IMG/VR virus record: IMGVR_UViG_3300045919_000118
Location: 966-64,965 of that record
Source: a virus
Taxonomy: Duplodnaviria > Caudoviricetes
Direction: 5' to 3' (one strand)
Length of the DNA: 64,000 bases
Below, in pieces: positions 1 through 64,000 of this stretch. The position numbers were made by a program, and so were the translations under genes. Numbering within the stretch: position 1 is the first letter of the stretch; every line of letters starts with the position of its first letter. Under the pieces are notes generated by a model, which saw only the letters and a list, made by a program, of their open reading frames with translations, ran no database searches and was not told where the DNA came from.

Positions 1-23
1 CTGTACCACGGTGACACAGAGGA

Positions 24-566
24 TTGAAAATGACTGACATCAACGAGAAAGCACAACCCTATCCGACGATGGCCCCGCGCGCCCCGGTGAAGCCGAAGGC
101 GACGGCCCTGGAGGCGGCTGCACCCATCCAGGCACCCGTCGAGGATGCCAACGATGAGCTGGAGCGGCGCATTAACGAGCTACGCGGTAAGCGTGCCCCC
201 TTCGGTCGACGCACGCAGAAACTTGCGTACCCTGTCCGACCTGGGTATCATCGCCACTGGTTCGCAGATCATCCAGGCCGCATCGAAGAGGCACGGCTGG
301 CCGGGTATGAGCATGTGAAGGACCACGAAGGAAAGACGGTCTCTAAGCTACACGGACGCCACCGTGACGGTCGCGCGATGCTGGGTTATCTCATGGAGAT
401 ACCCGAAGTGCTGTGGAGGGAAGACCTCAAGGCACAGTCGGAGCGAGTCGACGAGGGCGAGGCAGCCATCAAGCAGGGCAGAGCCCAGCTTGGCAAAAGC
501 GAGCAGCAGGGATCATTCTACGTTCCGGAGCAGGGCATCTCGATCAAGAACGAGACCAAGCGCTGA
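24..566 (+). CDS. Hypothetical head-module protein (between scaffold and capsid genes)
   Basis: 180-aa ORF with an RPGYHRHW..D.PGRI motif, directly upstream of the capsid genes. Confidence 0.6.
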   Translation: MKMTDINEKAQPYPTMAPRAPVKPKATALEAAAPIQAPVEDANDELERRINELRGKRAPFGRRTQKLAYPVRPGYHRHWFADHPGRIEEARLAGYEHVKDHEGKTVSKLHGRHRDGRAMLGYLMEIPEVLWREDLKAQSERVDEGEAAIKQGRAQLGKSEQQGSFYVPEQGISIKNETKR

Positions 567-681
567 CGACGGGACGAAGTCGAAGAGCAATCGAACAAAG
601 AGCTTAGGCGCAGAAGCGCCATTCGGGTCAGCGTCGTGGTGATGCTGGCCGACAGCCCTGTTCAATCTCGGAGACTTCGCA

Positions 682-1287
682 ATGGCGAACCCAAATCTGC
701 CGCGCGGGATTATCCCCGTGCAGCGACTGGATGGCTCCCCTTACAATGGTAAGGCGAACATCTACTCGGTGCCTGCTGCTTACGCCACGGCTCTGTTCCT
801 TGGCCAACCCCTCATCGCAACCGGTGCTTCTGACGCGAACGGTATCCCCGTCGTGCAGACAGCCACAAACGGCGCGACCAACCAAATGATCGGCCCGATG
901 GTAGGCATCGTCGACGGTGGTGAACCCATCGTGACGATCACCCGCGACATGCCGGTCTACCATCCGGCGTCGACCGCTCAGTACATCCTGGTCGCTGACG
1001 ACCCGGACCTCATCTTCGAAGCCCAGGAAGACAGCGTCGGTGGCAACATCGCGACTGCGACCGCAGGCACGAAGAACATCGACCTCATCGCGGGTGCTGG
1101 TTCAACGGTCACCGGGTTCTCCGGCTGGATGTTGGACAGCTCGACGATTGGTACTGGCCCGACACTTCAGATGCGCCTGATTGCCGGTGTCCGTCGCGCG
1201 AACAACGCGATGGGCACAACTCAGACGCTCAGCAAGTGGCTGTGCAAGATCAATCTGCACTCACTTCGCAACTTGACCGGCGTCTAA
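682..1287 (+). CDS. Capsid decoration/cement protein
   Basis: GGAG RBS; MAN.N.PRG..P N-terminus and V.DDPDLIFEAQ motif; immediately precedes the major capsid gene. Confidence 0.65.
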   Translation: MANPNLPRGIIPVQRLDGSPYNGKANIYSVPAAYATALFLGQPLIATGASDANGIPVVQTATNGATNQMIGPMVGIVDGGEPIVTITRDMPVYHPASTAQYILVADDPDLIFEAQEDSVGGNIATATAGTKNIDLIAGAGSTVTGFSGWMLDSSTIGTGPTLQMRLIAGVRRANNAMGTTQTLSKWLCKINLHSLRNLTGV

Positions 1288-1302
1288 GGGGAGCACGCAC
1301 AC

Positions 1303-2214
1303 ATGGCAAATCCAATCACCACTGGCGTCCACCCAAAACTGTTGTGGCCTGGCATTCACGCCGTCTGGGGTCAGACCTACGACGAGCACAAGGAGGAGTA
1401 CACCGACCTGTTCGATGTGCAGACCTCCGACAAGGCGTATGAAGAAGACGTGGAAGTCACGGGCTTCGGCATGCTCCCGGTCAAGAGCCAGGGCCAGGGC
1501 ATCACGTTCGACACGGAAACCCAGGGAGCTGTGACGCGCTACACGCACGTTGCCTATGCCCTTGGTTACATCGTGACGTACGAAGAGCTCCGGGACAACC
1601 AGTACAAGCAGGTCTCTGAGCGTCGCGCCCAGGCCCTTGCCTTCTCTGGTCGTCAGACGCTGGAGAACACCTGCGCCAACGTCTACAACCGTGCCTTCAA
1701 CAGCACGTATACCTTCGGCGACGGCGTCGAGCTCATCTCGTCCTCGCATCCGACCCTCACCGGCAACCAGTCCAACATCCTGACCACTGCATCGGACCTC
1801 ACCGAGGCCTCGATTGAAGACCTGGGTGTGCAGATCATGGACGGCGTCAATGCTCGTGGTCACAAGATCACGATCATGCCGCGCGCGCTCCTGGTGCCGA
1901 CGGCGCTATGGTTCGAGTCCAACCGTATCCTGAACTCAGTTCAGCAGAACGATACGGCGAACAACGCCATCAACGTCATCAAGGCAACAAATATGTTCCC
2001 TGAAGGCGTGAAGGTGAACCACTACTTCAACTCCACGACTGCCTGGTTCATCCGCACGAACGTACCGCGCGGCATGACGTTCTTCTGGCGCGACGAGCCG
2101 ATGTTCGACAAGGACAACGACTTCGACACCAAGAACGCCAAGGCAGCCATGTACATGCGCTTCTCCGCCGGTTCCACGGACTTCCGTGGCATCTACGGTA
2201 CGCCTGGCCTGTAA
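1303..2214 (+). CDS. Major capsid protein
   Basis: 303 aa with LLWPGI, S.KAYEE, Y.HVAYALGYIVT.E, GDGV.L.S.SHP and DFRGIYGTPG motifs typical of HK97-fold capsids; strong RBS. Confidence 0.9.
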   Translation: MANPITTGVHPKLLWPGIHAVWGQTYDEHKEEYTDLFDVQTSDKAYEEDVEVTGFGMLPVKSQGQGITFDTETQGAVTRYTHVAYALGYIVTYEELRDNQYKQVSERRAQALAFSGRQTLENTCANVYNRAFNSTYTFGDGVELISSSHPTLTGNQSNILTTASDLTEASIEDLGVQIMDGVNARGHKITIMPRALLVPTALWFESNRILNSVQQNDTANNAINVIKATNMFPEGVKVNHYFNSTTAWFIRTNVPRGMTFFWRDEPMFDKDNDFDTKNAKAAMYMRFSAGSTDFRGIYGTPGL

Positions 2215-2215
2215 C

Positions 2216-2263
2216 CGCACGAAAGTGCGTTAAGACGCGGGTCACCCTGGCAGGTGGCCCGCG
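2216..2263 (+). other. Tandem RNA hairpins downstream of the major capsid gene
   Basis: CGCAC-GAAA-GTGCG (GNRA loop) followed by CGCGGGTCACC-6nt-GGTGGCCCGCG; no U-tract. Confidence 0.55.
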
Positions 2264-2296
2264 ATCCTACTTCCAGCCCCACAAGGATCGTCTCCC

Positions 2297-3049
2297 ATGC
2301 CGCAAAGAAATCCCACCAGGTTCCCCGCAGGCGTTTCAAACGTCGCCCGCAAAAAGCAGTACGGTCGCATTCAGGTGTTCGACCCTGCGCGCCATCACGT
2401 CTATTTCAACGACTTCGACACATACGCTACCGCCGACTGGACGCTGACCGAGACCCAGGCTGGTGCCACGCAGGGCGTTGCAACTGGCCTTGGTGGCTGG
2501 TTCGTCCACACCAACTCCGCGGCTTCGGCCGACGTGTCGTCGATCCAGCTTGCAGCTCCTGGCTTCGCGTTCACGGACGGCAAGGCGTTCTACTGCAAGA
2601 CCAGATTCAAGGTGTCGGATGCCACGAACTGCTCGGTCGCCATCGGCGCGATGATCCTGGACACATCACCGATTGCGTCGGCTCCGTCGGAAGGCATCTA
2701 CTTCGCGAAGGCTGCGGCCGGAACGTCGGCGATCCTGAAGGTCGGCAAGGCCAGCTCGTACACGAACTCAACGGCCTTCGGCACGTTCGTTGCGGACACC
2801 TTCTACACGCTCGGCTACCACTGCGAAGGCAAGCAGTTCGTCAGCCCGACGACCGGTGTCGCCAGCTACAACTTCGACATCTTCTTCGGCACGGACGACA
2901 ACCCGAACCTGATCACGCGCGTTCAGGTGCCGGTGACGAACACGCCGGTCGGCACCCTCATCACGCCAACGATTGCTTTGCAGAACGGCAACGCGGCGGC
3001 GAACACGATGACGGTCGATTACTTCGGCCTTGGCCAGTCGCGCTTCTAA
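2297..3049 (+). CDS. Virion structural protein (beta-rich)
   Basis: PTRFPAGVSN N-terminus, YFNDFD motif, A/T/G-rich; follows the capsid gene. Confidence 0.6.
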   Translation: MPQRNPTRFPAGVSNVARKKQYGRIQVFDPARHHVYFNDFDTYATADWTLTETQAGATQGVATGLGGWFVHTNSAASADVSSIQLAAPGFAFTDGKAFYCKTRFKVSDATNCSVAIGAMILDTSPIASAPSEGIYFAKAAAGTSAILKVGKASSYTNSTAFGTFVADTFYTLGYHCEGKQFVSPTTGVASYNFDIFFGTDDNPNLITRVQVPVTNTPVGTLITPTIALQNGNAAANTMTVDYFGLGQSRF

Positions 3050-3065
3050 ACAGGAGTGACGCCTA

Positions 3066-3476
3066 ATGGCTGATACCGTAACGAGCAGGTACGTCGCGAA
3101 CGGCGCGCGCAACCTCATTATGAGGTTCACGAACGTCAGCGATGGGACTGGCGAATCTGGCGTCGTGAAGGTGGACGCCACGAACGTCGTCAATGGCTAC
3201 CAGGGTGTGGCCCCTGGCGTGAACCTAAAGGTTCAGTACATCAACTGGTCTGTCACTGGCACGGCTGCGGTCCGCCTCCGGTGGCAGGCAACCGCAGACG
3301 AAGACGCATTCGCGATGTCTTACAATAACTCCATCGATTTCGCGCCTTACGGCCTCCTGAAGGCCCCTCCAATTGCGGGGGTTACTGGCAGCCTTAAGCT
3401 CACGACAATCGGGTTCGGAGCCAGTTCTGCGTATGACATCTTGATTGTGATGGCGAAGGGCGTGCCGCAGATATGA
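3066..3476 (+). CDS. Virion structural protein
   Basis: MADTVTS...FTNVSDGTGESGVVKVD motif common in podovirus head modules; AGGAG RBS. Confidence 0.6.
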   Translation: MADTVTSRYVANGARNLIMRFTNVSDGTGESGVVKVDATNVVNGYQGVAPGVNLKVQYINWSVTGTAAVRLRWQATADEDAFAMSYNNSIDFAPYGLLKAPPIAGVTGSLKLTTIGFGASSAYDILIVMAKGVPQI

Positions 3477-3760
3477 CCTATCGTCCTGGAGACTTTCTGC
3501 GTATTTGCGACCGCACCGGGTTCAAGGTGTGGGCGTCCGATACGCAGGAGGAGTGGAACGGCCTCATCGTCAAGAAAGGCGTTTATGAGGCTCGCCACCC
3601 CCAGGACTTCGTCAAGGGTCGCGTCGACCAGCAAGCAGTGCGTGGAGCCAGGCCCCGTCCAGGAGACCTGGCTCCCGTCATGCCATACGCCTTGGAGGCC
3701 GAGACTGATGGTGACGGACTCCTGCAAGACGAAAACGATTCCGCCCTCCTGGTAGGTTAA
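3473..3760 (+). CDS. Conserved phage protein
   Basis: ICDRTGFK...EWNGLIV...RHPQDFV motif; ATGA overlap with upstream gene. Confidence 0.6.
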   Translation: MTYRPGDFLRICDRTGFKVWASDTQEEWNGLIVKKGVYEARHPQDFVKGRVDQQAVRGARPRPGDLAPVMPYALEAETDGDGLLQDENDSALLVG

Positions 3761-3762
3761 AC

Positions 3763-4146
3763 ATGGCCAAGCTCTCATCCTTCACGACAGCGGCCAACCT
3801 GGTGGGGGCGCTTCTGCCGATCCTCCAGGGCGGCACCAATAAGAACCTGTCCATCTCGTCCCTGTTCTTGACCGGCAGCGCGGTGATCGACTTCGCCAGC
3901 GTCGCGGACAATGCAGTGTCGGCGACCTCGAACGTGTCGGTGAGCGGAGCTGCGGCAGGGGACTTCGTCATCGGAGTATCGGCCAGCGGCAACATCGACA
4001 CGACCAATGGCGTCAGCCTCCACGGATCGGTGACTGCGGCCGGAGTGGTCGGCGTGTTCCTGATCAACGACAGTGGTGGCGCGTTCGACGCTGCCAGCCA
4101 GACCATCCGTGTCCTGGTCATCCCGAAAGCGGTGCTCGGCCTATGA
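3763..4146 (+). CDS. Small virion structural protein (fibre/decoration-like)
   Basis: 127 aa, A/G/S/V-rich, IDFASV...VSGAAAGDFV motif. Confidence 0.5.
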   Translation: MAKLSSFTTAANLVGALLPILQGGTNKNLSISSLFLTGSAVIDFASVADNAVSATSNVSVSGAAAGDFVIGVSASGNIDTTNGVSLHGSVTAAGVVGVFLINDSGGAFDAASQTIRVLVIPKAVLGL

Positions 4147-5114
4147 CAAGCTCCGGCGTCGCCACCATAAACCCGTCGATGCTGTCGATTTTGACGACGG
4201 CCTTCTTCAAGGCTGGCATCATCCGCGACGACGAGACCATCGGTGCCGACAAGCGCGCGACTGGCCTGACGATCCTCAACGAGATGATCAAGACCTGGCA
4301 GGCGCAGAACATCAGGGTATGGACCGAGGAGGAGGCGATTCTGTTCCTCAACACCGGCCAGTATCGATACCAGGTAGGGCTGACGGGCGACAACGCGACG
4401 GATGCGTGGACGTACCTGGAGACCGAGGCATCAGCAGCCTCTGCCGCCGCGGCAACCACCGTCACGCTGACCTCGATCACCAAAGTCGACGGTTCGTCGC
4501 TTGTCATCGGCGACACCATCGGCGTCGAGCTGACGGGCGACACCTTGCAGTGGACGACGGTCACGAACGTGTCTGGCCTGGTGGTGACCTTGACGGCTGC
4601 GCTTACCGATGCGAACTACGTCGGCGCGAAGGTGTTCGGATACAGCTCCAAGATCATCCGGCCGTTGAAGATCAGCCGAGCCTCGTCGGTTCAGTTCGGC
4701 TCTGCCGGGCGCATCGACACCGAGACCCCGATGCGCGTTTATTCGCGCCAGGAGTACATGGACCTGCCCACCAAATCGAACACCGGCAACCCGAACATCA
4801 TCTTCTATGCTCCCAAGTTACCGCTGGGAGAGCTGTATATCTGGCCCGCGGCTGAGGACCCGGACACCGCAGTCCGGTTTACCTACTCCAGGCCGATCTA
4901 CGACTTCGTCCTGAACAGCGACACTGGGGACTTTCCACAAGAGTGGCAGGAGGCTTTGACGAGCGGTCTGGCCCTGCGCCTGGCCCAGGCCTACCAGGCC
5001 CCAGCGACCCGCATTCAGGTCCTGGAGGCCCTTGCCACGGCGACGGCGCAGATACTGATCTCCTGGGACCGCGAGCCTGAATCCATCAGCTTCGTCCCGG
5101 ACCTGGAGGGATAA
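4143..5114 (+). CDS. Head-tail adaptor (P22 gp4-like) with inserted beta domain
   Basis: GLTILNEMIKTWQ and DFPQEW.EAL..GLALRLA motifs; precedes gp10-like gene. Confidence 0.7.
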   Translation: MTSSGVATINPSMLSILTTAFFKAGIIRDDETIGADKRATGLTILNEMIKTWQAQNIRVWTEEEAILFLNTGQYRYQVGLTGDNATDAWTYLETEASAASAAAATTVTLTSITKVDGSSLVIGDTIGVELTGDTLQWTTVTNVSGLVVTLTAALTDANYVGAKVFGYSSKIIRPLKISRASSVQFGSAGRIDTETPMRVYSRQEYMDLPTKSNTGNPNIIFYAPKLPLGELYIWPAAEDPDTAVRFTYSRPIYDFVLNSDTGDFPQEWQEALTSGLALRLAQAYQAPATRIQVLEALATATAQILISWDREPESISFVPDLEG

Positions 5115-6532
5115 TGGCGCAGATACCGTTCGCCTTGGAGACCTACATCAGCCGCGCGCGCCCGGTGTCGTCGCAGCGCCTGGTGAACCTTTACTCGGAG
5201 CTCCAGCCCGAGGAGGTCAATGCCAAGTCGAAGGTGGTGCTGTTCGGGGCCCCTGGCTTGGTCGAGTTCGCGAGGGTTGGCACTGGTCCGATCCGCGCCA
5301 TGCACATCCTGAACGAGTTCGTCTACGTCGTCTCCGGCAGCCAGTTCTACCGGCTTGCGTCCGACGGGTCGTCCGACTTGCTCGGGTCTGGCATCTTGGC
5401 TGGCACCGGTCCAGTCTCAATCGACGACAATGGGGTTGAGGTGGGTGTCGTCGATGGCAGCGCCGGGTTCATCTACAATTCCGACAACCTGACATTCCAG
5501 CAGATCAGCGATGTGAATTTCTACCCTGCCAACACGATCAGCCACAACGAGACGTACTTCCTGTTTGACCGAAAGAACACCAACCAGTTCTTCAGCTCCG
5601 ATTCGATCCAGGGCCTCGTCTACAACCCGCTGTTCTTCGGCACTGCGGAGTCCCTGTCGGACTATGTGCTCAACACGATCAACCACTTGCAGCAGCTCAT
5701 CATTGGCGGGCAGCGGTCGATTGAAATCTGGTATTTGGCTGGCGGCGAGAACTTCCCCTGGGCGAAATACACTGGCGCGGCGATCCAGATCGGCATGGCC
5801 GGTCCGCTGGCCTGGACGAAGGTGCGTGAGGCTTTGCTCTTCATCGGAAACGACCGCAACTTCTATCGCCTGGAAGGCGTGAATGCCGTCCGGGTGTCCA
5901 AACATGGCACCGAGCAGGAGTGGGCCAACTACGGCGACATCTCCGATGCGTTCTGCTTCTCCATGACCTGGGAAGGCCACGACTTCATCTACGTGATGTT
6001 CCCGTCGGTGCCGAAGACCTGGTGCTTCGACCTGACCACCGGGCTTTGGCATGAGCGGGAGTCGACGGACGCGAGCAACCAGCCGCTCGGCCGCTGGCGT
6101 GCGAACTGCGCCGTGGCGGCCTTCAACCGGCAACTGATCGGCGACTACGAGAGCAACGTCATCGGCTACCAGTCGTCGACCGACTACACCGAGTACGGCA
6201 ACACCATCAAAGGCTTGGCGCAGGGCTCGCCGATGCACAAGAACGGCAACCGGGTGTTCATGCCCAGGTTCGAGCTCGACGTCGAGGCGGGTATGGGCCT
6301 GACGACCGGGCAGGGCAGCGATCCGCAGCTCGTGCTCAGCCTGTCGGACGATGGGGGCTACACCTTCAACCAGGTCAAGTGGGCGTCGATGGGCAAGACC
6401 GGCCAGTACAACGCCAGGCTCCGCTGGTGCGCGATGGGTTCGTTCTACCAGCGCACCATGAAGCTGGAAGTCTCAGACCCGATCCGGCGCACGATCATCT
6501 CATCCTTCGTTGACCTGGAGGCTGACGAATGA
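5114..6532 (+). CDS. Tail hub / packaged DNA stabilization protein (P22 gp10-like)
   Basis: 472 aa with RLVNLY, GPIRAM, EGHDFIY..FP...KTWCFD..TGLWHER and SDDGGYTF...G..GQY motifs. Confidence 0.85.
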   Translation: MAQIPFALETYISRARPVSSQRLVNLYSELQPEEVNAKSKVVLFGAPGLVEFARVGTGPIRAMHILNEFVYVVSGSQFYRLASDGSSDLLGSGILAGTGPVSIDDNGVEVGVVDGSAGFIYNSDNLTFQQISDVNFYPANTISHNETYFLFDRKNTNQFFSSDSIQGLVYNPLFFGTAESLSDYVLNTINHLQQLIIGGQRSIEIWYLAGGENFPWAKYTGAAIQIGMAGPLAWTKVREALLFIGNDRNFYRLEGVNAVRVSKHGTEQEWANYGDISDAFCFSMTWEGHDFIYVMFPSVPKTWCFDLTTGLWHERESTDASNQPLGRWRANCAVAAFNRQLIGDYESNVIGYQSSTDYTEYGNTIKGLAQGSPMHKNGNRVFMPRFELDVEAGMGLTTGQGSDPQLVLSLSDDGGYTFNQVKWASMGKTGQYNARLRWCAMGSFYQRTMKLEVSDPIRRTIISSFVDLEADE

Positions 6533-6678
6533 GCGACGACAAGCCCGAGGAGCTTCCGGTCATTACGGCTGTCGGCATCATCAAGATGCCGAGTTCAACG
6601 CCGTCGCTCCCACCGGCCCCAGAAGGAAAGGAGGTGGCTGATGGCAATCCAACTGTCGACAGCACTCCGGAACGCTAG
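6529..6678 (+). CDS. Small hypothetical protein (49 aa)
   Basis: ATGA overlap with the gp10-like stop and GGAGG upstream; translated by hand (MSDDKPEELPVITAVGIIKMPS...). Confidence 0.4.
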   Translation: MSDDKPEELPVITAVGIIKMPSSTPSLPPAPEGKEVADGNPTVDSTPER

Positions 6679-7051
6679 AGTCGAGGTGATGGAAACCCTG
6701 TTTCCGTCCCCGTTCCAGCTTGTTTTCTACGCTGCGCCACTGCCTGCGAACTGCGCCGCAATACCGGCGGGTACCTTGCTCTGGACATCCGGACTGATCG
6801 GCGGGTCGGACTGGTTGGCGGCAGCCTCCGGCGGCTCAGCGTCGTACAACTTCGCACTATATGGCCCGATCACCGGGAGCTGCTCCAACACGGGCACCAT
6901 CGCTTTCTTCAGGATGTACTTCGGGGCGACAGCCTTCATGCAGGGCACCTGCGGGACCAGCGGCGCGGATTTTATACTCAGCGACAATGTTGTTGTCGCA
7001 GGACAAGTGATAAACGTCACGTCATTGACCTTCAATGAAGGAGGCGCGTAG
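6641..7051 (+). CDS. Fibre-associated structural protein
   Basis: MAIQLSTALRNAR...GT..FFR...QGTCGTSGAD pattern typical of small phage fibre subunits; GGAGG RBS. Confidence 0.6.
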   Translation: MAIQLSTALRNARVEVMETLFPSPFQLVFYAAPLPANCAAIPAGTLLWTSGLIGGSDWLAAASGGSASYNFALYGPITGSCSNTGTIAFFRMYFGATAFMQGTCGTSGADFILSDNVVVAGQVINVTSLTFNEGGA

Positions 7052-7443
7052 TGAGCAACATTCCGACCCAAATGCACGACACCGTCGTGCTCGCCGACCC
7101 GGACAAGTTCAAGAGCCGGGAGTACCTGGAGTACAAGGAGACCGCCGGTAAGCTCGGCCTGGTCGCACTGGGTGGCGCGCGCGGCTTCTACGGGAATCAC
7201 CTGGACCCTGCGCTGCAAGTTGGCCAACTCGCCAACTCGTTCATGGTTCAGATGTTCGATGCTTCAGCCCTGGCCCCTGGCCAGATGAAGGACAAGGTTC
7301 TGGCCTACCAAGAGGAAATCATGGTCATCCTCACGCATTACCTGCGTGAGGCAATGCGGAGCGAGCGGCTACGCATTGGACTTGAGCTTGAAGCCGCAGG
7401 GCACTCAAGCGCAGCCGCTCTTGTTAAAAACCTTCCATTGTAG
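7051..7443 (+). CDS. Hypothetical protein
   Basis: 130-aa ORF, translationally coupled; helical appearance. Confidence 0.55.
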   Translation: MSNIPTQMHDTVVLADPDKFKSREYLEYKETAGKLGLVALGGARGFYGNHLDPALQVGQLANSFMVQMFDASALAPGQMKDKVLAYQEEIMVILTHYLREAMRSERLRIGLELEAAGHSSAAALVKNLPL

Positions 7444-7453
7444 GAGCTACACC

Positions 7454-7942
7454 ATGCCAGTCCCCTATCTGATCACACCAGACCAAGCGAATGCCGCACC
7501 GACAATGGTTGCGGGCGAAGACATCTGGACCACCTTGAGCCACGCGACCCGTGCACACACGTTCCGGGAGATTCAGGTCTCCGGTCTCGGCACTGCGTCG
7601 GCCGCCAACGAAATGTTGCTGAGCCGTGTTGGTACGCTCGGCGCGACGGCTGCCAATGCCATCACGCCAGGCCCGCTCAACACCAACGACGTGTCGGCAG
7701 CAGGCTTTACGGTGGCGTCCAAGGCCGCCACGTCCGCCTGGACGACCCAGCCGGTCATCTCGACGGCCAGGACGCTGATGCGCTTCGGCATCAATGCCAA
7801 CGGCGCACTGTTCCGCTGGGTGGCGGCTCCAGGCCTTGGCATCGACGTCCCGGCCGGTGCAACGGCCACTGGCCAGACCTCGATGCGTACCAAGTCTGGT
7901 ACGTCAGTCGTGACCTGGCATGCGATCCTTGAAGAGAACTGA
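7454..7942 (+). CDS. Putative fibre-associated beta-sandwich protein
   Basis: AGGAG RBS before ATG 7454; A/T/G-rich; GTASAANE and NANGALFRW motifs. Confidence 0.55.
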   Translation: MPVPYLITPDQANAAPTMVAGEDIWTTLSHATRAHTFREIQVSGLGTASAANEMLLSRVGTLGATAANAITPGPLNTNDVSAAGFTVASKAATSAWTTQPVISTARTLMRFGINANGALFRWVAAPGLGIDVPAGATATGQTSMRTKSGTSVVTWHAILEEN

Positions 7943-8137
7943 GTGCTCTTCATAGTCTATGAAGGCGATCCGGCGGACCCCATCAATCAAACGATGAGGT
8001 CCGTCGAGGCCGTCTCGGAAGATGGCGTGTGGGCCATGTGCCCGCACGCGATCTCCGTAATGTTATTTGACGGTGACCCCGACCAGGTCAACTGGGGGGA
8101 GATGCGGCGCGGCACGAGCGCCTGGAGGTTCTCCTAA
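7943..8137 (+). CDS. Hypothetical protein
   Basis: 64-aa ORF filling the gap between flanking genes. Confidence 0.4.
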   Translation: MLFIVYEGDPADPINQTMRSVEAVSEDGVWAMCPHAISVMLFDGDPDQVNWGEMRRGTSAWRFS

Positions 8138-9021
8138 TGCCCGCTGTAGTTCACGCAAAATCCGACACCATAAACGACGCGACTGGAACGGTGACGTTCT
8201 GGGATGGCGCGACGACGGCATCTGAAATTGCCACGAACCTGGTCAGGCCATCCGACTGGAATTCTGGCCATAATCAGCTTGTCACCATTACCGGAAACAC
8301 GCTTGGTTCCAGCACGATGTCGGGGACCAACATCGTTTATGGTGCGAGTAACGGCATCTCCCTTTCAGCATCCACCGCGGCTGGAGCGGCCACGGTGTGG
8401 TTCGTCGGGGATGAAGTGGTCGGCACCGATGGGTTCAATCCGTATCCTGATATGGAGTTTGTTACCTCGACCATCGGAAACGGCTCGCTGATCTTTGACC
8501 CAGAAGAGTTCCCGTTGTTCCAGATGGATCGTGTGGTCATCCCGATCTACAACACCAATGCCACGAACAGCAGTGGCTCGCACACGATCACGCAGCGCGT
8601 AGGTCTTTACACCCGCAACGGTTCCACGTTGAGCCTGTTTGGCAGCACGTCACAGACGTTTGCCATCGTTCACAGCGGAACGCTCGGCATTTATTCATCT
8701 GTATCCGGCCTTCGCCTGATGACCATTCCGTGGACGACGACCTTCAACGAGGGCGTATACTGGATTGGCTACGTCTCCAGCACGAGCAGCGCTGGCGCGG
8801 CTGGCACGTACAGCAACCTTGTCTTGTCGAACCTTGCCACGACGTTCGCTGGCATGTTCAGCGCAGCCACAAACGCCACGGTCCAGTACACGCTGGGTCA
8901 GGGCTTCTACTCCGTCACGACCAACGGTATCCCAAGCTCGGTCGCTTTCAGCCAAATTCAGGGCTCACACAGCAACGCAAACCGCATGCAGCCGATCATG
9001 TTCGCGAGCGGCACGGTATAG
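8137..9021 (+). CDS. Ser/Thr/Gly-rich virion fibre protein
   Basis: LVRPSDWNSGH motif seen at N-termini of phage fibre proteins; very S/T-rich. Confidence 0.6.
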   Translation: MPAVVHAKSDTINDATGTVTFWDGATTASEIATNLVRPSDWNSGHNQLVTITGNTLGSSTMSGTNIVYGASNGISLSASTAAGAATVWFVGDEVVGTDGFNPYPDMEFVTSTIGNGSLIFDPEEFPLFQMDRVVIPIYNTNATNSSGSHTITQRVGLYTRNGSTLSLFGSTSQTFAIVHSGTLGIYSSVSGLRLMTIPWTTTFNEGVYWIGYVSSTSSAGAAGTYSNLVLSNLATTFAGMFSAATNATVQYTLGQGFYSVTTNGIPSSVAFSQIQGSHSNANRMQPIMFASGTV

Positions 9022-9029
9022 GAGGTCAC

Positions 9030-9212
9030 ATGGCTATCGAACCAAACAACATCACCGGACAAGTGGTGACGTGGATGCCAACATCATCCATTCGACTGTA
9101 CGGCAAAACCCGCAAGAAGGCTGATCTACAACAGTTATGGAAGAACCTGTCATCTGGGGAAACAGAATGGCGGGACATCGAGTTCACCCATTCCCATATT
9201 GAGGAGGACTAA
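9030..9212 (+). CDS. Hypothetical protein
   Basis: GGAGG RBS; LQQLW....GETEWRDI motif. Confidence 0.5.
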   Translation: MAIEPNNITGQVVTWMPTSSIRLYGKTRKKADLQQLWKNLSSGETEWRDIEFTHSHIEED

Positions 9213-9214
9213 CA

Positions 9215-9457
9215 ATGGCGGTAGCTTGCTTTATCCGTTCAGTGGACGGCGTTGAAAACCTTGGCGACGACACGTATCGCGTATCCGTGTCGTGCAGTCT
9301 GATGGACACCAGTAACTCGACATTCAGCACGACGTTCGATGCTGTCGGTGGATCGGACTGGCGCATTCAGGCCCGCACGGCGGCGTCCGTGTTCGCTCTT
9401 GAGCATCTCGGAGAAACCGTATCGCTATGCATCCTGCCAAACTTGGAAACAATTTGA
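9215..9457 (+). CDS. Hypothetical protein
   Basis: 80-aa ORF with GAGGAGG RBS. Confidence 0.5.
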   Translation: MAVACFIRSVDGVENLGDDTYRVSVSCSLMDTSNSTFSTTFDAVGGSDWRIQARTAASVFALEHLGETVSLCILPNLETI

Positions 9458-10188
9458 AGCCGCAAATTCTCGTCCCGGACCTGGAGGGTCGGCACAATCA
9501 AGACCTGAGCAAGACTGCGAGCCGTATCCTTGCAGGGGCGACGTGGAAGAAGCAGAGGGTGGTTGTCATGATCCCTTCTGCGGCTTCTATTCCCGTGAAG
9601 GTGGCATTCAGTCATTGGAACCTGATCTTCCCACCGAACCAGCAGGTCTACCGGATGCTGTGCTTGGGCATGGAGGTTGGCGATGCATACAGCAACGCAA
9701 TGGACAATGTCCTGGCGCATCCAGAGCTGTGCCAGTGGGAGTACGTGCTGACGGTGGAGACCGACAACTGCCCTCCCCCTGACGGTCTCCTGAAGCTCAT
9801 AGAGCGAATGGAGAACCATCCGGAGATGGCTGCAATCTCTGGCTGTTATTTTACGAAAGGGGAGGGGGGAGCCTGCCAAATTTGGGGTGACATCAGCGAC
9901 CCTCAAGTGAACTACCGCCCACAGCCACCAGACCCCAACGGTGGGTTGGTAGAGTGTTACGGCCTTGGAATGGGGTTCGTTCTGCATAGGATTTCGATGT
10001 TCAGGGACAAGAAGCTCCGCAGGCCATTCTTCAAGACCAATGCCAGCGCCAACGGCGTTGGTACTCAGGACCTGCACTTCTGGAGCGACGCGCGCAAGAA
10101 CGGCTACAGGTGCGCGGTGGATTGCTCCGTCAAGGTTGGGCATTATGATCACGATGGTAAATTTGGACCGCCGGAGACCATGTGGTGA
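9454..10188 (+). CDS. Glycosyltransferase family 2-like protein
   Basis: EYVLTVETDN (DxD-like), ISGCYF.K, GLGMGFVL...MF, QDLHF and VDCSVKVGH match the GT-A pattern; start could be TTG 9454 or ATG 9427. Confidence 0.7.
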   Translation: MKPQILVPDLEGRHNQDLSKTASRILAGATWKKQRVVVMIPSAASIPVKVAFSHWNLIFPPNQQVYRMLCLGMEVGDAYSNAMDNVLAHPELCQWEYVLTVETDNCPPPDGLLKLIERMENHPEMAAISGCYFTKGEGGACQIWGDISDPQVNYRPQPPDPNGGLVECYGLGMGFVLHRISMFRDKKLRRPFFKTNASANGVGTQDLHFWSDARKNGYRCAVDCSVKVGHYDHDGKFGPPETMW

Positions 10189-10751
10189 GCAAGAAGAAGG
10201 CTCCAGCAGCCATAAAGCTGGACATCGGCTGCGGCCCCAATCCCAGGGAGGGTTTCGATGGGGTGGACTGCATTAAGTTTCCAGCAGTTAAATATGTGGT
10301 CAAACTTGGCAGTCGGCCTTTGCCTTTTGCTGCTAACACCGTGGACGAGGTGTCCTCGTCGCACTTCCTCGAACACCTCACGCAGGAAGAGCGCTGCTTC
10401 TTCCTGAACGACCTGTACCGAGTGCTGAAGCCGGGGGCCACAGCCACCATCGTCGTCCCGCACTGGGCCTCCAATCGAGCCTACGGCGATCCTACACACA
10501 AGTGGCCAGCAATCTCGGAGATGTTCTTCTGGTATCTGGACCGGAAGTGGCGGGCCGACAATGCCCCACACACTGACGCCAAGCACTGGAAGCAGGGCTA
10601 TGATTGCGATTTCGAGTTCACTTACGTGTACAGCGTGCACCCTCAGATCGCGTTAAAGTCTGACGAGGCCAAGCAGTACGCTGTGAGCTTCTACAAGGAG
10701 GCCTGCCAGGACATTCAAGCTACGCTGAAGCCACGCAAAAAGGTGCCATGA
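10182..10751 (+). CDS. Class I SAM-dependent methyltransferase (type 11-like)
   Basis: LDIGCG motif I, SHFLEHL, LYRVLKPG, AYGDPTH. Confidence 0.85.
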   Translation: MVSKKKAPAAIKLDIGCGPNPREGFDGVDCIKFPAVKYVVKLGSRPLPFAANTVDEVSSSHFLEHLTQEERCFFLNDLYRVLKPGATATIVVPHWASNRAYGDPTHKWPAISEMFFWYLDRKWRADNAPHTDAKHWKQGYDCDFEFTYVYSVHPQIALKSDEAKQYAVSFYKEACQDIQATLKPRKKVP

Positions 10752-10963
10752 CCTACGAGCATGCAGACGCAAACGATGTGGCGGTCCACGCCCATCACGA
10801 TGAGCACCAGGACTTCGGCACCGTAACGCCGAAGCCGGTGGTTGTCCGCGTTCGTGCCCTGGTCTTGCAGATTGCCTGCCGCCGTACGAAAGCCGTGCCT
10901 ATCAAAGCCCAGGACTGGTCCAACTGGTCCTGGGCGAACGCGCCTCCGCGGAGGGCTGCGTAA
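10748..10963 (+). CDS. Hypothetical protein
   Basis: 71 aa, coupled to both neighbours. Confidence 0.45.
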   Translation: MTYEHADANDVAVHAHHDEHQDFGTVTPKPVVVRVRALVLQIACRRTKAVPIKAQDWSNWSWANAPPRRAA

Positions 10964-13582
10964 ATGTCATTCCAAGTACGCGCGTTCCAGAACACCGCGT
11001 TCTCTCAAGGCCAGGGCATCCTTGACCCTATCGGTCAGGTAGATGCGGCCGACCAGGTCACCACCGACCTCCAGTATCTCCTCGATGCCTACCACGACGT
11101 AGGCACAATAGACATTGCAGCCCAGTTCGAGACTGACGCCCAGCTCAATCAAGAGGATGGGGCGGATCAGGTCGTTCGCGACAGTTACGATGCTAACGCG
11201 GCTTACCACGACGTAGGCACCACCGAGCTTGCACCGCTCTCGGAGGACTTTGGTTGCGTCTCCCCGGTCGTTCTAGGAGGCCCCAGAGCTTCACAGTGGG
11301 CTGGCACCACGGCATGGACGCTCGACCTTCCAGTCACAGCAAACGCTGGCGATCTCATTCTGGCGTTCTACACGGGGACGCCGAATGACCTCAGTTTAGG
11401 TACAGACTTTACTGAGTGGGCTGTCAACTGGCCACTGGGGTCAGCCGGTGGCATGGCCGTCGGTTACAAAATCGCCGTTGGTGGGGAGCTCGCCCTCAAC
11501 GGGAGCTCGCTGAACCCGGTATCCGGTTGCAGTCTCGTCTACGTGATCGCTGCTAACACGTACGACTTTTCACGCGCGTCGATTTCGACGTTTGCGTCGG
11601 CGACATCTACCAGCGCCGATCCTCCGTCGCTGACAATCCAGCGCGACAAGGCGCTGTGGTTCTCGGCGATCACGAGAGTTGGAGCGGCAGCCACGCTGCC
11701 ACCGACGAATTTCGAACTCCTTCGTGGCAGCACCAACAGCCCTATTGGCAACGCCAGGGTCGACACGGCTGCGGCGTTCCAGGACGTCGCAACAAGCGAC
11801 CCAGGGCCTTGGACACTACCTGCTTCCGTCGCCTGGCAGGCCGTCACAGTCGCCATTGTCGGAGTATGCCCTCCGCTTCCGACGATCACGTCGCCGGATG
11901 ATCCGACGTATGGCTACGACCTGGACACAGACTTCAGCTCGCAAACCGACCCGCTGTCGGACGACGCTGCCGCGGTAGTTCTTGACGACATTCCGTTCAT
12001 CGAAGATTACAGCGCCGCCGACGATACAGACTACGCCGATTACTCGTCGCAGACTGACCAGCTTGCTGATGATTTTGCTGACGTTCCCGTTGAGGTGGAG
12101 GACTACAGCACCGTCGACGACACGGACTACGCTGACTATGGGGCATTCGTGCCCATCCTGGCCGACGATCTGCCTGAAGACTTTGTGCTTGGCGACGGCA
12201 GGGGTCTGGACGATCAGGACTTTACAGACCTCTCCGACTACTCTGACTTTGTCGCAGCCCTGTCTGAAGACCCGGCGCAGGATGGTCTTCTTGGAATCGA
12301 AGATTACAGCACCGTCGACGACGTCGATTATGCCGACTACAGCGTGTCGGTTGCGCCACTTTCGGACGATCTGCCAGAGGACTTCATTCTCGGCATCGAG
12401 GACTACTCCTGGGCGGATGACACCGACTACACAGACTACAGTGTCCAGACAGACCCGCTGTCTGACGACGCTGTTGCAGTGGACTACCCGCCGTTCATCG
12501 AGGACTACTCGACCACAGATGACACGGACTACACGGACTACTCTGGTCAGACTGACCCGCTGTCGGACGACTTCCCCGAGGACTTCCAGCTCGGAGTAGG
12601 AACCGCTGTCGACGACCAGGACTTCACTGACTACGCGGACTACTCAAGCCAGGTTGACCAGCTATCAGAGGACATCGCGGATTCAGTCGCCATCCTGGAA
12701 GATTACTCCACCGTCGACGACACGGACTACGCTGACTACTCCGGCCAGGTCGACCCACTCGCCGACGACTTCCCAGAGGACTTCATCCTTGGTGATGGCA
12801 AAGGCCTGGATGACCAGGACTTCACGGACCTGGTGGATTACTCCTCGCAGGTTGACCCGCTGTCGGATGACCTGCCGCAGGACTTCGCCCTGGGCGACGG
12901 GAAGGGCCTGGATGACCAGGACTTCACGGACCTGGCTGACTATTCCGATGCCATCAATCCGCTGTCGGATGACCTCCCAGAGAACTTCATCCTGGGGGTC
13001 GAAGACTATCGGAACGTCGACGATGCGGACTATGCCGACTACAGCAGCTCATTTGAGCCGCTGCCGGATGACTTCGTCGCGCCGCAGGACTTCATCATTC
13101 CGGCGGAGGACTACTCCAACGTCGATGACGTCGACTATGCGGACTACAGCTCGTTCACGCCGCCGCTGAGCGATAGTAATCTCGCGACGCTCACAGCAAC
13201 GGCTTCGATCACGATGCCGCTGCTCGCTGTCACCGCGACCGGGCTTTATGGGATAGCCACGCTCAACAAGAAGCGCATCCTGCCGCCGCGCAAGCATGCC
13301 AGCCTGGTGTCGTCGAAGCAGAAGTTGCCGACGGACAGCCTGGCCATGATGCAGTCTGTCAATGACGCGCTCACCGGGACCACGACCCAGAAAATGGTGT
13401 CGGGGGCCATGTCCAACGTCTCACAGATCAGTCTTGGTGGGCTCCAGGTGTACGTCGGCAGCGGCGTGCCGCAGTTCGCGGCTGAGCCTGGTTCGATGTA
13501 CCTGAACATCAGCGGCGGCGCTGGGGGCACGATGTACGTGAAGGAGTCCTTGGCCAAGTCTACCGTGTGGGTTGCAAAGTAG
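10964..13582 (+). CDS. 872-aa acidic-repeat virion protein with C-terminal tail-needle/knob-like domain
   Basis: AFQNTAF N-terminus, beta-sandwich segment, 13 Asp/Tyr-rich repeats, C-terminal GSGVP...GSMYL...GG.GGTMYVKES...WVAK motif. Confidence 0.7.
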   Translation: MSFQVRAFQNTAFSQGQGILDPIGQVDAADQVTTDLQYLLDAYHDVGTIDIAAQFETDAQLNQEDGADQVVRDSYDANAAYHDVGTTELAPLSEDFGCVSPVVLGGPRASQWAGTTAWTLDLPVTANAGDLILAFYTGTPNDLSLGTDFTEWAVNWPLGSAGGMAVGYKIAVGGELALNGSSLNPVSGCSLVYVIAANTYDFSRASISTFASATSTSADPPSLTIQRDKALWFSAITRVGAAATLPPTNFELLRGSTNSPIGNARVDTAAAFQDVATSDPGPWTLPASVAWQAVTVAIVGVCPPLPTITSPDDPTYGYDLDTDFSSQTDPLSDDAAAVVLDDIPFIEDYSAADDTDYADYSSQTDQLADDFADVPVEVEDYSTVDDTDYADYGAFVPILADDLPEDFVLGDGRGLDDQDFTDLSDYSDFVAALSEDPAQDGLLGIEDYSTVDDVDYADYSVSVAPLSDDLPEDFILGIEDYSWADDTDYTDYSVQTDPLSDDAVAVDYPPFIEDYSTTDDTDYTDYSGQTDPLSDDFPEDFQLGVGTAVDDQDFTDYADYSSQVDQLSEDIADSVAILEDYSTVDDTDYADYSGQVDPLADDFPEDFILGDGKGLDDQDFTDLVDYSSQVDPLSDDLPQDFALGDGKGLDDQDFTDLADYSDAINPLSDDLPENFILGVEDYRNVDDADYADYSSSFEPLPDDFVAPQDFIIPAEDYSNVDDVDYADYSSFTPPLSDSNLATLTATASITMPLLAVTATGLYGIATLNKKRILPPRKHASLVSSKQKLPTDSLAMMQSVNDALTGTTTQKMVSGAMSNVSQISLGGLQVYVGSGVPQFAAEPGSMYLNISGGAGGTMYVKESLAKSTVWVAK
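11897..13180 (+). repeat. 13 imperfect tandem coding repeats of ~32-35 aa (~100 bp)
   Basis: Consensus EDYSTVDDTDYADYSxQxDPLSDDxPEDF, with a second subtype DGKGLDDQDFTDLxDYS. Confidence 0.9.
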
Positions 13583-13662
13583 ATGGCCATACCTCATAGT
13601 CCCGCCCAATCTGGCATAGGAACCCGCGCCAGTAGCTCGACATCGACAGCTACGAGGTTCCT

Positions 13663-14442
13663 TTGACCCTTCCATCTTTCACGTCTCCGAAGCGCGTATT
13701 TGACGCCCAGCCGGTCAACGAGCTGTGCAACAGCCCTGACGTGCGCCCCTACCTGGGCGGCTTCCTGGACGAGCCGGTCGACCTCACGAACGTGATCTCC
13801 AACACCAACAACGTCGTCCTGGAGATGGACGGCTTCGTTGGCATCTACGTCGCGATACAGCCCGGCCTGTTCGAGGTTCACACCCAGGCATCGAAGGATG
13901 CGCGCGACGCTGGCCTGGTCCTGCCCGCGGCCAAGGCGTCGCTGGAGCATATGTTCCTCAAGACCAACTGCATCGAGGTCATCACCAGGGTGCCGAAGGC
14001 CAACAAGGCAGCGCGCGCGCTCGTCCAGGCGACCGGCTTCAAGCTCCAGTTCGAGGTCGCGCAGGGCTGGCAGGTCAACGGCGAGGTGATGCCGTGTGAC
14101 ATCTACGCGATCTCCCTGACCGACTGGCTGAACATCGGCGAGCACCTGGAGACGTACGGCAAGGAGTTCCACGAGCACGTCGTGGCCGCCTGCGAGAAGG
14201 CAGGGGTCGAACGGGCAGAGCACCCTGACGATGCTGTGCACGAGCGCATGGCCGGAGCTGCCTACATGATGATCAGGCACGGCCACGTTGGGAAGGCTGT
14301 GCTGTCCTACAACCGGTGGGCCGCGATGGCTGGCTACATGCCAATCTCACCCGTCTCGCTCACCCCCATGATCATTCACATCGGAGATATGGCTTTGCTC
14401 GTCCGCGATGACGGCAGCCTGGAGGTCGTCAAATGCCAATAG
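13663..14442 (+). CDS. GNAT-like protein (DUF2824-like) of the ejection module
   Basis: N.PDVRP, GLFEVHTQ, MF..T.C.EVITRVP..N.AA motifs; position before the gp7-like gene. Confidence 0.65.
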   Translation: MTLPSFTSPKRVFDAQPVNELCNSPDVRPYLGGFLDEPVDLTNVISNTNNVVLEMDGFVGIYVAIQPGLFEVHTQASKDARDAGLVLPAAKASLEHMFLKTNCIEVITRVPKANKAARALVQATGFKLQFEVAQGWQVNGEVMPCDIYAISLTDWLNIGEHLETYGKEFHEHVVAACEKAGVERAEHPDDAVHERMAGAAYMMIRHGHVGKAVLSYNRWAAMAGYMPISPVSLTPMIIHIGDMALLVRDDGSLEVVKCQ

Positions 14443-15176
14443 GAGCGGTAATCGGCGCGGTTGGGGCCATCGGTGGTGCGGTGATCTCCAGCAACGCGGC
14501 GAAGAAGTCGGCGAAGACGCAGGCGGCCGGAGCGGCAGCGGCGCAGGCCACCCAGCAAGCCAACCTGGCGGACATCAAGGGTCACCTTCAGCCGTACATG
14601 GATGCAGGCTCGCAGGCGCTGCCGCAGCTTACCCAGGCGATCACGGGCATCGGCAACGGCAACTCTGAGTCGATGATGGCGGCTCTTGCGAACTACCCAG
14701 GCTACCAGTTCGCGCTCAAGCAGGGGATGCAGGGCCTCAACGCCGAGGCGGCCAAGCAGGGGTCACGGCTCAGCGGCAACCAGTTGGCTGGGGCGGCAGA
14801 CTTCCTGAAGAACTCGGCGAGCTCGCTGTTCGACAAGTACCTGGGCAACCTGAGTGGCTTGACCGGGTATGGTGAGCGCGCCAACACGACGTACGCGCAG
14901 GCCGCCACCGGGACGGCGAACAACGTCAGCCAGCTCCAGGAGAACGCGGCGAACGCGCGGGCCCAGGGCCAGTCCGCCAACGGGCAAATCTGGAGCAACC
15001 TGGCGTCCAACACCCTGCCTCAACTGATCGGGGGTGTCGCAGGGGGAGGAGGCGTAATGGGGAGCAACGCATCGAGCTGGCTCAACAAGCCGATCCAGAG
15101 CCTTTGGCAGAGCAGCGCTCCGTCGGTGCAGACGTCGGGGTCGTATCAAGAGGCAGGAGGGTTCGGTCGTGGCTGA
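14433..15176 (+). CDS. DNA ejection protein (P22 gp7-like)
   Basis: Hydrophobic G/A-rich N-terminus, LQPY..AG..AL and PGYQF...QG motifs. Confidence 0.75.
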   Translation: MPIGAVIGAVGAIGGAVISSNAAKKSAKTQAAGAAAAQATQQANLADIKGHLQPYMDAGSQALPQLTQAITGIGNGNSESMMAALANYPGYQFALKQGMQGLNAEAAKQGSRLSGNQLAGAADFLKNSASSLFDKYLGNLSGLTGYGERANTTYAQAATGTANNVSQLQENAANARAQGQSANGQIWSNLASNTLPQLIGGVAGGGGVMGSNASSWLNKPIQSLWQSSAPSVQTSGSYQEAGGFGRG

Positions 15177-16614
15177 CGGTCTCGGTATTCCAGGCGGCGC
15201 GATTGCACCGACCATTCCAGGCGGCGCGTACGAGTCTGGCTACGCACAAGGCCAGATGCGTCGTGCCAACGATTTGAAGCTCCAGCAGATGCAGGCGTCA
15301 GCGGACCAGGCGACCCAGTCGCAGCAGGCCCAGGAGCTGATGCGTGCGATGGAGATCGGCAAGAGCGACCCACACCAGTGGGACTCGGCCATGACGTCCC
15401 TGGCGCAGAACGGCAACCGGGATGCGGCGGCGCTCATCGGCAAGTGGAGCCCGACCAGGGTGCCGATGATGTTGCAGTCGTATCGGGACGCCTACGACAT
15501 CGGCGTCAACAGGAACGGCGCGATCACAGACCCGACGACCCCGGACCCCGCTGCCGCCGGTTACACGCCAGGCGCAGCTCCTGCCGCTGGCAAGCCGAAG
15601 GCTGGTGGCGCTCCGGACTACGTGACCACGGCCATCGACCGCATGACGCCGGATGAGCGCATGAAAGCTGCGAAGAAGTACAACCACGTCGTCAACGCGA
15701 TGAGCGGCGTGAACAACGAGGCCGACCTCCAGGCTGTGATGGAAGACCTGCAAGGTCGTGGCTATCTCTCGCCGGAGAACGCGGAGCAGTACATGCAGGC
15801 GTTCACCGACCCCGTGAATGGCTGGAAGAACTTCCAGGACGAGTATCAGCACCAGAAGATGATCCAGGCCCACCTGATGGAGCTGAACAGCCCGGCTGCT
15901 TTCGGCATCACCCCGGTCACCGACGAGCCGACGATCAAGACCGAGTGGGACCCGAAGAACAACCAGGGTGTCGTCACGTCGATCCTACCAGGACGTGGGG
16001 CGACCTTCAGAACCAGCAGCCCATCTGGCGGCATTCCAAGCGGCGCATTCCCGGAGGGGATAAAGGACCGGCACAACGCTGAGTACCAGGAAGCGAACCA
16101 GTGGGGCCAATCCATTGCGCCAATGCTCAGCCAGAAGAACGCCATCGATTACATCCTTGCTCTTGATCCAACAGCGACAACCGGCATGGATGAAATCGGC
16201 GCGGTCTACAGCATGGTGCGCGCGCTCGACCCGACGTCGTCTGTCCGTGAAGGTGAAATCGACCTGCTCCAGACAGCTCAGTCCTACGTCCAGAAGATGA
16301 AGTCCCTCGCCGGTAATGCCAAGGCTGGCCACATCATGACCCCGGATGTCATCACGCAAATGCAGGGGGCTGCCAGGAAGCTGAAGGATATTGCAAAGCA
16401 CACATACGATTGGAAGCTCCAGCAGCAGCGTGCTCGCCTCAAGGACTATGCGCCATACATTGACCCGAAGCGGGCCATTCCCGATCTCTGGTCTGGTGAT
16501 TACAACTCGACGTCCGACCTGCCGCCGCCGCCTGTCACAGCGGCCCCGCCGAAGAAGCCGCCGCCGCGCACGCCCGGCATCGGCGCGACGCCTGTCGTGA
16601 AGGGAGTGTACTGA
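15169..16614 (+). CDS. DNA ejection protein (gp20-like position)
   Basis: Q/A-rich helical protein with LDPTSSVREGE motif. Confidence 0.65.
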   Translation: MADGLGIPGGAIAPTIPGGAYESGYAQGQMRRANDLKLQQMQASADQATQSQQAQELMRAMEIGKSDPHQWDSAMTSLAQNGNRDAAALIGKWSPTRVPMMLQSYRDAYDIGVNRNGAITDPTTPDPAAAGYTPGAAPAAGKPKAGGAPDYVTTAIDRMTPDERMKAAKKYNHVVNAMSGVNNEADLQAVMEDLQGRGYLSPENAEQYMQAFTDPVNGWKNFQDEYQHQKMIQAHLMELNSPAAFGITPVTDEPTIKTEWDPKNNQGVVTSILPGRGATFRTSSPSGGIPSGAFPEGIKDRHNAEYQEANQWGQSIAPMLSQKNAIDYILALDPTATTGMDEIGAVYSMVRALDPTSSVREGEIDLLQTAQSYVQKMKSLAGNAKAGHIMTPDVITQMQGAARKLKDIAKHTYDWKLQQQRARLKDYAPYIDPKRAIPDLWSGDYNSTSDLPPPPVTAAPPKKPPPRTPGIGATPVVKGVY

Positions 16615-19178
16615 TGGCTGGGCAACGGTTCCTTGGCTACAAGACCAAGGAAGGCTTCACCGTCTATTACCCCGCAGACATTCCGCAGGATAAGGCCGCG
16701 GCCGACATCCAGCGCAGGCGCGCGTCAGGTACGCTTCAGCCGGAGCCCGATCCGACGGGCACACGAGGCCCCGATGTAGCAGGAGGCCTGGGTGAGCTCA
16801 CGAGCAGAGGAGGTGAGCCGACGTACACGCCTGGCGGCTCCCTGGAGATCAACCTCCAGCCCACGCCTACGCGCACGCAGTTCGAAGAGGCTCCGGCCCA
16901 GCCATCGTCATACGAGGAGGCACAGTCAGGCCCGCCCATCGGTGTGCTGACCGGCAACGCGCAGCCAAAGCTGGCTGGCAATGACCTGGCTGCTGGCCGC
17001 CTCGTGGAAGGCATGCAGGGGGTTGGGTTCGACTTCGGTGATGAGGCGCTGGGCGCTGGCGCGGCGACGCTCGACACCCTGACGGGGTCTGAGCCTGGTC
17101 GGCCGATTGGTGCTGGCCCTGCCCCTGGTCAGCAGCCGCAGACCTGGACATCGAAGTACGACTACTACCGCGACCGGGCCCGCGACCTCGACGCCAGGAT
17201 GCTCTCCGAGCGACCGGCGGAATCCTACGGTGCCCGCATCGGCGGCGCGATGGCGACGGGCATTGCGACCCTTCCCAAGCTCAGCCTGGCAGCGATCAGG
17301 CGTGTGGCTCCTGAGATGGCGGAGCGCCTGGCTGCGAAGAAGATTGCGCCGAAGGTCGCCGCTGGTGGTGCGATGACGACGGAGGCCGTCGCCACGCTTG
17401 GCGACAAGATGGTCGACGGAGCTGTTCAGGGCATGATGGGCGGCGGCCTGGCTGGCTTTGGTGCTGGCGGTTCCAGCGATCCGGAGTCTGATCTCATCGA
17501 CTCCACGGCAGAGCGCCTGGGTGGCGCTGGGCTCGGGGCTCTGACCGGGGCTGGCCTTGGAGCCGTGATCCCACCTGCCGCCTCCACGATTGCAGCAGGA
17601 GGCCGCTGGCTCGGCACGACAATAGCTCCAGGGCTCTTCAATCCGGAAAAGCAAGCGGCACGAGTGTTCGCGTCAGGGATCGGAGACGACCTGGCTGTGT
17701 CGCCTCAGATGGGTCCGAACGCGCCTGGACCGGCGGCGCAGATGGCAGGGCCTGGCGGCAACGCGATCAACGACCTGACATTCTCGGACGTGTCACCGAA
17801 CGCGCGCGACATGCTTGGATCAGTGGCTCGTGCTGGTGGCCAGGGTGGCAAGCGCGCCAAGGACTTCCTGGAGTCACGGCAGCTTGGTGACCCGATGCAG
17901 GGGGAGGCTGGTGGCGGGCAGTGGACGCAGTCGCTTCGGCACATCCGCGAGGCTGTCAGCGCTGCGAACACCCACGATCTGATCCGCTCTATATCCGAAA
18001 CCCTCTCGCGTACTGCGAAGCCGCTCTATGATAAAGCTCGGGCTTGGCCCTCCCCGAACAGTCCTGAAGCTGCTGAGCTTCTCCGCAACCCACGCATAAA
18101 GGCTGCGATCAAGGAAGGCATCCAGGTTGCCAAGGACTTTGGCGAGCTGCCTGCGAACTTCAAGGTTCCGAATGCTGAGCATCCGGATGCCACGGTGCCG
18201 ATCCAGGTCTGGCACGTTGCGAAGATGGGCCTCGACGTGATGATCGAGCGCGCGGCCAAGAAGAGCGGGATGAAGGCTGCGTCCATCAAGGCGCTGCAAG
18301 GCCGCCTGCTTGACATGCTGGACACCGCGACCGGTGGCCACCCTGGGCAACCTGGCGACTACACGATTGCGCGGAACACTTATGCAGGCATCGCAAAGCT
18401 GCGCGAAGCGGTTCAGACAGGTGCGGACATATTCAAGGGTTCGCTTCAGGACGTTCGCTCTCATATCGCAAAACTCTCTGGTCCGGAGCGGCAACTGTAC
18501 ATTGCCGGTGTGGCTCAAGCGCTTGAGCAGAAGGTAGTTGGAAAGGTCATCGGCGGCGACAGCGCGCGAATCTTTTTCAACACGCCAGATGTGCAGATGC
18601 GCCTTGGCGCGGCCTTCACTCCACAGCAGTACAAGGAGTTCATCGGCCGCATGGTGGCCGAGAGCAACAAGTTCAAATCCTTCATGGAGCTCGGCAACTC
18701 TGCGACGGCTGAGCGTACGGCGAAGGACGCGGCGCTGGAAGAGACGATCACCAACGGCGGCACGGCCGAGAGCATCGTGGCTGCGGCGCGTGGTGGGCCG
18801 AACGGCCTCTACCATGCACTGACCGGATGGCTCGGTCGGACGCTGGCAACGAACAAGCCAGGTGGTCTACACGATGCTGTCCGCAACGAGCTGTCGAAGA
18901 TGTTGACCGAAACCGATCCGAAGAAGCAGCAGGTCTACGCGGACATGATCTTCGCCGCGGCCAACCGAGTCATCGGTCGTCAGCGTGCTGGCCGCCTTGT
19001 GCGCCAGGGCATGCAGTCCGCCGGTCGCGGCGCGGTGTCAGCGTATGGTGCTGACGTCAACCCAGACATGAGCAGAGTGCCGCCAAAGGGTTTCAAGCAG
19101 CACAGCGACGGAGCCTGGTACGGCAAGAACCCGAAGGTTCCTGGCGGCTACCTGAAGTGGACGCCTGACAAACGATAG
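16614..19178 (+). CDS. DNA ejection protein (gp16-like position)
   Basis: QG..FDFGDE, G/A-rich hydrophobic stretches, AKPLYDKA and GNSATAER motifs. Confidence 0.7.
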   Translation: MAGQRFLGYKTKEGFTVYYPADIPQDKAAADIQRRRASGTLQPEPDPTGTRGPDVAGGLGELTSRGGEPTYTPGGSLEINLQPTPTRTQFEEAPAQPSSYEEAQSGPPIGVLTGNAQPKLAGNDLAAGRLVEGMQGVGFDFGDEALGAGAATLDTLTGSEPGRPIGAGPAPGQQPQTWTSKYDYYRDRARDLDARMLSERPAESYGARIGGAMATGIATLPKLSLAAIRRVAPEMAERLAAKKIAPKVAAGGAMTTEAVATLGDKMVDGAVQGMMGGGLAGFGAGGSSDPESDLIDSTAERLGGAGLGALTGAGLGAVIPPAASTIAAGGRWLGTTIAPGLFNPEKQAARVFASGIGDDLAVSPQMGPNAPGPAAQMAGPGGNAINDLTFSDVSPNARDMLGSVARAGGQGGKRAKDFLESRQLGDPMQGEAGGGQWTQSLRHIREAVSAANTHDLIRSISETLSRTAKPLYDKARAWPSPNSPEAAELLRNPRIKAAIKEGIQVAKDFGELPANFKVPNAEHPDATVPIQVWHVAKMGLDVMIERAAKKSGMKAASIKALQGRLLDMLDTATGGHPGQPGDYTIARNTYAGIAKLREAVQTGADIFKGSLQDVRSHIAKLSGPERQLYIAGVAQALEQKVVGKVIGGDSARIFFNTPDVQMRLGAAFTPQQYKEFIGRMVAESNKFKSFMELGNSATAERTAKDAALEETITNGGTAESIVAAARGGPNGLYHALTGWLGRTLATNKPGGLHDAVRNELSKMLTETDPKKQQVYADMIFAAANRVIGRQRAGRLVRQGMQSAGRGAVSAYGADVNPDMSRVPPKGFKQHSDGAWYGKNPKVPGGYLKWTPDKR

Positions 19179-19187
19179 AGGTGGCAC

Positions 19188-19847
19188 ATGCCCATTGAAG
19201 CAGTCGACTTCCTTCCTGCCGGGTTGCAGTTCGATGATCCCGATGAATCGGTGGTCTTGCCGCTCCGTCGGCCGCCTGCGCCCATGCCGTACTCGCAGCC
19301 GATCCAGCGGCCTGCGATCCAGAACTACTCGTCACCACCGATCCCGCGCTACACTCCGCCTTCTGGCCGTGTGTCGTATGGCCCGTCGCCGGTTCAGCAG
19401 CAGCCTGGCCTCGATGCCCCCCTCGACGAAGGGGCTTGGCGGCAGGACCAGCGCTACAAGCAGACGGCGCAGTCGATGGCCGACAGGGGCAGGCACATCC
19501 AGGCAGGTCAGTATCTTGATCAGAAGCTGGGGCAGCTCGGCCCGAACGATCCGGAGCGCAGCGTCTACAACTACCTGAAGGCGCTGCACACCTACTCCGG
19601 CGACATGAGCAACCTGATCGCCCAGAACCGTCCGCGCCAACGTCCGATGCTTCCGATGGAGGAGCCGATGGAAGATCAGCTCCGCAAGGGCTACACCCCG
19701 TCCAACCAGGAAGCGAACTGGACGGGTGAGGGCGGCATGAACCGACCGATCACCGGCACCAACGCACCGGCACCAGGCACCCGCGTCGGCGGCTATGTCT
19801 TCATGGGCGGCAATCCTCGCGACAAGAACAACTGGCAACAGCGGTAG
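19188..19847 (+). CDS. Additional ejection-type protein
   Basis: Pro/Gln-rich; C-terminal PAPGTRVGGYVFMGGNPRDKNNW motif typical of ejection-protein ends. Confidence 0.55.
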   Translation: MPIEAVDFLPAGLQFDDPDESVVLPLRRPPAPMPYSQPIQRPAIQNYSSPPIPRYTPPSGRVSYGPSPVQQQPGLDAPLDEGAWRQDQRYKQTAQSMADRGRHIQAGQYLDQKLGQLGPNDPERSVYNYLKALHTYSGDMSNLIAQNRPRQRPMLPMEEPMEDQLRKGYTPSNQEANWTGEGGMNRPITGTNAPAPGTRVGGYVFMGGNPRDKNNWQQR

Positions 19848-19852
19848 GCACA

Positions 19853-22800
19853 ATGGCGAATCCTTGGGAGTTCAACTGGGGCACGGACGACGATCAGGCT
19901 CCGGCGCAGCAGCCTGTAGCGAAGCCGCAGGCAGCTTCCCCCTGGACGATGAACTGGAACTGGAACCGCGCCGAGCAGTCGGCTGCGTCCCAGGACTATC
20001 GTCGCATCAACCCGATGCGGACCATCGGCCAGTCGGATGTCGCCAACAACCTGATCAACGAAGAGTACCAGGCACCCGAGCTCTTGCACGAGGACGAGGC
20101 CACCCAGGACTTCGTGAGGCCTGAAGGCGAGCTCTTCCACGCGCGCTCTTTCGTTCCAGGCGCGGTGCCATCTCAGGGCAAGCCGTTGGCGCTGGAGGAG
20201 CCTGACTGGTTCCATGCGACCGCTGTCCAGACCGGCAAGGGCGTGGGCGACATGGCCGCGACCGTGGCAACTGGGGTCGACGGCACTCCGGCAAACCTGC
20301 GTCGGCTCCCGCTGGACAAGACCGATGACGGTATCAACGTGGCGGACGACACTTGGAGCCTTACCGCTAAGAAGATCACCGCGCGCGCGATGCGTATGGC
20401 TCCGATGGCTCTTGAAGTGATGGCTGGCGCGATGATGGGCACTGGCCCGACGGCGGCGCTCAGCACGGCCGTTGAAGGCGGCGCTGGCGGTGCGATGGTT
20501 GGCACCTGGTTGCAGTCCGCAGGCCCGAAGTTCCAGGCAGCCCTGCTGAAGTACCCTGGGGACCCGGAGCGCGCCTGGCAGGAAGCCGGGAATGCAGCCC
20601 TGATCGACACGGGGTTCGCAGGCGCTGGCGGCCTTCTGATGGGTGCCAACCTGTTTTCCCACGAGATCGCGAACACTGTCTTCCAGATGTTCGGCCTGCA
20701 ACCGCTCGTTGGCATGGCCAACATGCGGGCCAACGAGATGTACACTGGCGACTATTCCGACCAGGCTTGGTATGACCGCTACCTCGAAAATGCTGGCCCT
20801 GGCGTCCTCCAGACGGGCGCTGAGAGGATTGGCGCGCACATAGGTCTCGGTAGCCACGAGCCAGGCTCCGGCCTTCCTGGAGGTCCTGACGGCCGTGGCG
20901 GGGCTGGCGGAGACGACCATTTCATCCACACCATCCCCGAGGCGCTCCGGTCTGAGGACATCGCGGCGAGCAACCGCAGGCCTGCGTCCGACTACGCTTA
21001 CCTGGACCGCAACGACCCGAACTATGAGCCGCGCGCCCCGCGCCGGTCGGACGGCGACAACGTCACCCCCCTCCGCTACCAGAAGGCGGACGAGGAGCCG
21101 GTCGACACCAGGCTGCGCGACATCAACGAGCAGCTCCCGCTCAAGTCGCGCGAGGTGTTCGACAACCTGAAGCTCACCAAGGCCCCCATGTCGGACTGGC
21201 ATGGCGTCATGCTGAACAAGGGCGTGAAGCCGGAGGAGCTGAAGGACCTGGGGCTCACGAACGAACTCCAGAAGGACCCGAAGAAGTCCTGGTCTCGCGC
21301 GGACATTGACGCGCTCATGAAGCGCAACACGCCGGTCTTCAAGGAGCACCTGTACTCGGCGGCCAAGCACGACGAGAAGCGCTACAGCCTGCATTCGGAT
21401 TCGTATGACAGCAACGGCGACCCAAATGGCCCGCTGTACTGGTACGAGCCGCGCACGGGCGAGAGGATTGGGCAGTTCGCCACGCAAGACGAAGCGATGG
21501 CATCGATGCCGCCAGATGCTGTCTATGTGACCGACCCTAACGGGCAAGATCACATGGGTCCGCTCTCCGACGTCGGCTACTCCAAGTGGGACAAGTACAC
21601 GGGCCAGGAGCTCGTCTCCCCAGGCGTGAAGAACTACGAGGAGCGCGTCGTCCAGCAGAACAAGGAGCGCCCGCAGCTCAAGTCGCTGTCGGATTACATC
21701 AGCGAGAAGCTCGGCCCCAGCAGCCAGCACTACTGGTCTGCCATGTCGCAGGAGCAGAAAGAGGCGCTCCACAAGGAGTACGAGCGGGACGTCGTCAAGC
21801 CGTGGCAGGACTCAGTCGGCGAGCACCAGGCCAGCCGCTGGAACATCGGCGACACGCCTGGTGACCACTTCGGCATCACGAACTCCGTGTACCACAATCG
21901 CTATGGCACGCTGGAGTTCGAGGACGGCGTTGTCGCGCACCACGACGACGAGACGCAGTCCGACACGATCCAGAAGGGACGAACGCAGGGGTTCCGTGAG
22001 GAGTCGAAGACCTCCATTCGTAATCGCGCGGACGAAGTCCAGCAGGAGTTCGCGAAGAAGCACTCGGAATGGCGCACCATCCTCGATAAGTACGCCGGGC
22101 TCGTAGAGAAGCTGGTGGGGGTCGCCCCCGCCACCCCCAGCGGGCGTAATCAGGTCCAGGTCAGAGCCAAGCACCTCCAGGAGCTGTCTGAGCTGAGACC
22201 AGAAGAGGCCGCCAAGCTCGGCTACTCGCCATACGACCAGGAGCTTGCAGGTCGAGACGCTGTCGAGGTCAATCGTCTGCAAGATGAGTGGCGGGCTCTC
22301 GACCAGAAGCGCATCGAGATCGACAGTCAGGTCAACCTGATGCCCATCGTTCCGCATCTGGATTCCTGGTCCAAGGTGTCGCTGAAGCGCATGATCCAGG
22401 TCGCGCTGTCCAAGGGTCTCCGCCACATTTCATGGACGACTGGAGAGCAGCAGGCCAGGCGCTACGGGCTGGAGAACAAGATCAACCAGATCAGTTTCCG
22501 CCCCGCTGACCGCACCAACCCGAACGGCGACAAAATCCACTGGACGGCCATCGATAAAGATGGCGACACGCCGATCCATAACCGGGAGTCGACGTTCAGC
22601 GACCTCGCCGATCACGTCGGCTCCGAGCTTGCCAAGAAAATCTGGGAGAAGTCGAAGACGTGGGACCCGGATGGCAACCAGCAGACCTGGCAGATATTCC
22701 ATCCTGAAGACCTGAAGATGGGTGGCGAGTTCCACAAGAAGCTCTACGACAAGAAGAAGGTCGAGTGGGCCAAGGAGCTCGGCAAGCCATTCGGGTTCAA

Positions 22801-25800
22801 GCCGGAGCTGAAGTCCGCGCCATACGAGGACTCGGATCAGCCGAAGATGTTTCGCCACTTCGCCGTCGGCGACGAGGGGTGGAACAAGGTCCGCACTGCC
22901 CTCAAGGATTACCTGACCAAGGTGCAGCCTGGCTCGTGGGGCTTGACCGAAGCGGCGCTGCGGACCCACCAGGAAATGGAGCAGATGGAGAACCAGGGGC
23001 GCGGGACGTCTGCTGACCTGGTTGACTACATCGATCACGAGTTCTCTCACAACGAGCGGGACAAGCTCTACTTCATGTTGTGGAACAAGGTCCCTGACAT
23101 GATTGGCGCTGGCCGCAAGGTCGCGATTGACCACGAGCTTGGCAGCGACGCGCGCCGCCAGATGCTGGCCGCCATTGAGCAGCTCAAGCAGAAAATCAAT
23201 GCGAGAGAGCGCAACCACCTCAATCGCGGCTGGTTCAATGACAACCCAACTTTGGGTGCCCAGGTCCTCGACGATCTCGCGTTCACGACGCAGACGCCAA
23301 GCAGGAACCTGCCAGGGTACTTCGACGGCCTGCGGGAGAAGCTGGGCTCGGCAGACGAAGTCAAAAGGCTTATGCGTGCGATCCAGCATGAGCAGCGCGA
23401 GATGTTCGGCGAGAGCGCCAAGCCGCTCTTTGAAATGTCGACCGGTCCACTGGTCAAACCGCGCCAGATGTGGCGCATGGAAATCACCCCGAAGATGGGG
23501 AAGCAGTTCCGCTACCAGATCGCGAAGGACGAGGAAGAGGCTCGCCCTGGCACGCTGGCTGTGGTGCACAACATCTCGGCTGATGCTCTGATCCACGCTG
23601 ACCGCATGGGTGGCCTCCCGGCCCCGTCGATTGGCATCGTGAATGCAGAGCATGGCATGGCTGGCTACGGTGAAATTTCTCTGCTGGGTCATGCCGACCT
23701 GATCAACCCGGAGCGGTCGTCGCACAACAAGGTCTACAGCAACGACATCTATTCGGCACGTTACCCGAAAACGGGTGGGCGGATGGATATGTCAAAGATT
23801 CCGATGCTGAAGGAGATGCTCGCGGACGAAATACAGCGGTCAGGTCATCTCAGGGGGCCGCATCCAGGCGACTTCGGCCAGGATGGCATGTCGCGACATC
23901 TTGAGAACCTGCACCCGGTCATCATGAAGTTTGCCAGGGAGCACGGCATCATCGGGCCTGATGAAAACATCATGTCCGTGCACAACCAGGCCGGTCCGAC
24001 TCCGAAGGGCGATGTCCGCACACAGGCGGAGGCCAGGACAAAGGAGGTAACGGCTCAGGTCAAGAAGCGCGGTGGGTTCAAGACGTGGATCGACAGGACA
24101 TTCCGGCCGCTGTTCAAAGAGGAGGTAATCCAAGGACCGGACGGAGATGTGCCGCACACGATGCAAAACCTGATGACGCTGATGGCGTCATTTGACGACC
24201 CACGCGCCAAGCATGAGTTTTCCAGTGTCGGCCGCGTGCGAGCGGCGCAGGCCAGGCAATTCAAGACCCTGGATGAGATCAGGGGAGCGTCCGACCGGCT
24301 GGCCCCCAAACACACCTATGAGGATAGGTTCCAAAAAGCTGGAGCGCTGTACAACGAGGTGGCATCGAGCCTGGCTGACAAGGTGCCGGAGGACATCAAG
24401 GCGCAACGGGGCAAGGTGTTCGGGTCCAAGTACCAGGGTGCACCCCTGATGATGGCGAACCACGCTTTGGTGGAAGCGGCCCGCAGCGGTGATGTCGCCG
24501 GGGAAATCCGTCGCTACATCCCCGACGCGACGGATGAGGACATCGCCAAGGCTGTCGACATGATGCGTCAGTTGAGCGACCTGCCGACTCCGTACTTTGA
24601 AGCAAAGATTATGCGGCCCGTGGGGGTCGACGAGTTCAGCGCAGCGGTGGTTCCCTCCAACCTCAGAGAGGATGCCGCAGCGGTCCTGGACAAGAACCAG
24701 GTGGCAGAGCGCATCATCTACCAGCACTCGGATGACCCGCAGCAGAACGAGCTCAATCGCAACAGGGCAATCGCCGAGTACAAGAAGCTGCGGCTCCAGC
24801 GGACCGAGGGTGGAGAGCTTACCGGCAACATGGACGACCTGCGGAAGGTCTCGCTGACGAAGGAGCGGGCAGCCAAGGACGCCCCGCTCATGAAAGCGAT
24901 CATCGAGGAAATGCAGCGCATCGCGCCAGGGGTCAAGGTGGCTTTCGTCGAACGCCTGCTGACCCGCGGCGCGGATGGCAGCATGGGTACGCTCGGCGGC
25001 GTAAACTTCGGCGACATGGCCATCGTGGCGCTCCGCAACAAGGATGCGATGGGGTCGGGCAGGCACGAGAGTGGCCACGTCGTCGTCGACTTCTTCAAGG
25101 GCCTGGGCATCTTCAAGCCGCACGAGTGGGAAGCCCTCACGCGCTACGCCAAGGAGAAGCTGTTCAAAAAACACGAGAAGTTCCTGAGTTACTACGAGAA
25201 GTTTGGCCCCGACGTGATGATGTCGGAAGCCATCGTCCAGGAGCTCGGGGTCGGCCGCCCGACGAAGTTCAAGGGCTACCCGCCGATCATCCGCAAGATG
25301 CTCTACCGCATGGACGGAGTCCTGAAGGCGATCCGCGTCGGCGTTCACCGCGTCCTGGGCAAGAAGGTCAAGGGCGAGGACGTCATGGCCATGCTGGACG
25401 CCGGTCACATCGGTGCCCGCGCCAAGCCGCTGCTGAAGAAGCTCGGCGCGACGGCGACCACGGACTACGGCCTGGCGACGGACCCATCCGGCAAGGTGCA
25501 CTACCAGGTCACGCCGGAGAGCAAGCTCGACAACATCTTCGACAGCGCCCTCGACATCGCCTTGGGGTCAACCAAGCTCACCAGGGGGCACGGAGCCCAG
25601 TGGCGGGCCGAGCTCATCAAGCAGGGTGTGAAGCCGGAGGAGCTGCGCGACACCGGCCTGGAGCACCTGTTCACCGAGTTCAAAGACAAGCCGCTGACCA
25701 AGGACCACGTCGTCAACCGGCGCGAGGACAACCGCACCGAGCTGCACGTCATCATCAAGGACGACGGCACGAAGCCGCTATCGCGGGCTGTTGCGGTGCG

Positions 25801-28800
25801 GCAAGAGGCCGACCCAACTGCCCCGGCGGCTCCGCGGGTGACCGACCATATTCCTGAGCCGCTGTCTGAGAGCGACCTGGAGAACTCCAGGTTCGAGGAC
25901 AAGGATGACGTCATGGAATACATCCGCGACTACCATGTGGACGACGAGGTCAACAACCGGTTGGAGGACTACGACAACTCCGACAACCCGCGCTATCGAT
26001 ACGAGCACCGCGAGTACGACAAGCCTACGTTCAGGATCGAGGAGCGTGACGGCAATGGGGAGTTTATAGATAATCACGGCGCGCATGACGACGAGAGCGA
26101 CGCTGAATGGGAGCTGAACCACGGCCGTGATGACGAGGTCTACTTCCACGGCAAGCCGCGCCAGATTGGTGGCCTGCTGACGCGCCTGATGGGAAAGGAC
26201 CCGACATGGGTCGTCGACATCCACCGGCATGCCAGGAACAGGAGTGGCCGGGCCGTCGACATTATGGGCAACGAGATCGATTTGGAGCACCCGTTCCCCG
26301 ATCAGCAGGATGAGTACCCGCTGTCGATCCCAGACGACGAGCACCGGCAAAAAAAGTACGACAATCACGACGTCCACGACGAGGCCTCCGGCTCAACCCC
26401 GGAAGAGGCCATCTCCAACGCGATGAAAATCATCCGCGACAAGTCCCGCACCTTCCACGTCACGGAGGAGCCGAACGAAGGATACCGCATCTACGACATC
26501 AAGGAAGACGAGTGGCACGAGGACAACAATCACTACTACGAGTCGGGAAACGCTGAGCGCGCGGCCGAGCGACTGAACGACCGGTGGGTCGAGGAGTGGA
26601 GCGAGCAGGCCTCTGAAGAGGTCAATGAGGAGCTCAACAATGACAAGGACTGGTGGGTTGACCGCGCCGTCGAGGTCATCGAGGACGAGATCGGCACGGA
26701 GCTGGATCATGACGACCTGGTGGAGGCTGTGCGCCACCACTGGTTCTCGCGTCGGCGGAACAACAACAACACGACCAGCGTCAGAGGCCCCACCAGCAAC
26801 ATCTCGTTCGGTGCCTACAACCTGAAGGGCGGAGGGTCATACAAGCGCGAGTACCTGCTGACGATCCCGTCGCTTCCATCGAAGATGAACCTGGCCCCGC
26901 CGGGGTCGACGGCCCTTGCGCTTCGAAACCCTGATCCAGACTTTGTCCGCGACCCCTCCCTCCCGGCACTGACCCCGCGAGAAATGCGGGTCAGGCCAAA
27001 TATCGGGCACGGACTGCCAACGCACTTCCATGACAATGGCAACCGCAATATCATGCAGCACTTCCGCGCGCAGGACTTTGAGGTCGAAGACGGCGGCAAG
27101 GCCATCGTGCTGGAGGAAGATCAGTCTGACCCGCACCAGGCAGCTCGCCAGGCAGCCAAGGCTCTTGCCAAGCTCCTGGGCGATCCCACGGCCACGGCCA
27201 CGGGCTACGGGCTTGAAGAGAAAGAAAAGGCGCGCACAGCGGTCGAGAACACCGAGACTCAGATCAACGCCCTCAATGCGAACGCTCGTCATTTGCGGGA
27301 CCTTCTGCATGACACCGTCAATCTCAACAAGGGCCTGAAGAACCTATACGACACGGACACCAGGGTGAGTGGCGACTGGGTCTATGGCGAATACGCCAAC
27401 TGGGCCCACGTCACCGATGCCTCTGAATATCTTGGGCAAGCGGCAAACAAGGTTCCCTCATATCTCAAGGGCGGTGTGGATTACCTGAAGGAGCAGCTCA
27501 AGAAGCTGCCGAACACCGGGGCTCTTCCGAACGCGACGAATGCCCTGGTGGAAGCGGAAGCGATCTCGCGCGCCGCGATCCGCATGCGGCGGAACAGCAA
27601 CAGGATCGACGAGGCGACATCCCAGCTCCGACAGGCACAAATCCAGCCCGACAGCCTTCCGCATAAAGACTCCTGGCCGATGCTCGCGCTCAAGGCGATC
27701 CTGCATGAGGCGATTGTGAACGGCTACGACTACGTCGGTATGCCAACGGGCGCGCAGCAGGTGGAGCGGTATCCTGGGGCCCTGCGGACCGCGATCAAGA
27801 AGCTGGTCTGGAAGGAGCGTCGCGACGGCAAGTTCGATCTCGAAATCGACATGGAGAAGGACCGGCAGAATCGCGCGAAGCACGTCCTGGAAGGGCTGAC
27901 CGAGCAGGACATCAAGAACAACCTTGGCGCGGCAGGCGCGAAGCAGATCGTCCAGGATCGCTATGGCCGGAACGACAAGTTCGAGCCAACAAACATGCAC
28001 GTCGCGTCGGGCGAGATCGGCGACGGCCGCCTGGAGATCAACAACCAGGGCATGATGAACTTCTACGACAAGACCGTTCAGAAGGACTCGAAGGCCTTCC
28101 TGGCGAAGATGGGCCTGAAGTGGGGGATGATCCGGGTTGTTAAGAACCCTGGCCAGGGGTGGCATGTCACTGCCCAGCACAAGTGGGATAACCCAACGCT
28201 GCCGCGACGCTCGGTTGACACCTTCCCGTCACGAGCTGCGGCCGAAGCCTATGCGGAAAGCGTGCGGCTGGAAGCTGAGCAGGTGAAGGCTCGCAATGAA
28301 GAGCCGACGTGGGCGGACGTGAAGGTTGAGCCGAACCCGTCTTCCTACCACGAAATCCACGGCATCAAGATCACGCCGGAGGCTCGCCAGGACTACCAGA
28401 CGGAGATCACGGACAAGACGGGCAAGGTGGTGAAGCCTGCCAACAAGATGCTGCGCTACCAGATCGCGGATGGCGAGACGGACTACGCCGCGCGCGTGGC
28501 AAGGGCGACGACCGAGACGCCTGAGTTCAAACGCTTCTTTGAAGGCAGCGTGGTCAAGACCCCTGACGGTCAGCCGCTCAAGCTGTACCGGGGGCAACGT
28601 CGCAACGCCCAAGAGGACAAGTTCGTCCTGACGAACAGGCGCGCGACGCCGTCCTTCACGCCTGACCCGGATGTGGCGAACGTCTACTCCAGGCAGTTGG
28701 ACACCAAGCAATACGGCCCTGGGTCGAACGTGCTCCCGACGTACCTGTCGATGAAGGCCCCTCTGGACCTGCGCGCACTTGGCGAGCACCCCTCGCTGGG

Positions 28801-30775
28801 CGAGGTTGTTGAGCTCCTGAACTACGACTGGAACGAGCCCTCAGCCACCGACCAGTTCAAGGTCGGCTACCTCGACATCGCGGAAGCGCTCCGGGATATG
28901 GACACCACCGTCTTCCGCACGAACGCTGAGCACGACATCAAGGCCGGTGACAGCGACGGCTTGCAGGTCCGCAGCTTCGACGAGCTGGCAGACCTCATCG
29001 AGCAGCTTGGTGAGGACGGCAAGTACGATGAGCTGGAGAACGCTCTGCACGACACGACGCTGGATGCCTACAGCTTGGCGGACTCCCACCACTTCGTCGC
29101 CATGCTTGGCCAGCTCGGCTACGACGGCATCATCCACAAGGACGTCTTCGACGGTGGTGCTCAGCACTACGAACCGGGCCGCGACAAGCTGGAGGAGGGG
29201 AGCACTGGCGTCCCGGTGCACGACACCTACCGGCCGTTCGAGCAGGAGCAGATCAAGTCGGTACATAACACCGGCACCTGGAACCGGGGCGACAAGCGCA
29301 TCCTGTACCAGAAGGACGTGCCGGAGGTTCCGGTGAAGGCCAAGTACGCGAAGGGCGACCTTGCCCCGGCGGACCCGAAGGTCAACACGCCGGAGTTCAA
29401 GGCCTGGTGGAAGAAGAGCAAGGCCATCGACAACATCGGTCACCCGATCACGGTGTATCACGGGTCGAATCACGACATCACCGAGTTCACGCCTGGCAAC
29501 ATCGGTGGGTTCCTTGGTGGCCGGTTCTACTTCACCAGCAACAAGCAGGACGCCTCAGCGAACTACGCGGGCCATGACGCCCCGGACTTCGACATGAGGG
29601 CATGGGTGCGGGCCGGTGCGGAAGCGCCAAACCTGACCAGGGATCAGCTCCTTCAGAAAGCGGAGGAGTGGAAGAAGGCGAATACGGCGCATGAAGGCGC
29701 TGTCTACCCCTTCTACCTCAGCCTCCAGAACCCGCTCTACATCGGTGGGCCGAATGAGACCCGCATTCCGAAGTCGACCGTCCATGCAATGCTCGGGCAC
29801 CTGCCTGATGCAATGCGCGAGACTGACAGCGAGCTCGGCAGGAACCGCGTGATCAAGGCTGCGGCGACCGAGTGGTTGTCCGATGCGATGGCCAACATCA
29901 GCCACGGGTCGACCGTGGCGGCATCCGATTTTGTTCGCAAGGTGATGCAGGGCAGCCAGGGCAAGCTGATGCGTGCCATCCAGGAGAAGTTCCCGAAGTA
30001 CCGGACGCTGGGTGACAACCCAATCCCGGAGGTGCTGCGGAACTTGTTTGAGAAGATGGGCTACGACGGCGTGATCGACTCGTCTGTCCGCGGGCGCTGG
30101 CCTGGCCTGTTCAGCGCCAGGGACGGCAACCCCGCGATCAGCGACGATGTCGTGCACTACATCGCCTTCCATCCTAACCAGATCAAATCGGTCAACAACA
30201 CCGGTTCGTTCAGCGAGCGCATGAACCACATCCTGTATCAGATGGGTGACAAGTTCGACACGAAGTACGAGGACGCGCCCCAGGGCGGCCGGTTCCTCGA
30301 CACCCTTCGTGACGGCTTTGCCAACGGCAAGGTCGACCCTGGCGAGCGGGCCACCATCTCGGACCAGAAGGGAGACCTGGAGCGGGTCTACAAGAAGGAC
30401 TGGCTGGAGCAGCGTCGCGGGGCACCGCACCTGAAGCAGTTCGCCATCATGCTGCACGGCAAACCCATCGGCCGCATCAACGGCACGGTGAACGGCGAGA
30501 ACATGGAGGTGAGCTGGCTCGGCATGATCGGCGGCGACGACGGACTCAGCGATAGCTCGATCCGCCATCTTGGTGCTATCTTGCGCCGGGCACTGCCACG
30601 GGGGGTCACAAAGTTGACCGGCCTGCGGAAGCGCGCAGAGCAAAAAGCCGAGCAGCCACCGATCCGGCCACAAGAGCCTGCGCCGAAGCCTATCCCACGC
30701 ATCACCACCACCAGGGGGCGGGAAGACCCGCTGCTCGATTATTATCGAGACCTTGGCGTCGATTTAGGGGACTAG
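19853..30775 (+). CDS. Giant (3640 aa) polyvalent internal virion protein: two paralogous ExQSD modules, HExxH metallopeptidase, two ART-PolyVal-like domains
   Basis: Duplicated GVKPEEL.D.GL / E.QSD / TG.QQ..RY / YDK; HESGH at 25064-25078; two TPEFK.(F/W)...P...Y(R/H)G...YLS...PL...GYDG.I...QIKSV.NTG domains. Confidence 0.8.
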   Translation: MANPWEFNWGTDDDQAPAQQPVAKPQAASPWTMNWNWNRAEQSAASQDYRRINPMRTIGQSDVANNLINEEYQAPELLHEDEATQDFVRPEGELFHARSFVPGAVPSQGKPLALEEPDWFHATAVQTGKGVGDMAATVATGVDGTPANLRRLPLDKTDDGINVADDTWSLTAKKITARAMRMAPMALEVMAGAMMGTGPTAALSTAVEGGAGGAMVGTWLQSAGPKFQAALLKYPGDPERAWQEAGNAALIDTGFAGAGGLLMGANLFSHEIANTVFQMFGLQPLVGMANMRANEMYTGDYSDQAWYDRYLENAGPGVLQTGAERIGAHIGLGSHEPGSGLPGGPDGRGGAGGDDHFIHTIPEALRSEDIAASNRRPASDYAYLDRNDPNYEPRAPRRSDGDNVTPLRYQKADEEPVDTRLRDINEQLPLKSREVFDNLKLTKAPMSDWHGVMLNKGVKPEELKDLGLTNELQKDPKKSWSRADIDALMKRNTPVFKEHLYSAAKHDEKRYSLHSDSYDSNGDPNGPLYWYEPRTGERIGQFATQDEAMASMPPDAVYVTDPNGQDHMGPLSDVGYSKWDKYTGQELVSPGVKNYEERVVQQNKERPQLKSLSDYISEKLGPSSQHYWSAMSQEQKEALHKEYERDVVKPWQDSVGEHQASRWNIGDTPGDHFGITNSVYHNRYGTLEFEDGVVAHHDDETQSDTIQKGRTQGFREESKTSIRNRADEVQQEFAKKHSEWRTILDKYAGLVEKLVGVAPATPSGRNQVQVRAKHLQELSELRPEEAAKLGYSPYDQELAGRDAVEVNRLQDEWRALDQKRIEIDSQVNLMPIVPHLDSWSKVSLKRMIQVALSKGLRHISWTTGEQQARRYGLENKINQISFRPADRTNPNGDKIHWTAIDKDGDTPIHNRESTFSDLADHVGSELAKKIWEKSKTWDPDGNQQTWQIFHPEDLKMGGEFHKKLYDKKKVEWAKELGKPFGFKPELKSAPYEDSDQPKMFRHFAVGDEGWNKVRTALKDYLTKVQPGSWGLTEAALRTHQEMEQMENQGRGTSADLVDYIDHEFSHNERDKLYFMLWNKVPDMIGAGRKVAIDHELGSDARRQMLAAIEQLKQKINARERNHLNRGWFNDNPTLGAQVLDDLAFTTQTPSRNLPGYFDGLREKLGSADEVKRLMRAIQHEQREMFGESAKPLFEMSTGPLVKPRQMWRMEITPKMGKQFRYQIAKDEEEARPGTLAVVHNISADALIHADRMGGLPAPSIGIVNAEHGMAGYGEISLLGHADLINPERSSHNKVYSNDIYSARYPKTGGRMDMSKIPMLKEMLADEIQRSGHLRGPHPGDFGQDGMSRHLENLHPVIMKFAREHGIIGPDENIMSVHNQAGPTPKGDVRTQAEARTKEVTAQVKKRGGFKTWIDRTFRPLFKEEVIQGPDGDVPHTMQNLMTLMASFDDPRAKHEFSSVGRVRAAQARQFKTLDEIRGASDRLAPKHTYEDRFQKAGALYNEVASSLADKVPEDIKAQRGKVFGSKYQGAPLMMANHALVEAARSGDVAGEIRRYIPDATDEDIAKAVDMMRQLSDLPTPYFEAKIMRPVGVDEFSAAVVPSNLREDAAAVLDKNQVAERIIYQHSDDPQQNELNRNRAIAEYKKLRLQRTEGGELTGNMDDLRKVSLTKERAAKDAPLMKAIIEEMQRIAPGVKVAFVERLLTRGADGSMGTLGGVNFGDMAIVALRNKDAMGSGRHESGHVVVDFFKGLGIFKPHEWEALTRYAKEKLFKKHEKFLSYYEKFGPDVMMSEAIVQELGVGRPTKFKGYPPIIRKMLYRMDGVLKAIRVGVHRVLGKKVKGEDVMAMLDAGHIGARAKPLLKKLGATATTDYGLATDPSGKVHYQVTPESKLDNIFDSALDIALGSTKLTRGHGAQWRAELIKQGVKPEELRDTGLEHLFTEFKDKPLTKDHVVNRREDNRTELHVIIKDDGTKPLSRAVAVRQEADPTAPAAPRVTDHIPEPLSESDLENSRFEDKDDVMEYIRDYHVDDEVNNRLEDYDNSDNPRYRYEHREYDKPTFRIEERDGNGEFIDNHGAHDDESDAEWELNHGRDDEVYFHGKPRQIGGLLTRLMGKDPTWVVDIHRHARNRSGRAVDIMGNEIDLEHPFPDQQDEYPLSIPDDEHRQKKYDNHDVHDEASGSTPEEAISNAMKIIRDKSRTFHVTEEPNEGYRIYDIKEDEWHEDNNHYYESGNAERAAERLNDRWVEEWSEQASEEVNEELNNDKDWWVDRAVEVIEDEIGTELDHDDLVEAVRHHWFSRRRNNNNTTSVRGPTSNISFGAYNLKGGGSYKREYLLTIPSLPSKMNLAPPGSTALALRNPDPDFVRDPSLPALTPREMRVRPNIGHGLPTHFHDNGNRNIMQHFRAQDFEVEDGGKAIVLEEDQSDPHQAARQAAKALAKLLGDPTATATGYGLEEKEKARTAVENTETQINALNANARHLRDLLHDTVNLNKGLKNLYDTDTRVSGDWVYGEYANWAHVTDASEYLGQAANKVPSYLKGGVDYLKEQLKKLPNTGALPNATNALVEAEAISRAAIRMRRNSNRIDEATSQLRQAQIQPDSLPHKDSWPMLALKAILHEAIVNGYDYVGMPTGAQQVERYPGALRTAIKKLVWKERRDGKFDLEIDMEKDRQNRAKHVLEGLTEQDIKNNLGAAGAKQIVQDRYGRNDKFEPTNMHVASGEIGDGRLEINNQGMMNFYDKTVQKDSKAFLAKMGLKWGMIRVVKNPGQGWHVTAQHKWDNPTLPRRSVDTFPSRAAAEAYAESVRLEAEQVKARNEEPTWADVKVEPNPSSYHEIHGIKITPEARQDYQTEITDKTGKVVKPANKMLRYQIADGETDYAARVARATTETPEFKRFFEGSVVKTPDGQPLKLYRGQRRNAQEDKFVLTNRRATPSFTPDPDVANVYSRQLDTKQYGPGSNVLPTYLSMKAPLDLRALGEHPSLGEVVELLNYDWNEPSATDQFKVGYLDIAEALRDMDTTVFRTNAEHDIKAGDSDGLQVRSFDELADLIEQLGEDGKYDELENALHDTTLDAYSLADSHHFVAMLGQLGYDGIIHKDVFDGGAQHYEPGRDKLEEGSTGVPVHDTYRPFEQEQIKSVHNTGTWNRGDKRILYQKDVPEVPVKAKYAKGDLAPADPKVNTPEFKAWWKKSKAIDNIGHPITVYHGSNHDITEFTPGNIGGFLGGRFYFTSNKQDASANYAGHDAPDFDMRAWVRAGAEAPNLTRDQLLQKAEEWKKANTAHEGAVYPFYLSLQNPLYIGGPNETRIPKSTVHAMLGHLPDAMRETDSELGRNRVIKAAATEWLSDAMANISHGSTVAASDFVRKVMQGSQGKLMRAIQEKFPKYRTLGDNPIPEVLRNLFEKMGYDGVIDSSVRGRWPGLFSARDGNPAISDDVVHYIAFHPNQIKSVNNTGSFSERMNHILYQMGDKFDTKYEDAPQGGRFLDTLRDGFANGKVDPGERATISDQKGDLERVYKKDWLEQRRGAPHLKQFAIMLHGKPIGRINGTVNGENMEVSWLGMIGGDDGLSDSSIRHLGAILRRALPRGVTKLTGLRKRAEQKAEQPPIRPQEPAPKPIPRITTTRGREDPLLDYYRDLGVDLGD

Positions 30776-30777
30776 CC

Positions 30778-32265
30778 ATGCCAGCCACCAACAGAGTTCC
30801 GCAGCCCTTCTTGCAGCCGGTCGACGGCTCCGGGAACCCGTATCCTGGCGGGCTGCTCTACTTCTACCTGACGGGCACGACGACCCCGTCGAACACGTAC
30901 TCCGACACCGCGCAGACGGTTCCGAACACGAACCCTGTCGTCGCGGACGGCTCGGGGATGTTCCCGGTGATCTACCTGGCGTCAGGGGTCACGTACGACG
31001 CGGTGCTGAAGAACTCGACTGGCTCGACGATCTGGACGGCAACGGCGATAGCGTCCGGAACCGTGTCGGCTGCGAGCACGTCAACCGCTGGCATCGTGGA
31101 GCTGGCGACGCAGACGGAGGCCGTCATCGGGACGGACACCGCCAGGGCCATGACCCCCCAGGACACAGCCTCCGCGATCCAACAGGGGTTCAGTTACGGG
31201 ACGACCGGCGGGTCCGCCAACGCGATTTCAGTCACGCCGACCGTGACGCCGTTCTCCCTGGCGGGCGGGACCGTCTGCTACTTCAAGGCGACATCCTCAA
31301 ACTCATCCGGCACCACGCTGGACTACGGCGGGGTCGGAGCGATCACGGTCAAGGTGGCCACGACCTCTGGCCTGACGGCCTGCGTCGGCGGCGAGATCGT
31401 GAGCGGCAACACGTACCGGTGCACCTACTCCGCGGTGGACTCGGCCTGGATTCTGGAGCTCGTCGGCTTCACGCCATCAACCATCTCGCTGTTCGTGGCC
31501 CTGCCTGGCGCGAGCAACCTGGTCATCACCAACGGTGGTGCGACCACGAACATCGCGATCACCTACGACCAGGTCGTGATCGTGGACTCGACCGGTCGCG
31601 GACTGGCCAATATCAGCGGCTCCTTCACCTGCGACTGCTCGACGAACGGGGCCGTCAACAAACTCGACACCGGCTCCATCGCGGCTACGTCCGAGTACCA
31701 CATCTTCATCATAGCGAAGCCGGATGGCACGGGCGTGGGCTCTCTTGCCTCTCTCAGCCCAACAGCTCCGACGCTGCCGTCCGGGTACAGCGGCGGGTTC
31801 AAGTATAGAATTGGCTGCATGATCACTGGTGGTGCGTCTACGTTCCTGCGTACGAAGCAGATCGGCAGGCGAGCCCAGTACGTTGTGGCAGCGGGCACGA
31901 CGACAACGGCCATGCCGCAATACACAATAGCAAACAATGCCACCAAAACCGCGCTCACCTGTGCAGGAACGGCAGGCTCCGGCGGGGCCTCAAAGATTCC
32001 ATCAACCGCAGCGACGACGATTATCGTCTGCGACGGAAACGGTGATGCATCAGCCAACATCTATCTCTTTCCAAGCAACGATGCGGGTTGGACATCCGCA
32101 ATCGGGCTCAAGATGAGCGGTCATGGTAACGGTGCCGGAAGCGCGGCCCCGAATATAACGATGACGGAATTCGCGCTCGAAAGCACCTCGTTCTACTACA
32201 CGATGGCCAATGGAGCGAACATCCGACTGAGCCAGTTTGGCTGGACAGACAAGGTCAATGCATGA
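30778..32265 (+). CDS. Tail fibre/spike with P22-like head-binding N-terminal domain
   Basis: D.SGNP..GGLLYFY..GTTTP..TY...NTNPVV.D..G N-terminus; GIVELAT..E motif. Confidence 0.85.
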   Translation: MPATNRVPQPFLQPVDGSGNPYPGGLLYFYLTGTTTPSNTYSDTAQTVPNTNPVVADGSGMFPVIYLASGVTYDAVLKNSTGSTIWTATAIASGTVSAASTSTAGIVELATQTEAVIGTDTARAMTPQDTASAIQQGFSYGTTGGSANAISVTPTVTPFSLAGGTVCYFKATSSNSSGTTLDYGGVGAITVKVATTSGLTACVGGEIVSGNTYRCTYSAVDSAWILELVGFTPSTISLFVALPGASNLVITNGGATTNIAITYDQVVIVDSTGRGLANISGSFTCDCSTNGAVNKLDTGSIAATSEYHIFIIAKPDGTGVGSLASLSPTAPTLPSGYSGGFKYRIGCMITGGASTFLRTKQIGRRAQYVVAAGTTTTAMPQYTIANNATKTALTCAGTAGSGGASKIPSTAATTIIVCDGNGDASANIYLFPSNDAGWTSAIGLKMSGHGNGAGSAAPNITMTEFALESTSFYYTMANGANIRLSQFGWTDKVNA

Positions 32266-32762
32266 TGATCGTCCTCATCGCCGCGATCTCGTCCCCTGTC
32301 GGTGGAACCCTGTACAGGTTGCGAGGTGGCGTCCTCAAGGATTGGTTCCCGAAGGTCTTCGGCACGCAGCTCAGCAGGCTTGCCTGGGCGCTGCCGACGG
32401 CCGCTCTCATGACGTGGGCCTCCGGCGCTCCCTGGTGGATGGTGCTGCCGCTGACGGCTTCAAACCATGCGTCGCTCGATCTCTTCGGCACCGGGCAGTA
32501 CCTGGACGACCAGAAGCCTGAGTTCCCGGACTGGACCGGCTTCGCCAGGCTGACGCTGGCCGCGGTGCCGGTCGTCGTCGTAAGCCCGCTCATGTTCTTC
32601 GTCTACGCCATCAGCGGCGCGTTTCACTCGTGGCTGTACTGGGCAGGCTTCCGCATCGGGGGCAACTCCCAGACGAGCGAGATCATCATCGGGGCTATCG
32701 CCTGGCCGATCATCGTGCTGACAGGCTGGCCTCACCTTCTGCCTTCCGGAGTGCTTCCATGA
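32262..32762 (+). CDS. Membrane protein
   Basis: Several hydrophobic segments; GG.LYRLRGG motif. Confidence 0.55.
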   Translation: MMIVLIAAISSPVGGTLYRLRGGVLKDWFPKVFGTQLSRLAWALPTAALMTWASGAPWWMVLPLTASNHASLDLFGTGQYLDDQKPEFPDWTGFARLTLAAVPVVVVSPLMFFVYAISGAFHSWLYWAGFRIGGNSQTSEIIIGAIAWPIIVLTGWPHLLPSGVLP

Positions 32763-33259
32763 CCACCTGGCCGACCCAAGCGAACTGCAAGTTCTTCTAC
32801 GGCAACCCGGACATCAACGGTGACGGCCTCCCGGATCGCTCCTGGGAGGTGGCCAACCTGGTCCGGTTCGTGCCGCCCTACGACATGGTCCTGGCCTGGG
32901 AGCCGACCACGAAGGTCAGCAAGATCGTGGCGCACAAGAACTGCGCCAACGCGATGCAGGACTGCCTGAAGGCCATCGGCCAGCTCTACGACGTCCAGCA
33001 GCGCGAGCTCCACGGCCTGCACCTGTTCGGTGGCGCGTACAACTTCCGCCTTATGCGAGGCAGCACGAAGCTCTCGATGCACAGCTACGGCTGCGCCATC
33101 GATCTCAACCCGACGGGTAACCCGCTCGGCACCCCCTGGTCTGCGGGCATGATCCCGATGGCCGTTGTCGGCATTTTCGAAGGAGCGGGGGCGACCTGGG
33201 GTGGTCGCTGGCATGACCGTCCTGACTGCCAGCATTTTCAGTTCGCGACAGTACATTGA
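32759..33259 (+). CDS. Endolysin, peptidase M15 family
   Basis: FGGAYNFR, SMHSYGCAIDLN, WGGRW...DCQHFQ. Confidence 0.85.
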   Translation: MTTWPTQANCKFFYGNPDINGDGLPDRSWEVANLVRFVPPYDMVLAWEPTTKVSKIVAHKNCANAMQDCLKAIGQLYDVQQRELHGLHLFGGAYNFRLMRGSTKLSMHSYGCAIDLNPTGNPLGTPWSAGMIPMAVVGIFEGAGATWGGRWHDRPDCQHFQFATVH

Positions 33260-33272
33260 GGGATTGAGGGGA

Positions 33273-33587
33273 ATGACGATTACGGAAGAGAAGCCTGGCG
33301 GCTCATGGCACCTAGACAGACGAGTGCCGATAGCAACGATTGGAGCCATTATCCTCCAGGCGGCGGCTTTTGGCTGGATGGTGTCGTCGATGGATTCGAG
33401 AATACAGAGTCTTGAGAATTATTCGGTTGAGCTGCGTGCTGCTAAAATCACTGAGCGGCTCGCGGTGGAGGAGGCCGCTACCATCGAATTGCGAGCCAGC
33501 AACGTGCACGTCGGCCAGCAACTGGATCGACTGGAGAACAAGATCGATCATCTCTCGGAGCGCCTTGGCGTCCGACAGGATAAGTAG
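33273..33587 (+). CDS. Membrane-anchored coiled-coil protein (holin/antiholin-like)
   Basis: WHLDRRVPIA followed by one TM helix and a coiled coil; in the lysis cassette. Confidence 0.55.
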   Translation: MTITEEKPGGSWHLDRRVPIATIGAIILQAAAFGWMVSSMDSRIQSLENYSVELRAAKITERLAVEEAATIELRASNVHVGQQLDRLENKIDHLSERLGVRQDK

Positions 33588-33596
33588 GAGGGAGCT

Positions 33597-34016
33597 ATGC
33601 GTGAGTTTCTGATGAAGAGCATGGGCGCGGTGCAGAGCCAGCCCCTCTTGTCGAGCGTGGCTGCGATTGCGGTGTCGGTCACATCGGTGGTCGGAGGCGC
33701 TAACGCGCTGGGGATCGATTTGGTTCCCTGGGTATCCGCATCTGACCTAGATGCCGTAATGAAGAAGGAGCTGGACCGCGATTCAGCGATGATGGACCTC
33801 ATCAAGGAGCTGGCCAACACGCAGAACGCAATCCGCAAGGATCAGGCAGCCCTTATGCTGGCATTCTGGCAGGCCAGGCTCGACGAGGCCGATGATGAAT
33901 TGAAGACGGTGCCGTCATCAAAGACAGCGAAAGCACAGAAGGTCGAAGCTGAGCGCCAGATCGACCTGATCATGAGGCGCATGGTAGTGGAGCCCAAAGA
34001 TGACGAACCAAAGTAG
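33597..34016 (+). CDS. Hypothetical membrane-anchored protein
   Basis: N-terminal hydrophobic helix; GGAGG RBS. Confidence 0.5.
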   Translation: MREFLMKSMGAVQSQPLLSSVAAIAVSVTSVVGGANALGIDLVPWVSASDLDAVMKKELDRDSAMMDLIKELANTQNAIRKDQAALMLAFWQARLDEADDELKTVPSSKTAKAQKVEAERQIDLIMRRMVVEPKDDEPK

Positions 34017-34752
34017 GAAGCTGAACTGGCGTCCGGACCTCCCGGACCAGCGTGACTTGGTCTACGCCCCGAAGAAGGTCGCGGTGGGCAAGCTCCCGAT
34101 CATCAAGGACCTGCGGCGGCTGTGCTCGCCGGTCGAGGACCAGGGGCAGCTCGGCTCCTGCACCGGTAACGCGATAGCTGGGGCCATCGAGCTCCTGGAA
34201 GGCAAGGGTGGCATCGAGGCTGCCGACATCAGCCGCCTGTTCATCTACTACTGCGAGCGCGAGTACATCAACGAGGTGAGCCAGGATTCCGGCGCGTACA
34301 TCAGGGATGGGATCAAGGCGATCCGGAAGACCGGGGCCTCCCTGGAATCGATCTGGCCGTACGACATCAGCAAGTTCGCGGAGAAGCCGTCTCCAGATGC
34401 CTACGCCAGCGCTGCCAAGCACAAGTTCACGAAGTACCAGCGTATCGTCACGCTCGACGACATGCTGCGGTGCCTGGCCGCCGGGTTCCCGTTCGTCTTC
34501 GGGTTCACGGTCTACACCTCGTTCATGAGTGACGCCGTAGCGCGCACCGGCAAGGTGCCGATGCCGAAGCCTGGTGACCAGGTCGAGGGTGGCCATGCTG
34601 TCCTGGCTGTCGGCTACTCGCAGAAATCCAAGCGGTTCATCGTCCGCAACTCCTGGGGCGAGGGCTGGGGCAACAAGGGCTATTTCACGATGCCCTTTGC
34701 GTACCTGGCGGACCGGAACCTGTCCGACGATATGTGGACCGTTCAAGGTTAA
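34000..34752 (+). CDS. Papain-like cysteine peptidase (C1A)
   Basis: DQGQLGSC (oxyanion Gln, catalytic Cys), GGHAVLAVGY (His), VRNSWG (Asn). Confidence 0.92.
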   Translation: MTNQSRKLNWRPDLPDQRDLVYAPKKVAVGKLPIIKDLRRLCSPVEDQGQLGSCTGNAIAGAIELLEGKGGIEAADISRLFIYYCEREYINEVSQDSGAYIRDGIKAIRKTGASLESIWPYDISKFAEKPSPDAYASAAKHKFTKYQRIVTLDDMLRCLAAGFPFVFGFTVYTSFMSDAVARTGKVPMPKPGDQVEGGHAVLAVGYSQKSKRFIVRNSWGEGWGNKGYFTMPFAYLADRNLSDDMWTVQG

Positions 34753-34791
34753 AGTCGTACAAGCTGAGTCGCCAAACAAGGAGGCTCGGCA

Positions 34792-35103
34792 ATGGAAGTT
34801 CAGTCAAAGCCCTGGTACGAATCAGTGACCATCTGGGGTGTCGTCGTGACGATGCTGTCAGCCCTGCTTGGCGTGGTCGGTTACTCGATCAGCACCGAGA
34901 CTACGGCGGCCGTCACCAACCAAATCCCAGGGCTCATCGAGGCGATCTCCAACAAGAACTGGGTGTCGCTGGCGTCGATCCTGATTGCCCTGGTGGGCTC
35001 GCTCATTACGACCGTCGGTCGGATGCAGGGCACGCAGCCGGTTCACTTCGTCAAGCCCTTCGCGGTCCCTGCCACTGGCGTCACAGCCGCCAAGGCTCCG
35101 TGA
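34792..35103 (+). CDS. Holin-like protein
   Basis: KPWYESVTIWG N-terminus and two TM helices. Confidence 0.65.
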   Translation: MEVQSKPWYESVTIWGVVVTMLSALLGVVGYSISTETTAAVTNQIPGLIEAISNKNWVSLASILIALVGSLITTVGRMQGTQPVHFVKPFAVPATGVTAAKAP

Positions 35104-35333
35104 GCGCCTGGCTCTCACTAGCACTGGGCTTGGTCAAACTCATCTCGTGGGTGACGACCAAGCTCAGCGACATGGAGCGTGACCGGATGGTCCGCGCCCT
35201 GGTCGAGGACGAGAACCTGAAGGCGGACCTGGAGACCATCGCGAAGGCGAAGATCATCATCCAGGAGACCGCCGCGATCCTGGGCGACGACCCGAAGATC
35301 ATCAAGAAGCCAGACCAGGACATGCTGCCATGA
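35100..35333 (+). CDS. Putative i-spanin
   Basis: GTG start overlapping the upstream stop; N-terminal TM segment then helical region; precedes a lipoprotein. Confidence 0.5.
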   Translation: MSAWLSLALGLVKLISWVTTKLSDMERDRMVRALVEDENLKADLETIAKAKIIIQETAAILGDDPKIIKKPDQDMLP

Positions 35334-35608
35334 AGAAGGCCCGTGACCTGGCTGCTGTCTTTGCGCTGCTGTGGCTCCTGGGGGCCTGTGGTCTGTTCGC
35401 CCAGAAGCCGACGTTGCAGCCCTACGATCCGGTGCGGACGTTGTGTGGAGGCATCGGCCTCATCCACTGGCACCTGGATGACTCGGCGTCGACGGTGAAG
35501 CAAGTAAAAGAGCACAACGCCGTTCGCCGGTCGTTGTGCCCGAAGGATCATTACCCAGAGTGGTACTACGACCAGGTCGGGTTAGCGGTCGCCGCGCCGC
35601 CTCAGTGA
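35330..35608 (+). CDS. Putative o-spanin lipoprotein
   Basis: Signal peptide with LLGAC lipobox; HN....LC motif. Confidence 0.6.
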   Translation: MKKARDLAAVFALLWLLGACGLFAQKPTLQPYDPVRTLCGGIGLIHWHLDDSASTVKQVKEHNAVRRSLCPKDHYPEWYYDQVGLAVAAPPQ

Positions 35609-36073
35609 GCCAGTCTTGCCCTCGACGATATTCTTGACGGCCTGCTGGAGCTCTTCAGCCGTGAACTTGGCCAGGCCGCCCTTCTCCGTCGCACCGGCCC
35701 GCACCTTCATGACCTCGCCGAAGTCGATGAAGTGGTCAGCCATTGTCAGCATCATGTCGCGCCGGTTCTCCTCGTCGACATCCTTGTTCAAGGCGAAGTT
35801 CGTGGTCAGGAGTTCGGCCGTCATGAATGACCCGACGATGGCCATGATGAGGGTGTTCTCCAACTTCTCCTTGTTCTCGCTGTCCGTGATGTATGGGACC
35901 AGGGCCTCCGTGATGACCTCCATCAGGCGTCCGGTCTCGACTGTGCAGTCGTGATCCGGGTTGCCGCAGTCGCAGGTCGCGAGCTTGCCAGCAAATGTGC
36001 GGTAGCCCTCCAACACCAGGGCGACGCGCTTGCTGAGGCGTTTGTCGGCCTCGCTCATTATCGGCTTGATCAT
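35582..36073 (-). CDS. Hypothetical protein
   Basis: 163 aa, coupled to the upstream gene; CDCGNPDHDC cluster. Confidence 0.55.
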   Translation of the reverse strand: MIKPIMSEADKRLSKRVALVLEGYRTFAGKLATCDCGNPDHDCTVETGRLMEVITEALVPYITDSENKEKLENTLIMAIVGSFMTAELLTTNFALNKDVDEENRRDMMLTMADHFIDFGEVMKVRAGATEKGGLAKFTAEELQQAVKNIVEGKTGSLRRRGDR

Positions 36074-37203
36074 CTGCCCTTACCTTTCGCCAGTTGCATT
36101 TCCAGCTTCATGGCCTCGCCCTGCCAGATGGCAAAGTCGGAGGGGCTGAGGTCCTCACGCAGGACGCTTCGCATGCCGCCGATGTCGTCAGCATGCTTCG
36201 ACGACCGCATGATGTCCAGCGCTCGGGTCAGCTCGGGGGACGGGCCCGTGGCCACTGGTTCCGCCCTGGGAGGCTCCTGGGCTGGCGTTTCCTGCTTTGG
36301 CTCCTCCTGGGCCTGGACGTCGGCTTTCGCCTCTGTAGCCTTGGCTGGTGCCTTGTCCTTGGCCTTCGCAGCCTCCTTCGGCTTGGCGGCATCCTTCGTG
36401 GGGCGTGTTTCAGGGGCTGTCGCCTGGGCGGCAGATTTGAAAATGTCCTCGACCGTGGCGTTCCCGTCCTTGATCGCGTTCAGGACGCCGCGGAGCTGGA
36501 CCAGGTGATCGATGGTCATCTCCTCCAGGGAGGCGATCTCCAGCAGGGTGTAAATCTGCTCTGGGGTGACCCCGTAGATCACGAAGGCCTGGAGGGCGGA
36601 CTGGCGACGGTTGGCCAGGGTCTTGTAGTCTCCGGCCACGACCTGGCGGGCACTGTCGTAGAGGTCGGCCCAGAAGGCCTTGGGCACGCCACGAAGGATG
36701 GCATTGCGGATGGCGATGGACGTACCCGCGGCACCGGCCACGCCGATCATGTCGTCGTTGTACTTCCGGCCCTTGGAGTCCGTGATCCGGCGGCGCACTT
36801 CCATCGCGATGGCGGAGTTGCTCTCCAGGTCGTGGAACATGCCCTGGCAGGTGAGGAACTTGCCGTCGTCATCGACGACCTTGCCACCGACGCGGCAGTT
36901 GCCCCAGGCGGACTGGACGATCTCGGCGAACCGGATGGAGGCTCCCTCGACGACCTTGCCGCCACGCGGGAGGGCGTAGATGCACTCGGCGGCGACGGCC
37001 TCATTCAGGGTGCAGAGCTCCAGGACCTTGTTGCGGAACGCCTTGACCGAGCGCGGGTAGCGCCTGGCCGTGGTGATCTGCATGTTGATCTCGCCTTCGG
37101 TGGCGCTCATGGCCATGCCGTTCTGGCTGAGGCCGACGATCTCGCCGGTCGTCTGGTCGACGACCTCAAGCTGCTGCTGGGATGGGTTGGTGGTGTTGCT
37201 CAT
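36070..37203 (-). CDS. Putative single-strand annealing/recombination protein
   Basis: QITTARRYPRS, Y.LPRGGK.VEG.SIRFAE...WGN, SIAIRNAI...VP; low-complexity C-terminal tail. Confidence 0.6.
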   Translation of the reverse strand: MSNTTNPSQQQLEVVDQTTGEIVGLSQNGMAMSATEGEINMQITTARRYPRSVKAFRNKVLELCTLNEAVAAECIYALPRGGKVVEGASIRFAEIVQSAWGNCRVGGKVVDDDGKFLTCQGMFHDLESNSAIAMEVRRRITDSKGRKYNDDMIGVAGAAGTSIAIRNAILRGVPKAFWADLYDSARQVVAGDYKTLANRRQSALQAFVIYGVTPEQIYTLLEIASLEEMTIDHLVQLRGVLNAIKDGNATVEDIFKSAAQATAPETRPTKDAAKPKEAAKAKDKAPAKATEAKADVQAQEEPKQETPAQEPPRAEPVATGPSPELTRALDIMRSSKHADDIGGMRSVLREDLSPSDFAIWQGEAMKLEMQLAKGKGR

Positions 37204-37205
37204 GG

Positions 37206-37952
37206 TTATCTCGTTGTGATCTGGATGTCTTCGAAGATGGTCACTCCGGCGAGCTCGCGGCCACCGTTGCGGATGTACTGTCGGACAGCACTCTCAATCG
37301 CTTCCTGGGTCAAGTACGGGCGCAGCTTTTCCAGGTCGATTGTTGTGGGGTTCGCGTCCTTGAACGTCCAGACCTTGCGGGTCGACGTGGACGATCCCAG
37401 GTCACCGTGCACGCGGGTTGTGGCGACAGGCTTCGGCGTGGCGACAGGCGGAGGCGGCTCCTTGCCCTTGGCAACAGCCTTCTCGGCTGCCAGGCGCTGC
37501 TTCTCCCGCTCCTTGGCGGCGGCGGCGTCAGCCTTCTCCTGCTTGGCGCGCAGGTAGTCCTTCAGGAGCTTGTCCAGGGCCTGCATGCCTGGGGCCGTGG
37601 CGTCCATGCGCTTGCCCCAGAACTGGTGGATGACCTTGCCAGGCTCATCGAACAGCTTCTTGTCGGAGACCCGGCAGGCATCGGCGGCCTTGTTGGCGGC
37701 GACGAGCTGCTTGCGGATGTCGCTGGCCTTCTCGGCGTCCGTGTCATCGTTCAGCTTCTTGGGCAGGTCCGAGATGGCATCGGTCAGGTCTTGCAGCCGG
37801 TTGATCACCAGGGCGTGGCGCTGGTTCAGCCACTCGGGGATGTTCGGCAGGGCCGCGGTCAGTTGCTGGCCCAGGCCGTCCATGCCGCTCGCGCCGGTCC
37901 TGGAGTTGTGGCCGATGTTCACTTCGCGGCTTTCAAAAAGGTCATCACTCAT
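37206..37952 (-). CDS. Coiled-coil protein of the recombination module
   Basis: IGHN motif, long helix, C-terminal IRNGGRELAGVTIFE; ACGGAG RBS before ATG 37952. Confidence 0.6.
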   Translation of the reverse strand: MSDDLFESREVNIGHNSRTGASGMDGLGQQLTAALPNIPEWLNQRHALVINRLQDLTDAISDLPKKLNDDTDAEKASDIRKQLVAANKAADACRVSDKKLFDEPGKVIHQFWGKRMDATAPGMQALDKLLKDYLRAKQEKADAAAAKEREKQRLAAEKAVAKGKEPPPPVATPKPVATTRVHGDLGSSTSTRKVWTFKDANPTTIDLEKLRPYLTQEAIESAVRQYIRNGGRELAGVTIFEDIQITTR

Positions 37953-38365
37953 TTGGTAGTTCTCCGTTTTCTCTTCAGCACCGGTATCGGTGTCGTCAGG
38001 TGGTCGATAGGCTTCCTGGGCTGAGCCAGGGGTTCGTCGGGATCGCGGGCTTTGGCATAGGCGGAGAGCGATCCCAGGAACTGGAACTCCGCCTTGCTGA
38101 TGGTCCGCTTGGCCACGTAGGTCCAGACGGTTTCTGGATCGGCGGGTTTGCCGTCGACCTCGCATTTCAGGACCTCATCGCTGGCGAGCTCTCCGTTGTC
38201 GTCGAGCGTGAAGTCGTACCAGATGCGAACGGGAACCCAGGGACCACCGCGGACCAGGCGCTGCTTGAAATACCCAGGCTGGGGTTCATGCGTCGGCGGG
38301 AGCGGGTTGGCGCTGGCCTGGCTCTCGTACCAGGCCAAGGCGTTTGGTGTCGGCTTTCTCATCAC
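37949..38365 (-). CDS. Conserved phage protein
   Basis: PQPGYFK.RLVRGGPWVPVRIW motif. Confidence 0.6.
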   Translation of the reverse strand: MMRKPTPNALAWYESQASANPLPPTHEPQPGYFKQRLVRGGPWVPVRIWYDFTLDDNGELASDEVLKCEVDGKPADPETVWTYVAKRTISKAEFQFLGSLSAYAKARDPDEPLAQPRKPIDHLTTPIPVLKRKRRTTK

Positions 38366-38373
38366 ATCCTCTC

Positions 38374-38413
38374 AAAAAAATGGCCCGGCCTCGCTGGTGA
38401 CGCGGCCGGGCCA
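38374..38413 (-). terminator. Intrinsic terminator
   Basis: TGGCCCGGCC...GGCCGGGCCA stem followed by a T-run on the minus strand. Confidence 0.7.
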
Positions 38414-38474
38414 GATGGCCCTGGAAAACGGAGAGGAAACCCAGGGCACATCCCCCCATTGTTATGGTTCGGGG

Positions 38475-38684
38475 TTATACTTTCAACCAGTACATCATGC
38501 TCGTGACCATGAAGGCTGTGAACAGGATGTCAACGACCACGAAGGAGGCCACAATGGCCACATTGGTGGTAGCGAACGTGCGGCGGAAAAGCTCCGGACG
38601 CAGCGTGACCAGCAGGGCGTGCAGGGCCGCGGTGATGGCAACAACGGAGGCCAGGGTGGCCTGCCAGGTAATAAGAGTCAGCAT
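38475..38684 (-). CDS. Small membrane protein
   Basis: 69 aa, two hydrophobic helices. Confidence 0.5.
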   Translation of the reverse strand: MLTLITWQATLASVVAITAALHALLVTLRPELFRRTFATTNVAIVASFVVVDILFTAFMVTSMMYWLKV

Positions 38685-38687
38685 TGG

Positions 38688-38885
38688 TTAACCTTCAAAG
38701 TGGAGTGGGTCGAGGAGTGGGTTGAGGTACTCAATCAAGTACCGGGTGTAGCCGAGGTGCAGCGTGTGGCCCTCGAACTGCATTGTGTCGTCGAGCGTCG
38801 AGCCGCTCTTGAGGGCGTCCTGAAAAGCCTGCCGCAGCTCTTGCAGCTTCGGGAGCGTCCAGTCGATATTCGTCTTGTCGGTCAT
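38688..38885 (-). CDS. Hypothetical protein
   Basis: MTDKTNIDW...FEGHTL..GY..YLIEYL; GGAGG RBS. Confidence 0.55.
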   Translation of the reverse strand: MTDKTNIDWTLPKLQELRQAFQDALKSGSTLDDTMQFEGHTLHLGYTRYLIEYLNPLLDPLHFEG

Positions 38886-39133
38886 TGGGTGACGGCCTCC
38901 ACTTGCGTTCGCGTCACGCCGCGCAGCATGGCGCTGAGGACGTGATGCACCCGGTTGTAAGCCTCGCCCGTGCGGACGAGGGACTTGGGGCCAAGGTAGA
39001 TCGGGCCGAAGCTCAGACGGTCCTCGTGCGACAGGCGCAGGTGGGCTTTGTATAAGCGACCGTCCAGTCGAACCGTGACCAGCCACACCTTTGAATACTC
39101 GGTGGCGATCACGAGGTGCGGAAACCGCTCCAT
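38882..39133 (-). CDS. Hypothetical protein
   Basis: Coupled to the downstream gene; start uncertain. Confidence 0.4.
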   Translation of the reverse strand: MERFPHLVIATEYSKVWLVTVRLDGRLYKAHLRLSHEDRLSFGPIYLGPKSLVRTGEAYNRVHHVLSAMLRGVTRTQVEAVTQ

Positions 39134-39185
39134 GCTTAAGCTCTCTACAGGTGGATGGGGCATTGGTGTTCTCGTCAAAAAAAAT

Positions 39186-39259
39186 TGGAGCGGGCGGAGG
39201 GAATTGAACCCTCTCTAATTGGTTGGAAACCAAGTGTGCTGCCGTAACACTTCGCCCGC
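39186..39259 (-). tRNA. tRNA-Gly (anticodon TCC)
   Basis: Minus strand reads GCGGGCG AA GTGT TACGGC AGCAC A CTTGG TT TCC AA CCAAT TAGA GAGGG TTCAATT CCCTC CGCCCGC T CCA: full cloverleaf, U73, encoded CCA. Confidence 0.92.
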
Positions 39260-39306
39260 ATTTGTTGGAAGCAGAGGCGGGGGAGGGTTGCTCCCCCGCT
39301 TCCTTG

Positions 39307-40374
39307 TTACGCCGCTTCCGAGACGTCGCGCCACTCGCGCTGGTTCAGGTCGATGACCTTCTGGCCGATGGCCTCGATCTCCGTGGCACGGTCGTAGCTC
39401 GCGGCATCTTCAGCCGTGCGCGTGACCGCGTTGTAGAGACCGTACTGGCTCAAGTCGCCGCCTGCGATCAGGTGGCGGAGCACGTTGGCACCTTCACCCT
39501 TCGTCAGGCCGATCTTCTGGCCCAGGACCTCGACGCCCTTGGCGACGTTGCCCGTCACCTGGCGCTCGGTCGTACCCTGGACCTTCTCGATCCAGTCGTT
39601 GAACACGACCGGGTCAAGAGCGGCCTTGAGGTGGTCCCGGAAGGCCAGGACGTCGAAGCGGTCACCCGCTTGCAGCGTCTCGTCCGACAGGAACCGGGTC
39701 TCACCAGCGTCACCCTCGATCTTGCGACCGATGTGCGCCCAGCGCTTGCCGCCCTCGCGGAAGGCACCGTTGGTGCACCAGAGGTACTCAGCCCAGGGGC
39801 TCACGAAGTATGAGCCGTGGCCCACCTCCGAGTTGCCGAAGACCAGACCGCCGCGGACGACATCGCCGACGCGGGCACTCTTGATCTCGCGCTCCAGGCT
39901 GTCGAAGGTGACCTTCACGTAGAGCTTGCGCTCCGTCACTTCGCAGCTACGCACCCGCATGCCCTGGATGTCCATGACCACCGGCAGAGCTGTCTGCAAG
40001 AGGTCGTGGTGGTCCACGCGGCGGAAGCTGTCGCTCAAGAACGCGCGGTTGTCGTTGTCCAAAAGGCGGACCAACCGGCGTTCCGGCTTCGCCTTGAACC
40101 AGTGGTTCAAGTTGTCAGCCAGGAGCTGAGGGGCTTCCTCAGTCATCTTCTCGACGTACTTGGCGGGAATGCCAGTACGCTCGCCCATCTGATTGAGGGC
40201 GATCTGGCGAATTGGGAACTCGCCAGTGTTCTCCACGACCAGGCGCGGGCGGGTATCGCCAGCCTGACCAGGGATAACAGTCAACTGATTGGTGGGGGCA
40301 ATCAGGTCCTGCTTTGCTTCAGCCTGGCGCACAATCTCGGCAGCCAGTTCATTCAGTCCACGACCGTATTTCAT
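39307..40374 (-). CDS. DUF932-like protein
   Basis: GIPAKY, RAFLSD.FR..D, NSEVG.G, CTNG, H.GR, GLYNAVTR.A. Confidence 0.75.
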   Translation of the reverse strand: MKYGRGLNELAAEIVRQAEAKQDLIAPTNQLTVIPGQAGDTRPRLVVENTGEFPIRQIALNQMGERTGIPAKYVEKMTEEAPQLLADNLNHWFKAKPERRLVRLLDNDNRAFLSDSFRRVDHHDLLQTALPVVMDIQGMRVRSCEVTERKLYVKVTFDSLEREIKSARVGDVVRGGLVFGNSEVGHGSYFVSPWAEYLWCTNGAFREGGKRWAHIGRKIEGDAGETRFLSDETLQAGDRFDVLAFRDHLKAALDPVVFNDWIEKVQGTTERQVTGNVAKGVEVLGQKIGLTKGEGANVLRHLIAGGDLSQYGLYNAVTRTAEDAASYDRATEIEAIGQKVIDLNQREWRDVSEAA

Positions 40375-40426
40375 AGTCTAAGTCTCCGTTTAACTGTCAG
40401 AGCCGGTTCGGCCTCTGATGGAGGTG

Positions 40427-40455
40427 TATGTACTGACGGACCGTACAGAGGTCAA
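40427..40455 (-). promoter_or_regulatory. Sigma70-like promoter of the leftward operon
   Basis: TTGACC-17-TACATA on the minus strand; overlaps a TGTAC-N9-GTACA inverted repeat. Confidence 0.6.
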
Positions 40456-40537
40456 GAGGGTCAGGCACATTTTTGTGCTGCAAACCCGCTCAAGGTCGTT
40501 GACCCCAGCAAATCTGCGCTTTATTTTGCGAAGCACC

Positions 40538-40807
40538 ATGACAAACAAACCTCGCAAACCAGAAACAGCCCCCCTGTCTGACAGCCAGGTGGACCTCATC
40601 ATCTTCCTCCTGGGCGGGGTCCGCTCGGCAGCCAAGATCACCGGCATCCCCCCGACGACCATCAGCGGCTGGCGGAAGTTCGGCTTCGTACCGGCGCATC
40701 GGCAGCAGGTGATCCTCGACGCCGCCTGGGCGGCAGGCATCAAGCTGACCCCCGCGCACTTCCTGAAGTGGCCTACCCGTGGTGGTCGTGGGAAAGCTGC
40801 CGCCTAG
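40538..40807 (+). CDS. Cro-like HTH regulator
   Basis: II..LGG....AKITGIPPTTISGWRK.G.VP. Confidence 0.75.
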   Translation: MTNKPRKPETAPLSDSQVDLIIFLLGGVRSAAKITGIPPTTISGWRKFGFVPAHRQQVILDAAWAAGIKLTPAHFLKWPTRGGRGKAAA

Positions 40808-40942
40808 CCATTGACGCTGAGTCTCACGCTGTACGACTCTCTCTCCTGATTCGCCCGCCCTGCCCCGCAGGCGTTTCAGGTGGGGAGCGTACACCAAGCG
40901 CTCGTGCGCTCCCCGCCTTTCCCAGAGGGCGTCGAGAGCAAC

Positions 40943-41584
40943 ATGGCCACCAAGATCAGAGCAGACCGTGACGTCCAGGGTACGTCGCGCAAGAACGCCA
41001 GGGCGAAAGCCGATGCCCAGTTCCAGGCAACGTTCAAGGAGCACGACGAGAACTTCCCGGACGCCGCCCCCGCCACCAAGACCATCGCCGCCAACGTCGC
41101 TACCGAGGCGGACCTGCGCCGCTACTTCGTGCTGATCGCGGCCGAGGAGCGTGACTACGCCAAGGTGCGCGACAAGTGCCGGGCCGAGGTCAAGGACGCC
41201 AAGGCCACCCTGGACAAGCTCTACGCGGACGCCGCCGACATCCTGAAGTCCAGGGGCATCAGCAAGCGGGTCCTGAAGAGCCTGTTCGAGATTTCCAACC
41301 GGGACGAGCAGGAGCTCCGGGACGAGATGGAGGCCACGATCTGGGCCATGCGCGCGGCTGGCATCCCTGTCGGCACGCAGCTCACCTTCTGGTCGAACCC
41401 AATCGAGGACCCGACCGAGGCTTACAACCGGGCCATTCGCCAGGGACGTGAGGCCGGTCTCCAGGGGATCAGCACGACGGAGAACCCGCACCAGGGTCAC
41501 CAGACGTTCGGCCAGGCATGGCTGGAGGGCTGGCACGCTGGCCAGGAGGAGCTGATCCGCGCGTCCCAGGAACCCTCGCAGTGA
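40943..41584 (+). CDS. GapR-like protein with C-terminal RMF-like motif
   Basis: Central K..Y......KSRGIS...LK helix pattern; C-terminal RA..QGREAGLQG....NPH......AWLEGW..G. Confidence 0.5.
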   Translation: MATKIRADRDVQGTSRKNARAKADAQFQATFKEHDENFPDAAPATKTIAANVATEADLRRYFVLIAAEERDYAKVRDKCRAEVKDAKATLDKLYADAADILKSRGISKRVLKSLFEISNRDEQELRDEMEATIWAMRAAGIPVGTQLTFWSNPIEDPTEAYNRAIRQGREAGLQGISTTENPHQGHQTFGQAWLEGWHAGQEELIRASQEPSQ

Positions 41585-42108
41585 GGGTGCTGGCCATAGA
41601 CCCCGGCACCTACGGATTCGGGTGGGCATACGGTGACACCGAAGACGGCAAACAGCCGCTCTTCGGCACCTACCAGCCGGTCCAGGCTGGCCTCGACCTG
41701 GGGCTCCTGATGCGCGACGTCAGGCAGTTCCTCTGGCGCTGGATGGACCCGGTGCGGGAGGAGCCGCGGATCGACTTCGTGGCCTACGAGGCCCCGGTCG
41801 TGGTGCGGTCCAACAACGTCATGACCCTGCGGAAGATGTTCTCAATGGGAGCCCTGATCGAGATGATGGCGCACGACGCCAGGATCGAGGTCGGCGAGAT
41901 CGAGCCTGGGCCGGTGCGGAAGCACTTCCTGGGCAAGGGCAACACGCCCCGCAAAAGCCAGGACATCAAGCAAGCGGTCATGCGCCAGTGCAAGATCATG
42001 GGCTGGCCGGTCTGCACGGACCACGAGGCGGACGCCCTGGCGCTGCTGACCTACGTCCAGGACGTGCGGAGTTCCAAGCTGCGGATGATGATCAGGGAGC
42101 AGGCATGA
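41581..42108 (+). CDS. RuvC-like Holliday junction resolvase
   Basis: VLAIDPG...FGWA, VAYE, VRKHFLGKG, D.EADALA. Confidence 0.8.
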   Translation: MRVLAIDPGTYGFGWAYGDTEDGKQPLFGTYQPVQAGLDLGLLMRDVRQFLWRWMDPVREEPRIDFVAYEAPVVVRSNNVMTLRKMFSMGALIEMMAHDARIEVGEIEPGPVRKHFLGKGNTPRKSQDIKQAVMRQCKIMGWPVCTDHEADALALLTYVQDVRSSKLRMMIREQA

Positions 42109-42593
42109 CCCACTGGACCAGGGAAGAGACTGACATGCTCCGTCGCCTGGCCACGGTCGACAAGCTGACCTCCGGCCAGATCACCAGGCGCTTCGGGGGC
42201 AAGTTCACCAGGTCAGCGGTGATCGGTCGCCTGCGCCGGGAGAACATCGCCCTGGCGCGGGCTCAGGACGAAAAGACCAAGAAGCTCATCGAGCCGACGC
42301 GCCCGGCCCCGCGGATGCGGACCAGGCCAAAGTCCGTGAGCCGCAACCCGATCCCGGAGTTCCGTCCTGCGACCGGCGAGCCGGAACCGCTTGGCCTGCC
42401 TGGGCAGATACCGGACGAGCACGATGCCTGCCGGTGGGTGCATGGCGACCCGTCGATTGGCAGCACCTGGCGGATGTGCGCCCACCCAGCGATCTTCAGG
42501 TCCAGGTTCTGCGATCACCATCATTTCAGGTGCTACACCCAGATCAAGCCGCCCACCCCAGGTGACCGCTACGTTCGCGGGCGGCGCACATGA
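42105..42593 (+). CDS. gcrA: GcrA-like cell-cycle regulator
   Basis: WT.E....LRRL....TSGQI...G..TRSAVIGRLRR N-terminus and CRW.HGDP....C....FCDHH..CY C-terminus. Confidence 0.8.
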   Translation: MTHWTREETDMLRRLATVDKLTSGQITRRFGGKFTRSAVIGRLRRENIALARAQDEKTKKLIEPTRPAPRMRTRPKSVSRNPIPEFRPATGEPEPLGLPGQIPDEHDACRWVHGDPSIGSTWRMCAHPAIFRSRFCDHHHFRCYTQIKPPTPGDRYVRGRRT

Positions 42594-43141
42594 CGGTGTT
42601 CGAGGGGGTGCCGCTGGGCAAGTACGGCGTCATTTTGGCGGACCCTCCCTGGACCTTTCAGACCAGGTCGTCGAAGGGCTTGGGCAAGTCGGCGCAGGCC
42701 CACTACGACTGCATGACCAGGGACGACATCATGGCGATGCCGGTGGCGAGCCTGGGCAAGCGCGACTGTGCGCTGTTCATGTGGGCCACCTGGCCGACGC
42801 TGCCCCAGGCCTTCGACGTCATCGAGGCGTGGGGGTTCGAGTACAAGGGGCTCGCCTGGGAGTGGATCAAGTTCAACAAGGCGACCGGCAAGTACGCCTT
42901 CGGCACCGGCTACGGCACCAGGAAGAACTTGGAGCCCTGCCTGCTGGCGACCAGGGGCTCACCCAAGCGACAGTCGGCATCGGTGAGGGACTTCATCATG
43001 GCCCCGAGACGCGAGCACTCCCGGAAGCCTGACGAGCAGTACGCCCGCATCGAGGCGCTGTTCCCAGGTCCGTACCTTGAGCTCTTCGCGCGTCGAATCG
43101 GTGGGCTGAACTGGAGTGCCTGGGGCAACGAGCTGGAGTGA
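42590..43141 (+). CDS. MT-A70 family adenine methyltransferase
   Basis: YGVILADPPW, LFMWAT, AWGF.Y, REHSRKP, LELFAR, WGNE. Confidence 0.92.
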   Translation: MTVFEGVPLGKYGVILADPPWTFQTRSSKGLGKSAQAHYDCMTRDDIMAMPVASLGKRDCALFMWATWPTLPQAFDVIEAWGFEYKGLAWEWIKFNKATGKYAFGTGYGTRKNLEPCLLATRGSPKRQSASVRDFIMAPRREHSRKPDEQYARIEALFPGPYLELFARRIGGLNWSAWGNELE

Positions 43142-43277
43142 ATTGAGAGGTCGCCCATCGGTTGTAGTCTTGCTCCTGTTGGGGAAAACCGTTCACCATG
43201 TCGATTAATGATTCGACATGGGACGCGGAGTCAGGGGAGTTCTGTACCCTCATTCAGCACAGGAAGTCAGCGCCGAG

Positions 43278-44693
43278 ATGCAAGAGCAAAACACCGAGCG
43301 TGCGAGTGATGATGTTGAGATTGAGCAAGCGATTCTAGGAGGTCTCCTTCTCGACAATGACCGCATTGACGCGGTGGCCGACATCATCCGCGCGGACCAC
43401 TTTTTCGACGGCCTGCACCAGCGCATCTACAGCACTATCGCGGCCCTGGTCCGCCTGAAGAAGACTGCCAGCCCGATGGCGGTCAAGAGCTACCTGAAGA
43501 CCGATCCCGATCTGGCCAAGGTCGACAAGAAGTACCTGGAGACGCTCTGCACGATCTACGTGCCTGGCATGAACCTGGGCGAGCTGGCGAAGCTGGTGAA
43601 GGACGCCGCGGTGCGTCGCGGCCTCGCCAACGTGGGCCGGGAGCTTGTCGCCGCGGCCGAGGGCATGCAGGCCGACATGACCCCCGAGCTCCTGGTCGAG
43701 CTGGCCGAGGACCGGCTCCACACCCTGGTGAGCTCCGACCAGGCGCTGGCTGCGATTGAGAAGATCGAGGACGTCGCCGAGCGGGCTCTGATCCGGACCG
43801 AGAAGGCTTTCCAGGAGCCAGCCAGGGCAGGCATCGCCACCGGCTTCCTGTCCTTCGACCGGACCGTCGGCCGGTTCTCTCCTGGCGACCTGATCGTCCT
43901 GGGCGGGGCCACCAGCATGGGCAAGACCGCCCTGGCCCAGCAGATCACCTGGTTTATCGCCGCCCGTGGGCACCGCTGCATGGTTTTCAGCAAGGAAATG
44001 TCCGCCGAGGATTACGTCGCTCGTCATCTGTCTCAAATCTCCGGTGTATCAACGACTTCGATGGAAGATGGTTCCCTGTCGGAGAATGATATGCAGCGCC
44101 TGGTGCTGGCGAGGCAGAGTTTCCGGGACCTGCCCATCTGGATCGACGCCTCCCCGAACCTCACCGTCGGCCAGATACGCGCCAGGACCCGCCGCCTGCG
44201 CCGCCGCGGTGGTGTCGGCTTCATCCTGATCGACCACCTGCGCTTCATCCAGGCGAACGACCCCAGGGCATTCGAGCGCGACCAGCTCCAGCAGATCACC
44301 AGGGACCTGAAGAGCATGGCCAAGGAACTCGGCGTGCCGGTCCTCCTGGTCGCCCACCTCAACCGTGACAACAAGACCCGTGAGAACAAGCGGCCCACCC
44401 TGTCCGACCTCTATGGGGCCTCTGCCATCGAGCAGAACGCCGACACCGTGCTCTTCGTCCACCGCGACGAATACTGGCTCGAAAAGGAGCGGCCCGGCCC
44501 AGGAGAGGAGAACCAGGACTTCCTCACCGAGCTGAACAGGGTTGCTGGCCAGGCCGACATCATCGTGGCCAAAAGGCGTCGCGGCCCGACGGGGTTTACC
44601 AAGGTCAAATTCAATGCCGAACGGACCCTGTTTTCCGAGGTCGGAGAGGACATGGCGCAGGCATCACTACCACTGAGTAATGGAGGGCAATAA
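43278..44693 (+). CDS. dnaB: Replicative DNA helicase DnaB-like
   Basis: EQAILGGLL, Walker A GATSMGKT, IDHL, LK.MAKEL.VPV, RP.LSDL...AIEQNAD, IVAKRR.GPTG. Confidence 0.93.
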   Translation: MQEQNTERASDDVEIEQAILGGLLLDNDRIDAVADIIRADHFFDGLHQRIYSTIAALVRLKKTASPMAVKSYLKTDPDLAKVDKKYLETLCTIYVPGMNLGELAKLVKDAAVRRGLANVGRELVAAAEGMQADMTPELLVELAEDRLHTLVSSDQALAAIEKIEDVAERALIRTEKAFQEPARAGIATGFLSFDRTVGRFSPGDLIVLGGATSMGKTALAQQITWFIAARGHRCMVFSKEMSAEDYVARHLSQISGVSTTSMEDGSLSENDMQRLVLARQSFRDLPIWIDASPNLTVGQIRARTRRLRRRGGVGFILIDHLRFIQANDPRAFERDQLQQITRDLKSMAKELGVPVLLVAHLNRDNKTRENKRPTLSDLYGASAIEQNADTVLFVHRDEYWLEKERPGPGEENQDFLTELNRVAGQADIIVAKRRRGPTGFTKVKFNAERTLFSEVGEDMAQASLPLSNGGQ

Positions 44694-45733
44694 TGGCACG
44701 CATCAGGACCATAAAACCGGAGTTCGCGCAGTCGGAAAGCATCGGGCGAGTGTCCCGTGAAGCGAGACTGTTTTTCATCCTCCTCTGGACCATTTGCGAC
44801 GATACAGGGGTCACTCGCGGGTCCTCGCGAATGCTCGCGAGCCTTCTGTACCCTTACGACGAGGATGCGCCGAGCCTTCTGCGAGGATGGGTCGAGGAAT
44901 TACACGCTGAGGGTTGTATCACCCAATACGAGGTTGACGGCTCAACTTACATCAAGGTCAATAAATGGGCAGATCACCAACGAATTGACAGGCCCACAGC
45001 CTCCAGGTTCCCACAACCACCGAGCGGTCTCGTCGAGCCCTCGTCGAAACCTCGCGAGCCCTCGACGCATCCTCGCGAGCATTCGCGAGCCCTCGACGAG
45101 CCCTCGTCGTTGGAAGGGAAGGGAGTAGACCAAGGACCAAGGACCAAGGAAAGGAAGGGAGTGACGGCTGCCTTCCTCATGGACAAATTTGTCAACGCGA
45201 TGAAGATCACCCACGAACAACTTCTCAGAGCTGGCCAGGGCTGGATCAGCTTCGCCGGGACCTACGACGAGTGGCTCAAGCTCGGCTGCACCGAGGAGGA
45301 CATCTGGCCGACCATCGAACGGGTGGGTATTCCGTTCATCGCCAAGCACGGCCAACCACCCAAGGCTCCGATGTATTTCTCCAAGGCGATTCTGGAGGCC
45401 AGGGACTTCCGGCTGGCCATGCCAGCCCCAGCACCCAAGGCCGAGCGCATCCCGGTGCCTGGTCGCGCTGGGACCACAACGCCCGGAATGCTCGACACGG
45501 TTGTGCGGCTGTACATCGATGGTGGCACCTGGGAGATGAGCCTCAGCGAGGCGCTTCCGTTCATGCCTGAGTTCACGTTCCCGGAGCCCTGGTGCAGCCA
45601 GCTCAAAGAGGCTCCGATTCCGAGGTCGCTGAAGCTGTTCTATTTGACCGACAACAGCACTCGTCCGAGCGAGCGGGATGCGAGGCCGATCCTGGAGGCT
45701 CACCGCAAGGCGCTCAACCTGGTGGAGGCGTAA
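44693..45733 (+). CDS. Phage replication initiator protein
   Basis: MARIRTIKPEF, ARLFFI.LWT.CDD.G, W..HQRIDRP; internal iteron-like repeats. Confidence 0.8.
   Translation: MARIRTIKPEFAQSESIGRVSREARLFFILLWTICDDTGVTRGSSRMLASLLYPYDEDAPSLLRGWVEELHAEGCITQYEVDGSTYIKVNKWADHQRIDRPTASRFPQPPSGLVEPSSKPREPSTHPREHSRALDEPSSLEGKGVDQGPRTKERKGVTAAFLMDKFVNAMKITHEQLLRAGQGWISFAGTYDEWLKLGCTEEDIWPTIERVGIPFIAKHGQPPKAPMYFSKAILEARDFRLAMPAPAPKAERIPVPGRAGTTTPGMLDTVVRLYIDGGTWEMSLSEALPFMPEFTFPEPWCSQLKEAPIPRSLKLFYLTDNSTRPSERDARPILEAHRKALNLVEA
45029..45109. repeat. Iteron-like repeat cluster (putative replication origin)
   Basis: Repeated CTCG(T/A/C)CGAG / CGAGCCCTCG units inside the initiator gene linker. Confidence 0.65.
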
Positions 45734-46426
45734 ATGGCAGTCAAACGTCCGAAGAACCTTCGGGATAGGCCGCCACAGCCCACAGGAGGGCGTGGGCTGG
45801 CGAAAGACAGGGGGGCAGCCACCACCCTACCAGGATGGGCCGATGGCCTGTCAGATCGCGAATACTCGTTCGTAGAGGCCTATCTAGCAAATCTGCGACT
45901 TTTCGAGGCTGCGGTCGCTGCGGGCTATGCCAAATCGTGTGCCCAGCGGGTGGCCTGGGAGCTCATCCGGAAGCCCCACATTCGGGAGGCTGTAGACCAG
46001 GCCCTGGCCGAGCGGTTTTCGAGTGGCAAGGCGAGCATCGTGGATGGCCTCGCCAAGATGGCATTCTTCAACCCCGGAAACGTCCTGTCCTGGGACGCCA
46101 AAGGTCTCAAGCTGAAGCCCTCGAACAAGCTCACCGCGGCCGACTGGGCAGGCATCGAGAGCGTCAAGATGGCCAAGGACGGGTCCGTCGAGGTGCGGTT
46201 TGTTGACCGGCTCATGGCCCTGGAGAAGCTCGCCAAGGTGTCGGGCATCATGCGGGAGCTTCCGGAATCTGTGGATACTCCGAACGTGCAGTTCATCATC
46301 GGTGACCCGGAACCAGTGCTTCAGCGGTACAGGGCTGAGCGTGCCAGGCAGATTGAGCAGGCCAGGGAGGTTGACACGGTTACTGTACCGGGCGAGCATA
46401 CAGACCTGGAGATTAGAAAACCGTGA
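45734..46426 (+). CDS. terS: Terminase small subunit
   Basis: LSDRE..FVEAYL.....AAVAAGY...A...A.EL..KPHI..A; L.KMAF; DR..ALEKL. Confidence 0.8.
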   Translation: MAVKRPKNLRDRPPQPTGGRGLAKDRGAATTLPGWADGLSDREYSFVEAYLANLRLFEAAVAAGYAKSCAQRVAWELIRKPHIREAVDQALAERFSSGKASIVDGLAKMAFFNPGNVLSWDAKGLKLKPSNKLTAADWAGIESVKMAKDGSVEVRFVDRLMALEKLAKVSGIMRELPESVDTPNVQFIIGDPEPVLQRYRAERARQIEQAREVDTVTVPGEHTDLEIRKP

Positions 46427-46617
46427 CTGCCATCCTCTTCTCGGCCCTTGCCACCCCCATCCTCATCCTCGTGTTCTTCGACTGGCTCCAGCGGAGTGAT
46501 CAGGAGGAAGGGGTCCATCCCTCACCCGTCACCAACCTCATCACAGCCATCGCGACGGTGGTTGGGATGTGGGGCCTGGCGACGTTCATCCAGTGGATCA
46601 TCGGAGCGCCGAAGTGA
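46423..46617 (+). CDS. Small membrane protein
   Basis: Two hydrophobic segments; coupled start. Confidence 0.45.
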   Translation: MTAILFSALATPILILVFFDWLQRSDQEEGVHPSPVTNLITAIATVVGMWGLATFIQWIIGAPK

Positions 46618-46928
46618 CCAGGCAGCCAGACCTGTTCGACGCCATCAGCGCGCGTGACGCCGCCCTTGACCGGGTAGCCGACAACGCTGGGGGCTTCATG
46701 TCGGACGCCCTGGCTGCCATCCGTCACCTGCCACCAGGGCGCATGACCGGCGAGGACATCCGCAAGGCGCTGACCGACCTGGACATCGCGCCCCACCATC
46801 ACAACGCCTGGGGTGCGCTGATCATGGCCGCAGTCCGAGGCAAGCTCCTGACCCCCACCAACGACTTCACCCACATGCGGGGAGGTCGGTCGCATGGCCG
46901 CATGACCCGCATCTACGAGAAAGCCTGA
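46614..46928 (+). CDS. Hypothetical protein (winged-helix-like)
   Basis: TGEDIR...PHHHNAWGA...SHGR motif common in phages. Confidence 0.55.
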   Translation: MTRQPDLFDAISARDAALDRVADNAGGFMSDALAAIRHLPPGRMTGEDIRKALTDLDIAPHHHNAWGALIMAAVRGKLLTPTNDFTHMRGGRSHGRMTRIYEKA

Positions 46929-46931
46929 CCA

Positions 46932-47099
46932 ATGAAATACATCCTCATCCTCGCCTACTCCCTGAACGGGCACGGCGCGTCCATCGACCACATCGAGTTC
47001 CCGACCCGGGTCTCCTGCGAGACCGCTGGCAAGGCCTTCGTCGACAAGCTCGACGGCTTCTTGACGTCGGCCTACTTCGTCTGCGTGGTGCGCCCATGA
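46932..47099 (+). CDS. Small hypothetical protein (55 aa)
   Basis: Hand translation MKYILILAYSLNG...EFPTRVSCETAG...FVCV; ATGA overlap with the next gene. Confidence 0.5.
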   Translation: MKYILILAYSLNGHGASIDHIEFPTRVSCETAGKAFVDKLDGFLTSAYFVCVVRP

Positions 47100-47419
47100 C
47101 CTTCAATGTCCCGGAAGACTGGGAGCCAGACGATGATGACGATCACGTTCCCACCCTCGATCTGGACGAGATCGCTTCTTACTACAACGAAGCCGAGGAG
47201 AAGCTCATGGGCTTCCGGCGCAGGTTCGGGAAGGAAGATCGCGCCCTCATACGGCGCGGTGCGCTGAGGCGGGTCGTCGAGTTCCTGCGGGACGAGATGT
47301 TGTGGACTATGGACCTCAACGACGATGACTACCTCGATAGGGAAGAGATCGAGGAATGGTTCAACAAAATCCTGGGAGAGGTTCCTATGCCAGAGGAGAG
47401 TGCCGATGACCCTTGCTGA
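47096..47419 (+). CDS. Hypothetical protein (RxVVExLRD family)
   Basis: Acidic 107-aa ORF containing GALRRVVEFLRDEM. Confidence 0.55.
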   Translation: MTFNVPEDWEPDDDDDHVPTLDLDEIASYYNEAEEKLMGFRRRFGKEDRALIRRGALRRVVEFLRDEMLWTMDLNDDDYLDREEIEEWFNKILGEVPMPEESADDPC

Positions 47420-47624
47420 CCTGATCAAGGCCTACCACGACGCCTACGCCAAGAGCATTCCCTTCGTCCAGGCGGAGCGGGCTGGCATGCGTGCCGTCGT
47501 CGAGATGATCCGCGACGACATGCACCTGCTCCACGACACGGGCATGTACTTCGATGGCATCCTGGGGCCCATCGAGCCCATCGAGCCAGGCGTGACGTTC
47601 GTCCATACGGGGCCGATCCGATGA
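47406..47624 (+). CDS. Hypothetical protein (RxVVExLRD family)
   Basis: Contains GMRAVVEMIRDDM; GAGGAG RBS. Confidence 0.55.
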   Translation: MTLADLIKAYHDAYAKSIPFVQAERAGMRAVVEMIRDDMHLLHDTGMYFDGILGPIEPIEPGVTFVHTGPIR

Positions 47625-48181
47625 CTTTCGATGACCTGATGATTGTGTTCAAGAATGCCGCCAGGAAGGGCATGTCCTACGGCGAGTACAACCATGATCA
47701 GGGTGTCAGAGCCGTCGTGGAGGCGCTGCGTGACGAATTCATCGTCGCCGCGGCGTCAGGCATGGCCGCCGCCCCGCACATCAACACCGGCATCGTCTCA
47801 CCTGGCGTCGTCGAGAAGATCGCGGACAAGATCGTCGCCGACCTCATCACGCTGGAGGAGCTGGCCGACTTCGTGAACACCCCTGGCAAGAACTTCATCG
47901 CGATTGCGGAGGCGACACCTGACGACGACCCCTCGTTCGAGGCGCTCGTGCGGTTGTTGCGCCAGGGGCTGGATGGCTCGATCCACCAGTTGGCGGCCGA
48001 TGCCATCGAGGAGCTGCTGCGCCGACCGCTCATCCCTGGCTCTGCCGACGGTGGCTACCTCACGCACCTGGAGGGCGAAGTTAAGCGGCTCCAGGGGGAG
48101 TTGATAGAGAGCCGACGCAACGAGGCATTGGCCAGAGCGGCTATGCCAGCGGGATACACTTTCACGAGGCACAAGACATGA
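47621..48181 (+). CDS. Hypothetical protein (RxVVExLRD family)
   Basis: Contains GVRAVVEALRDEF and AADAIEEL. Confidence 0.55.
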   Translation: MTFDDLMIVFKNAARKGMSYGEYNHDQGVRAVVEALRDEFIVAAASGMAAAPHINTGIVSPGVVEKIADKIVADLITLEELADFVNTPGKNFIAIAEATPDDDPSFEALVRLLRQGLDGSIHQLAADAIEELLRRPLIPGSADGGYLTHLEGEVKRLQGELIESRRNEALARAAMPAGYTFTRHKT

Positions 48182-48450
48182 CCGACGTTCGCAAGCTCAT
48201 CGCGGACACCATTCTCGAAAACTCGTACGACGAGGATGATGGTGAGGACTGGATGTACATGGCAACTGCCATCCAGGACGCCCTCACGGCAGCTGGGCTG
48301 GTGATTGTTCCGAAGGAACTGCTGAAGAAACTGCTCCACGCCAAAGGGGACCACATGACGGCCTGCGACAAGACGATGGGCGACACGCACCCATGCACAT
48401 GCGGAGCCAACGCACTGCGCGCGATGGTGGGGGCAGCACATGGCGAATGA
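48178..48450 (+). CDS. Hypothetical protein
   Basis: Coupled ORF with H...C.......CTCG metal-binding pattern. Confidence 0.5.
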   Translation: MTDVRKLIADTILENSYDEDDGEDWMYMATAIQDALTAAGLVIVPKELLKKLLHAKGDHMTACDKTMGDTHPCTCGANALRAMVGAAHGE

Positions 48451-48622
48451 ATTGGTGGAGAAGGTGAAGCGCATACTGTCCGACAACGAATGTCAGAAAT
48501 ACTCGGTCACTGCCCCTGCTGTCATCAAGGCCGTCGCGGAGTGGCTGAAGGAAGACCTTGGCACCGACTGGTGCGCGACCGGCGATAACCTCTTCCTGAA
48601 GCTCATGAGGGAGATCGAGTGA
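48440..48622 (+). CDS. Hypothetical protein
   Basis: 60-aa coupled ORF. Confidence 0.45.
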   Translation: MANELVEKVKRILSDNECQKYSVTAPAVIKAVAEWLKEDLGTDWCATGDNLFLKLMREIE

Positions 48623-49173
48623 TGAAGACCTATTCCGAGCTGCTGAACGAGCGCAGCGACATCGACGATGAGGACGAGGCCCAGGCAGGCAAGGTGGCAG
48701 GGAACAAGTCCGAGATCGCCCAGGCTAAGCTGCGCCTGGCCGACAAGCTGATCCACGCTGGCCTGATCACGTCGCTCTACGACGGCATGGGCGGCGACTG
48801 GTACGACAACTCCATCGAGCTCTACAACTGCGCCCCTGGCCTGCGCCTGACCGAGGAGATGCAGAAGGTCCTCTTCGACGAGGGCTTCAGCGTGGCCTAC
48901 GTGAACCACACGGACGGCTGGGAGACCCACTACAACTGGGGCAAGGAGTTCGAGAAGGAGCGCGGCTGGCGTCGACGCTGGGTCCATAGCCCAACAGCCA
49001 CGACCACCAATGTCCTGGGCAAGGTCGTCGAGGCGTCCGACCGGGGCTACTACGAAATATCCTACTGGCCCACAGGCTGGCAAGGCCAGGAGGACTGGCT
49101 GACGACCGGCTACATGCGTATCGTGCCTGACCCTTTGGAGGAGACAGTGGATGTCGGACAAACGGTTGACTGA
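48619..49173 (+). CDS. Hypothetical protein
   Basis: 184 aa, Trp/Tyr-rich, phage-like codon usage. Confidence 0.55.
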   Translation: MMKTYSELLNERSDIDDEDEAQAGKVAGNKSEIAQAKLRLADKLIHAGLITSLYDGMGGDWYDNSIELYNCAPGLRLTEEMQKVLFDEGFSVAYVNHTDGWETHYNWGKEFEKERGWRRRWVHSPTATTTNVLGKVVEASDRGYYEISYWPTGWQGQEDWLTTGYMRIVPDPLEETVDVGQTVD

Positions 49174-49393
49174 GATCACGGTGCGCTGGTCGTGGCCCTC
49201 CGAGAAAGGCGTGATCCCGCCAGCCATGCGGGCCAGGTTGCTGGAGGCTGCGAAGAGCGGTGACATGCTGGTCCTGGACTTACTGGCTGACGCGATTAGA
49301 GAAGTGAGAACCCTGTACTCCGATGCGGGGTACGATCCCAGGGCGTATGAACCAGACCTGATGAAGGAGCCAGACGATGAGAAAGTATGCTGA
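49151..49393 (+). CDS. Hypothetical protein
   Basis: 80 aa, GGAGGAG RBS. Confidence 0.5.
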   Translation: MSDKRLTEITVRWSWPSEKGVIPPAMRARLLEAAKSGDMLVLDLLADAIREVRTLYSDAGYDPRAYEPDLMKEPDDEKVC

Positions 49394-49862
49394 CGAGTTC
49401 GACCTGCCGGTGGTCTCGGAGACCCCTATGACCCCTATGCGGAAGGTCAGGCACGGTGCGCCCGTGTTCGACTACACCGAGGTGGCCCGCAAGGAACACG
49501 AGGCCGTCAAGGCCCTGGTGAAGAAGACGGACCGCGAGCACATGGAGGCTGTGATCGAGCGGCGGCTGTCGATGTCGTTCCCTGACGTGATCAACACGTT
49601 GCAGAGCGACGTCCTGGTCCACAGTGCGACCAAGATGGCGAAGCTGATCGAGGAGGATTTGACGCGGCTGTATCAGCAGCGCCAGTCGACCTGGATCGAT
49701 GAGGTCCGTGAGCGTCCCTGGGGCCCGACCAGGGAGCAGGCCTTCGCGATCACGTACGAGCTCAACCGGCTGCGGAAGGCAGACGCCACCATCCAGGTCG
49801 GCAGCGAGGACACCATCATGGAGTCGTTCCGCCTGCCGCAGTTCAGCTACTTCGGGTGCTGA
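49377..49862 (+). CDS. Hypothetical protein
   Basis: 161 aa, AAGGAG RBS. Confidence 0.55.
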   Translation: MRKYADEFDLPVVSETPMTPMRKVRHGAPVFDYTEVARKEHEAVKALVKKTDREHMEAVIERRLSMSFPDVINTLQSDVLVHSATKMAKLIEEDLTRLYQQRQSTWIDEVRERPWGPTREQAFAITYELNRLRKADATIQVGSEDTIMESFRLPQFSYFGC

Positions 49863-50051
49863 ATGTACCAGATCACATTCGAGCTGCCGGTGGTGTGCGG
49901 TACTCACGGGGCTCGCATGTGGGTCGAGGTCGACAACTGCGCCACTGAGGGCTTGTGGGTGAGCTTCCACACCGAGGGCTACACCGTCATGGTGCCAGTC
50001 GAGCGCATCCGCTCCATCGTCTACAAGCCAACACCAAAGGCAGCCCCGTGA
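49863..50051 (+). CDS. Hypothetical protein
   Basis: 62-aa ORF abutting both neighbours. Confidence 0.45.
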   Translation: MYQITFELPVVCGTHGARMWVEVDNCATEGLWVSFHTEGYTVMVPVERIRSIVYKPTPKAAP

Positions 50052-50174
50052 TGGACATCGCCAAGCGCATCAGAGCCAAGTGCCTGTGCCACATGAAGAT
50101 CGAAGTGCCGTGCCTGTACTGCCAAGCCTCAGCGGAGATCATCCGGCTCCGCGCAACCCAGAAGGAATCGCTGC

Positions 50175-50435
50175 ATGAACTTTTCAATGGCCCTGGTTCT
50201 ACTGAAGGAGAAGCAGCGCCTGGCGCGCGAAGGCTGGAACGGCAAGGGAATGTACGTCTACCTCGTGGCTGGCTCGACCTTCGCTGTGAACAGGCCACCG
50301 CTGCTTGGGCTTTTACCGGAGGGGACGGAGGTGCAGTACCGGCCGCACCTGGATATGAGAACAGCGGATGGACAGTTCGTACCGTGGGTAGCCTCCCAGA
50401 GCGATCTCCTGGCGGAGGACTGGATCACGGTCTAG
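50175..50435 (+). CDS. DUF2829 / Tad2-like anti-Thoeris sponge protein
   Basis: MNFS.AL..LK....AREGWNGKGMY.YL...VPWVASQSDLLAEDW signature. Confidence 0.85.
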   Translation: MNFSMALVLLKEKQRLAREGWNGKGMYVYLVAGSTFAVNRPPLLGLLPEGTEVQYRPHLDMRTADGQFVPWVASQSDLLAEDWITV

Positions 50436-50588
50436 CCGAGCACGCGGCCAACCTGGAGGCCGATGTGCAAAAGCTCATAGGAGTCATTGACCTGTACCAG
50501 TCCCGTATAGGCTCCTTGATCGAGGCCATTGCCCGAGTCGACGTAGCACTCGACATGGGCAAGACGGTCATCAACACGGAGCTGAACC

Positions 50589-50981
50589 ATGAGCCTATAC
50601 GAGTATCGCTGCGAGGTGAGGCGGGTAGTTGACGGAGACACCTTGGTCGCCGACATCGACCTGGGCCTCTACGTGAACATCCGCAAGACGGTCAGAATGT
50701 TGGGCTACAATGCCCCCGAGCTCTTCCCTGGCCACTACAAGACCAAGGATGAGCACGACATGGGCAAGCTGGCCAAGGAGCACCTGGAAGGTCTCCTGGC
50801 TGGCCACCACGTCAACATCACCACGACCCTGGACAAGGACGACAAGTACGGTCGCGTCCTGGGCTCACTGTTCCTCACCGACACCCTGGTAGACGTCAAC
50901 GCCGAGATGCTGGCCTTCACCCTGGCCCAGTGGCGCGCGCTCCATCAGCTCTCCCCGCTCATCTACCCGGAGGTCCCGTGA
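50589..50981 (+). CDS. Thermonuclease (SNase-like)
   Basis: YEY...V.RVVDGDT...DIDLG...R..G.NAPE...DKYGRVLG. Confidence 0.85.
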   Translation: MSLYEYRCEVRRVVDGDTLVADIDLGLYVNIRKTVRMLGYNAPELFPGHYKTKDEHDMGKLAKEHLEGLLAGHHVNITTTLDKDDKYGRVLGSLFLTDTLVDVNAEMLAFTLAQWRALHQLSPLIYPEVP

Positions 50982-51265
50982 TGCTGAAGTTCGACGGCTA
51001 TGACACCTGCCTGATCGGTGTCGCCACAGTCTGGCACCCCGACGGCTCCAGGGTGGATCGCCTGGTCTACGACGGCGAGCGCATGCTGGAACAGCTCCTG
51101 GAGGAGGACGGCGACCTGTCCACGGACGACGCGCTGGAGCACATCTCGTTCAACATCGAGGGGGCCTACGTCGGCCCGACCACGCCGATCATCGTGTGGC
51201 CTGAAGAGATGGAGTCCGTGGACGCCAGGGCCGATGAAGTAGACGACGGCACCCATACGGCTTGA
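50978..51265 (+). CDS. Conserved phage protein
   Basis: DGYD..LIG...YD...A.EHI.FNI.GAYVG..TPI motif. Confidence 0.6.
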   Translation: MMLKFDGYDTCLIGVATVWHPDGSRVDRLVYDGERMLEQLLEEDGDLSTDDALEHISFNIEGAYVGPTTPIIVWPEEMESVDARADEVDDGTHTA

Positions 51266-51295
51266 CAGCACAAGCCGCGGCCTCTACCTGTACTG
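51262..51295 (+). promoter_or_regulatory. Sigma70-like promoter with TGTACTG
   Basis: TTGACA-17-TACCTG(TACTG), followed by GCCGGGC-GATGG-GCCCGGC hairpin. Confidence 0.6.
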
Positions 51296-51345
51296 GATAG
51301 CCGGGCGATGGGCCCGGCCGATACCAGGGCAGGAGGCCCAACTGA

Positions 51346-51996
51346 ATGCAAAACTACAAGCGCGTGATGGTCGTCATCAACGGTGACGTCTATCGCCTCT
51401 ACAGTCACGAGTGGCACGAGTTCTGTCTGGCCCGCGCGAGCGGCGACAAGACCCGCGTCAAGAGCATGGGTGGCTACAAGATCACCAAGCTCAAGAAGCC
51501 ATTCTACTTCGGCGGCAAGGACAAGGCCATCGTCATGTCCATGAAGCCATTGGAGTTCCCGGTCTTCCGGATCGCCGGTTGGACGGCTGACGATTTCCAG
51601 GCTGAGCTGGACAAGGCCCCGTCGCCGATCCTGGACGAGCAGCCTGAAACCACCTCTGACCGCGACCTGGTCACGATGATGCAGGATGGCACCGACAAGC
51701 CGATCTCCATTGCCACCATCAGTCCGTTGGCCACACCTGATCGCGTCCGTCTCCTGGCCACGGCCAAGGACGCTGCGATGGACGCCAACAACGAGATCGT
51801 CGAGCTCTACGGTCGCAACTGGGGTTCGGTCCTCAGCCGCTCCCAGCGTGACGCCTTCCGTGCCAAGGCCGCCCTGGCTGACCTGCGTACCAGGCTGTCG
51901 GGTGAGGCCAACCAGGGCAACGTGGCCTGCGCCGACTTGCTGAAGTTCAGCGAGCTGTTCGTCCACGCCCTGGAGATCATCCAGGAGGACCGATGA
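51346..51996 (+). CDS. Hypothetical protein
   Basis: 216 aa, AGGAGG RBS, own promoter. Confidence 0.6.
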   Translation: MQNYKRVMVVINGDVYRLYSHEWHEFCLARASGDKTRVKSMGGYKITKLKKPFYFGGKDKAIVMSMKPLEFPVFRIAGWTADDFQAELDKAPSPILDEQPETTSDRDLVTMMQDGTDKPISIATISPLATPDRVRLLATAKDAAMDANNEIVELYGRNWGSVLSRSQRDAFRAKAALADLRTRLSGEANQGNVACADLLKFSELFVHALEIIQEDR

Positions 51997-52253
51997 AACC
52001 AGAGCTCTCGCAAGCGGAGCGGAGGTCTGCCATCTTCCGGCGGGCAGGCCTTACGCTTTACGGCCCCAGGTACAGGAGCGAGCTGGCAAGACTGCTGTTG
52101 GTCAGCCCGCGGGTAATTCGGAGGTGGGAAGCGACCCAGGCACCGATCCCGGACAATGTCCTGGGCGAGGTGTTCGAGGCCATCAAGGAGAAGGGCCACA
52201 TGGTCAACTTCCTGTTGGAAGCGTTCCTCAAGGAACTGATCAAGCACAAATAA
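51993..52253 (+). CDS. HTH DNA-binding protein
   Basis: LYGPRY.SELARLL.VSPR.IRRW. Confidence 0.65.
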   Translation: MKPELSQAERRSAIFRRAGLTLYGPRYRSELARLLLVSPRVIRRWEATQAPIPDNVLGEVFEAIKEKGHMVNFLLEAFLKELIKHK

Positions 52254-52280
52254 AAAGGGGGGCCATCGAGCCCCCCCTTT
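52252..52280. terminator. Bidirectional intrinsic terminator
   Basis: AAAAAGGGGGGC-CATCGA-GCCCCCCCTTT between convergent genes. Confidence 0.65.
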
Positions 52281-52306
52281 CCATTCGCGCACTTCTGGTA
52301 AGGTCT

Positions 52307-52906
52307 TCAGTTCATATCAAACGTCGCCTGGAGCACCAAGGACTGGTTGCCTCCGGCGTTGCTGAAGGGCCCCAGGCCGATGTCCGGGGCGTCGAGGTAG
52401 CGATACCCCAGGCCGACCTGGACGCCGTCTGCGACCGTCGTATTGACCCCTGCACCCACCTGCCAGACGATGCCCGTGTTCTCAAGCTGCAACGCCGAGA
52501 GGGACAGGGCCTTCAGCGAGATGTCGCGCTTGCCGACACCCACACCTGCCAGGGCGTACGGATGGACCGGTCCCAGGGCGAGCGGGAGGTCATAGACGGC
52601 ATTGCCCATGACGGCCCAGGTCTCGTCCCTGGCGGCGAGCTGGTAGCTGCCCAGGGCGATGCTGAGGTTGTTGGCGCGGTAGCTGGCGTCAGCTTCGACG
52701 CGCAGGCCTGGCACGCTCTTGACCGAGGCCCCGTAGGCAGCGCCGATCACGGTGCCGACGTCCGAGCCAGCGCTCCAGCCGGAGCCGGATTCGTTGGTGT
52801 CGTTCCAGTTCGCGCCACCGTAGGCAGTCACGTAAAAGCCATCTGCCAGGGCAGGCGAAGCCAGGGCAGCAGTCATGCAAAGCACAGCCAGGATTGTCCT
52901 CATCAT
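52307..52906 (-). CDS. Outer-membrane beta-barrel protein (OmpA-TM/Ail-like)
   Basis: Signal peptide ending ALA-D, G.YV..YGG.N, GLRVEA..SYR.N, MGNAVYD, PY..AGVG, WQVGAGV, LGYRY. Confidence 0.85.
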   Translation of the reverse strand: MMRTILAVLCMTAALASPALADGFYVTAYGGANWNDTNESGSGWSAGSDVGTVIGAAYGASVKSVPGLRVEADASYRANNLSIALGSYQLAARDETWAVMGNAVYDLPLALGPVHPYALAGVGVGKRDISLKALSLSALQLENTGIVWQVGAGVNTTVADGVQVGLGYRYLDAPDIGLGPFSNAGGNQSLVLQATFDMN

Positions 52907-52989
52907 TGCGAGTCTCCATCGTTGAGGTGGCCTGGCTTTTGGCACAGGGATGGTTAAAAGGCCAGAAGTGCGGCTGAGGAGTACAGTGG

Positions 52990-53337
52990 ATGACCGACCG
53001 TGGGATGTGCCAGGCTGTGGTGAACGGGCGGGACGGTCCCAGGCCCTGCTCGAACACGGCCAAGGCTGGATTCGAGGGCAAGTGGTACTGCATGACCCAC
53101 CACCAGCCGTCGATGGATTTCCGCGAGGAGCAGAAGGCCCTGGCCAAGCAGCAGAAGTGGAGGGATGTCACGTCCAGGCAGATCGAGCAGTCCCTGGCCA
53201 GCCAGGCGTTGCGGATCGTGCGGGTGATCTCGGAGTCGTCGAGCTCGCAGCTCAGCCCCAAGCTCCAGGGGGCGCACCGTGACGCGATCAAGCTGATCAC
53301 GGTGCTGGATAACAGGCTGGCCGCCTTAAAGCGCTGA
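52990..53337 (+). CDS. Hypothetical protein with C-C-C-H zinc-finger-like N-terminus
   Basis: CQA...PC.N.A.......YCMTH; GAGGAG RBS. Confidence 0.55.
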   Translation: MTDRGMCQAVVNGRDGPRPCSNTAKAGFEGKWYCMTHHQPSMDFREEQKALAKQQKWRDVTSRQIEQSLASQALRIVRVISESSSSQLSPKLQGAHRDAIKLITVLDNRLAALKR

Positions 53338-53532
53338 CCAGGCCTCTGTGAGGCTGTAGCTGCCGCCCTCGTAGAGGTCGACCCGGTAGCCGTCCACGTA
53401 GACGAACCAGCAGGCGTCGCAGACGCTGAAGCCGACCCGTCGGCGGAAGCTGAGGTAGCTCAGTCCCCGCCTGACGTAGTTGTTGTAGATGTGGGCCAGC
53501 GATTCTCGCGCTGGCCGATCCATCGTTCTCAT
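53326..53532 (-). CDS. Hypothetical protein
   Basis: AGGAGG RBS; SYLSFRRRV motif. Confidence 0.55.
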   Translation of the reverse strand: MRTMDRPARESLAHIYNNYVRRGLSYLSFRRRVGFSVCDACWFVYVDGYRVDLYEGGSYSLTEAWSAL

Positions 53533-53747
53533 AGCAGCTCCTCCTTCGGGATGCTGGGGTCCAGGCCGCTGAAGTGTCGGGCCTGGCCGGTGAAGGCTCG
53601 GCCCTCCAGGAACTCGCCATCGAAGGTCGAAGCCAGGGCCACAGCCGTCACCTTGACGTTCCGGCTCATGGCACCCCTGGCGCTCCACCAGGAGAGCACC
53701 TCAACGGGCACGATGTGACCGCTGAGGCTGTGGTAATGCACGGTCAT
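53529..53747 (-). CDS. Hypothetical protein
   Basis: 72-aa coupled ORF. Confidence 0.5.
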   Translation of the reverse strand: MTVHYHSLSGHIVPVEVLSWWSARGAMSRNVKVTAVALASTFDGEFLEGRAFTGQARHFSGLDPSIPKEELL

Positions 53748-53947
53748 TGGCAGCGCTCCATCCTGGCGAAGATGCCGACGGGCAGCTTGAAAGCGATGCC
53801 AGTGGCGGTCTCCTTGAGGTGGACCCAGACCCTGCCGCGCTTGACCAACTGGACGCCACGCCAGCCGGTGCCGACCCGCGGGACCTCGTCGTAGAGGTAC
53901 ACCCGAAGGTCGCTGCGCTTCTTCCTGCTGCGCTTAGCCATTGTCAT
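53744..53947 (-). CDS. Small basic protein
   Basis: Arg/Lys-rich N-terminus; E.PRVG.GWR motif. Confidence 0.55.
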   Translation of the reverse strand: MTMAKRSRKKRSDLRVYLYDEVPRVGTGWRGVQLVKRGRVWVHLKETATGIAFKLPVGIFARMERCQ

Positions 53948-54185
53948 CGTCCTTGGTGATGAAGACGATGGTGCACTGGCCTTGCGGGCGCAGGGTGATC
54001 GTCTCGCCGTATTCCTCGACCTTGCACGGCACGCCGTTCAGGCCCAGGAGCTTCTTGGCTCGACCGACCAGCATGCGACGCGACGGCCGCATGCCCCACT
54101 CGTTGCCGATCTTCCGGCGACGAACCCAACCGTAGTTGGCCTCGCCAGCGAAGGTGTCGGTGTATTCAACCGTCCAGGACATCAC
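53934..54185 (-). CDS. Conserved phage early protein
   Basis: EYTDTFAGEANYGWVRR motif. Confidence 0.6.
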   Translation of the reverse strand: MMSWTVEYTDTFAGEANYGWVRRRKIGNEWGMRPSRRMLVGRAKKLLGLNGVPCKVEEYGETITLRPQGQCTIVFITKDDDNG

Positions 54186-54907
54186 TGGCTACCGTTGTCG
54201 AACGAGTTGTCAGTGCCGGGGCCCGAGCCGAACGGCAGGGCCTTGACCAGGTCGACCAGGCTGATCTTGGTCACGGTGCCAGCCGTGTCCATCATAGCAG
54301 CCTGGGGCTGACCGGCGGCCTTGTGGACCAGGCCGAAGCGCTTGGCGCAGACCGGGCCGTAGCCGTTCTCGACGCTGAAGGCGTCGCTGAGGGCCTTGGC
54401 GCAGAAGCAGCACGTCTTGGTGCTGAAACCGTAGGCCTTGGCAGCGCCCTGGGGGTCCTTGCAGAAGCCCTTGACGGCTTCGTGAACCTGGCCAGGCGTG
54501 GTCACCTCGCGGCGGCAGCGCAGCTCGCCCTGGGCGCTGATCTTGCCAGCGTAGGCCTTCGTCACACCATCGTAGAGGTAGAGCTGGCCAGCGTTGGCGC
54601 TGGTCTCACCAGCCGGGCGGACCGACCAGACGCTGCCGTCTGTGGCCTGGAGCCGGATGCTGGGGCGCTTCAGCGCGGCCTGGGCAGTCGCCATCATGGC
54701 GAACAGCGGGGCCACGTCGATGACGTTGGCTGGCTGACCGGCAGGAGTGGTGGCTTCAGCACAGAGCTTGTTGGCCCAGTACTGCTGCTTGTCGCTCCAA
54801 CGGCCGTACCGTTCGAAGTTGGCGACCAGGGCTGTGCCGAAGTCGTTAGTACGACCAGCCACGGCAAGAGCCTTGAGCTGGGTATAGATAGTCACTTGGG
54901 TATTCAT
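54182..54907 (-). CDS. DUF6011-like protein
   Basis: CCFC.K.LSD..S...GYGPVCAKR; ACGGAG RBS; own promoter. Confidence 0.7.
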   Translation of the reverse strand: MNTQVTIYTQLKALAVAGRTNDFGTALVANFERYGRWSDKQQYWANKLCAEATTPAGQPANVIDVAPLFAMMATAQAALKRPSIRLQATDGSVWSVRPAGETSANAGQLYLYDGVTKAYAGKISAQGELRCRREVTTPGQVHEAVKGFCKDPQGAAKAYGFSTKTCCFCAKALSDAFSVENGYGPVCAKRFGLVHKAAGQPQAAMMDTAGTVTKISLVDLVKALPFGSGPGTDNSFDNGSQ

Positions 54908-54950
54908 CACACGGTTCTCCGTTTGTGTGCTCACCGGCTGTCCCGGTGCC

Positions 54951-54984
54951 CAGTACATATAGAGATGGGTCCGCTGGGCGTCAA
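54951..54984 (-). promoter_or_regulatory. Sigma70-like promoter with TGTACTG
   Basis: TTGACG-17-TATATG(TACTG), followed by CACCGG-GACAG-CCGGTG hairpin. Confidence 0.65.
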
Positions 54985-54992
54985 TACGGGAC

Positions 54993-55028
54993 AAGAAAAA
55001 AGCCAGGTGGTGAGCCTGGCTTTCTGTT
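54993..55028 (-). terminator. Intrinsic terminator (possibly bidirectional)
   Basis: AAAGCCAGG-TGGTGAG-CCTGGCTTT; T-run on the minus strand directly after the stop at 55027. Confidence 0.7.
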
Positions 55029-55266
55029 AAGTGCCTGTTCGGCGGGCCTTTTTGCCCTCCATGAAGGTGTCCAGGACGGTCACATCACCCCTGTAAAGGG
55101 CGTGCGCCTCAGCCTCTTCGGCCAGGTAAACGTCCCTGGCGGCGTCCAGGTGGAAGGCAAAACTGAGGTTCTTGCCGTCCGCCTGGTGCATCAGGTCGAC
55201 CAGGTGGTCGATGAGGTGGCGGCTCTCCCGCTGGAGCCGCTTGGGGCCGACTGGTCCTTGGCTCAT
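55027..55266 (-). CDS. Hypothetical protein
   Basis: ATG 55266 overlaps the upstream stop. Confidence 0.5.
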   Translation of the reverse strand: MSQGPVGPKRLQRESRHLIDHLVDLMHQADGKNLSFAFHLDAARDVYLAEEAEAHALYRGDVTVLDTFMEGKKARRTGT

Positions 55267-55550
55267 TTCACACCGCCCAGGCCCTTGAGGATGTCGTACA
55301 CCCTGGCAGCCGAGTCGGGCTCGGCGTCGCACAGGTCCATAGCCTCCTGGCTCTGGGTGTGCACGTAGCCGACCTTGGTCTCGTCCCGCAGGACTTTGAA
55401 GGCCTTCTTCAGCTCCAGGGCCTTCTCTTCGTTCGTCATAGTCAGTTCCTTCTTCTTCGGCTGTCTCGTCAGCCTGGGGCAGTCCATCGTCTCCGTGTCG
55501 TTGCGGCACGGGTCGTCAGTGATTTGGTAGCAGCGGTTGCAGACGGGCAT
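55263..55550 (-). CDS. Hypothetical protein
   Basis: Start at 55550 (Cys-rich N-terminus) or at 55439 (AAGGA RBS). Confidence 0.45.
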   Translation of the reverse strand: MPVCNRCYQITDDPCRNDTETMDCPRLTRQPKKKELTMTNEEKALELKKAFKVLRDETKVGYVHTQSQEAMDLCDAEPDSAARVYDILKGLGGVK

Positions 55551-55825
55551 TAGCGTGGGTCCTTGTTGGTGAGCGCGGCCATCATCTCGTCCTTCATCCA
55601 TTGCGGAGGAGGGGCGCTGATCATGTTCTTGTGGCCAGCGTCGACCCACCTGGTCCACGTCACGAAGTCGCCAGGGGCGCGCTCGATGCGGGCCTCGCGG
55701 ACGACCTTGAGCGTCAGGCTGTAGTGGCCAGCCCGGCTCTTCGTCACCACGAACCTGGTCGTGCCAGGGGCAGGGATCGCACGCTTGGTCTTCGGCGTGG
55801 TCCGCTTGGTTGGTTTGTTAAGCAT
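55550..55825 (-). CDS. Hypothetical protein
   Basis: GGAGAG RBS; first gene after a promoter. Confidence 0.55.
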   Translation of the reverse strand: MLNKPTKRTTPKTKRAIPAPGTTRFVVTKSRAGHYSLTLKVVREARIERAPGDFVTWTRWVDAGHKNMISAPPPQWMKDEMMAALTNKDPR

Positions 55826-55864
55826 TGTAGTCTCTCCATTCTTCGGCGGCTCTGTGCCGCCAGA

Positions 55865-55897
55865 CAGTACATATAGGATCAGGCTCCTGTATTGCAA
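55865..55897 (-). promoter_or_regulatory. Sigma70-like promoter with TGTACTG
   Basis: TTGCAA-16-TATATG(TACTG), followed by GGCGGC-ACAGA-GCCGCC hairpin. Confidence 0.6.
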
Positions 55898-55983
55898 GCC
55901 CGTACAGCGGTTTGACAGGGACACAAACAGCCGGGTACGAGCGACCCTGCCCCATCCTGGGCACGAATGGTTAAGGAGGACAC

Positions 55984-56298
55984 ATGGTTGCGAAAGCAGA
56001 GATACGGTTACCGAGCGGGCTGATCCTCAGCTACGAGGGTGAGGCAGGCAGCGCCTGGGGCGGGAAGTCCGAGCCGGTCGCGGAGCTCTTTGCCAGGCTC
56101 CTGGCGTGCATGGAGACCGAGGACTGGGCTGCCGTGGTATCGGCCGCCAAGGTACTGCACGGCCCGCCGCGGCCACGCCCAGCGGCTGCGCCGGTCGAGC
56201 CGAAAGCGGCTGCGACACCTAGCCGCAAAGCGGTACAGCCAAGGCCTGATCCCCAGGCGGCAGTAGCGCAGCCTGGCCTGGACCTGGTCCCGGCCTAA
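55984..56298 (+). CDS. Hypothetical protein
   Basis: TAAGGAGG RBS; TTGACA at 55912 upstream. Confidence 0.55.
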   Translation: MVAKAEIRLPSGLILSYEGEAGSAWGGKSEPVAELFARLLACMETEDWAAVVSAAKVLHGPPRPRPAAAPVEPKAAATPSRKAVQPRPDPQAAVAQPGLDLVPA

Positions 56299-56343
56299 CC
56301 CACTGGAAGCGTGGGGTGCTGACGGATTCAGTACCCCCGCCTC

Positions 56344-56372
56344 TTGTCCCGCCGCCCAGTACAGGCTATGTA
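56344..56372 (+). promoter_or_regulatory. Putative promoter with CAGTACA in the spacer
   Basis: TTGTCC-17-TATGTA. Confidence 0.45.
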
Positions 56373-56399
56373 GTCCTCGTCCAATTAAGGAGAGGGCAC

Positions 56400-56714
56400 A
56401 TGACTGACACATACAACCCGGACGCCAAGTACACGGTCGTCCGCAAATACGCCAAGGGCCACCCAGACGTGATCGTCGACACCGGCCTGACGCTGACCGA
56501 GGCTCGCGCTCATTGCGCCGACCCGGAGACATCGAGCCGCACGGCCCTGGGTCCAGGCAAGCTGGAGCACACCAGCAAGTTCGGCCCCTGGTTCGACTCG
56601 TACTACGAGGAGGACAGCCGCTACCGTCCCGCCACGACGCAGGAGATCGTCAACGACGTCCACGACGCCATGACCGGCGACTTCGGCAAGGTGATCAAGA
56701 GGGAGATTGTCTGA
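56400..56714 (+). CDS. Conserved phage early protein
   Basis: TGLTL.EA.AHC.DPETSS.T...WFD.Y motif; TAAGGAG RBS. Confidence 0.6.
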   Translation: MTDTYNPDAKYTVVRKYAKGHPDVIVDTGLTLTEARAHCADPETSSRTALGPGKLEHTSKFGPWFDSYYEEDSRYRPATTQEIVNDVHDAMTGDFGKVIKREIV

Positions 56715-57007
56715 TGGGCCGCCCAGAAGGCATGACCCTCGTTCGTCTGAGCGACGACGAGGCCGTGTACGACGACGGTAGGACTGGCAACAGGCTGTTC
56801 GTCAGATGGTGCCTCCACCGCGAGCTCCAGATCGAGTTCCCGCTGTCGATCCAGTCGCGGACGCCGAGGGGCAACATCCGTCGGCTTGAGCCGACTGGCG
56901 ACACCTGGAAGCGGGCCGCGGCTGCCATGCGCTGTGACATCAGGATCGCCTGCATTGGCGTCCGTGCCATGGCCCTGCGCTGCGGCCTGGAGGAGATCGT
57001 CCAATGA
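56714..57007 (+). CDS. Hypothetical protein
   Basis: TGATG-coupled ORF. Confidence 0.45.
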   Translation: MGRPEGMTLVRLSDDEAVYDDGRTGNRLFVRWCLHRELQIEFPLSIQSRTPRGNIRRLEPTGDTWKRAAAAMRCDIRIACIGVRAMALRCGLEEIVQ

Positions 57008-57318
57008 GGTTGCTGGCTGACCTCCACCTGGAGCGCATGGTCGTCGGCGTTTCCATTTACCGTGACGACCTGAACGACAGGCACATCACGGTGAACTGGC
57101 AGACGCGGGTGAGCGGTGTTCGCCAGGTCGGACCGCACGACGAGGTCGCCATCTTGGCTGCCTGGTCGACCACCAAGCGGGGCACCAGGGCCCTCACCCA
57201 GAGCGGTGAGGTCTGGCGCACGCTCAAGCTGGCCGTGCAGTGGGACGTTCGACGCTTCGGCAAGAGTGTGTCCAGGCTGGCCCAGGGCTGCGCCCAGGAG
57301 ATCATCGATGGCGCTTAA
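57004..57318 (+). CDS. Hypothetical protein
   Basis: ATGA-coupled; GGAGGAG RBS. Confidence 0.5.
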   Translation: MRLLADLHLERMVVGVSIYRDDLNDRHITVNWQTRVSGVRQVGPHDEVAILAAWSTTKRGTRALTQSGEVWRTLKLAVQWDVRRFGKSVSRLAQGCAQEIIDGA

Positions 57319-57517
57319 ACGACCCGTCATGAAGTACGTCGTCATCGTGCGGCGTCACAACTATGGGACCGATGCGTACGGGCCCTATCGGACCTTCCAC
57401 CAGGCTGAGGGTGACGCCAAGGCCTGGGATGGGATCAACGGCCAGTTCACGTACGTCGTGCCACTACAGAGCCCCGCTGAGGGCATTTCGAAGGAGACCG
57501 GCAACAATGTCGGATGA
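57308..57517 (+). CDS. Hypothetical protein
   Basis: AGGAG RBS; YGPYRTF..A motif. Confidence 0.5.
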   Translation: MALKRPVMKYVVIVRRHNYGTDAYGPYRTFHQAEGDAKAWDGINGQFTYVVPLQSPAEGISKETGNNVG

Positions 57518-57827
57518 GACTAAACCCGCCCTGGTGACCTACCTGGTCACGCCCAGGGAGAAGACCAGGGCCGCGCGCGAGATCGTCGTCCGCCTGGAGG
57601 CCAACATGGCCAAGCAAGCCGAGCAGGTGAAACTGCTCAAGGAAGCGCTGAACCGCGCCGAGCTGGAGGCCTCCCCGGAGGTTCGCATTGTCGGCCGCCG
57701 TCGGCATGGTAAATACATCGTCGAGCGATTGAGTTGCGGCCACGAGCTGCGAATCCTCGCCGAGCCCGGTCGGAGCAATCCCATCGGCCCAGGACCAACC
57801 CGCAAGTGTGTGAGCTGCCTGACATGA
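57507..57827 (+). CDS. Hypothetical protein with C-terminal zinc ribbon
   Basis: Coiled coil, then LSCGH...RKCVSC. Confidence 0.55.
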   Translation: MSDETKPALVTYLVTPREKTRAAREIVVRLEANMAKQAEQVKLLKEALNRAELEASPEVRIVGRRRHGKYIVERLSCGHELRILAEPGRSNPIGPGPTRKCVSCLT

Positions 57828-58105
57828 CCGACGAGCCAGACAACGGCAAGGTGACGCTTCAGATGACGTCAGGCGACCAGCCAGGCGTGGTGCTCCGGTT
57901 CATCCGTCCGAACGGATCGGTGGAGCGCCTGGACCGGCAAGTGGCCCCGACCATCAGGCAGATCGCTGGCATGAGGCGGCACGGGATGTGCCGCGCCAAG
58001 GAGCTTGGCGTCCCCTTCGTCGACTACACACCACAGACCACAAAAAGGAAGCCGAGCGATGGGAACATTCACCCTTCACCTCCAGCCCACCCCGCGGTTC
58101 GTTAA
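57824..58105 (+). CDS. Hypothetical protein
   Basis: ATGA-coupled ORF. Confidence 0.45.
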   Translation: MTDEPDNGKVTLQMTSGDQPGVVLRFIRPNGSVERLDRQVAPTIRQIAGMRRHGMCRAKELGVPFVDYTPQTTKRKPSDGNIHPSPPAHPAVR

Positions 58106-58298
58106 GGCCGCCAACGGCCAGATGTACCGCGTGTTCATCGGCCACGGAGCCAACGGCACGAAGGTCGAGGTCCTGGTCTACTGCGTCGGCGTGGTCGAGC
58201 GTGACCTGGACCAGATCGGCCAGGTGCTCAGCGACATGGCCCCCACATCCGTCGAGAATATGGGGAAGGAAACCAAGGTGTCAGAGACCGTGCACTAG
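58059..58298 (+). CDS. Hypothetical protein
   Basis: AAGGAAG RBS; 79 aa. Confidence 0.5.
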   Translation: MGTFTLHLQPTPRFVKAANGQMYRVFIGHGANGTKVEVLVYCVGVVERDLDQIGQVLSDMAPTSVENMGKETKVSETVH

Positions 58299-58485
58299 CC
58301 ACGTCTGACCGTTCCCAGGTACAGTTAATGGCGTGATTCGCTTCATGCGGCGCACGCAAAGCTGACCTGGAGGCGTTTGCCATCACAGCCCCCGCTGAAT
58401 TCCCAGTGGCAATCTTCAGGTTCGCCAGACCGGTGTCATAGCCCCCACCGTGACACCGGTCGCCCCCAACCTGGAAGAGGCATAG

Positions 58486-58740
58486 ATGAACGCCATTGAG
58501 GCCGCCGCCAAGGCCGCCATGAAGGTCAAGGACATGAGCCCTGACTTCGATCCCCGAGACGTCTTCACGATTGAACGAGAATGCCAGGCGATGGCGACAG
58601 CCGTCATCGAGTCGCTCCAGGACGGTCTCACTCCGAACATGGTGATGGCTGGCAGGGACGCGGCCCCAGGCAAGCTGACGGACGCCGAAGTGCGCCAGGT
58701 CTTCGGTGCGTGCCTGGCAATGGCACTGAGGGGGCAGTGA
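58486..58740 (+). CDS. Hypothetical protein
   Basis: A.AVIE.L....TPNMV.AG motif. Confidence 0.55.
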   Translation: MNAIEAAAKAAMKVKDMSPDFDPRDVFTIERECQAMATAVIESLQDGLTPNMVMAGRDAAPGKLTDAEVRQVFGACLAMALRGQ

Positions 58741-59003
58741 TGGACAAGACCCCGATCCCGAACTGCGGCAACTGCCGCTGGGGCAGCACCTTCGTGGCCC
58801 CCGACCGCACGATCAACCCGCAGCAGAGGCAGTGCAAACGCATGCCGCCGAACGCTGTGGCGATCCACGGGCACCAGGGTGTTCAGATCATGAGCATCTG
58901 GCCCATCGTCACCATCAACGACCACTGTCACGAGTGGAGGCAGCGCATGGAGCTGCCCGTCTTCTCGGCAAACGGGGTCGCGGATGTCCAGTCCAAAAAT
59001 TAG
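58740..59003 (+). CDS. Small Cys-rich phage protein
   Basis: CGNCRW...CKRMPP...WP.V...D.C.EW. Confidence 0.6.
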   Translation: MDKTPIPNCGNCRWGSTFVAPDRTINPQQRQCKRMPPNAVAIHGHQGVQIMSIWPIVTINDHCHEWRQRMELPVFSANGVADVQSKN

Positions 59004-60450
59004 CCTGATCTACGACTACGAGGGGTGCCCGACACTGGCATCCTTCGCCAGGTCGGACGCCTTCATGCGTGGCATCGTCGGGCCCTTCGGCAGCGGCAAG
59101 TCGTCGGCCTGCGTGGCCGAGGTGGCCCAGCGTGGCCGGGCACAGAAGCCACTGCACGACGGCAAGCGACGCTCCAGGTTCGCCATCATCCGCAACACGT
59201 TCCCGCAGCTCAACGACACCACGATGAAGACGTTCTTCGACTGGATGCCGCCCAAGCACTTCGGGGACTACGTGGCTGGCGAGCACACCTACTACATCCG
59301 AAAGTGGGGCAACATCGGCATCGAGATCGAGGTCATGTTCCGCGCGCTCGACACGCCCGAGTCGGTCAAGAAGCTGCTGTCTCTTGACCTGACCGGGGCC
59401 TGGATCAACGAGGCGCGGGAAGTGCCGTGGGCCGTCATCGAGGCCGTGCAGGGGCGTGTTGGACGCTACCCGGCGCAGCGCGATGGCGGCCCGTCCTGGC
59501 ACGGGGTCTGGATGGACACCAACCCGCCTGACGTCGACAGCGAGTTCTACAAGTTCTTCGAAGAGCAGAAGCACGACCCGAACTTCGCCCAGGTGTTCAG
59601 GCAGCCCAGCGGCCTGGCACCGGACGCCGAGAACCTCCCCAACCTCCCAGGCGGGCGCGGGTATTACTCGAACCTGGTCCAGGGCAAGAGCCAGAACTGG
59701 ATCGACATCTATGTGCATGGCAAGTACGGGTTCACGCAGACCGGCAAGGCTGTGTTCCCTGAGTTCAGCGACCAGGTGCACATCAAAGAGATCGAGCCGA
59801 TGCCGAACCTGCCGGTCTATCGCGGGTTCGACTTCGGTCTGACGCCAGCGTGCGTGCTTTGCCAGGTGCTGCCCGACGGCCGGTTCCTGGTGTTCGACGA
59901 GCTCTACTCCGACAGCTCCGGCATCGACGCATTCTCCGACGCGGTGCTGCGTTACACGTCCCAGGTCTTCGCCAAGCAGCCCAGGTACATCGACATCGGT
60001 GACCCGGCAGGCATGCAGCGCAGCCAGACGGACGAGAAGACCTGCTTCCAGATTCTCCATGCCAAGGACATCCTGATCGAGCCTGGCATCCAATCCCTGG
60101 CGATGCGCCTGGAGGCTGTCCGCAAGCCGCTGACGACAATGGTCAACGGCATGCCTCAGTTCATTCTGCACCCGCGGTGCACCAGGCTCCGCAAGGCATT
60201 CCTGGGCCTGTACCGCTATCGCAAGATGAAGGTCCAGGGCGACCGCTTCACCGACCAGCCAGACAAGAACGAGGCCAGCCACATCATGGATGCGCTCCAG
60301 TACGTGTGCACCAGGGTGTTCACCGGCTCCCTCGTGCTGTCCAGGGAGCAGCAGACGATGCTGCGGAAGGATCGCGAATACGTCGACAGCCTCGACGGCC
60401 AGGCAGAGTACGGCGACGACAGTGGCCGCAACGAAGTGACAGGATACTGA
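58984..60450 (+). CDS. terL: Terminase large subunit
   Basis: Walker A GPFGSGKS, IRNT.PQL..TT, Walker B WINEARE, DTNPP, GFDFGLTPA, SHIMDALQY. Confidence 0.95.
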   Translation: MSSPKISLIYDYEGCPTLASFARSDAFMRGIVGPFGSGKSSACVAEVAQRGRAQKPLHDGKRRSRFAIIRNTFPQLNDTTMKTFFDWMPPKHFGDYVAGEHTYYIRKWGNIGIEIEVMFRALDTPESVKKLLSLDLTGAWINEAREVPWAVIEAVQGRVGRYPAQRDGGPSWHGVWMDTNPPDVDSEFYKFFEEQKHDPNFAQVFRQPSGLAPDAENLPNLPGGRGYYSNLVQGKSQNWIDIYVHGKYGFTQTGKAVFPEFSDQVHIKEIEPMPNLPVYRGFDFGLTPACVLCQVLPDGRFLVFDELYSDSSGIDAFSDAVLRYTSQVFAKQPRYIDIGDPAGMQRSQTDEKTCFQILHAKDILIEPGIQSLAMRLEAVRKPLTTMVNGMPQFILHPRCTRLRKAFLGLYRYRKMKVQGDRFTDQPDKNEASHIMDALQYVCTRVFTGSLVLSREQQTMLRKDREYVDSLDGQAEYGDDSGRNEVTGY

Positions 60451-60453
60451 CCC

Positions 60454-60960
60454 ATGCTCCCAGCAGTTCAACGCAAGGTCGAAGCCTTCCAGGCCATGTT
60501 CGACGAGGTCGAGACGGACCAGACAGCCAAGGGGGTCACGATCATCTGGTCGGGGGCCTATGGCGACAACCCGGAGCAGCCACCGATCCTCTGTGACAGC
60601 GAGGAGCTCGCCATCAAGCTGTGGAGCGAAACACTTCAGCGGTTCTGGACCGAACACGGCAAGGGTATGAGCAAGCTGATTTGGCACACCATCCCGATCC
60701 TCTGGAAGTACACGATGACGATGGAGGACATGAAGCGGACGCAACGCTTCACGACCTTCAGGTACTCGATGTTCTCCGCCCTCAAGTTCGAGCCTGGGAC
60801 CCCAGCTTCGTCCGAATCGCCACCTATGGTAGAGGCCGCAGAACAACCAAAAGCCCAGGAGCCTGACGATGAGCGGACAGCAGCGACCACCGGGACCGGA
60901 CCTTCTGCCGTCGACGGACGAGGAAAGGTTCCTTCCAGGCGCAAGGCCAACCCTGAATAG
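60454..60960 (+). CDS. Hypothetical protein
   Basis: 168-aa ORF between TerL and portal. Confidence 0.5.
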   Translation: MLPAVQRKVEAFQAMFDEVETDQTAKGVTIIWSGAYGDNPEQPPILCDSEELAIKLWSETLQRFWTEHGKGMSKLIWHTIPILWKYTMTMEDMKRTQRFTTFRYSMFSALKFEPGTPASSESPPMVEAAEQPKAQEPDDERTAATTGTGPSAVDGRGKVPSRRKANPE

Positions 60961-63196
60961 CCAGGACGACGAGGCGAACGAGATGGAGCCGGTCGAAGGA
61001 CCTGGCCCCGACGGTTCGCCGGAGCACGAGGCTGCTGAGGGTGAGGCTCCGGAGCCCAGCGAGCTTGGCCAGCCGTCCCCTGGGCCGCAGGCTGCACCGC
61101 AGGTCCCGGACAGCTTCCGCAAGCTGGTCCAGTACGCCCAGATGGACAACATCTGCGACGACCTGGACGACACGCTGCTCGCGGACATCGGCGCGCGCGC
61201 GAAGCAGGAGTACGAGATCGACAAGCGCAGCCGCGCCGAGTGGCTGGACAAGGTCGAGCGCTACAAGGCCCTGGCCCTCCAGAAGGCCGAGCCCAAGAAC
61301 TACCCCTTCGCCAAAGCCTCGAACGTCATCTGGCCCCTGCTCAGCATGGCGGCCAACGACTTCGCCGCCGCGGCCTACCCGGCCATCATCCAGGGTCGTG
61401 ACGTCGTGAAGGGCATCGTCGTCGGCGAGGACAACGGCAAGCCGGTCATCGGCCAGGACGGCAAGCCGGTGATGGACCCGAGCACGCAGAAGCCGAAGGT
61501 CAACCAGGAGACGATGGAAATCGAGAAGGACCAGAATGGCCAGCCCATTATGGACCCCGCCTCCGCGCAGCCTGCCTACTACGAGAAGCCAGGGACCAAG
61601 CAGGATCGGGCCGACAAGGTCGCCAACCACATGAGCTGGCAGCTCCTCTTCCAGGACCGCAACTGGCAGAAGGACACCGACATGCTCCTGCGGCGGCTTC
61701 CCATCGTCGGCGGGGCCGCCAGGAAGGTCTGGTACGACCCTGGCCTGAAGAAGAACTGCTCCCGCCTGGTGGCGTACGAGAACCTGGTCATCAACTATTA
61801 CGCCAGGTCGTTCGAGAGCGCGCCGCGCATCACCGAGGTGTTTGAGCTGTACCCGTTCGAGATCGAGGAGAAGGTCAGGCGGGGCGAGTACCGCGACTTC
61901 CAGTACAACACGTTCGGCGGCAGCGACAAGAAAGGCCAGAGTGGCGGCGATGACCGTGACGGTCCCCAGGTCTTCCTGGAGCAGCACCGTCGGTGGGACC
62001 TGGACGGGGATGGATACGCCGAGCCCTACGTCGTCGTCCTCCACGAGAGCACCGGTCAGGTAGTCCGCATCACGGCTGGCTTCGACCTGAACGCCGAGAC
62101 CATCGAGATCAAGGAGGGCGAGGAAGGCCCACAGATCGTCCGCATCGACCGCAAGCGCTTCTACGTGCCCTACGGCTTCATCCCGAACCCGGACTCATCG
62201 GTCTACCCCCTGGGCTGGGGTCACCTCCTGGGACCGATCAACGAGGCGATCAACACCTCGATCAACCAGATGTTCGACGGCGCTCACCTCCAGAACGCAG
62301 GTGGCGGCTTCATCGGCTCCCAGCTCTCGATGCACAGCGGCCAGGTGAAGTTCAAGGTCGGCGAGTACAAGGTCGTCAACACGATGGGCTCGAACATCCG
62401 GGACGCGATCTACCCGATGCAGTTCCCTGGCCCGTCGCCGGTCCTGTTGCAGCTCCTGTCGTCGCTGTTCGACGCTGGCAAGGAGTTCGGTGGCATGCGG
62501 GATGTGACGCAGGGCAACACATCGCCCGCGTCGACCGATCCGGCCACGCTCTACGCCATCATGGAGCAGGGCCAGAAGGTCTTCAAAGACATCTACAAGC
62601 GCATCTACGCGGCGCTGAACGAGGAGTTCAAGCTGCTCTACGACATCAACGCCAAGTGCCTGCCGGAGCAGGGCGTGCGCTACCAGATGGGCGACACGTT
62701 CGAGACGGTCACCAAGGCCGACTACCAGCGTGGCGCAGGCGTCGAGCCCATCGGTGACCCGTCGATGATCACCGACGTGCAGCGCATGGGCCGGGCTCAG
62801 TTCCTGATGTCGTTCAAGGACGACCCGCTCATCAACCAGGTCGAGGTCCGCAAGCGCGCCCTGGGGGCCGTCAACATGGACGGCATCGAGAACCTGGTCG
62901 TCGAGAATCAGACCCCGTCGGCGATGGACATCGTGACGATGGAGCAGGCCAAGGCCAACGTCGACAAGACCAGAGCCGACGAGATGGAGAGCCATACGGC
63001 GGCCCTGGTGAACATGATGAAGGCCAAGCAGATCGCGAATGAGGCTGACAGCCACTTCCTCGACAAGCAGATGGACTTCACGAAGCTCCACCTGGAGGGC
63101 GTGCGTAACCTGATCATGGCGACGCAGCAGGAATCCAGGATGGCAGAGATCAGAGAGAAAGCGAGACTCACGAATGCCCAACGAGCCAAAAAGTAA
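60869..63196 (+). CDS. Portal protein
   Basis: D..SR.EW, PF..ASNV..PLL, A.KVA.HMSWQ, LEQH...DLDGDGY.EPY, F.PNPD...Y..G; start uncertain. Confidence 0.9.
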   Translation: MSGQQRPPGPDLLPSTDEERFLPGARPTLNSQDDEANEMEPVEGPGPDGSPEHEAAEGEAPEPSELGQPSPGPQAAPQVPDSFRKLVQYAQMDNICDDLDDTLLADIGARAKQEYEIDKRSRAEWLDKVERYKALALQKAEPKNYPFAKASNVIWPLLSMAANDFAAAAYPAIIQGRDVVKGIVVGEDNGKPVIGQDGKPVMDPSTQKPKVNQETMEIEKDQNGQPIMDPASAQPAYYEKPGTKQDRADKVANHMSWQLLFQDRNWQKDTDMLLRRLPIVGGAARKVWYDPGLKKNCSRLVAYENLVINYYARSFESAPRITEVFELYPFEIEEKVRRGEYRDFQYNTFGGSDKKGQSGGDDRDGPQVFLEQHRRWDLDGDGYAEPYVVVLHESTGQVVRITAGFDLNAETIEIKEGEEGPQIVRIDRKRFYVPYGFIPNPDSSVYPLGWGHLLGPINEAINTSINQMFDGAHLQNAGGGFIGSQLSMHSGQVKFKVGEYKVVNTMGSNIRDAIYPMQFPGPSPVLLQLLSSLFDAGKEFGGMRDVTQGNTSPASTDPATLYAIMEQGQKVFKDIYKRIYAALNEEFKLLYDINAKCLPEQGVRYQMGDTFETVTKADYQRGAGVEPIGDPSMITDVQRMGRAQFLMSFKDDPLINQVEVRKRALGAVNMDGIENLVVENQTPSAMDIVTMEQAKANVDKTRADEMESHTAALVNMMKAKQIANEADSHFLDKQMDFTKLHLEGVRNLIMATQQESRMAEIREKARLTNAQRAKK

Positions 63197-63485
63197 GCCA
63201 CCCGAGGTCGGCGGCATTCGAGAGGCAGAATTCCAGCTTTGGAAGCACCACCCGGTGACCAAGGTTGTGATGAAGTACCTGGACGATTATCGCGGGGCAA
63301 TGACGCGGCAGATAGTCCAGGCATGGGAGGCAGGAGCGCTGAAGCTAACGGACGACCTGGAGGGTCGCGGGAGATCGGTCATGCTGCGTGAAGTCACGAG
63401 CATGGATTTCGATGTCCTGGCGACGTTCTACGGCGTCGAACAGGAAAGCGACAGCAATGCAATCGAAGAGGATAGTAGCGAGTGA
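63174..63485 (+). CDS. Conserved small head-module protein
   Basis: EFQLWK.HPVTK motif typical of the gene after a podovirus portal. Confidence 0.6.
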   Translation: MPNEPKSKPPEVGGIREAEFQLWKHHPVTKVVMKYLDDYRGAMTRQIVQAWEAGALKLTDDLEGRGRSVMLREVTSMDFDVLATFYGVEQESDSNAIEEDSSE

Positions 63486-63879
63486 CTTCGAATACGAGGT
63501 CGCCGATTTCGACGGGACGAATACCAGCGGGCTGAACCCCCTGGCTGACACCGTCATCGTGATGTGCGACGTGGCTCCCGACAAGACGGCGGGCAACCTG
63601 TTCATCACCGCCGACACGCAGCTCCGCCAGCAGATGATGGCCGAAACCGGCGTTATCGTGGCTATCGGCGAGGGTGCCTTCAAATGGCTCTCGGACCGCA
63701 CCAGGCCCTGGATCGGACGAGTGCCGGAGGTTGGTGAGCACATCGCCTTTGAGCGCTACGCGGGCCGCGAGCAGACCGGCCTGGACGGCAAGCAGTACCG
63801 AGTCATGACGGACCGTGTCATCGCGGCCACCATCGACCGGGACAAGATGAAGTCCGCGAAGAAGGACGCTGGCAAGTGA
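63457..63879 (+). CDS. groES: GroES-like co-chaperonin
   Basis: L.PL.DTVIV, KTAG.LFI, G.IVAIG, VG..I.F.RYAG, Y.VM.D..I.A. Confidence 0.85.
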   Translation: MQSKRIVASDFEYEVADFDGTNTSGLNPLADTVIVMCDVAPDKTAGNLFITADTQLRQQMMAETGVIVAIGEGAFKWLSDRTRPWIGRVPEVGEHIAFERYAGREQTGLDGKQYRVMTDRVIAATIDRDKMKSAKKDAGK

Positions 63880-64000
63880 GCGGCGGCGCAGTAGATCGTC
63901 GCCTTGGCGACAGCGCAGCGCCAGGCATCAGCACTGATGACCTGGACATGAGCCCAGAGGCCCGTGCACGTCGCATGGGCTGGTATCCGCAGGACGAGTT
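63876..64000 (+). CDS. Scaffolding protein, 5' part (runs off the window)
   Basis: GTGA overlap; EARARRMGWYPQDE resembles podovirus scaffold N-termini; position after GroES. Confidence 0.6.
   Translation, partial: MSGGAVDRRLGDSAAPGISTDDLDMSPEARARRMGWYPQDE

Follow-up and report, generated by a model that had tools for sequence, protein, structure and literature searches.

Whether giant polyvalent proteins work as a single chain or are processed into several effectors, and which enzyme would do so, has been a question since 2017. We investigated this question in a stretch of phage DNA of 64,000 nucleotides (the window), taken from a virus record that bears direct terminal repeats. A single open reading frame on the forward strand (P0001; 19853..30775, +) encodes 3640 aa and, in a Pfam search of the whole protein, matches both ART-PolyVal (PF18760; 88.8 bits against a gathering cut-off of 31.2, in three stretches) and PBECR5 (PF18814; 63.1 bits against a gathering cut-off of 25, with model positions 3-88 of 239 alone matched). 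Polyvalent proteins, as described from phages and conjugative elements, unite domains of disparate biochemical activity in a single polypeptide, and are packaged in the virion and delivered along with the DNA. P0001 is one by its domains, its reading frame encoding two ART-PolyVal modules, PBECR5, the HExxH module and the GNAT-like domain described below. Open reading frames matching a PHROG DNA-ejection family, together with other virion genes, precede the P0001 gene, and the protein is probably injected into the host by the phage. Megablast with the gene as query retrieved nothing from phage records, and tblastn gave short, weak and partial matches only.

Modules of the polyvalent protein

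P0001 can be divided into eight modules, all encoded on the forward strand. The N-terminal part (aa 1-410; 19853..21082, +) contains hydrophobic Gly/Ala-rich stretches and ends in LRYQ (21071-21082). It is 38-78% identical in the homologues P0002 to P0005, P0032 and P0035, and has no Pfam or NCBIfam match and no named family. It is followed by ExQSD-type module 1 (aa 411-1222; 21083..23518, +), which ends in ..MEITPKMGKQFRYQ (23507-23518) and is matched at aa 952-983 by an HMM that we built from the GGEGMKGFYD block. ExQSD-type module 2 (aa 1886-2870; 25508..28462, +) ends in ..ITPEARQDYQ..NKMLRYQ, with the motif at 28451-28462. Between these lies the PBECR5 module (aa 1223-1649; 23519..24799, +; PF18814, E 1.3e-17), ending in KKLRLQ (24788-24799). 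AlphaFold2 gives it a confident fold (residues 84-499 of model 2), of which the best matches in VIA-align are DarT-type ADP-ribosyltransferases (Z 8.9-7.0), so that the nuclease label of this module is tentative.

The C-terminal part is made of two ART-PolyVal modules and a final domain. ART-PolyVal module 1 (aa 2871-3153; 28463..29311, +) matches PF18760 over residues 35-270 of the piece and model positions 3-136 of 140 (E 1.6e-9), and carries the tail EQIKSVHNTGTWNRGDKRILYQ, with its motif at 29300-29311. Module 2 (aa 3154-3463; 29312..30241, +; PF18760, E 7.6e-18) has a modelled fold with pLDDT of 85-96 (AlphaFold2) and the tail NQIKSVNNTGSFSERMNHILYQ, with its motif at 30230-30241. The C-terminal domain (aa 3464-3640; 30242..30772, +) has a GNAT-like fold according to Foldseek, with many matches to GNAT acetyltransferases at probabilities of 0.97-1.0 but E values of 0.02-0.06, and no Pfam match. 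This domain is 42-48% identical in P0004 and P0005. Viral contigs were scanned for its relatives, first from a single sequence and later from an alignment, and the two sister contigs alone were recovered.

The HExxH module (aa 1650-1885; 24800..25507, +), which ends in GKVHYQ (25496-25507), is the candidate zincin peptidase. We confirmed its HESGH (25064-25078; aa 1738-1742); the P0001 clade conserves this site as RHExxH and, further along, has a conserved EAIxxE. Zincin-like peptidases carry HExxH on one helix and a third zinc ligand, a Glu, on a later helix. In the model, HESGH falls on a helix (residues 587-602) that follows two short strands, in a region with pLDDT of 54-75. The module has no Pfam or NCBIfam match, an atlas search returned unnamed clusters only, and a search among longer proteins returned nothing. 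Foldseek found no match at E up to 0.001 with the 851-residue multi-domain model that covers the module, and VIA-align, run with the same model, listed no zincin for residues 525-686, its list being filled by matches to one domain. Against zincin-X, an unnamed HExxH zincin domain for which we built an HMM (motif ADLSTFLHExGH), hhalign gave a probability of 44% over 51 columns. The HExxH module may be an active peptidase that reads the motif described below.

A recurring motif at the module ends

A preliminary description of this DNA had claimed that similar tetrapeptides bound the modules, and all seven were found in frame at the coordinates it gave: LRYQ (starting at 21071), FRYQ (23507), LRLQ (24788), VHYQ (25496), LRYQ (28451) and ILYQ twice (29300 and 30230), with the junction Gln at aa 410, 1222, 1649, 1885, 2870, 3153 and 3463. 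The four other YQ dipeptides that it had mentioned were likewise recovered, at aa 72, 1527, 1623 and 2848, along with three matches to the loose [RHL][YL]Q pattern that it had not (HLQ 774, RLQ 808 and LLQ 3266). YQ occurs 10 times in P0001 against about 4.7 expected from composition, and [ILVM]x[FY]Q six times against 1.8 (p 0.01); dipeptide counts per protein were uninformative. These counts are by themselves weak evidence, and a loose pattern fitted by chance, after boundaries had been drawn by eye, would be consistent with the three further matches and four YQ inside modules and with a count enrichment of just p ~0.01. Conservation is strong evidence, and the chance reading is barely credible given that six homologues retain every one of the seven Gln (~1e-6) and that 6/6 modelled sites fall in linkers.

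In an alignment of seven proteins, Gln is kept across all six full homologues in 24 columns, which include all seven junction Gln, at identities to P0001 of 25-67% and in some cases of just 25-31%. With 151 Gln in P0001, the invariance of all seven positions named beforehand has a chance probability of about 1e-6. An aromatic residue precedes Gln in at least 5/6 proteins in seven of the 24 columns, namely six junctions and VFQ at aa 278; at junction 1649 the preceding residue is L, F or W. The tails of ExQSD-type module 1 ([FYL]-[RK]-Y-Q) and module 2 ([LY]-[RK]-Y-Q) are invariant in 6/6 homologues. The weakest junction is 410, which reads [RK]-[YFH]-Q in a gappy region of the alignment (RHQ in P0003). 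P0005 retains the HExxH module and Gln at the ExQSD and ART tails, and is without the motif at two other junctions. Among the YQ dipeptides away from junctions, 1527 and 1623 are unconserved, 2848 keeps only its Gln and YQ 72 is kept in 5/6. The motif thus stands out as a conserved island: compared across three lineages, its identity is 0.25-0.75, that of the next 12 residues 0-0.33 and the overall value 0.18.

The preliminary description had proposed examining whether the motif lies at linkers, and this was borne out by two AlphaFold2 models covering six of the seven junctions (all but 410). All six lie in, or start, segments with pLDDT <50, which make up 261/861 residues in model 1 and 238/851 in model 2. 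In model 2, Q1222 and Q1885 lie inside low-pLDDT segments (39-83 and 687-748) and Q1649 is residue 500, the exact start of another. In model 1, Q2870 and Q3153 lie inside such segments (38-108 and 320-392) and Q3463 is residue 684, at the start of a further one, with confidence declining along the tail of ART-PolyVal module 2. The junctions are also closer to indels than other positions (nearest indel at a mean of 6.7 residues, against 22.8 for all residues; p 0.02). The alignments and models together support the view that the motif marks module ends, sits in linkers and is under selection.

The same junctions had alternatively been read as a recombination seam, in which a short sequence common to module ends promotes module gain, loss and exchange, since CGCTACCAGA recurs at three of them. 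This word has four copies in the window against 0.12 expected. Its recurrence is explained by codon bias, the word consisting of the favoured codons for R-Y-Q (CGC 47%, TAC 82%, CAG 88%) and one further base. The common DNA of 10-15 nt has the same explanation, and the tails of the two ART-PolyVal modules have 13 nt in common and no more. One observation does fit a seam: P0002 and P0003 carry an additional ART-like module relative to P0001, and the breakpoints of this gain or loss fall exactly in two DKR[IV][LM]YQ tails that have about 19/24 nt in common. Tail endings of one protein also resemble each other 5-10 times more than those of different proteins do when the module bodies are equally diverged (24-36% against 3.5-6%, by pairwise alignment). 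A comparable role in module exchange has been proposed for the pre-toxin motifs of polymorphic toxins. However, a seam predicts neither the tie between Gln and a peptidase described below nor selection on amino acids across 25-30% identity, and we regard it as an improbable explanation of the motif, although a seam might yet arise as a by-product of tail conservation.

Terminal glutamine and embedded peptidases

We identified related tails in module families well beyond P0001. The ILYQ sites form the end of a local variant of the tail that very commonly follows ART-PolyVal modules, ..QIKSA.GN.G.FDP.NPDI[RL][FY][SQ], which the preliminary description had overlooked; ExQSD-type modules carry a tail of their own, ITPxMR...[LF][FY]x. 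A single ART query that included its flanks matched 4463 cluster representatives (E ≤0.001), and we parsed 393 ART tails in a first sample of 177 proteins. Outside ART tails, the 4-mer [IVLM][RLK][FY][SQ] is not enriched (128 observed, 156 expected), and the 5-mer with a leading D/N is (27 against 7.2), although some of these may be ART tails missed by the HMM.

With a replicate of 118 new proteins picked by zincin, about 290 polyvalent proteins were studied together. Many of the zincin-X proteins share one LPD22-ART-zincin architecture. In the first sample, Gln ends 53/54 ART tails of zincin-X proteins and 22/23 of the P0001 clade, against 8/312 in proteins with neither peptidase. Counted per protein, the figures are 35/36, 8/9 and 5/111, respectively (Fisher test of zincin-X against neither, 2.7e-27, uncorrected for shared ancestry). 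The ExQSD-type tails behave in the same way, ending in Gln in 7/7 cases against 1/27 without a peptidase (Fisher 1.5e-6, kinship ignored), and in the replicate Gln ends 50/53 ART tails and 5/5 parsed ExQSD-type tails. Mapped onto a tree built from ART bodies, the Gln ending shows a near-random scatter (56 changes, against 62.9 with shuffled labels), yet 50/57 pure-Gln groups fall entirely within peptidase-bearing proteins. P0006, for example, has an ART 52% identical to ART-PolyVal module 1 of P0001, yet its tails end in ITKS.

The form of the ending also differs with the type of peptidase. Zincin-X proteins end in I-L-x-Q (I in 51, L in 52 and Q in 53 of 54) and the P0001 clade in x-Y-Q (Y and Q each in 10 of 11). 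Proteins with neither peptidase end in I-R-F-S with a variable last residue, those with at least three tails having 2.33 different last residues per protein (45 proteins). Upstream of zincin-X itself, h-h-x-Q or h-x-[FYLW]-Q usually lies 3-20 residues before the conserved RG, regardless of the module that precedes it. In the replicate this was found before 66/117 domains, against 13/117 control windows, and 10 of the 12 misses listed have xFxQ. Directly after the zincin-X match we found no conserved motif, the HMM ending at 230 residues. Since one ending is common to non-homologous modules (N-terminal, ExQSD-type, PBECR5, HExxH and ART), it is not explained by common descent of the tails. That Gln at the module end accompanies an HExxH zincin of its own chain is exactly what a pair of protease and site predicts.

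The tails might instead be uncut module-end elements, conserved within each module family, that space or cap the modules or help them to unfold and refold during ejection, with Gln as a lineage habit peculiar to one group of proteins. The ART tail is nearly universal in our sample, 312 of those parsed being in proteins without a detected peptidase; it persists at protein C-termini, as in P0140, whose last module is an ART ending in ..NPDLRG; and its h-p-h-p pattern fits a short edge strand. According to the text of PMC5512222, some MPTase-bearing proteins, namely N4 virion RNA polymerase, ArdC and TraC1, are delivered uncut. Tails in the 111 proteins without either peptidase, and at protein C-termini, indicate that the tail has another role or another reader. 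However, a mere spacer leaves unexplained both why unrelated modules of one protein have the same last residues and why Gln is invariable with a zincin and the residue variable otherwise. The tail of ART-PolyVal module 2, moreover, is not packed on its domain, modelled confidence falling to 56 and then 43. We thus consider uncut elements a rather unlikely explanation, though one to be taken seriously.

A further candidate for the reader of the motif was the papain-family (C1) cysteine peptidase of the phage (34000..34752, +), which would cut with Tyr, Phe or Leu at P2 and Gln at P1. Enzymes of the papain family prefer large hydrophobic residues at P2. The gene does belong to this family (PF00112, 61 bits with a gathering cut-off of 20.7, covering model positions 8-202 of 220), and is 93% identical in the sister phage L003, the one close relative in which its co-occurrence with P0001 was considered. 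However, it lies beyond the lysis genes and away from the virion genes, and its homologues in 20 phage records are scattered among jumbo phages, Lak phages, an Alicyclobacillus phage (where it is annotated as an endolysin) and others. Judged from the records rather than from the giant proteins of these phages, the homologues have no visible tie to polyvalent proteins. Across proteins, the Gln ending instead tracks the embedded zincin. As nothing ties the motif to this enzyme, we think it very improbable that it cuts the junctions.

Proposed processing and known systems

Since Gln is found nearly only where a protein carries its own zinc protease, P0001 may cut itself into separate enzymes. In the scheme that we propose, each of the eight modules would end in a short exposed tail with the last residues h-x-[Y/F]-Q, and the zincin-type metallopeptidase module embedded in P0001 (HESGH, aa 1738-1742) would use these tails as processing sites. 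Cutting would take place either within the capsid or once the protein is injected, and would separate the N-terminal part from the effectors, namely two ADP-ribosyltransferases, a PBECR5/DarT-like module, the GNAT-like domain and both ExQSD-type modules. The motif, its conservation, its place in linkers and the co-variation of a terminal Gln with a zincin are observed; the peptidase activity of the HExxH module, its reading of the motif, the bond cut (before or after Gln) and the timing are the inferred parts of this scheme. We give roughly even chances to the reading of P0001 as a polyvalent protein of eight modules whose Q-ending tails are processed by the embedded zincin-type module. For the wider proposal, our confidence falls slightly short of even: zincin-bearing polyvalent proteins may be self-processing polyproteins with a Gln-specific junction code (I-L-x-Q with zincin-X, x-[Y/F]-Q in the P0001 clade), the last tail residues co-evolving with the peptidase, while other endings, such as IRFS, ITRR and INMA, may be read by different proteases or belong to proteins that stay uncut. 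Of the cleavage code first suggested for this locus, the motif at module ends is retained and the embedded peptidase as its reader gains support from the association of Gln with a zincin, whereas the papain-like C1 protease as its reader is not supported.

A defined site makes cutting directly testable, and provides a comparative signature, with Gln where there is a zincin and other residues where there is none. If the scheme is true, the protein's own sequence would state where it is cut, mature products would become predictable in thousands of phage and plasmid proteins, and the zincin could represent a metallopeptidase whose specificity for Gln is uncommon.

P0001 resembles the polyvalent proteins of Iyer et al. 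(2017; PMC5512222) in being a giant multi-enzyme protein encoded beside virion and ejection genes, with ART-PolyVal, PBECR5 and an HExxH module, and autoproteolytic release by zincin-like MPTases was already proposed there. It differs in that the peptidase section and related passages of that paper name no cleavage site or junction motif, and in that the HExxH module of P0001 lies outside the Pfam models. In the literature, surveyed mostly at abstract level and without the supplementary alignments of PMC5512222, which may show the tails, we found no description of a junction motif. The tails, the protein-specific endings and the co-variation of Gln with zincins were recognised in the present analysis.

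Viral proteases of the 3C and TEV type cut polyproteins after Gln, for example at LFQ or YFQ. P0001 is similar to these polyproteins in the repeated hydrophobic/aromatic-Gln site at the domain junctions of one long chain, and differs in that its candidate enzyme is a metallopeptidase and that Gln could be P1' rather than P1. A Pfam search of P0001 and 34 other open reading frames of the window found no chymotrypsin-like cysteine protease, the peptidases recovered being of the C1 papain family and M15.

Prohead proteases such as T4 gp21 process the internal head proteins of phages at a short consensus, and P0001 is similarly predicted to be a packaged, injected protein trimmed at a recurring short motif. 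Here, however, other proteins of the phage show no excess of the motif (YQ 14 times in 45 open reading frames against 13.9 expected, and none in the capsid protein), which speaks against a general head-protease site, and no separate prohead protease was recognised among the open reading frames of the window.

Finally, demarcation motifs precede the toxin domains of polymorphic toxins, as VENN does in CdiA. The P0001 motif is comparable in being a short conserved peptide that bounds exchangeable modules, one module indel of its clade breaking within the motif. In contrast to VENN, it follows every module and not the last alone, and its last residue co-varies with the peptidase.

Conservation and position of the junction motif

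The virus record is 64,965 bp long with direct terminal repeats, and the window is the whole record minus 965 bases. The giant gene (19853-30775, + strand; 3640 residues) lies within a block of + strand virion genes, preceded 5' by genes for a capsid protein, adaptor and head-closure protein and by an ORF matching a PHROG 'DNA ejection' family, and followed 3' by genes for an M15 endolysin and a peptidase of the papain family. Its product belongs to the polyvalent proteins described by Iyer et al. 2017 (PMC5512222), and over the whole protein it exceeds the Pfam cut-offs for ART-PolyVal (88.8 bits against 31.2) and PBECR5 (63.1 bits against 25).

The preliminary description placed seven similar tetrapeptides at the module junctions. 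All seven (LRYQ, FRYQ, LRLQ, VHYQ, LRYQ, ILYQ and ILYQ) were found in frame, ending at Gln 410, 1222, 1649, 1885, 2870, 3153 and 3463, as were the four other YQ dipeptides named there as a caveat. YQ occurs 10 times in the protein against ~4.7 expected, a frequency unimpressive on its own, and [ILVM]x[FY]Q six times against 1.8 expected (p 0.01). These counts are weak, and we accept the observation as real because homologues conserve the junction Gln. Homologues were drawn from a protein database (28 other giant proteins) and, for further ones, a representative library; we aligned six full homologues at 25-67% identity, among them P0002 and P0003 of the sister phages L003 and L004, P0004, P0035 and P0032, alongside P0005, which is shorter. 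In the full homologues (6/6), where invariant Gln columns total only 24, none of the seven junction Gln varies, an outcome with a chance of ~1e-6 by our own arithmetic, given the 151 Gln in the protein; coincidence is thus a highly improbable explanation, and this confirms the observation. The junctions share the consensus h-[RKHAL]-[YF, or L/W at 1649]-Q-[IVKRMA], after which the residues are usually small or acidic, and the YQ at aa 1527 and aa 1623 are unconserved among homologues. The sole motif-like site outside the giant protein, QYRYQVGL at aa 72-79 of an adaptor-like ORF (4143-5114), is probably due to chance. The distant clade member P0005 ends in ..DPLLEYFQGM, with a YFQ site just two residues short of the C-terminus; the homologous C-terminus of the giant protein, P0001, reads ..DPLLDYYRDLGVDLGD.

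The junctions were checked against independently drawn boundaries in AlphaFold2 models of aa 2780-3640 (mean pLDDT 65.8) and aa 1150-2000 (mean pLDDT 67.1), which rest on shallow alignments (25 and 14 rows) and represent the first ART-like module (ART1) and the HExxH module only moderately well. All six modelled sites (Q1222, Q1649, Q1885, Q2870, Q3153 and Q3463) fall within low-confidence segments (pLDDT <50) or coincide with their first residue; these segments separate domains modelled at 80-95, and with ~29% of residues in them, we calculate a chance of ~6e-4. The junctions form conserved islands amid poorly conserved flanks, at a mean distance of 6.7 residues from the nearest indel vs 22.8 (p 0.02). 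When the Pfam scan was repeated on the eight pieces originally proposed, the PBECR5 match began 13 residues beyond FRYQ, and both ART-PolyVal matches began ~35-40 residues past one motif and stopped ~13 residues short of the next.

The PBECR5 module (23519-24799; aa 1223-1649; pLDDT 80-93) bears a Pfam label for a predicted BECR-fold RNase, and the best structural matches of its model are DarT DNA ADP-ribosyltransferases (Z 8.9, 8.8, 7.7, 7.0), CteC and Tpt1; the protein may have a third ART-fold module here and not a nuclease. The C-terminal domain (30242-30772; aa 3464-3640; pLDDT ~80) has no Pfam match, and Foldseek aligned it with many GNAT acetyltransferases (probability 0.97-1.0, but E 0.02-0.06); the ORF at 13663-14442 also gave weak GNAT matches. 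For the whole multi-domain model of 28190-30772, the top Foldseek row was the cyanophage A4 pre-ejectosome chain 9k3a_B (316 columns, E 0.013, probability 0.98).

Module tails and their protein-specific endings

An HMM built from the ART tails of this clade (P0001 and its homologues) and run on 177 proteins gave 428 matches in 165 of them, 393 of which were parsed. They show that ART-PolyVal modules in general end in QIKSA.GN.G.F-D-P-x-[ND]-P-[DN]-I-[RLT]-[FY]-[SQ], most often with S (156), Q (82), R (37) or A (36) as the final residue, and this tail is still present when the ART is the last module of its protein. The ILYQ behind ART1 and ART2 is thus a local variant of a widespread tail. The ExQSD-type family is marked by a GGEGMKGFYD block and has its own tail, [IV]TPxMR...G..[LM][FY]x.

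The tails of one protein end alike (e.g. IRFS, ITRR, INMA, IxFS, ILxQ; here I[LR]YQ). The last two residues are shared in 24-36% of same-protein tail pairs, even with module bodies <35% identical, vs 3.5-6% of different-protein pairs at equal divergence (pairs not independent), and on a poorly resolved ART-body tree the Gln label is near random (56 changes vs 62.9 shuffled), indicating that the ending tracks the protein rather than the module. Tails read I-L-x-Q, the residue ahead of Gln being free, in proteins with zincin-X (an HMM-defined HExxH family of other polyvalent proteins), x-Y-Q in this clade, and I-R-F-S in proteins with neither, where the final residue varies even inside one protein. 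P0031, P0033, P0034, P0042, P0047, P0053, P0067, P0103 and others, polyvalent proteins without zincin-X, have other ART endings that are consistent per protein (e.g. ITRR, IRKx, ILxS, IxFS, ISEx, INMA, IxEE, IDEA).

The motif had alternatively been proposed as a recombination seam. An extra ART-like module of ~221 aa, missing in P0001, lies between ART1 and ART2 in both sister phages (~8414-9079 in L003; also L004) and is bounded in P0002 and P0003 exactly by two DKR[IV][LM]YQ tails, so that the tails served as breakpoints at least once. The DNA word CGCTACCAGA, found at three junctions and in a fourth copy outside the giant gene (62678-62687, + strand), is a product of preferred codons; recombination is unlikely to be the main role of the motif.

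Terminal glutamine and embedded peptidases

An HExxH follows at most 46 residues after 17/83 Gln-ending tails, compared with 2/155 Ser-ending and 3/151 remaining tails. The zincin-X HMM (motif ADLSTFLHExGH), built from the region behind Gln tails, identified this family in 44/177 proteins; Pfam does not cover it, reporting a peptidase family in 0/10 scanned proteins. Zincin-X usually follows an h-h-[FYL]-Q located a few residues ahead of a conserved RG, irrespective of whether an ART or an ExQSD-type module lies upstream. The final residue is Gln in 53/54 ART tails of zincin-X proteins, 22/23 in this clade and 8/312 in proteins with neither, and at least half of the tails end in Gln in 35/36, 8/9 and 5/111 proteins, respectively (Fisher 2.7e-27, zincin-X vs neither). 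For ExQSD-type tails, compared between zincin-X and 'neither' proteins, with this clade's outside the count, the figures are 7/7 (1 unparsed) and 1/27 (2 unparsed; Fisher 1.5e-6). A further 118 new proteins, picked by zincin, formed a second sample, in which Gln ended 50/53 ART tails and 5/5 parsed ExQSD-type tails, and the motif lay upstream of zincin-X in 66/117 domains vs 13/117 control windows.

The HExxH module of the giant protein (aa 1650-1885; HESGH at 25064-25078, + strand) is conserved in all clade members, P0005 included. It was matched neither by Pfam and NCBIfam nor by the zincin-X HMM, and hhalign aligned it with zincin-X at 44% probability, over a 51-column stretch surrounding the HExxH helix; from its motif and a modelled strand-strand-helix arrangement, we consider it a candidate peptidase. 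A second HExxH, HEFSH (aa 1062-1066; 23036-23050), lies inside ExQSD module 1 and is probably there by chance, since it is absent at the same place in P0002 and P0003.

The junctions could be read in several ways. A zincin embedded in the same polyvalent protein may read them as a cleavage code, a possibility that we regard as evenly balanced; of the cleavage proposal as first made, this portion is supported by the Gln-zincin co-variation and by the linker position of the sites. Purely structural tails that remain uncut are a less probable but still serious alternative, which leaves the co-variation unexplained. Cutting by the phage papain-like C1 peptidase (34000-34752), also suggested initially, is very doubtful: the enzyme is genuine and conserved in a sister phage, but its other phage homologues are scattered and nothing connects it to the motif.

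Relation to known polyvalent proteins

In the peptidase section and passages of PMC5512222, zincin-like MPTases are the commonest polyvalent-protein domain, autoproteolytic processing by them is proposed, proteins delivered uncut are also noted, and no cleavage site is named; the literature searched, mostly at abstract level, yielded no description of module tails. Processing is thus an old idea; what is new, and can be tested, is the junction site, the module tails with endings specific to each protein, and the co-variation with a peptidase.
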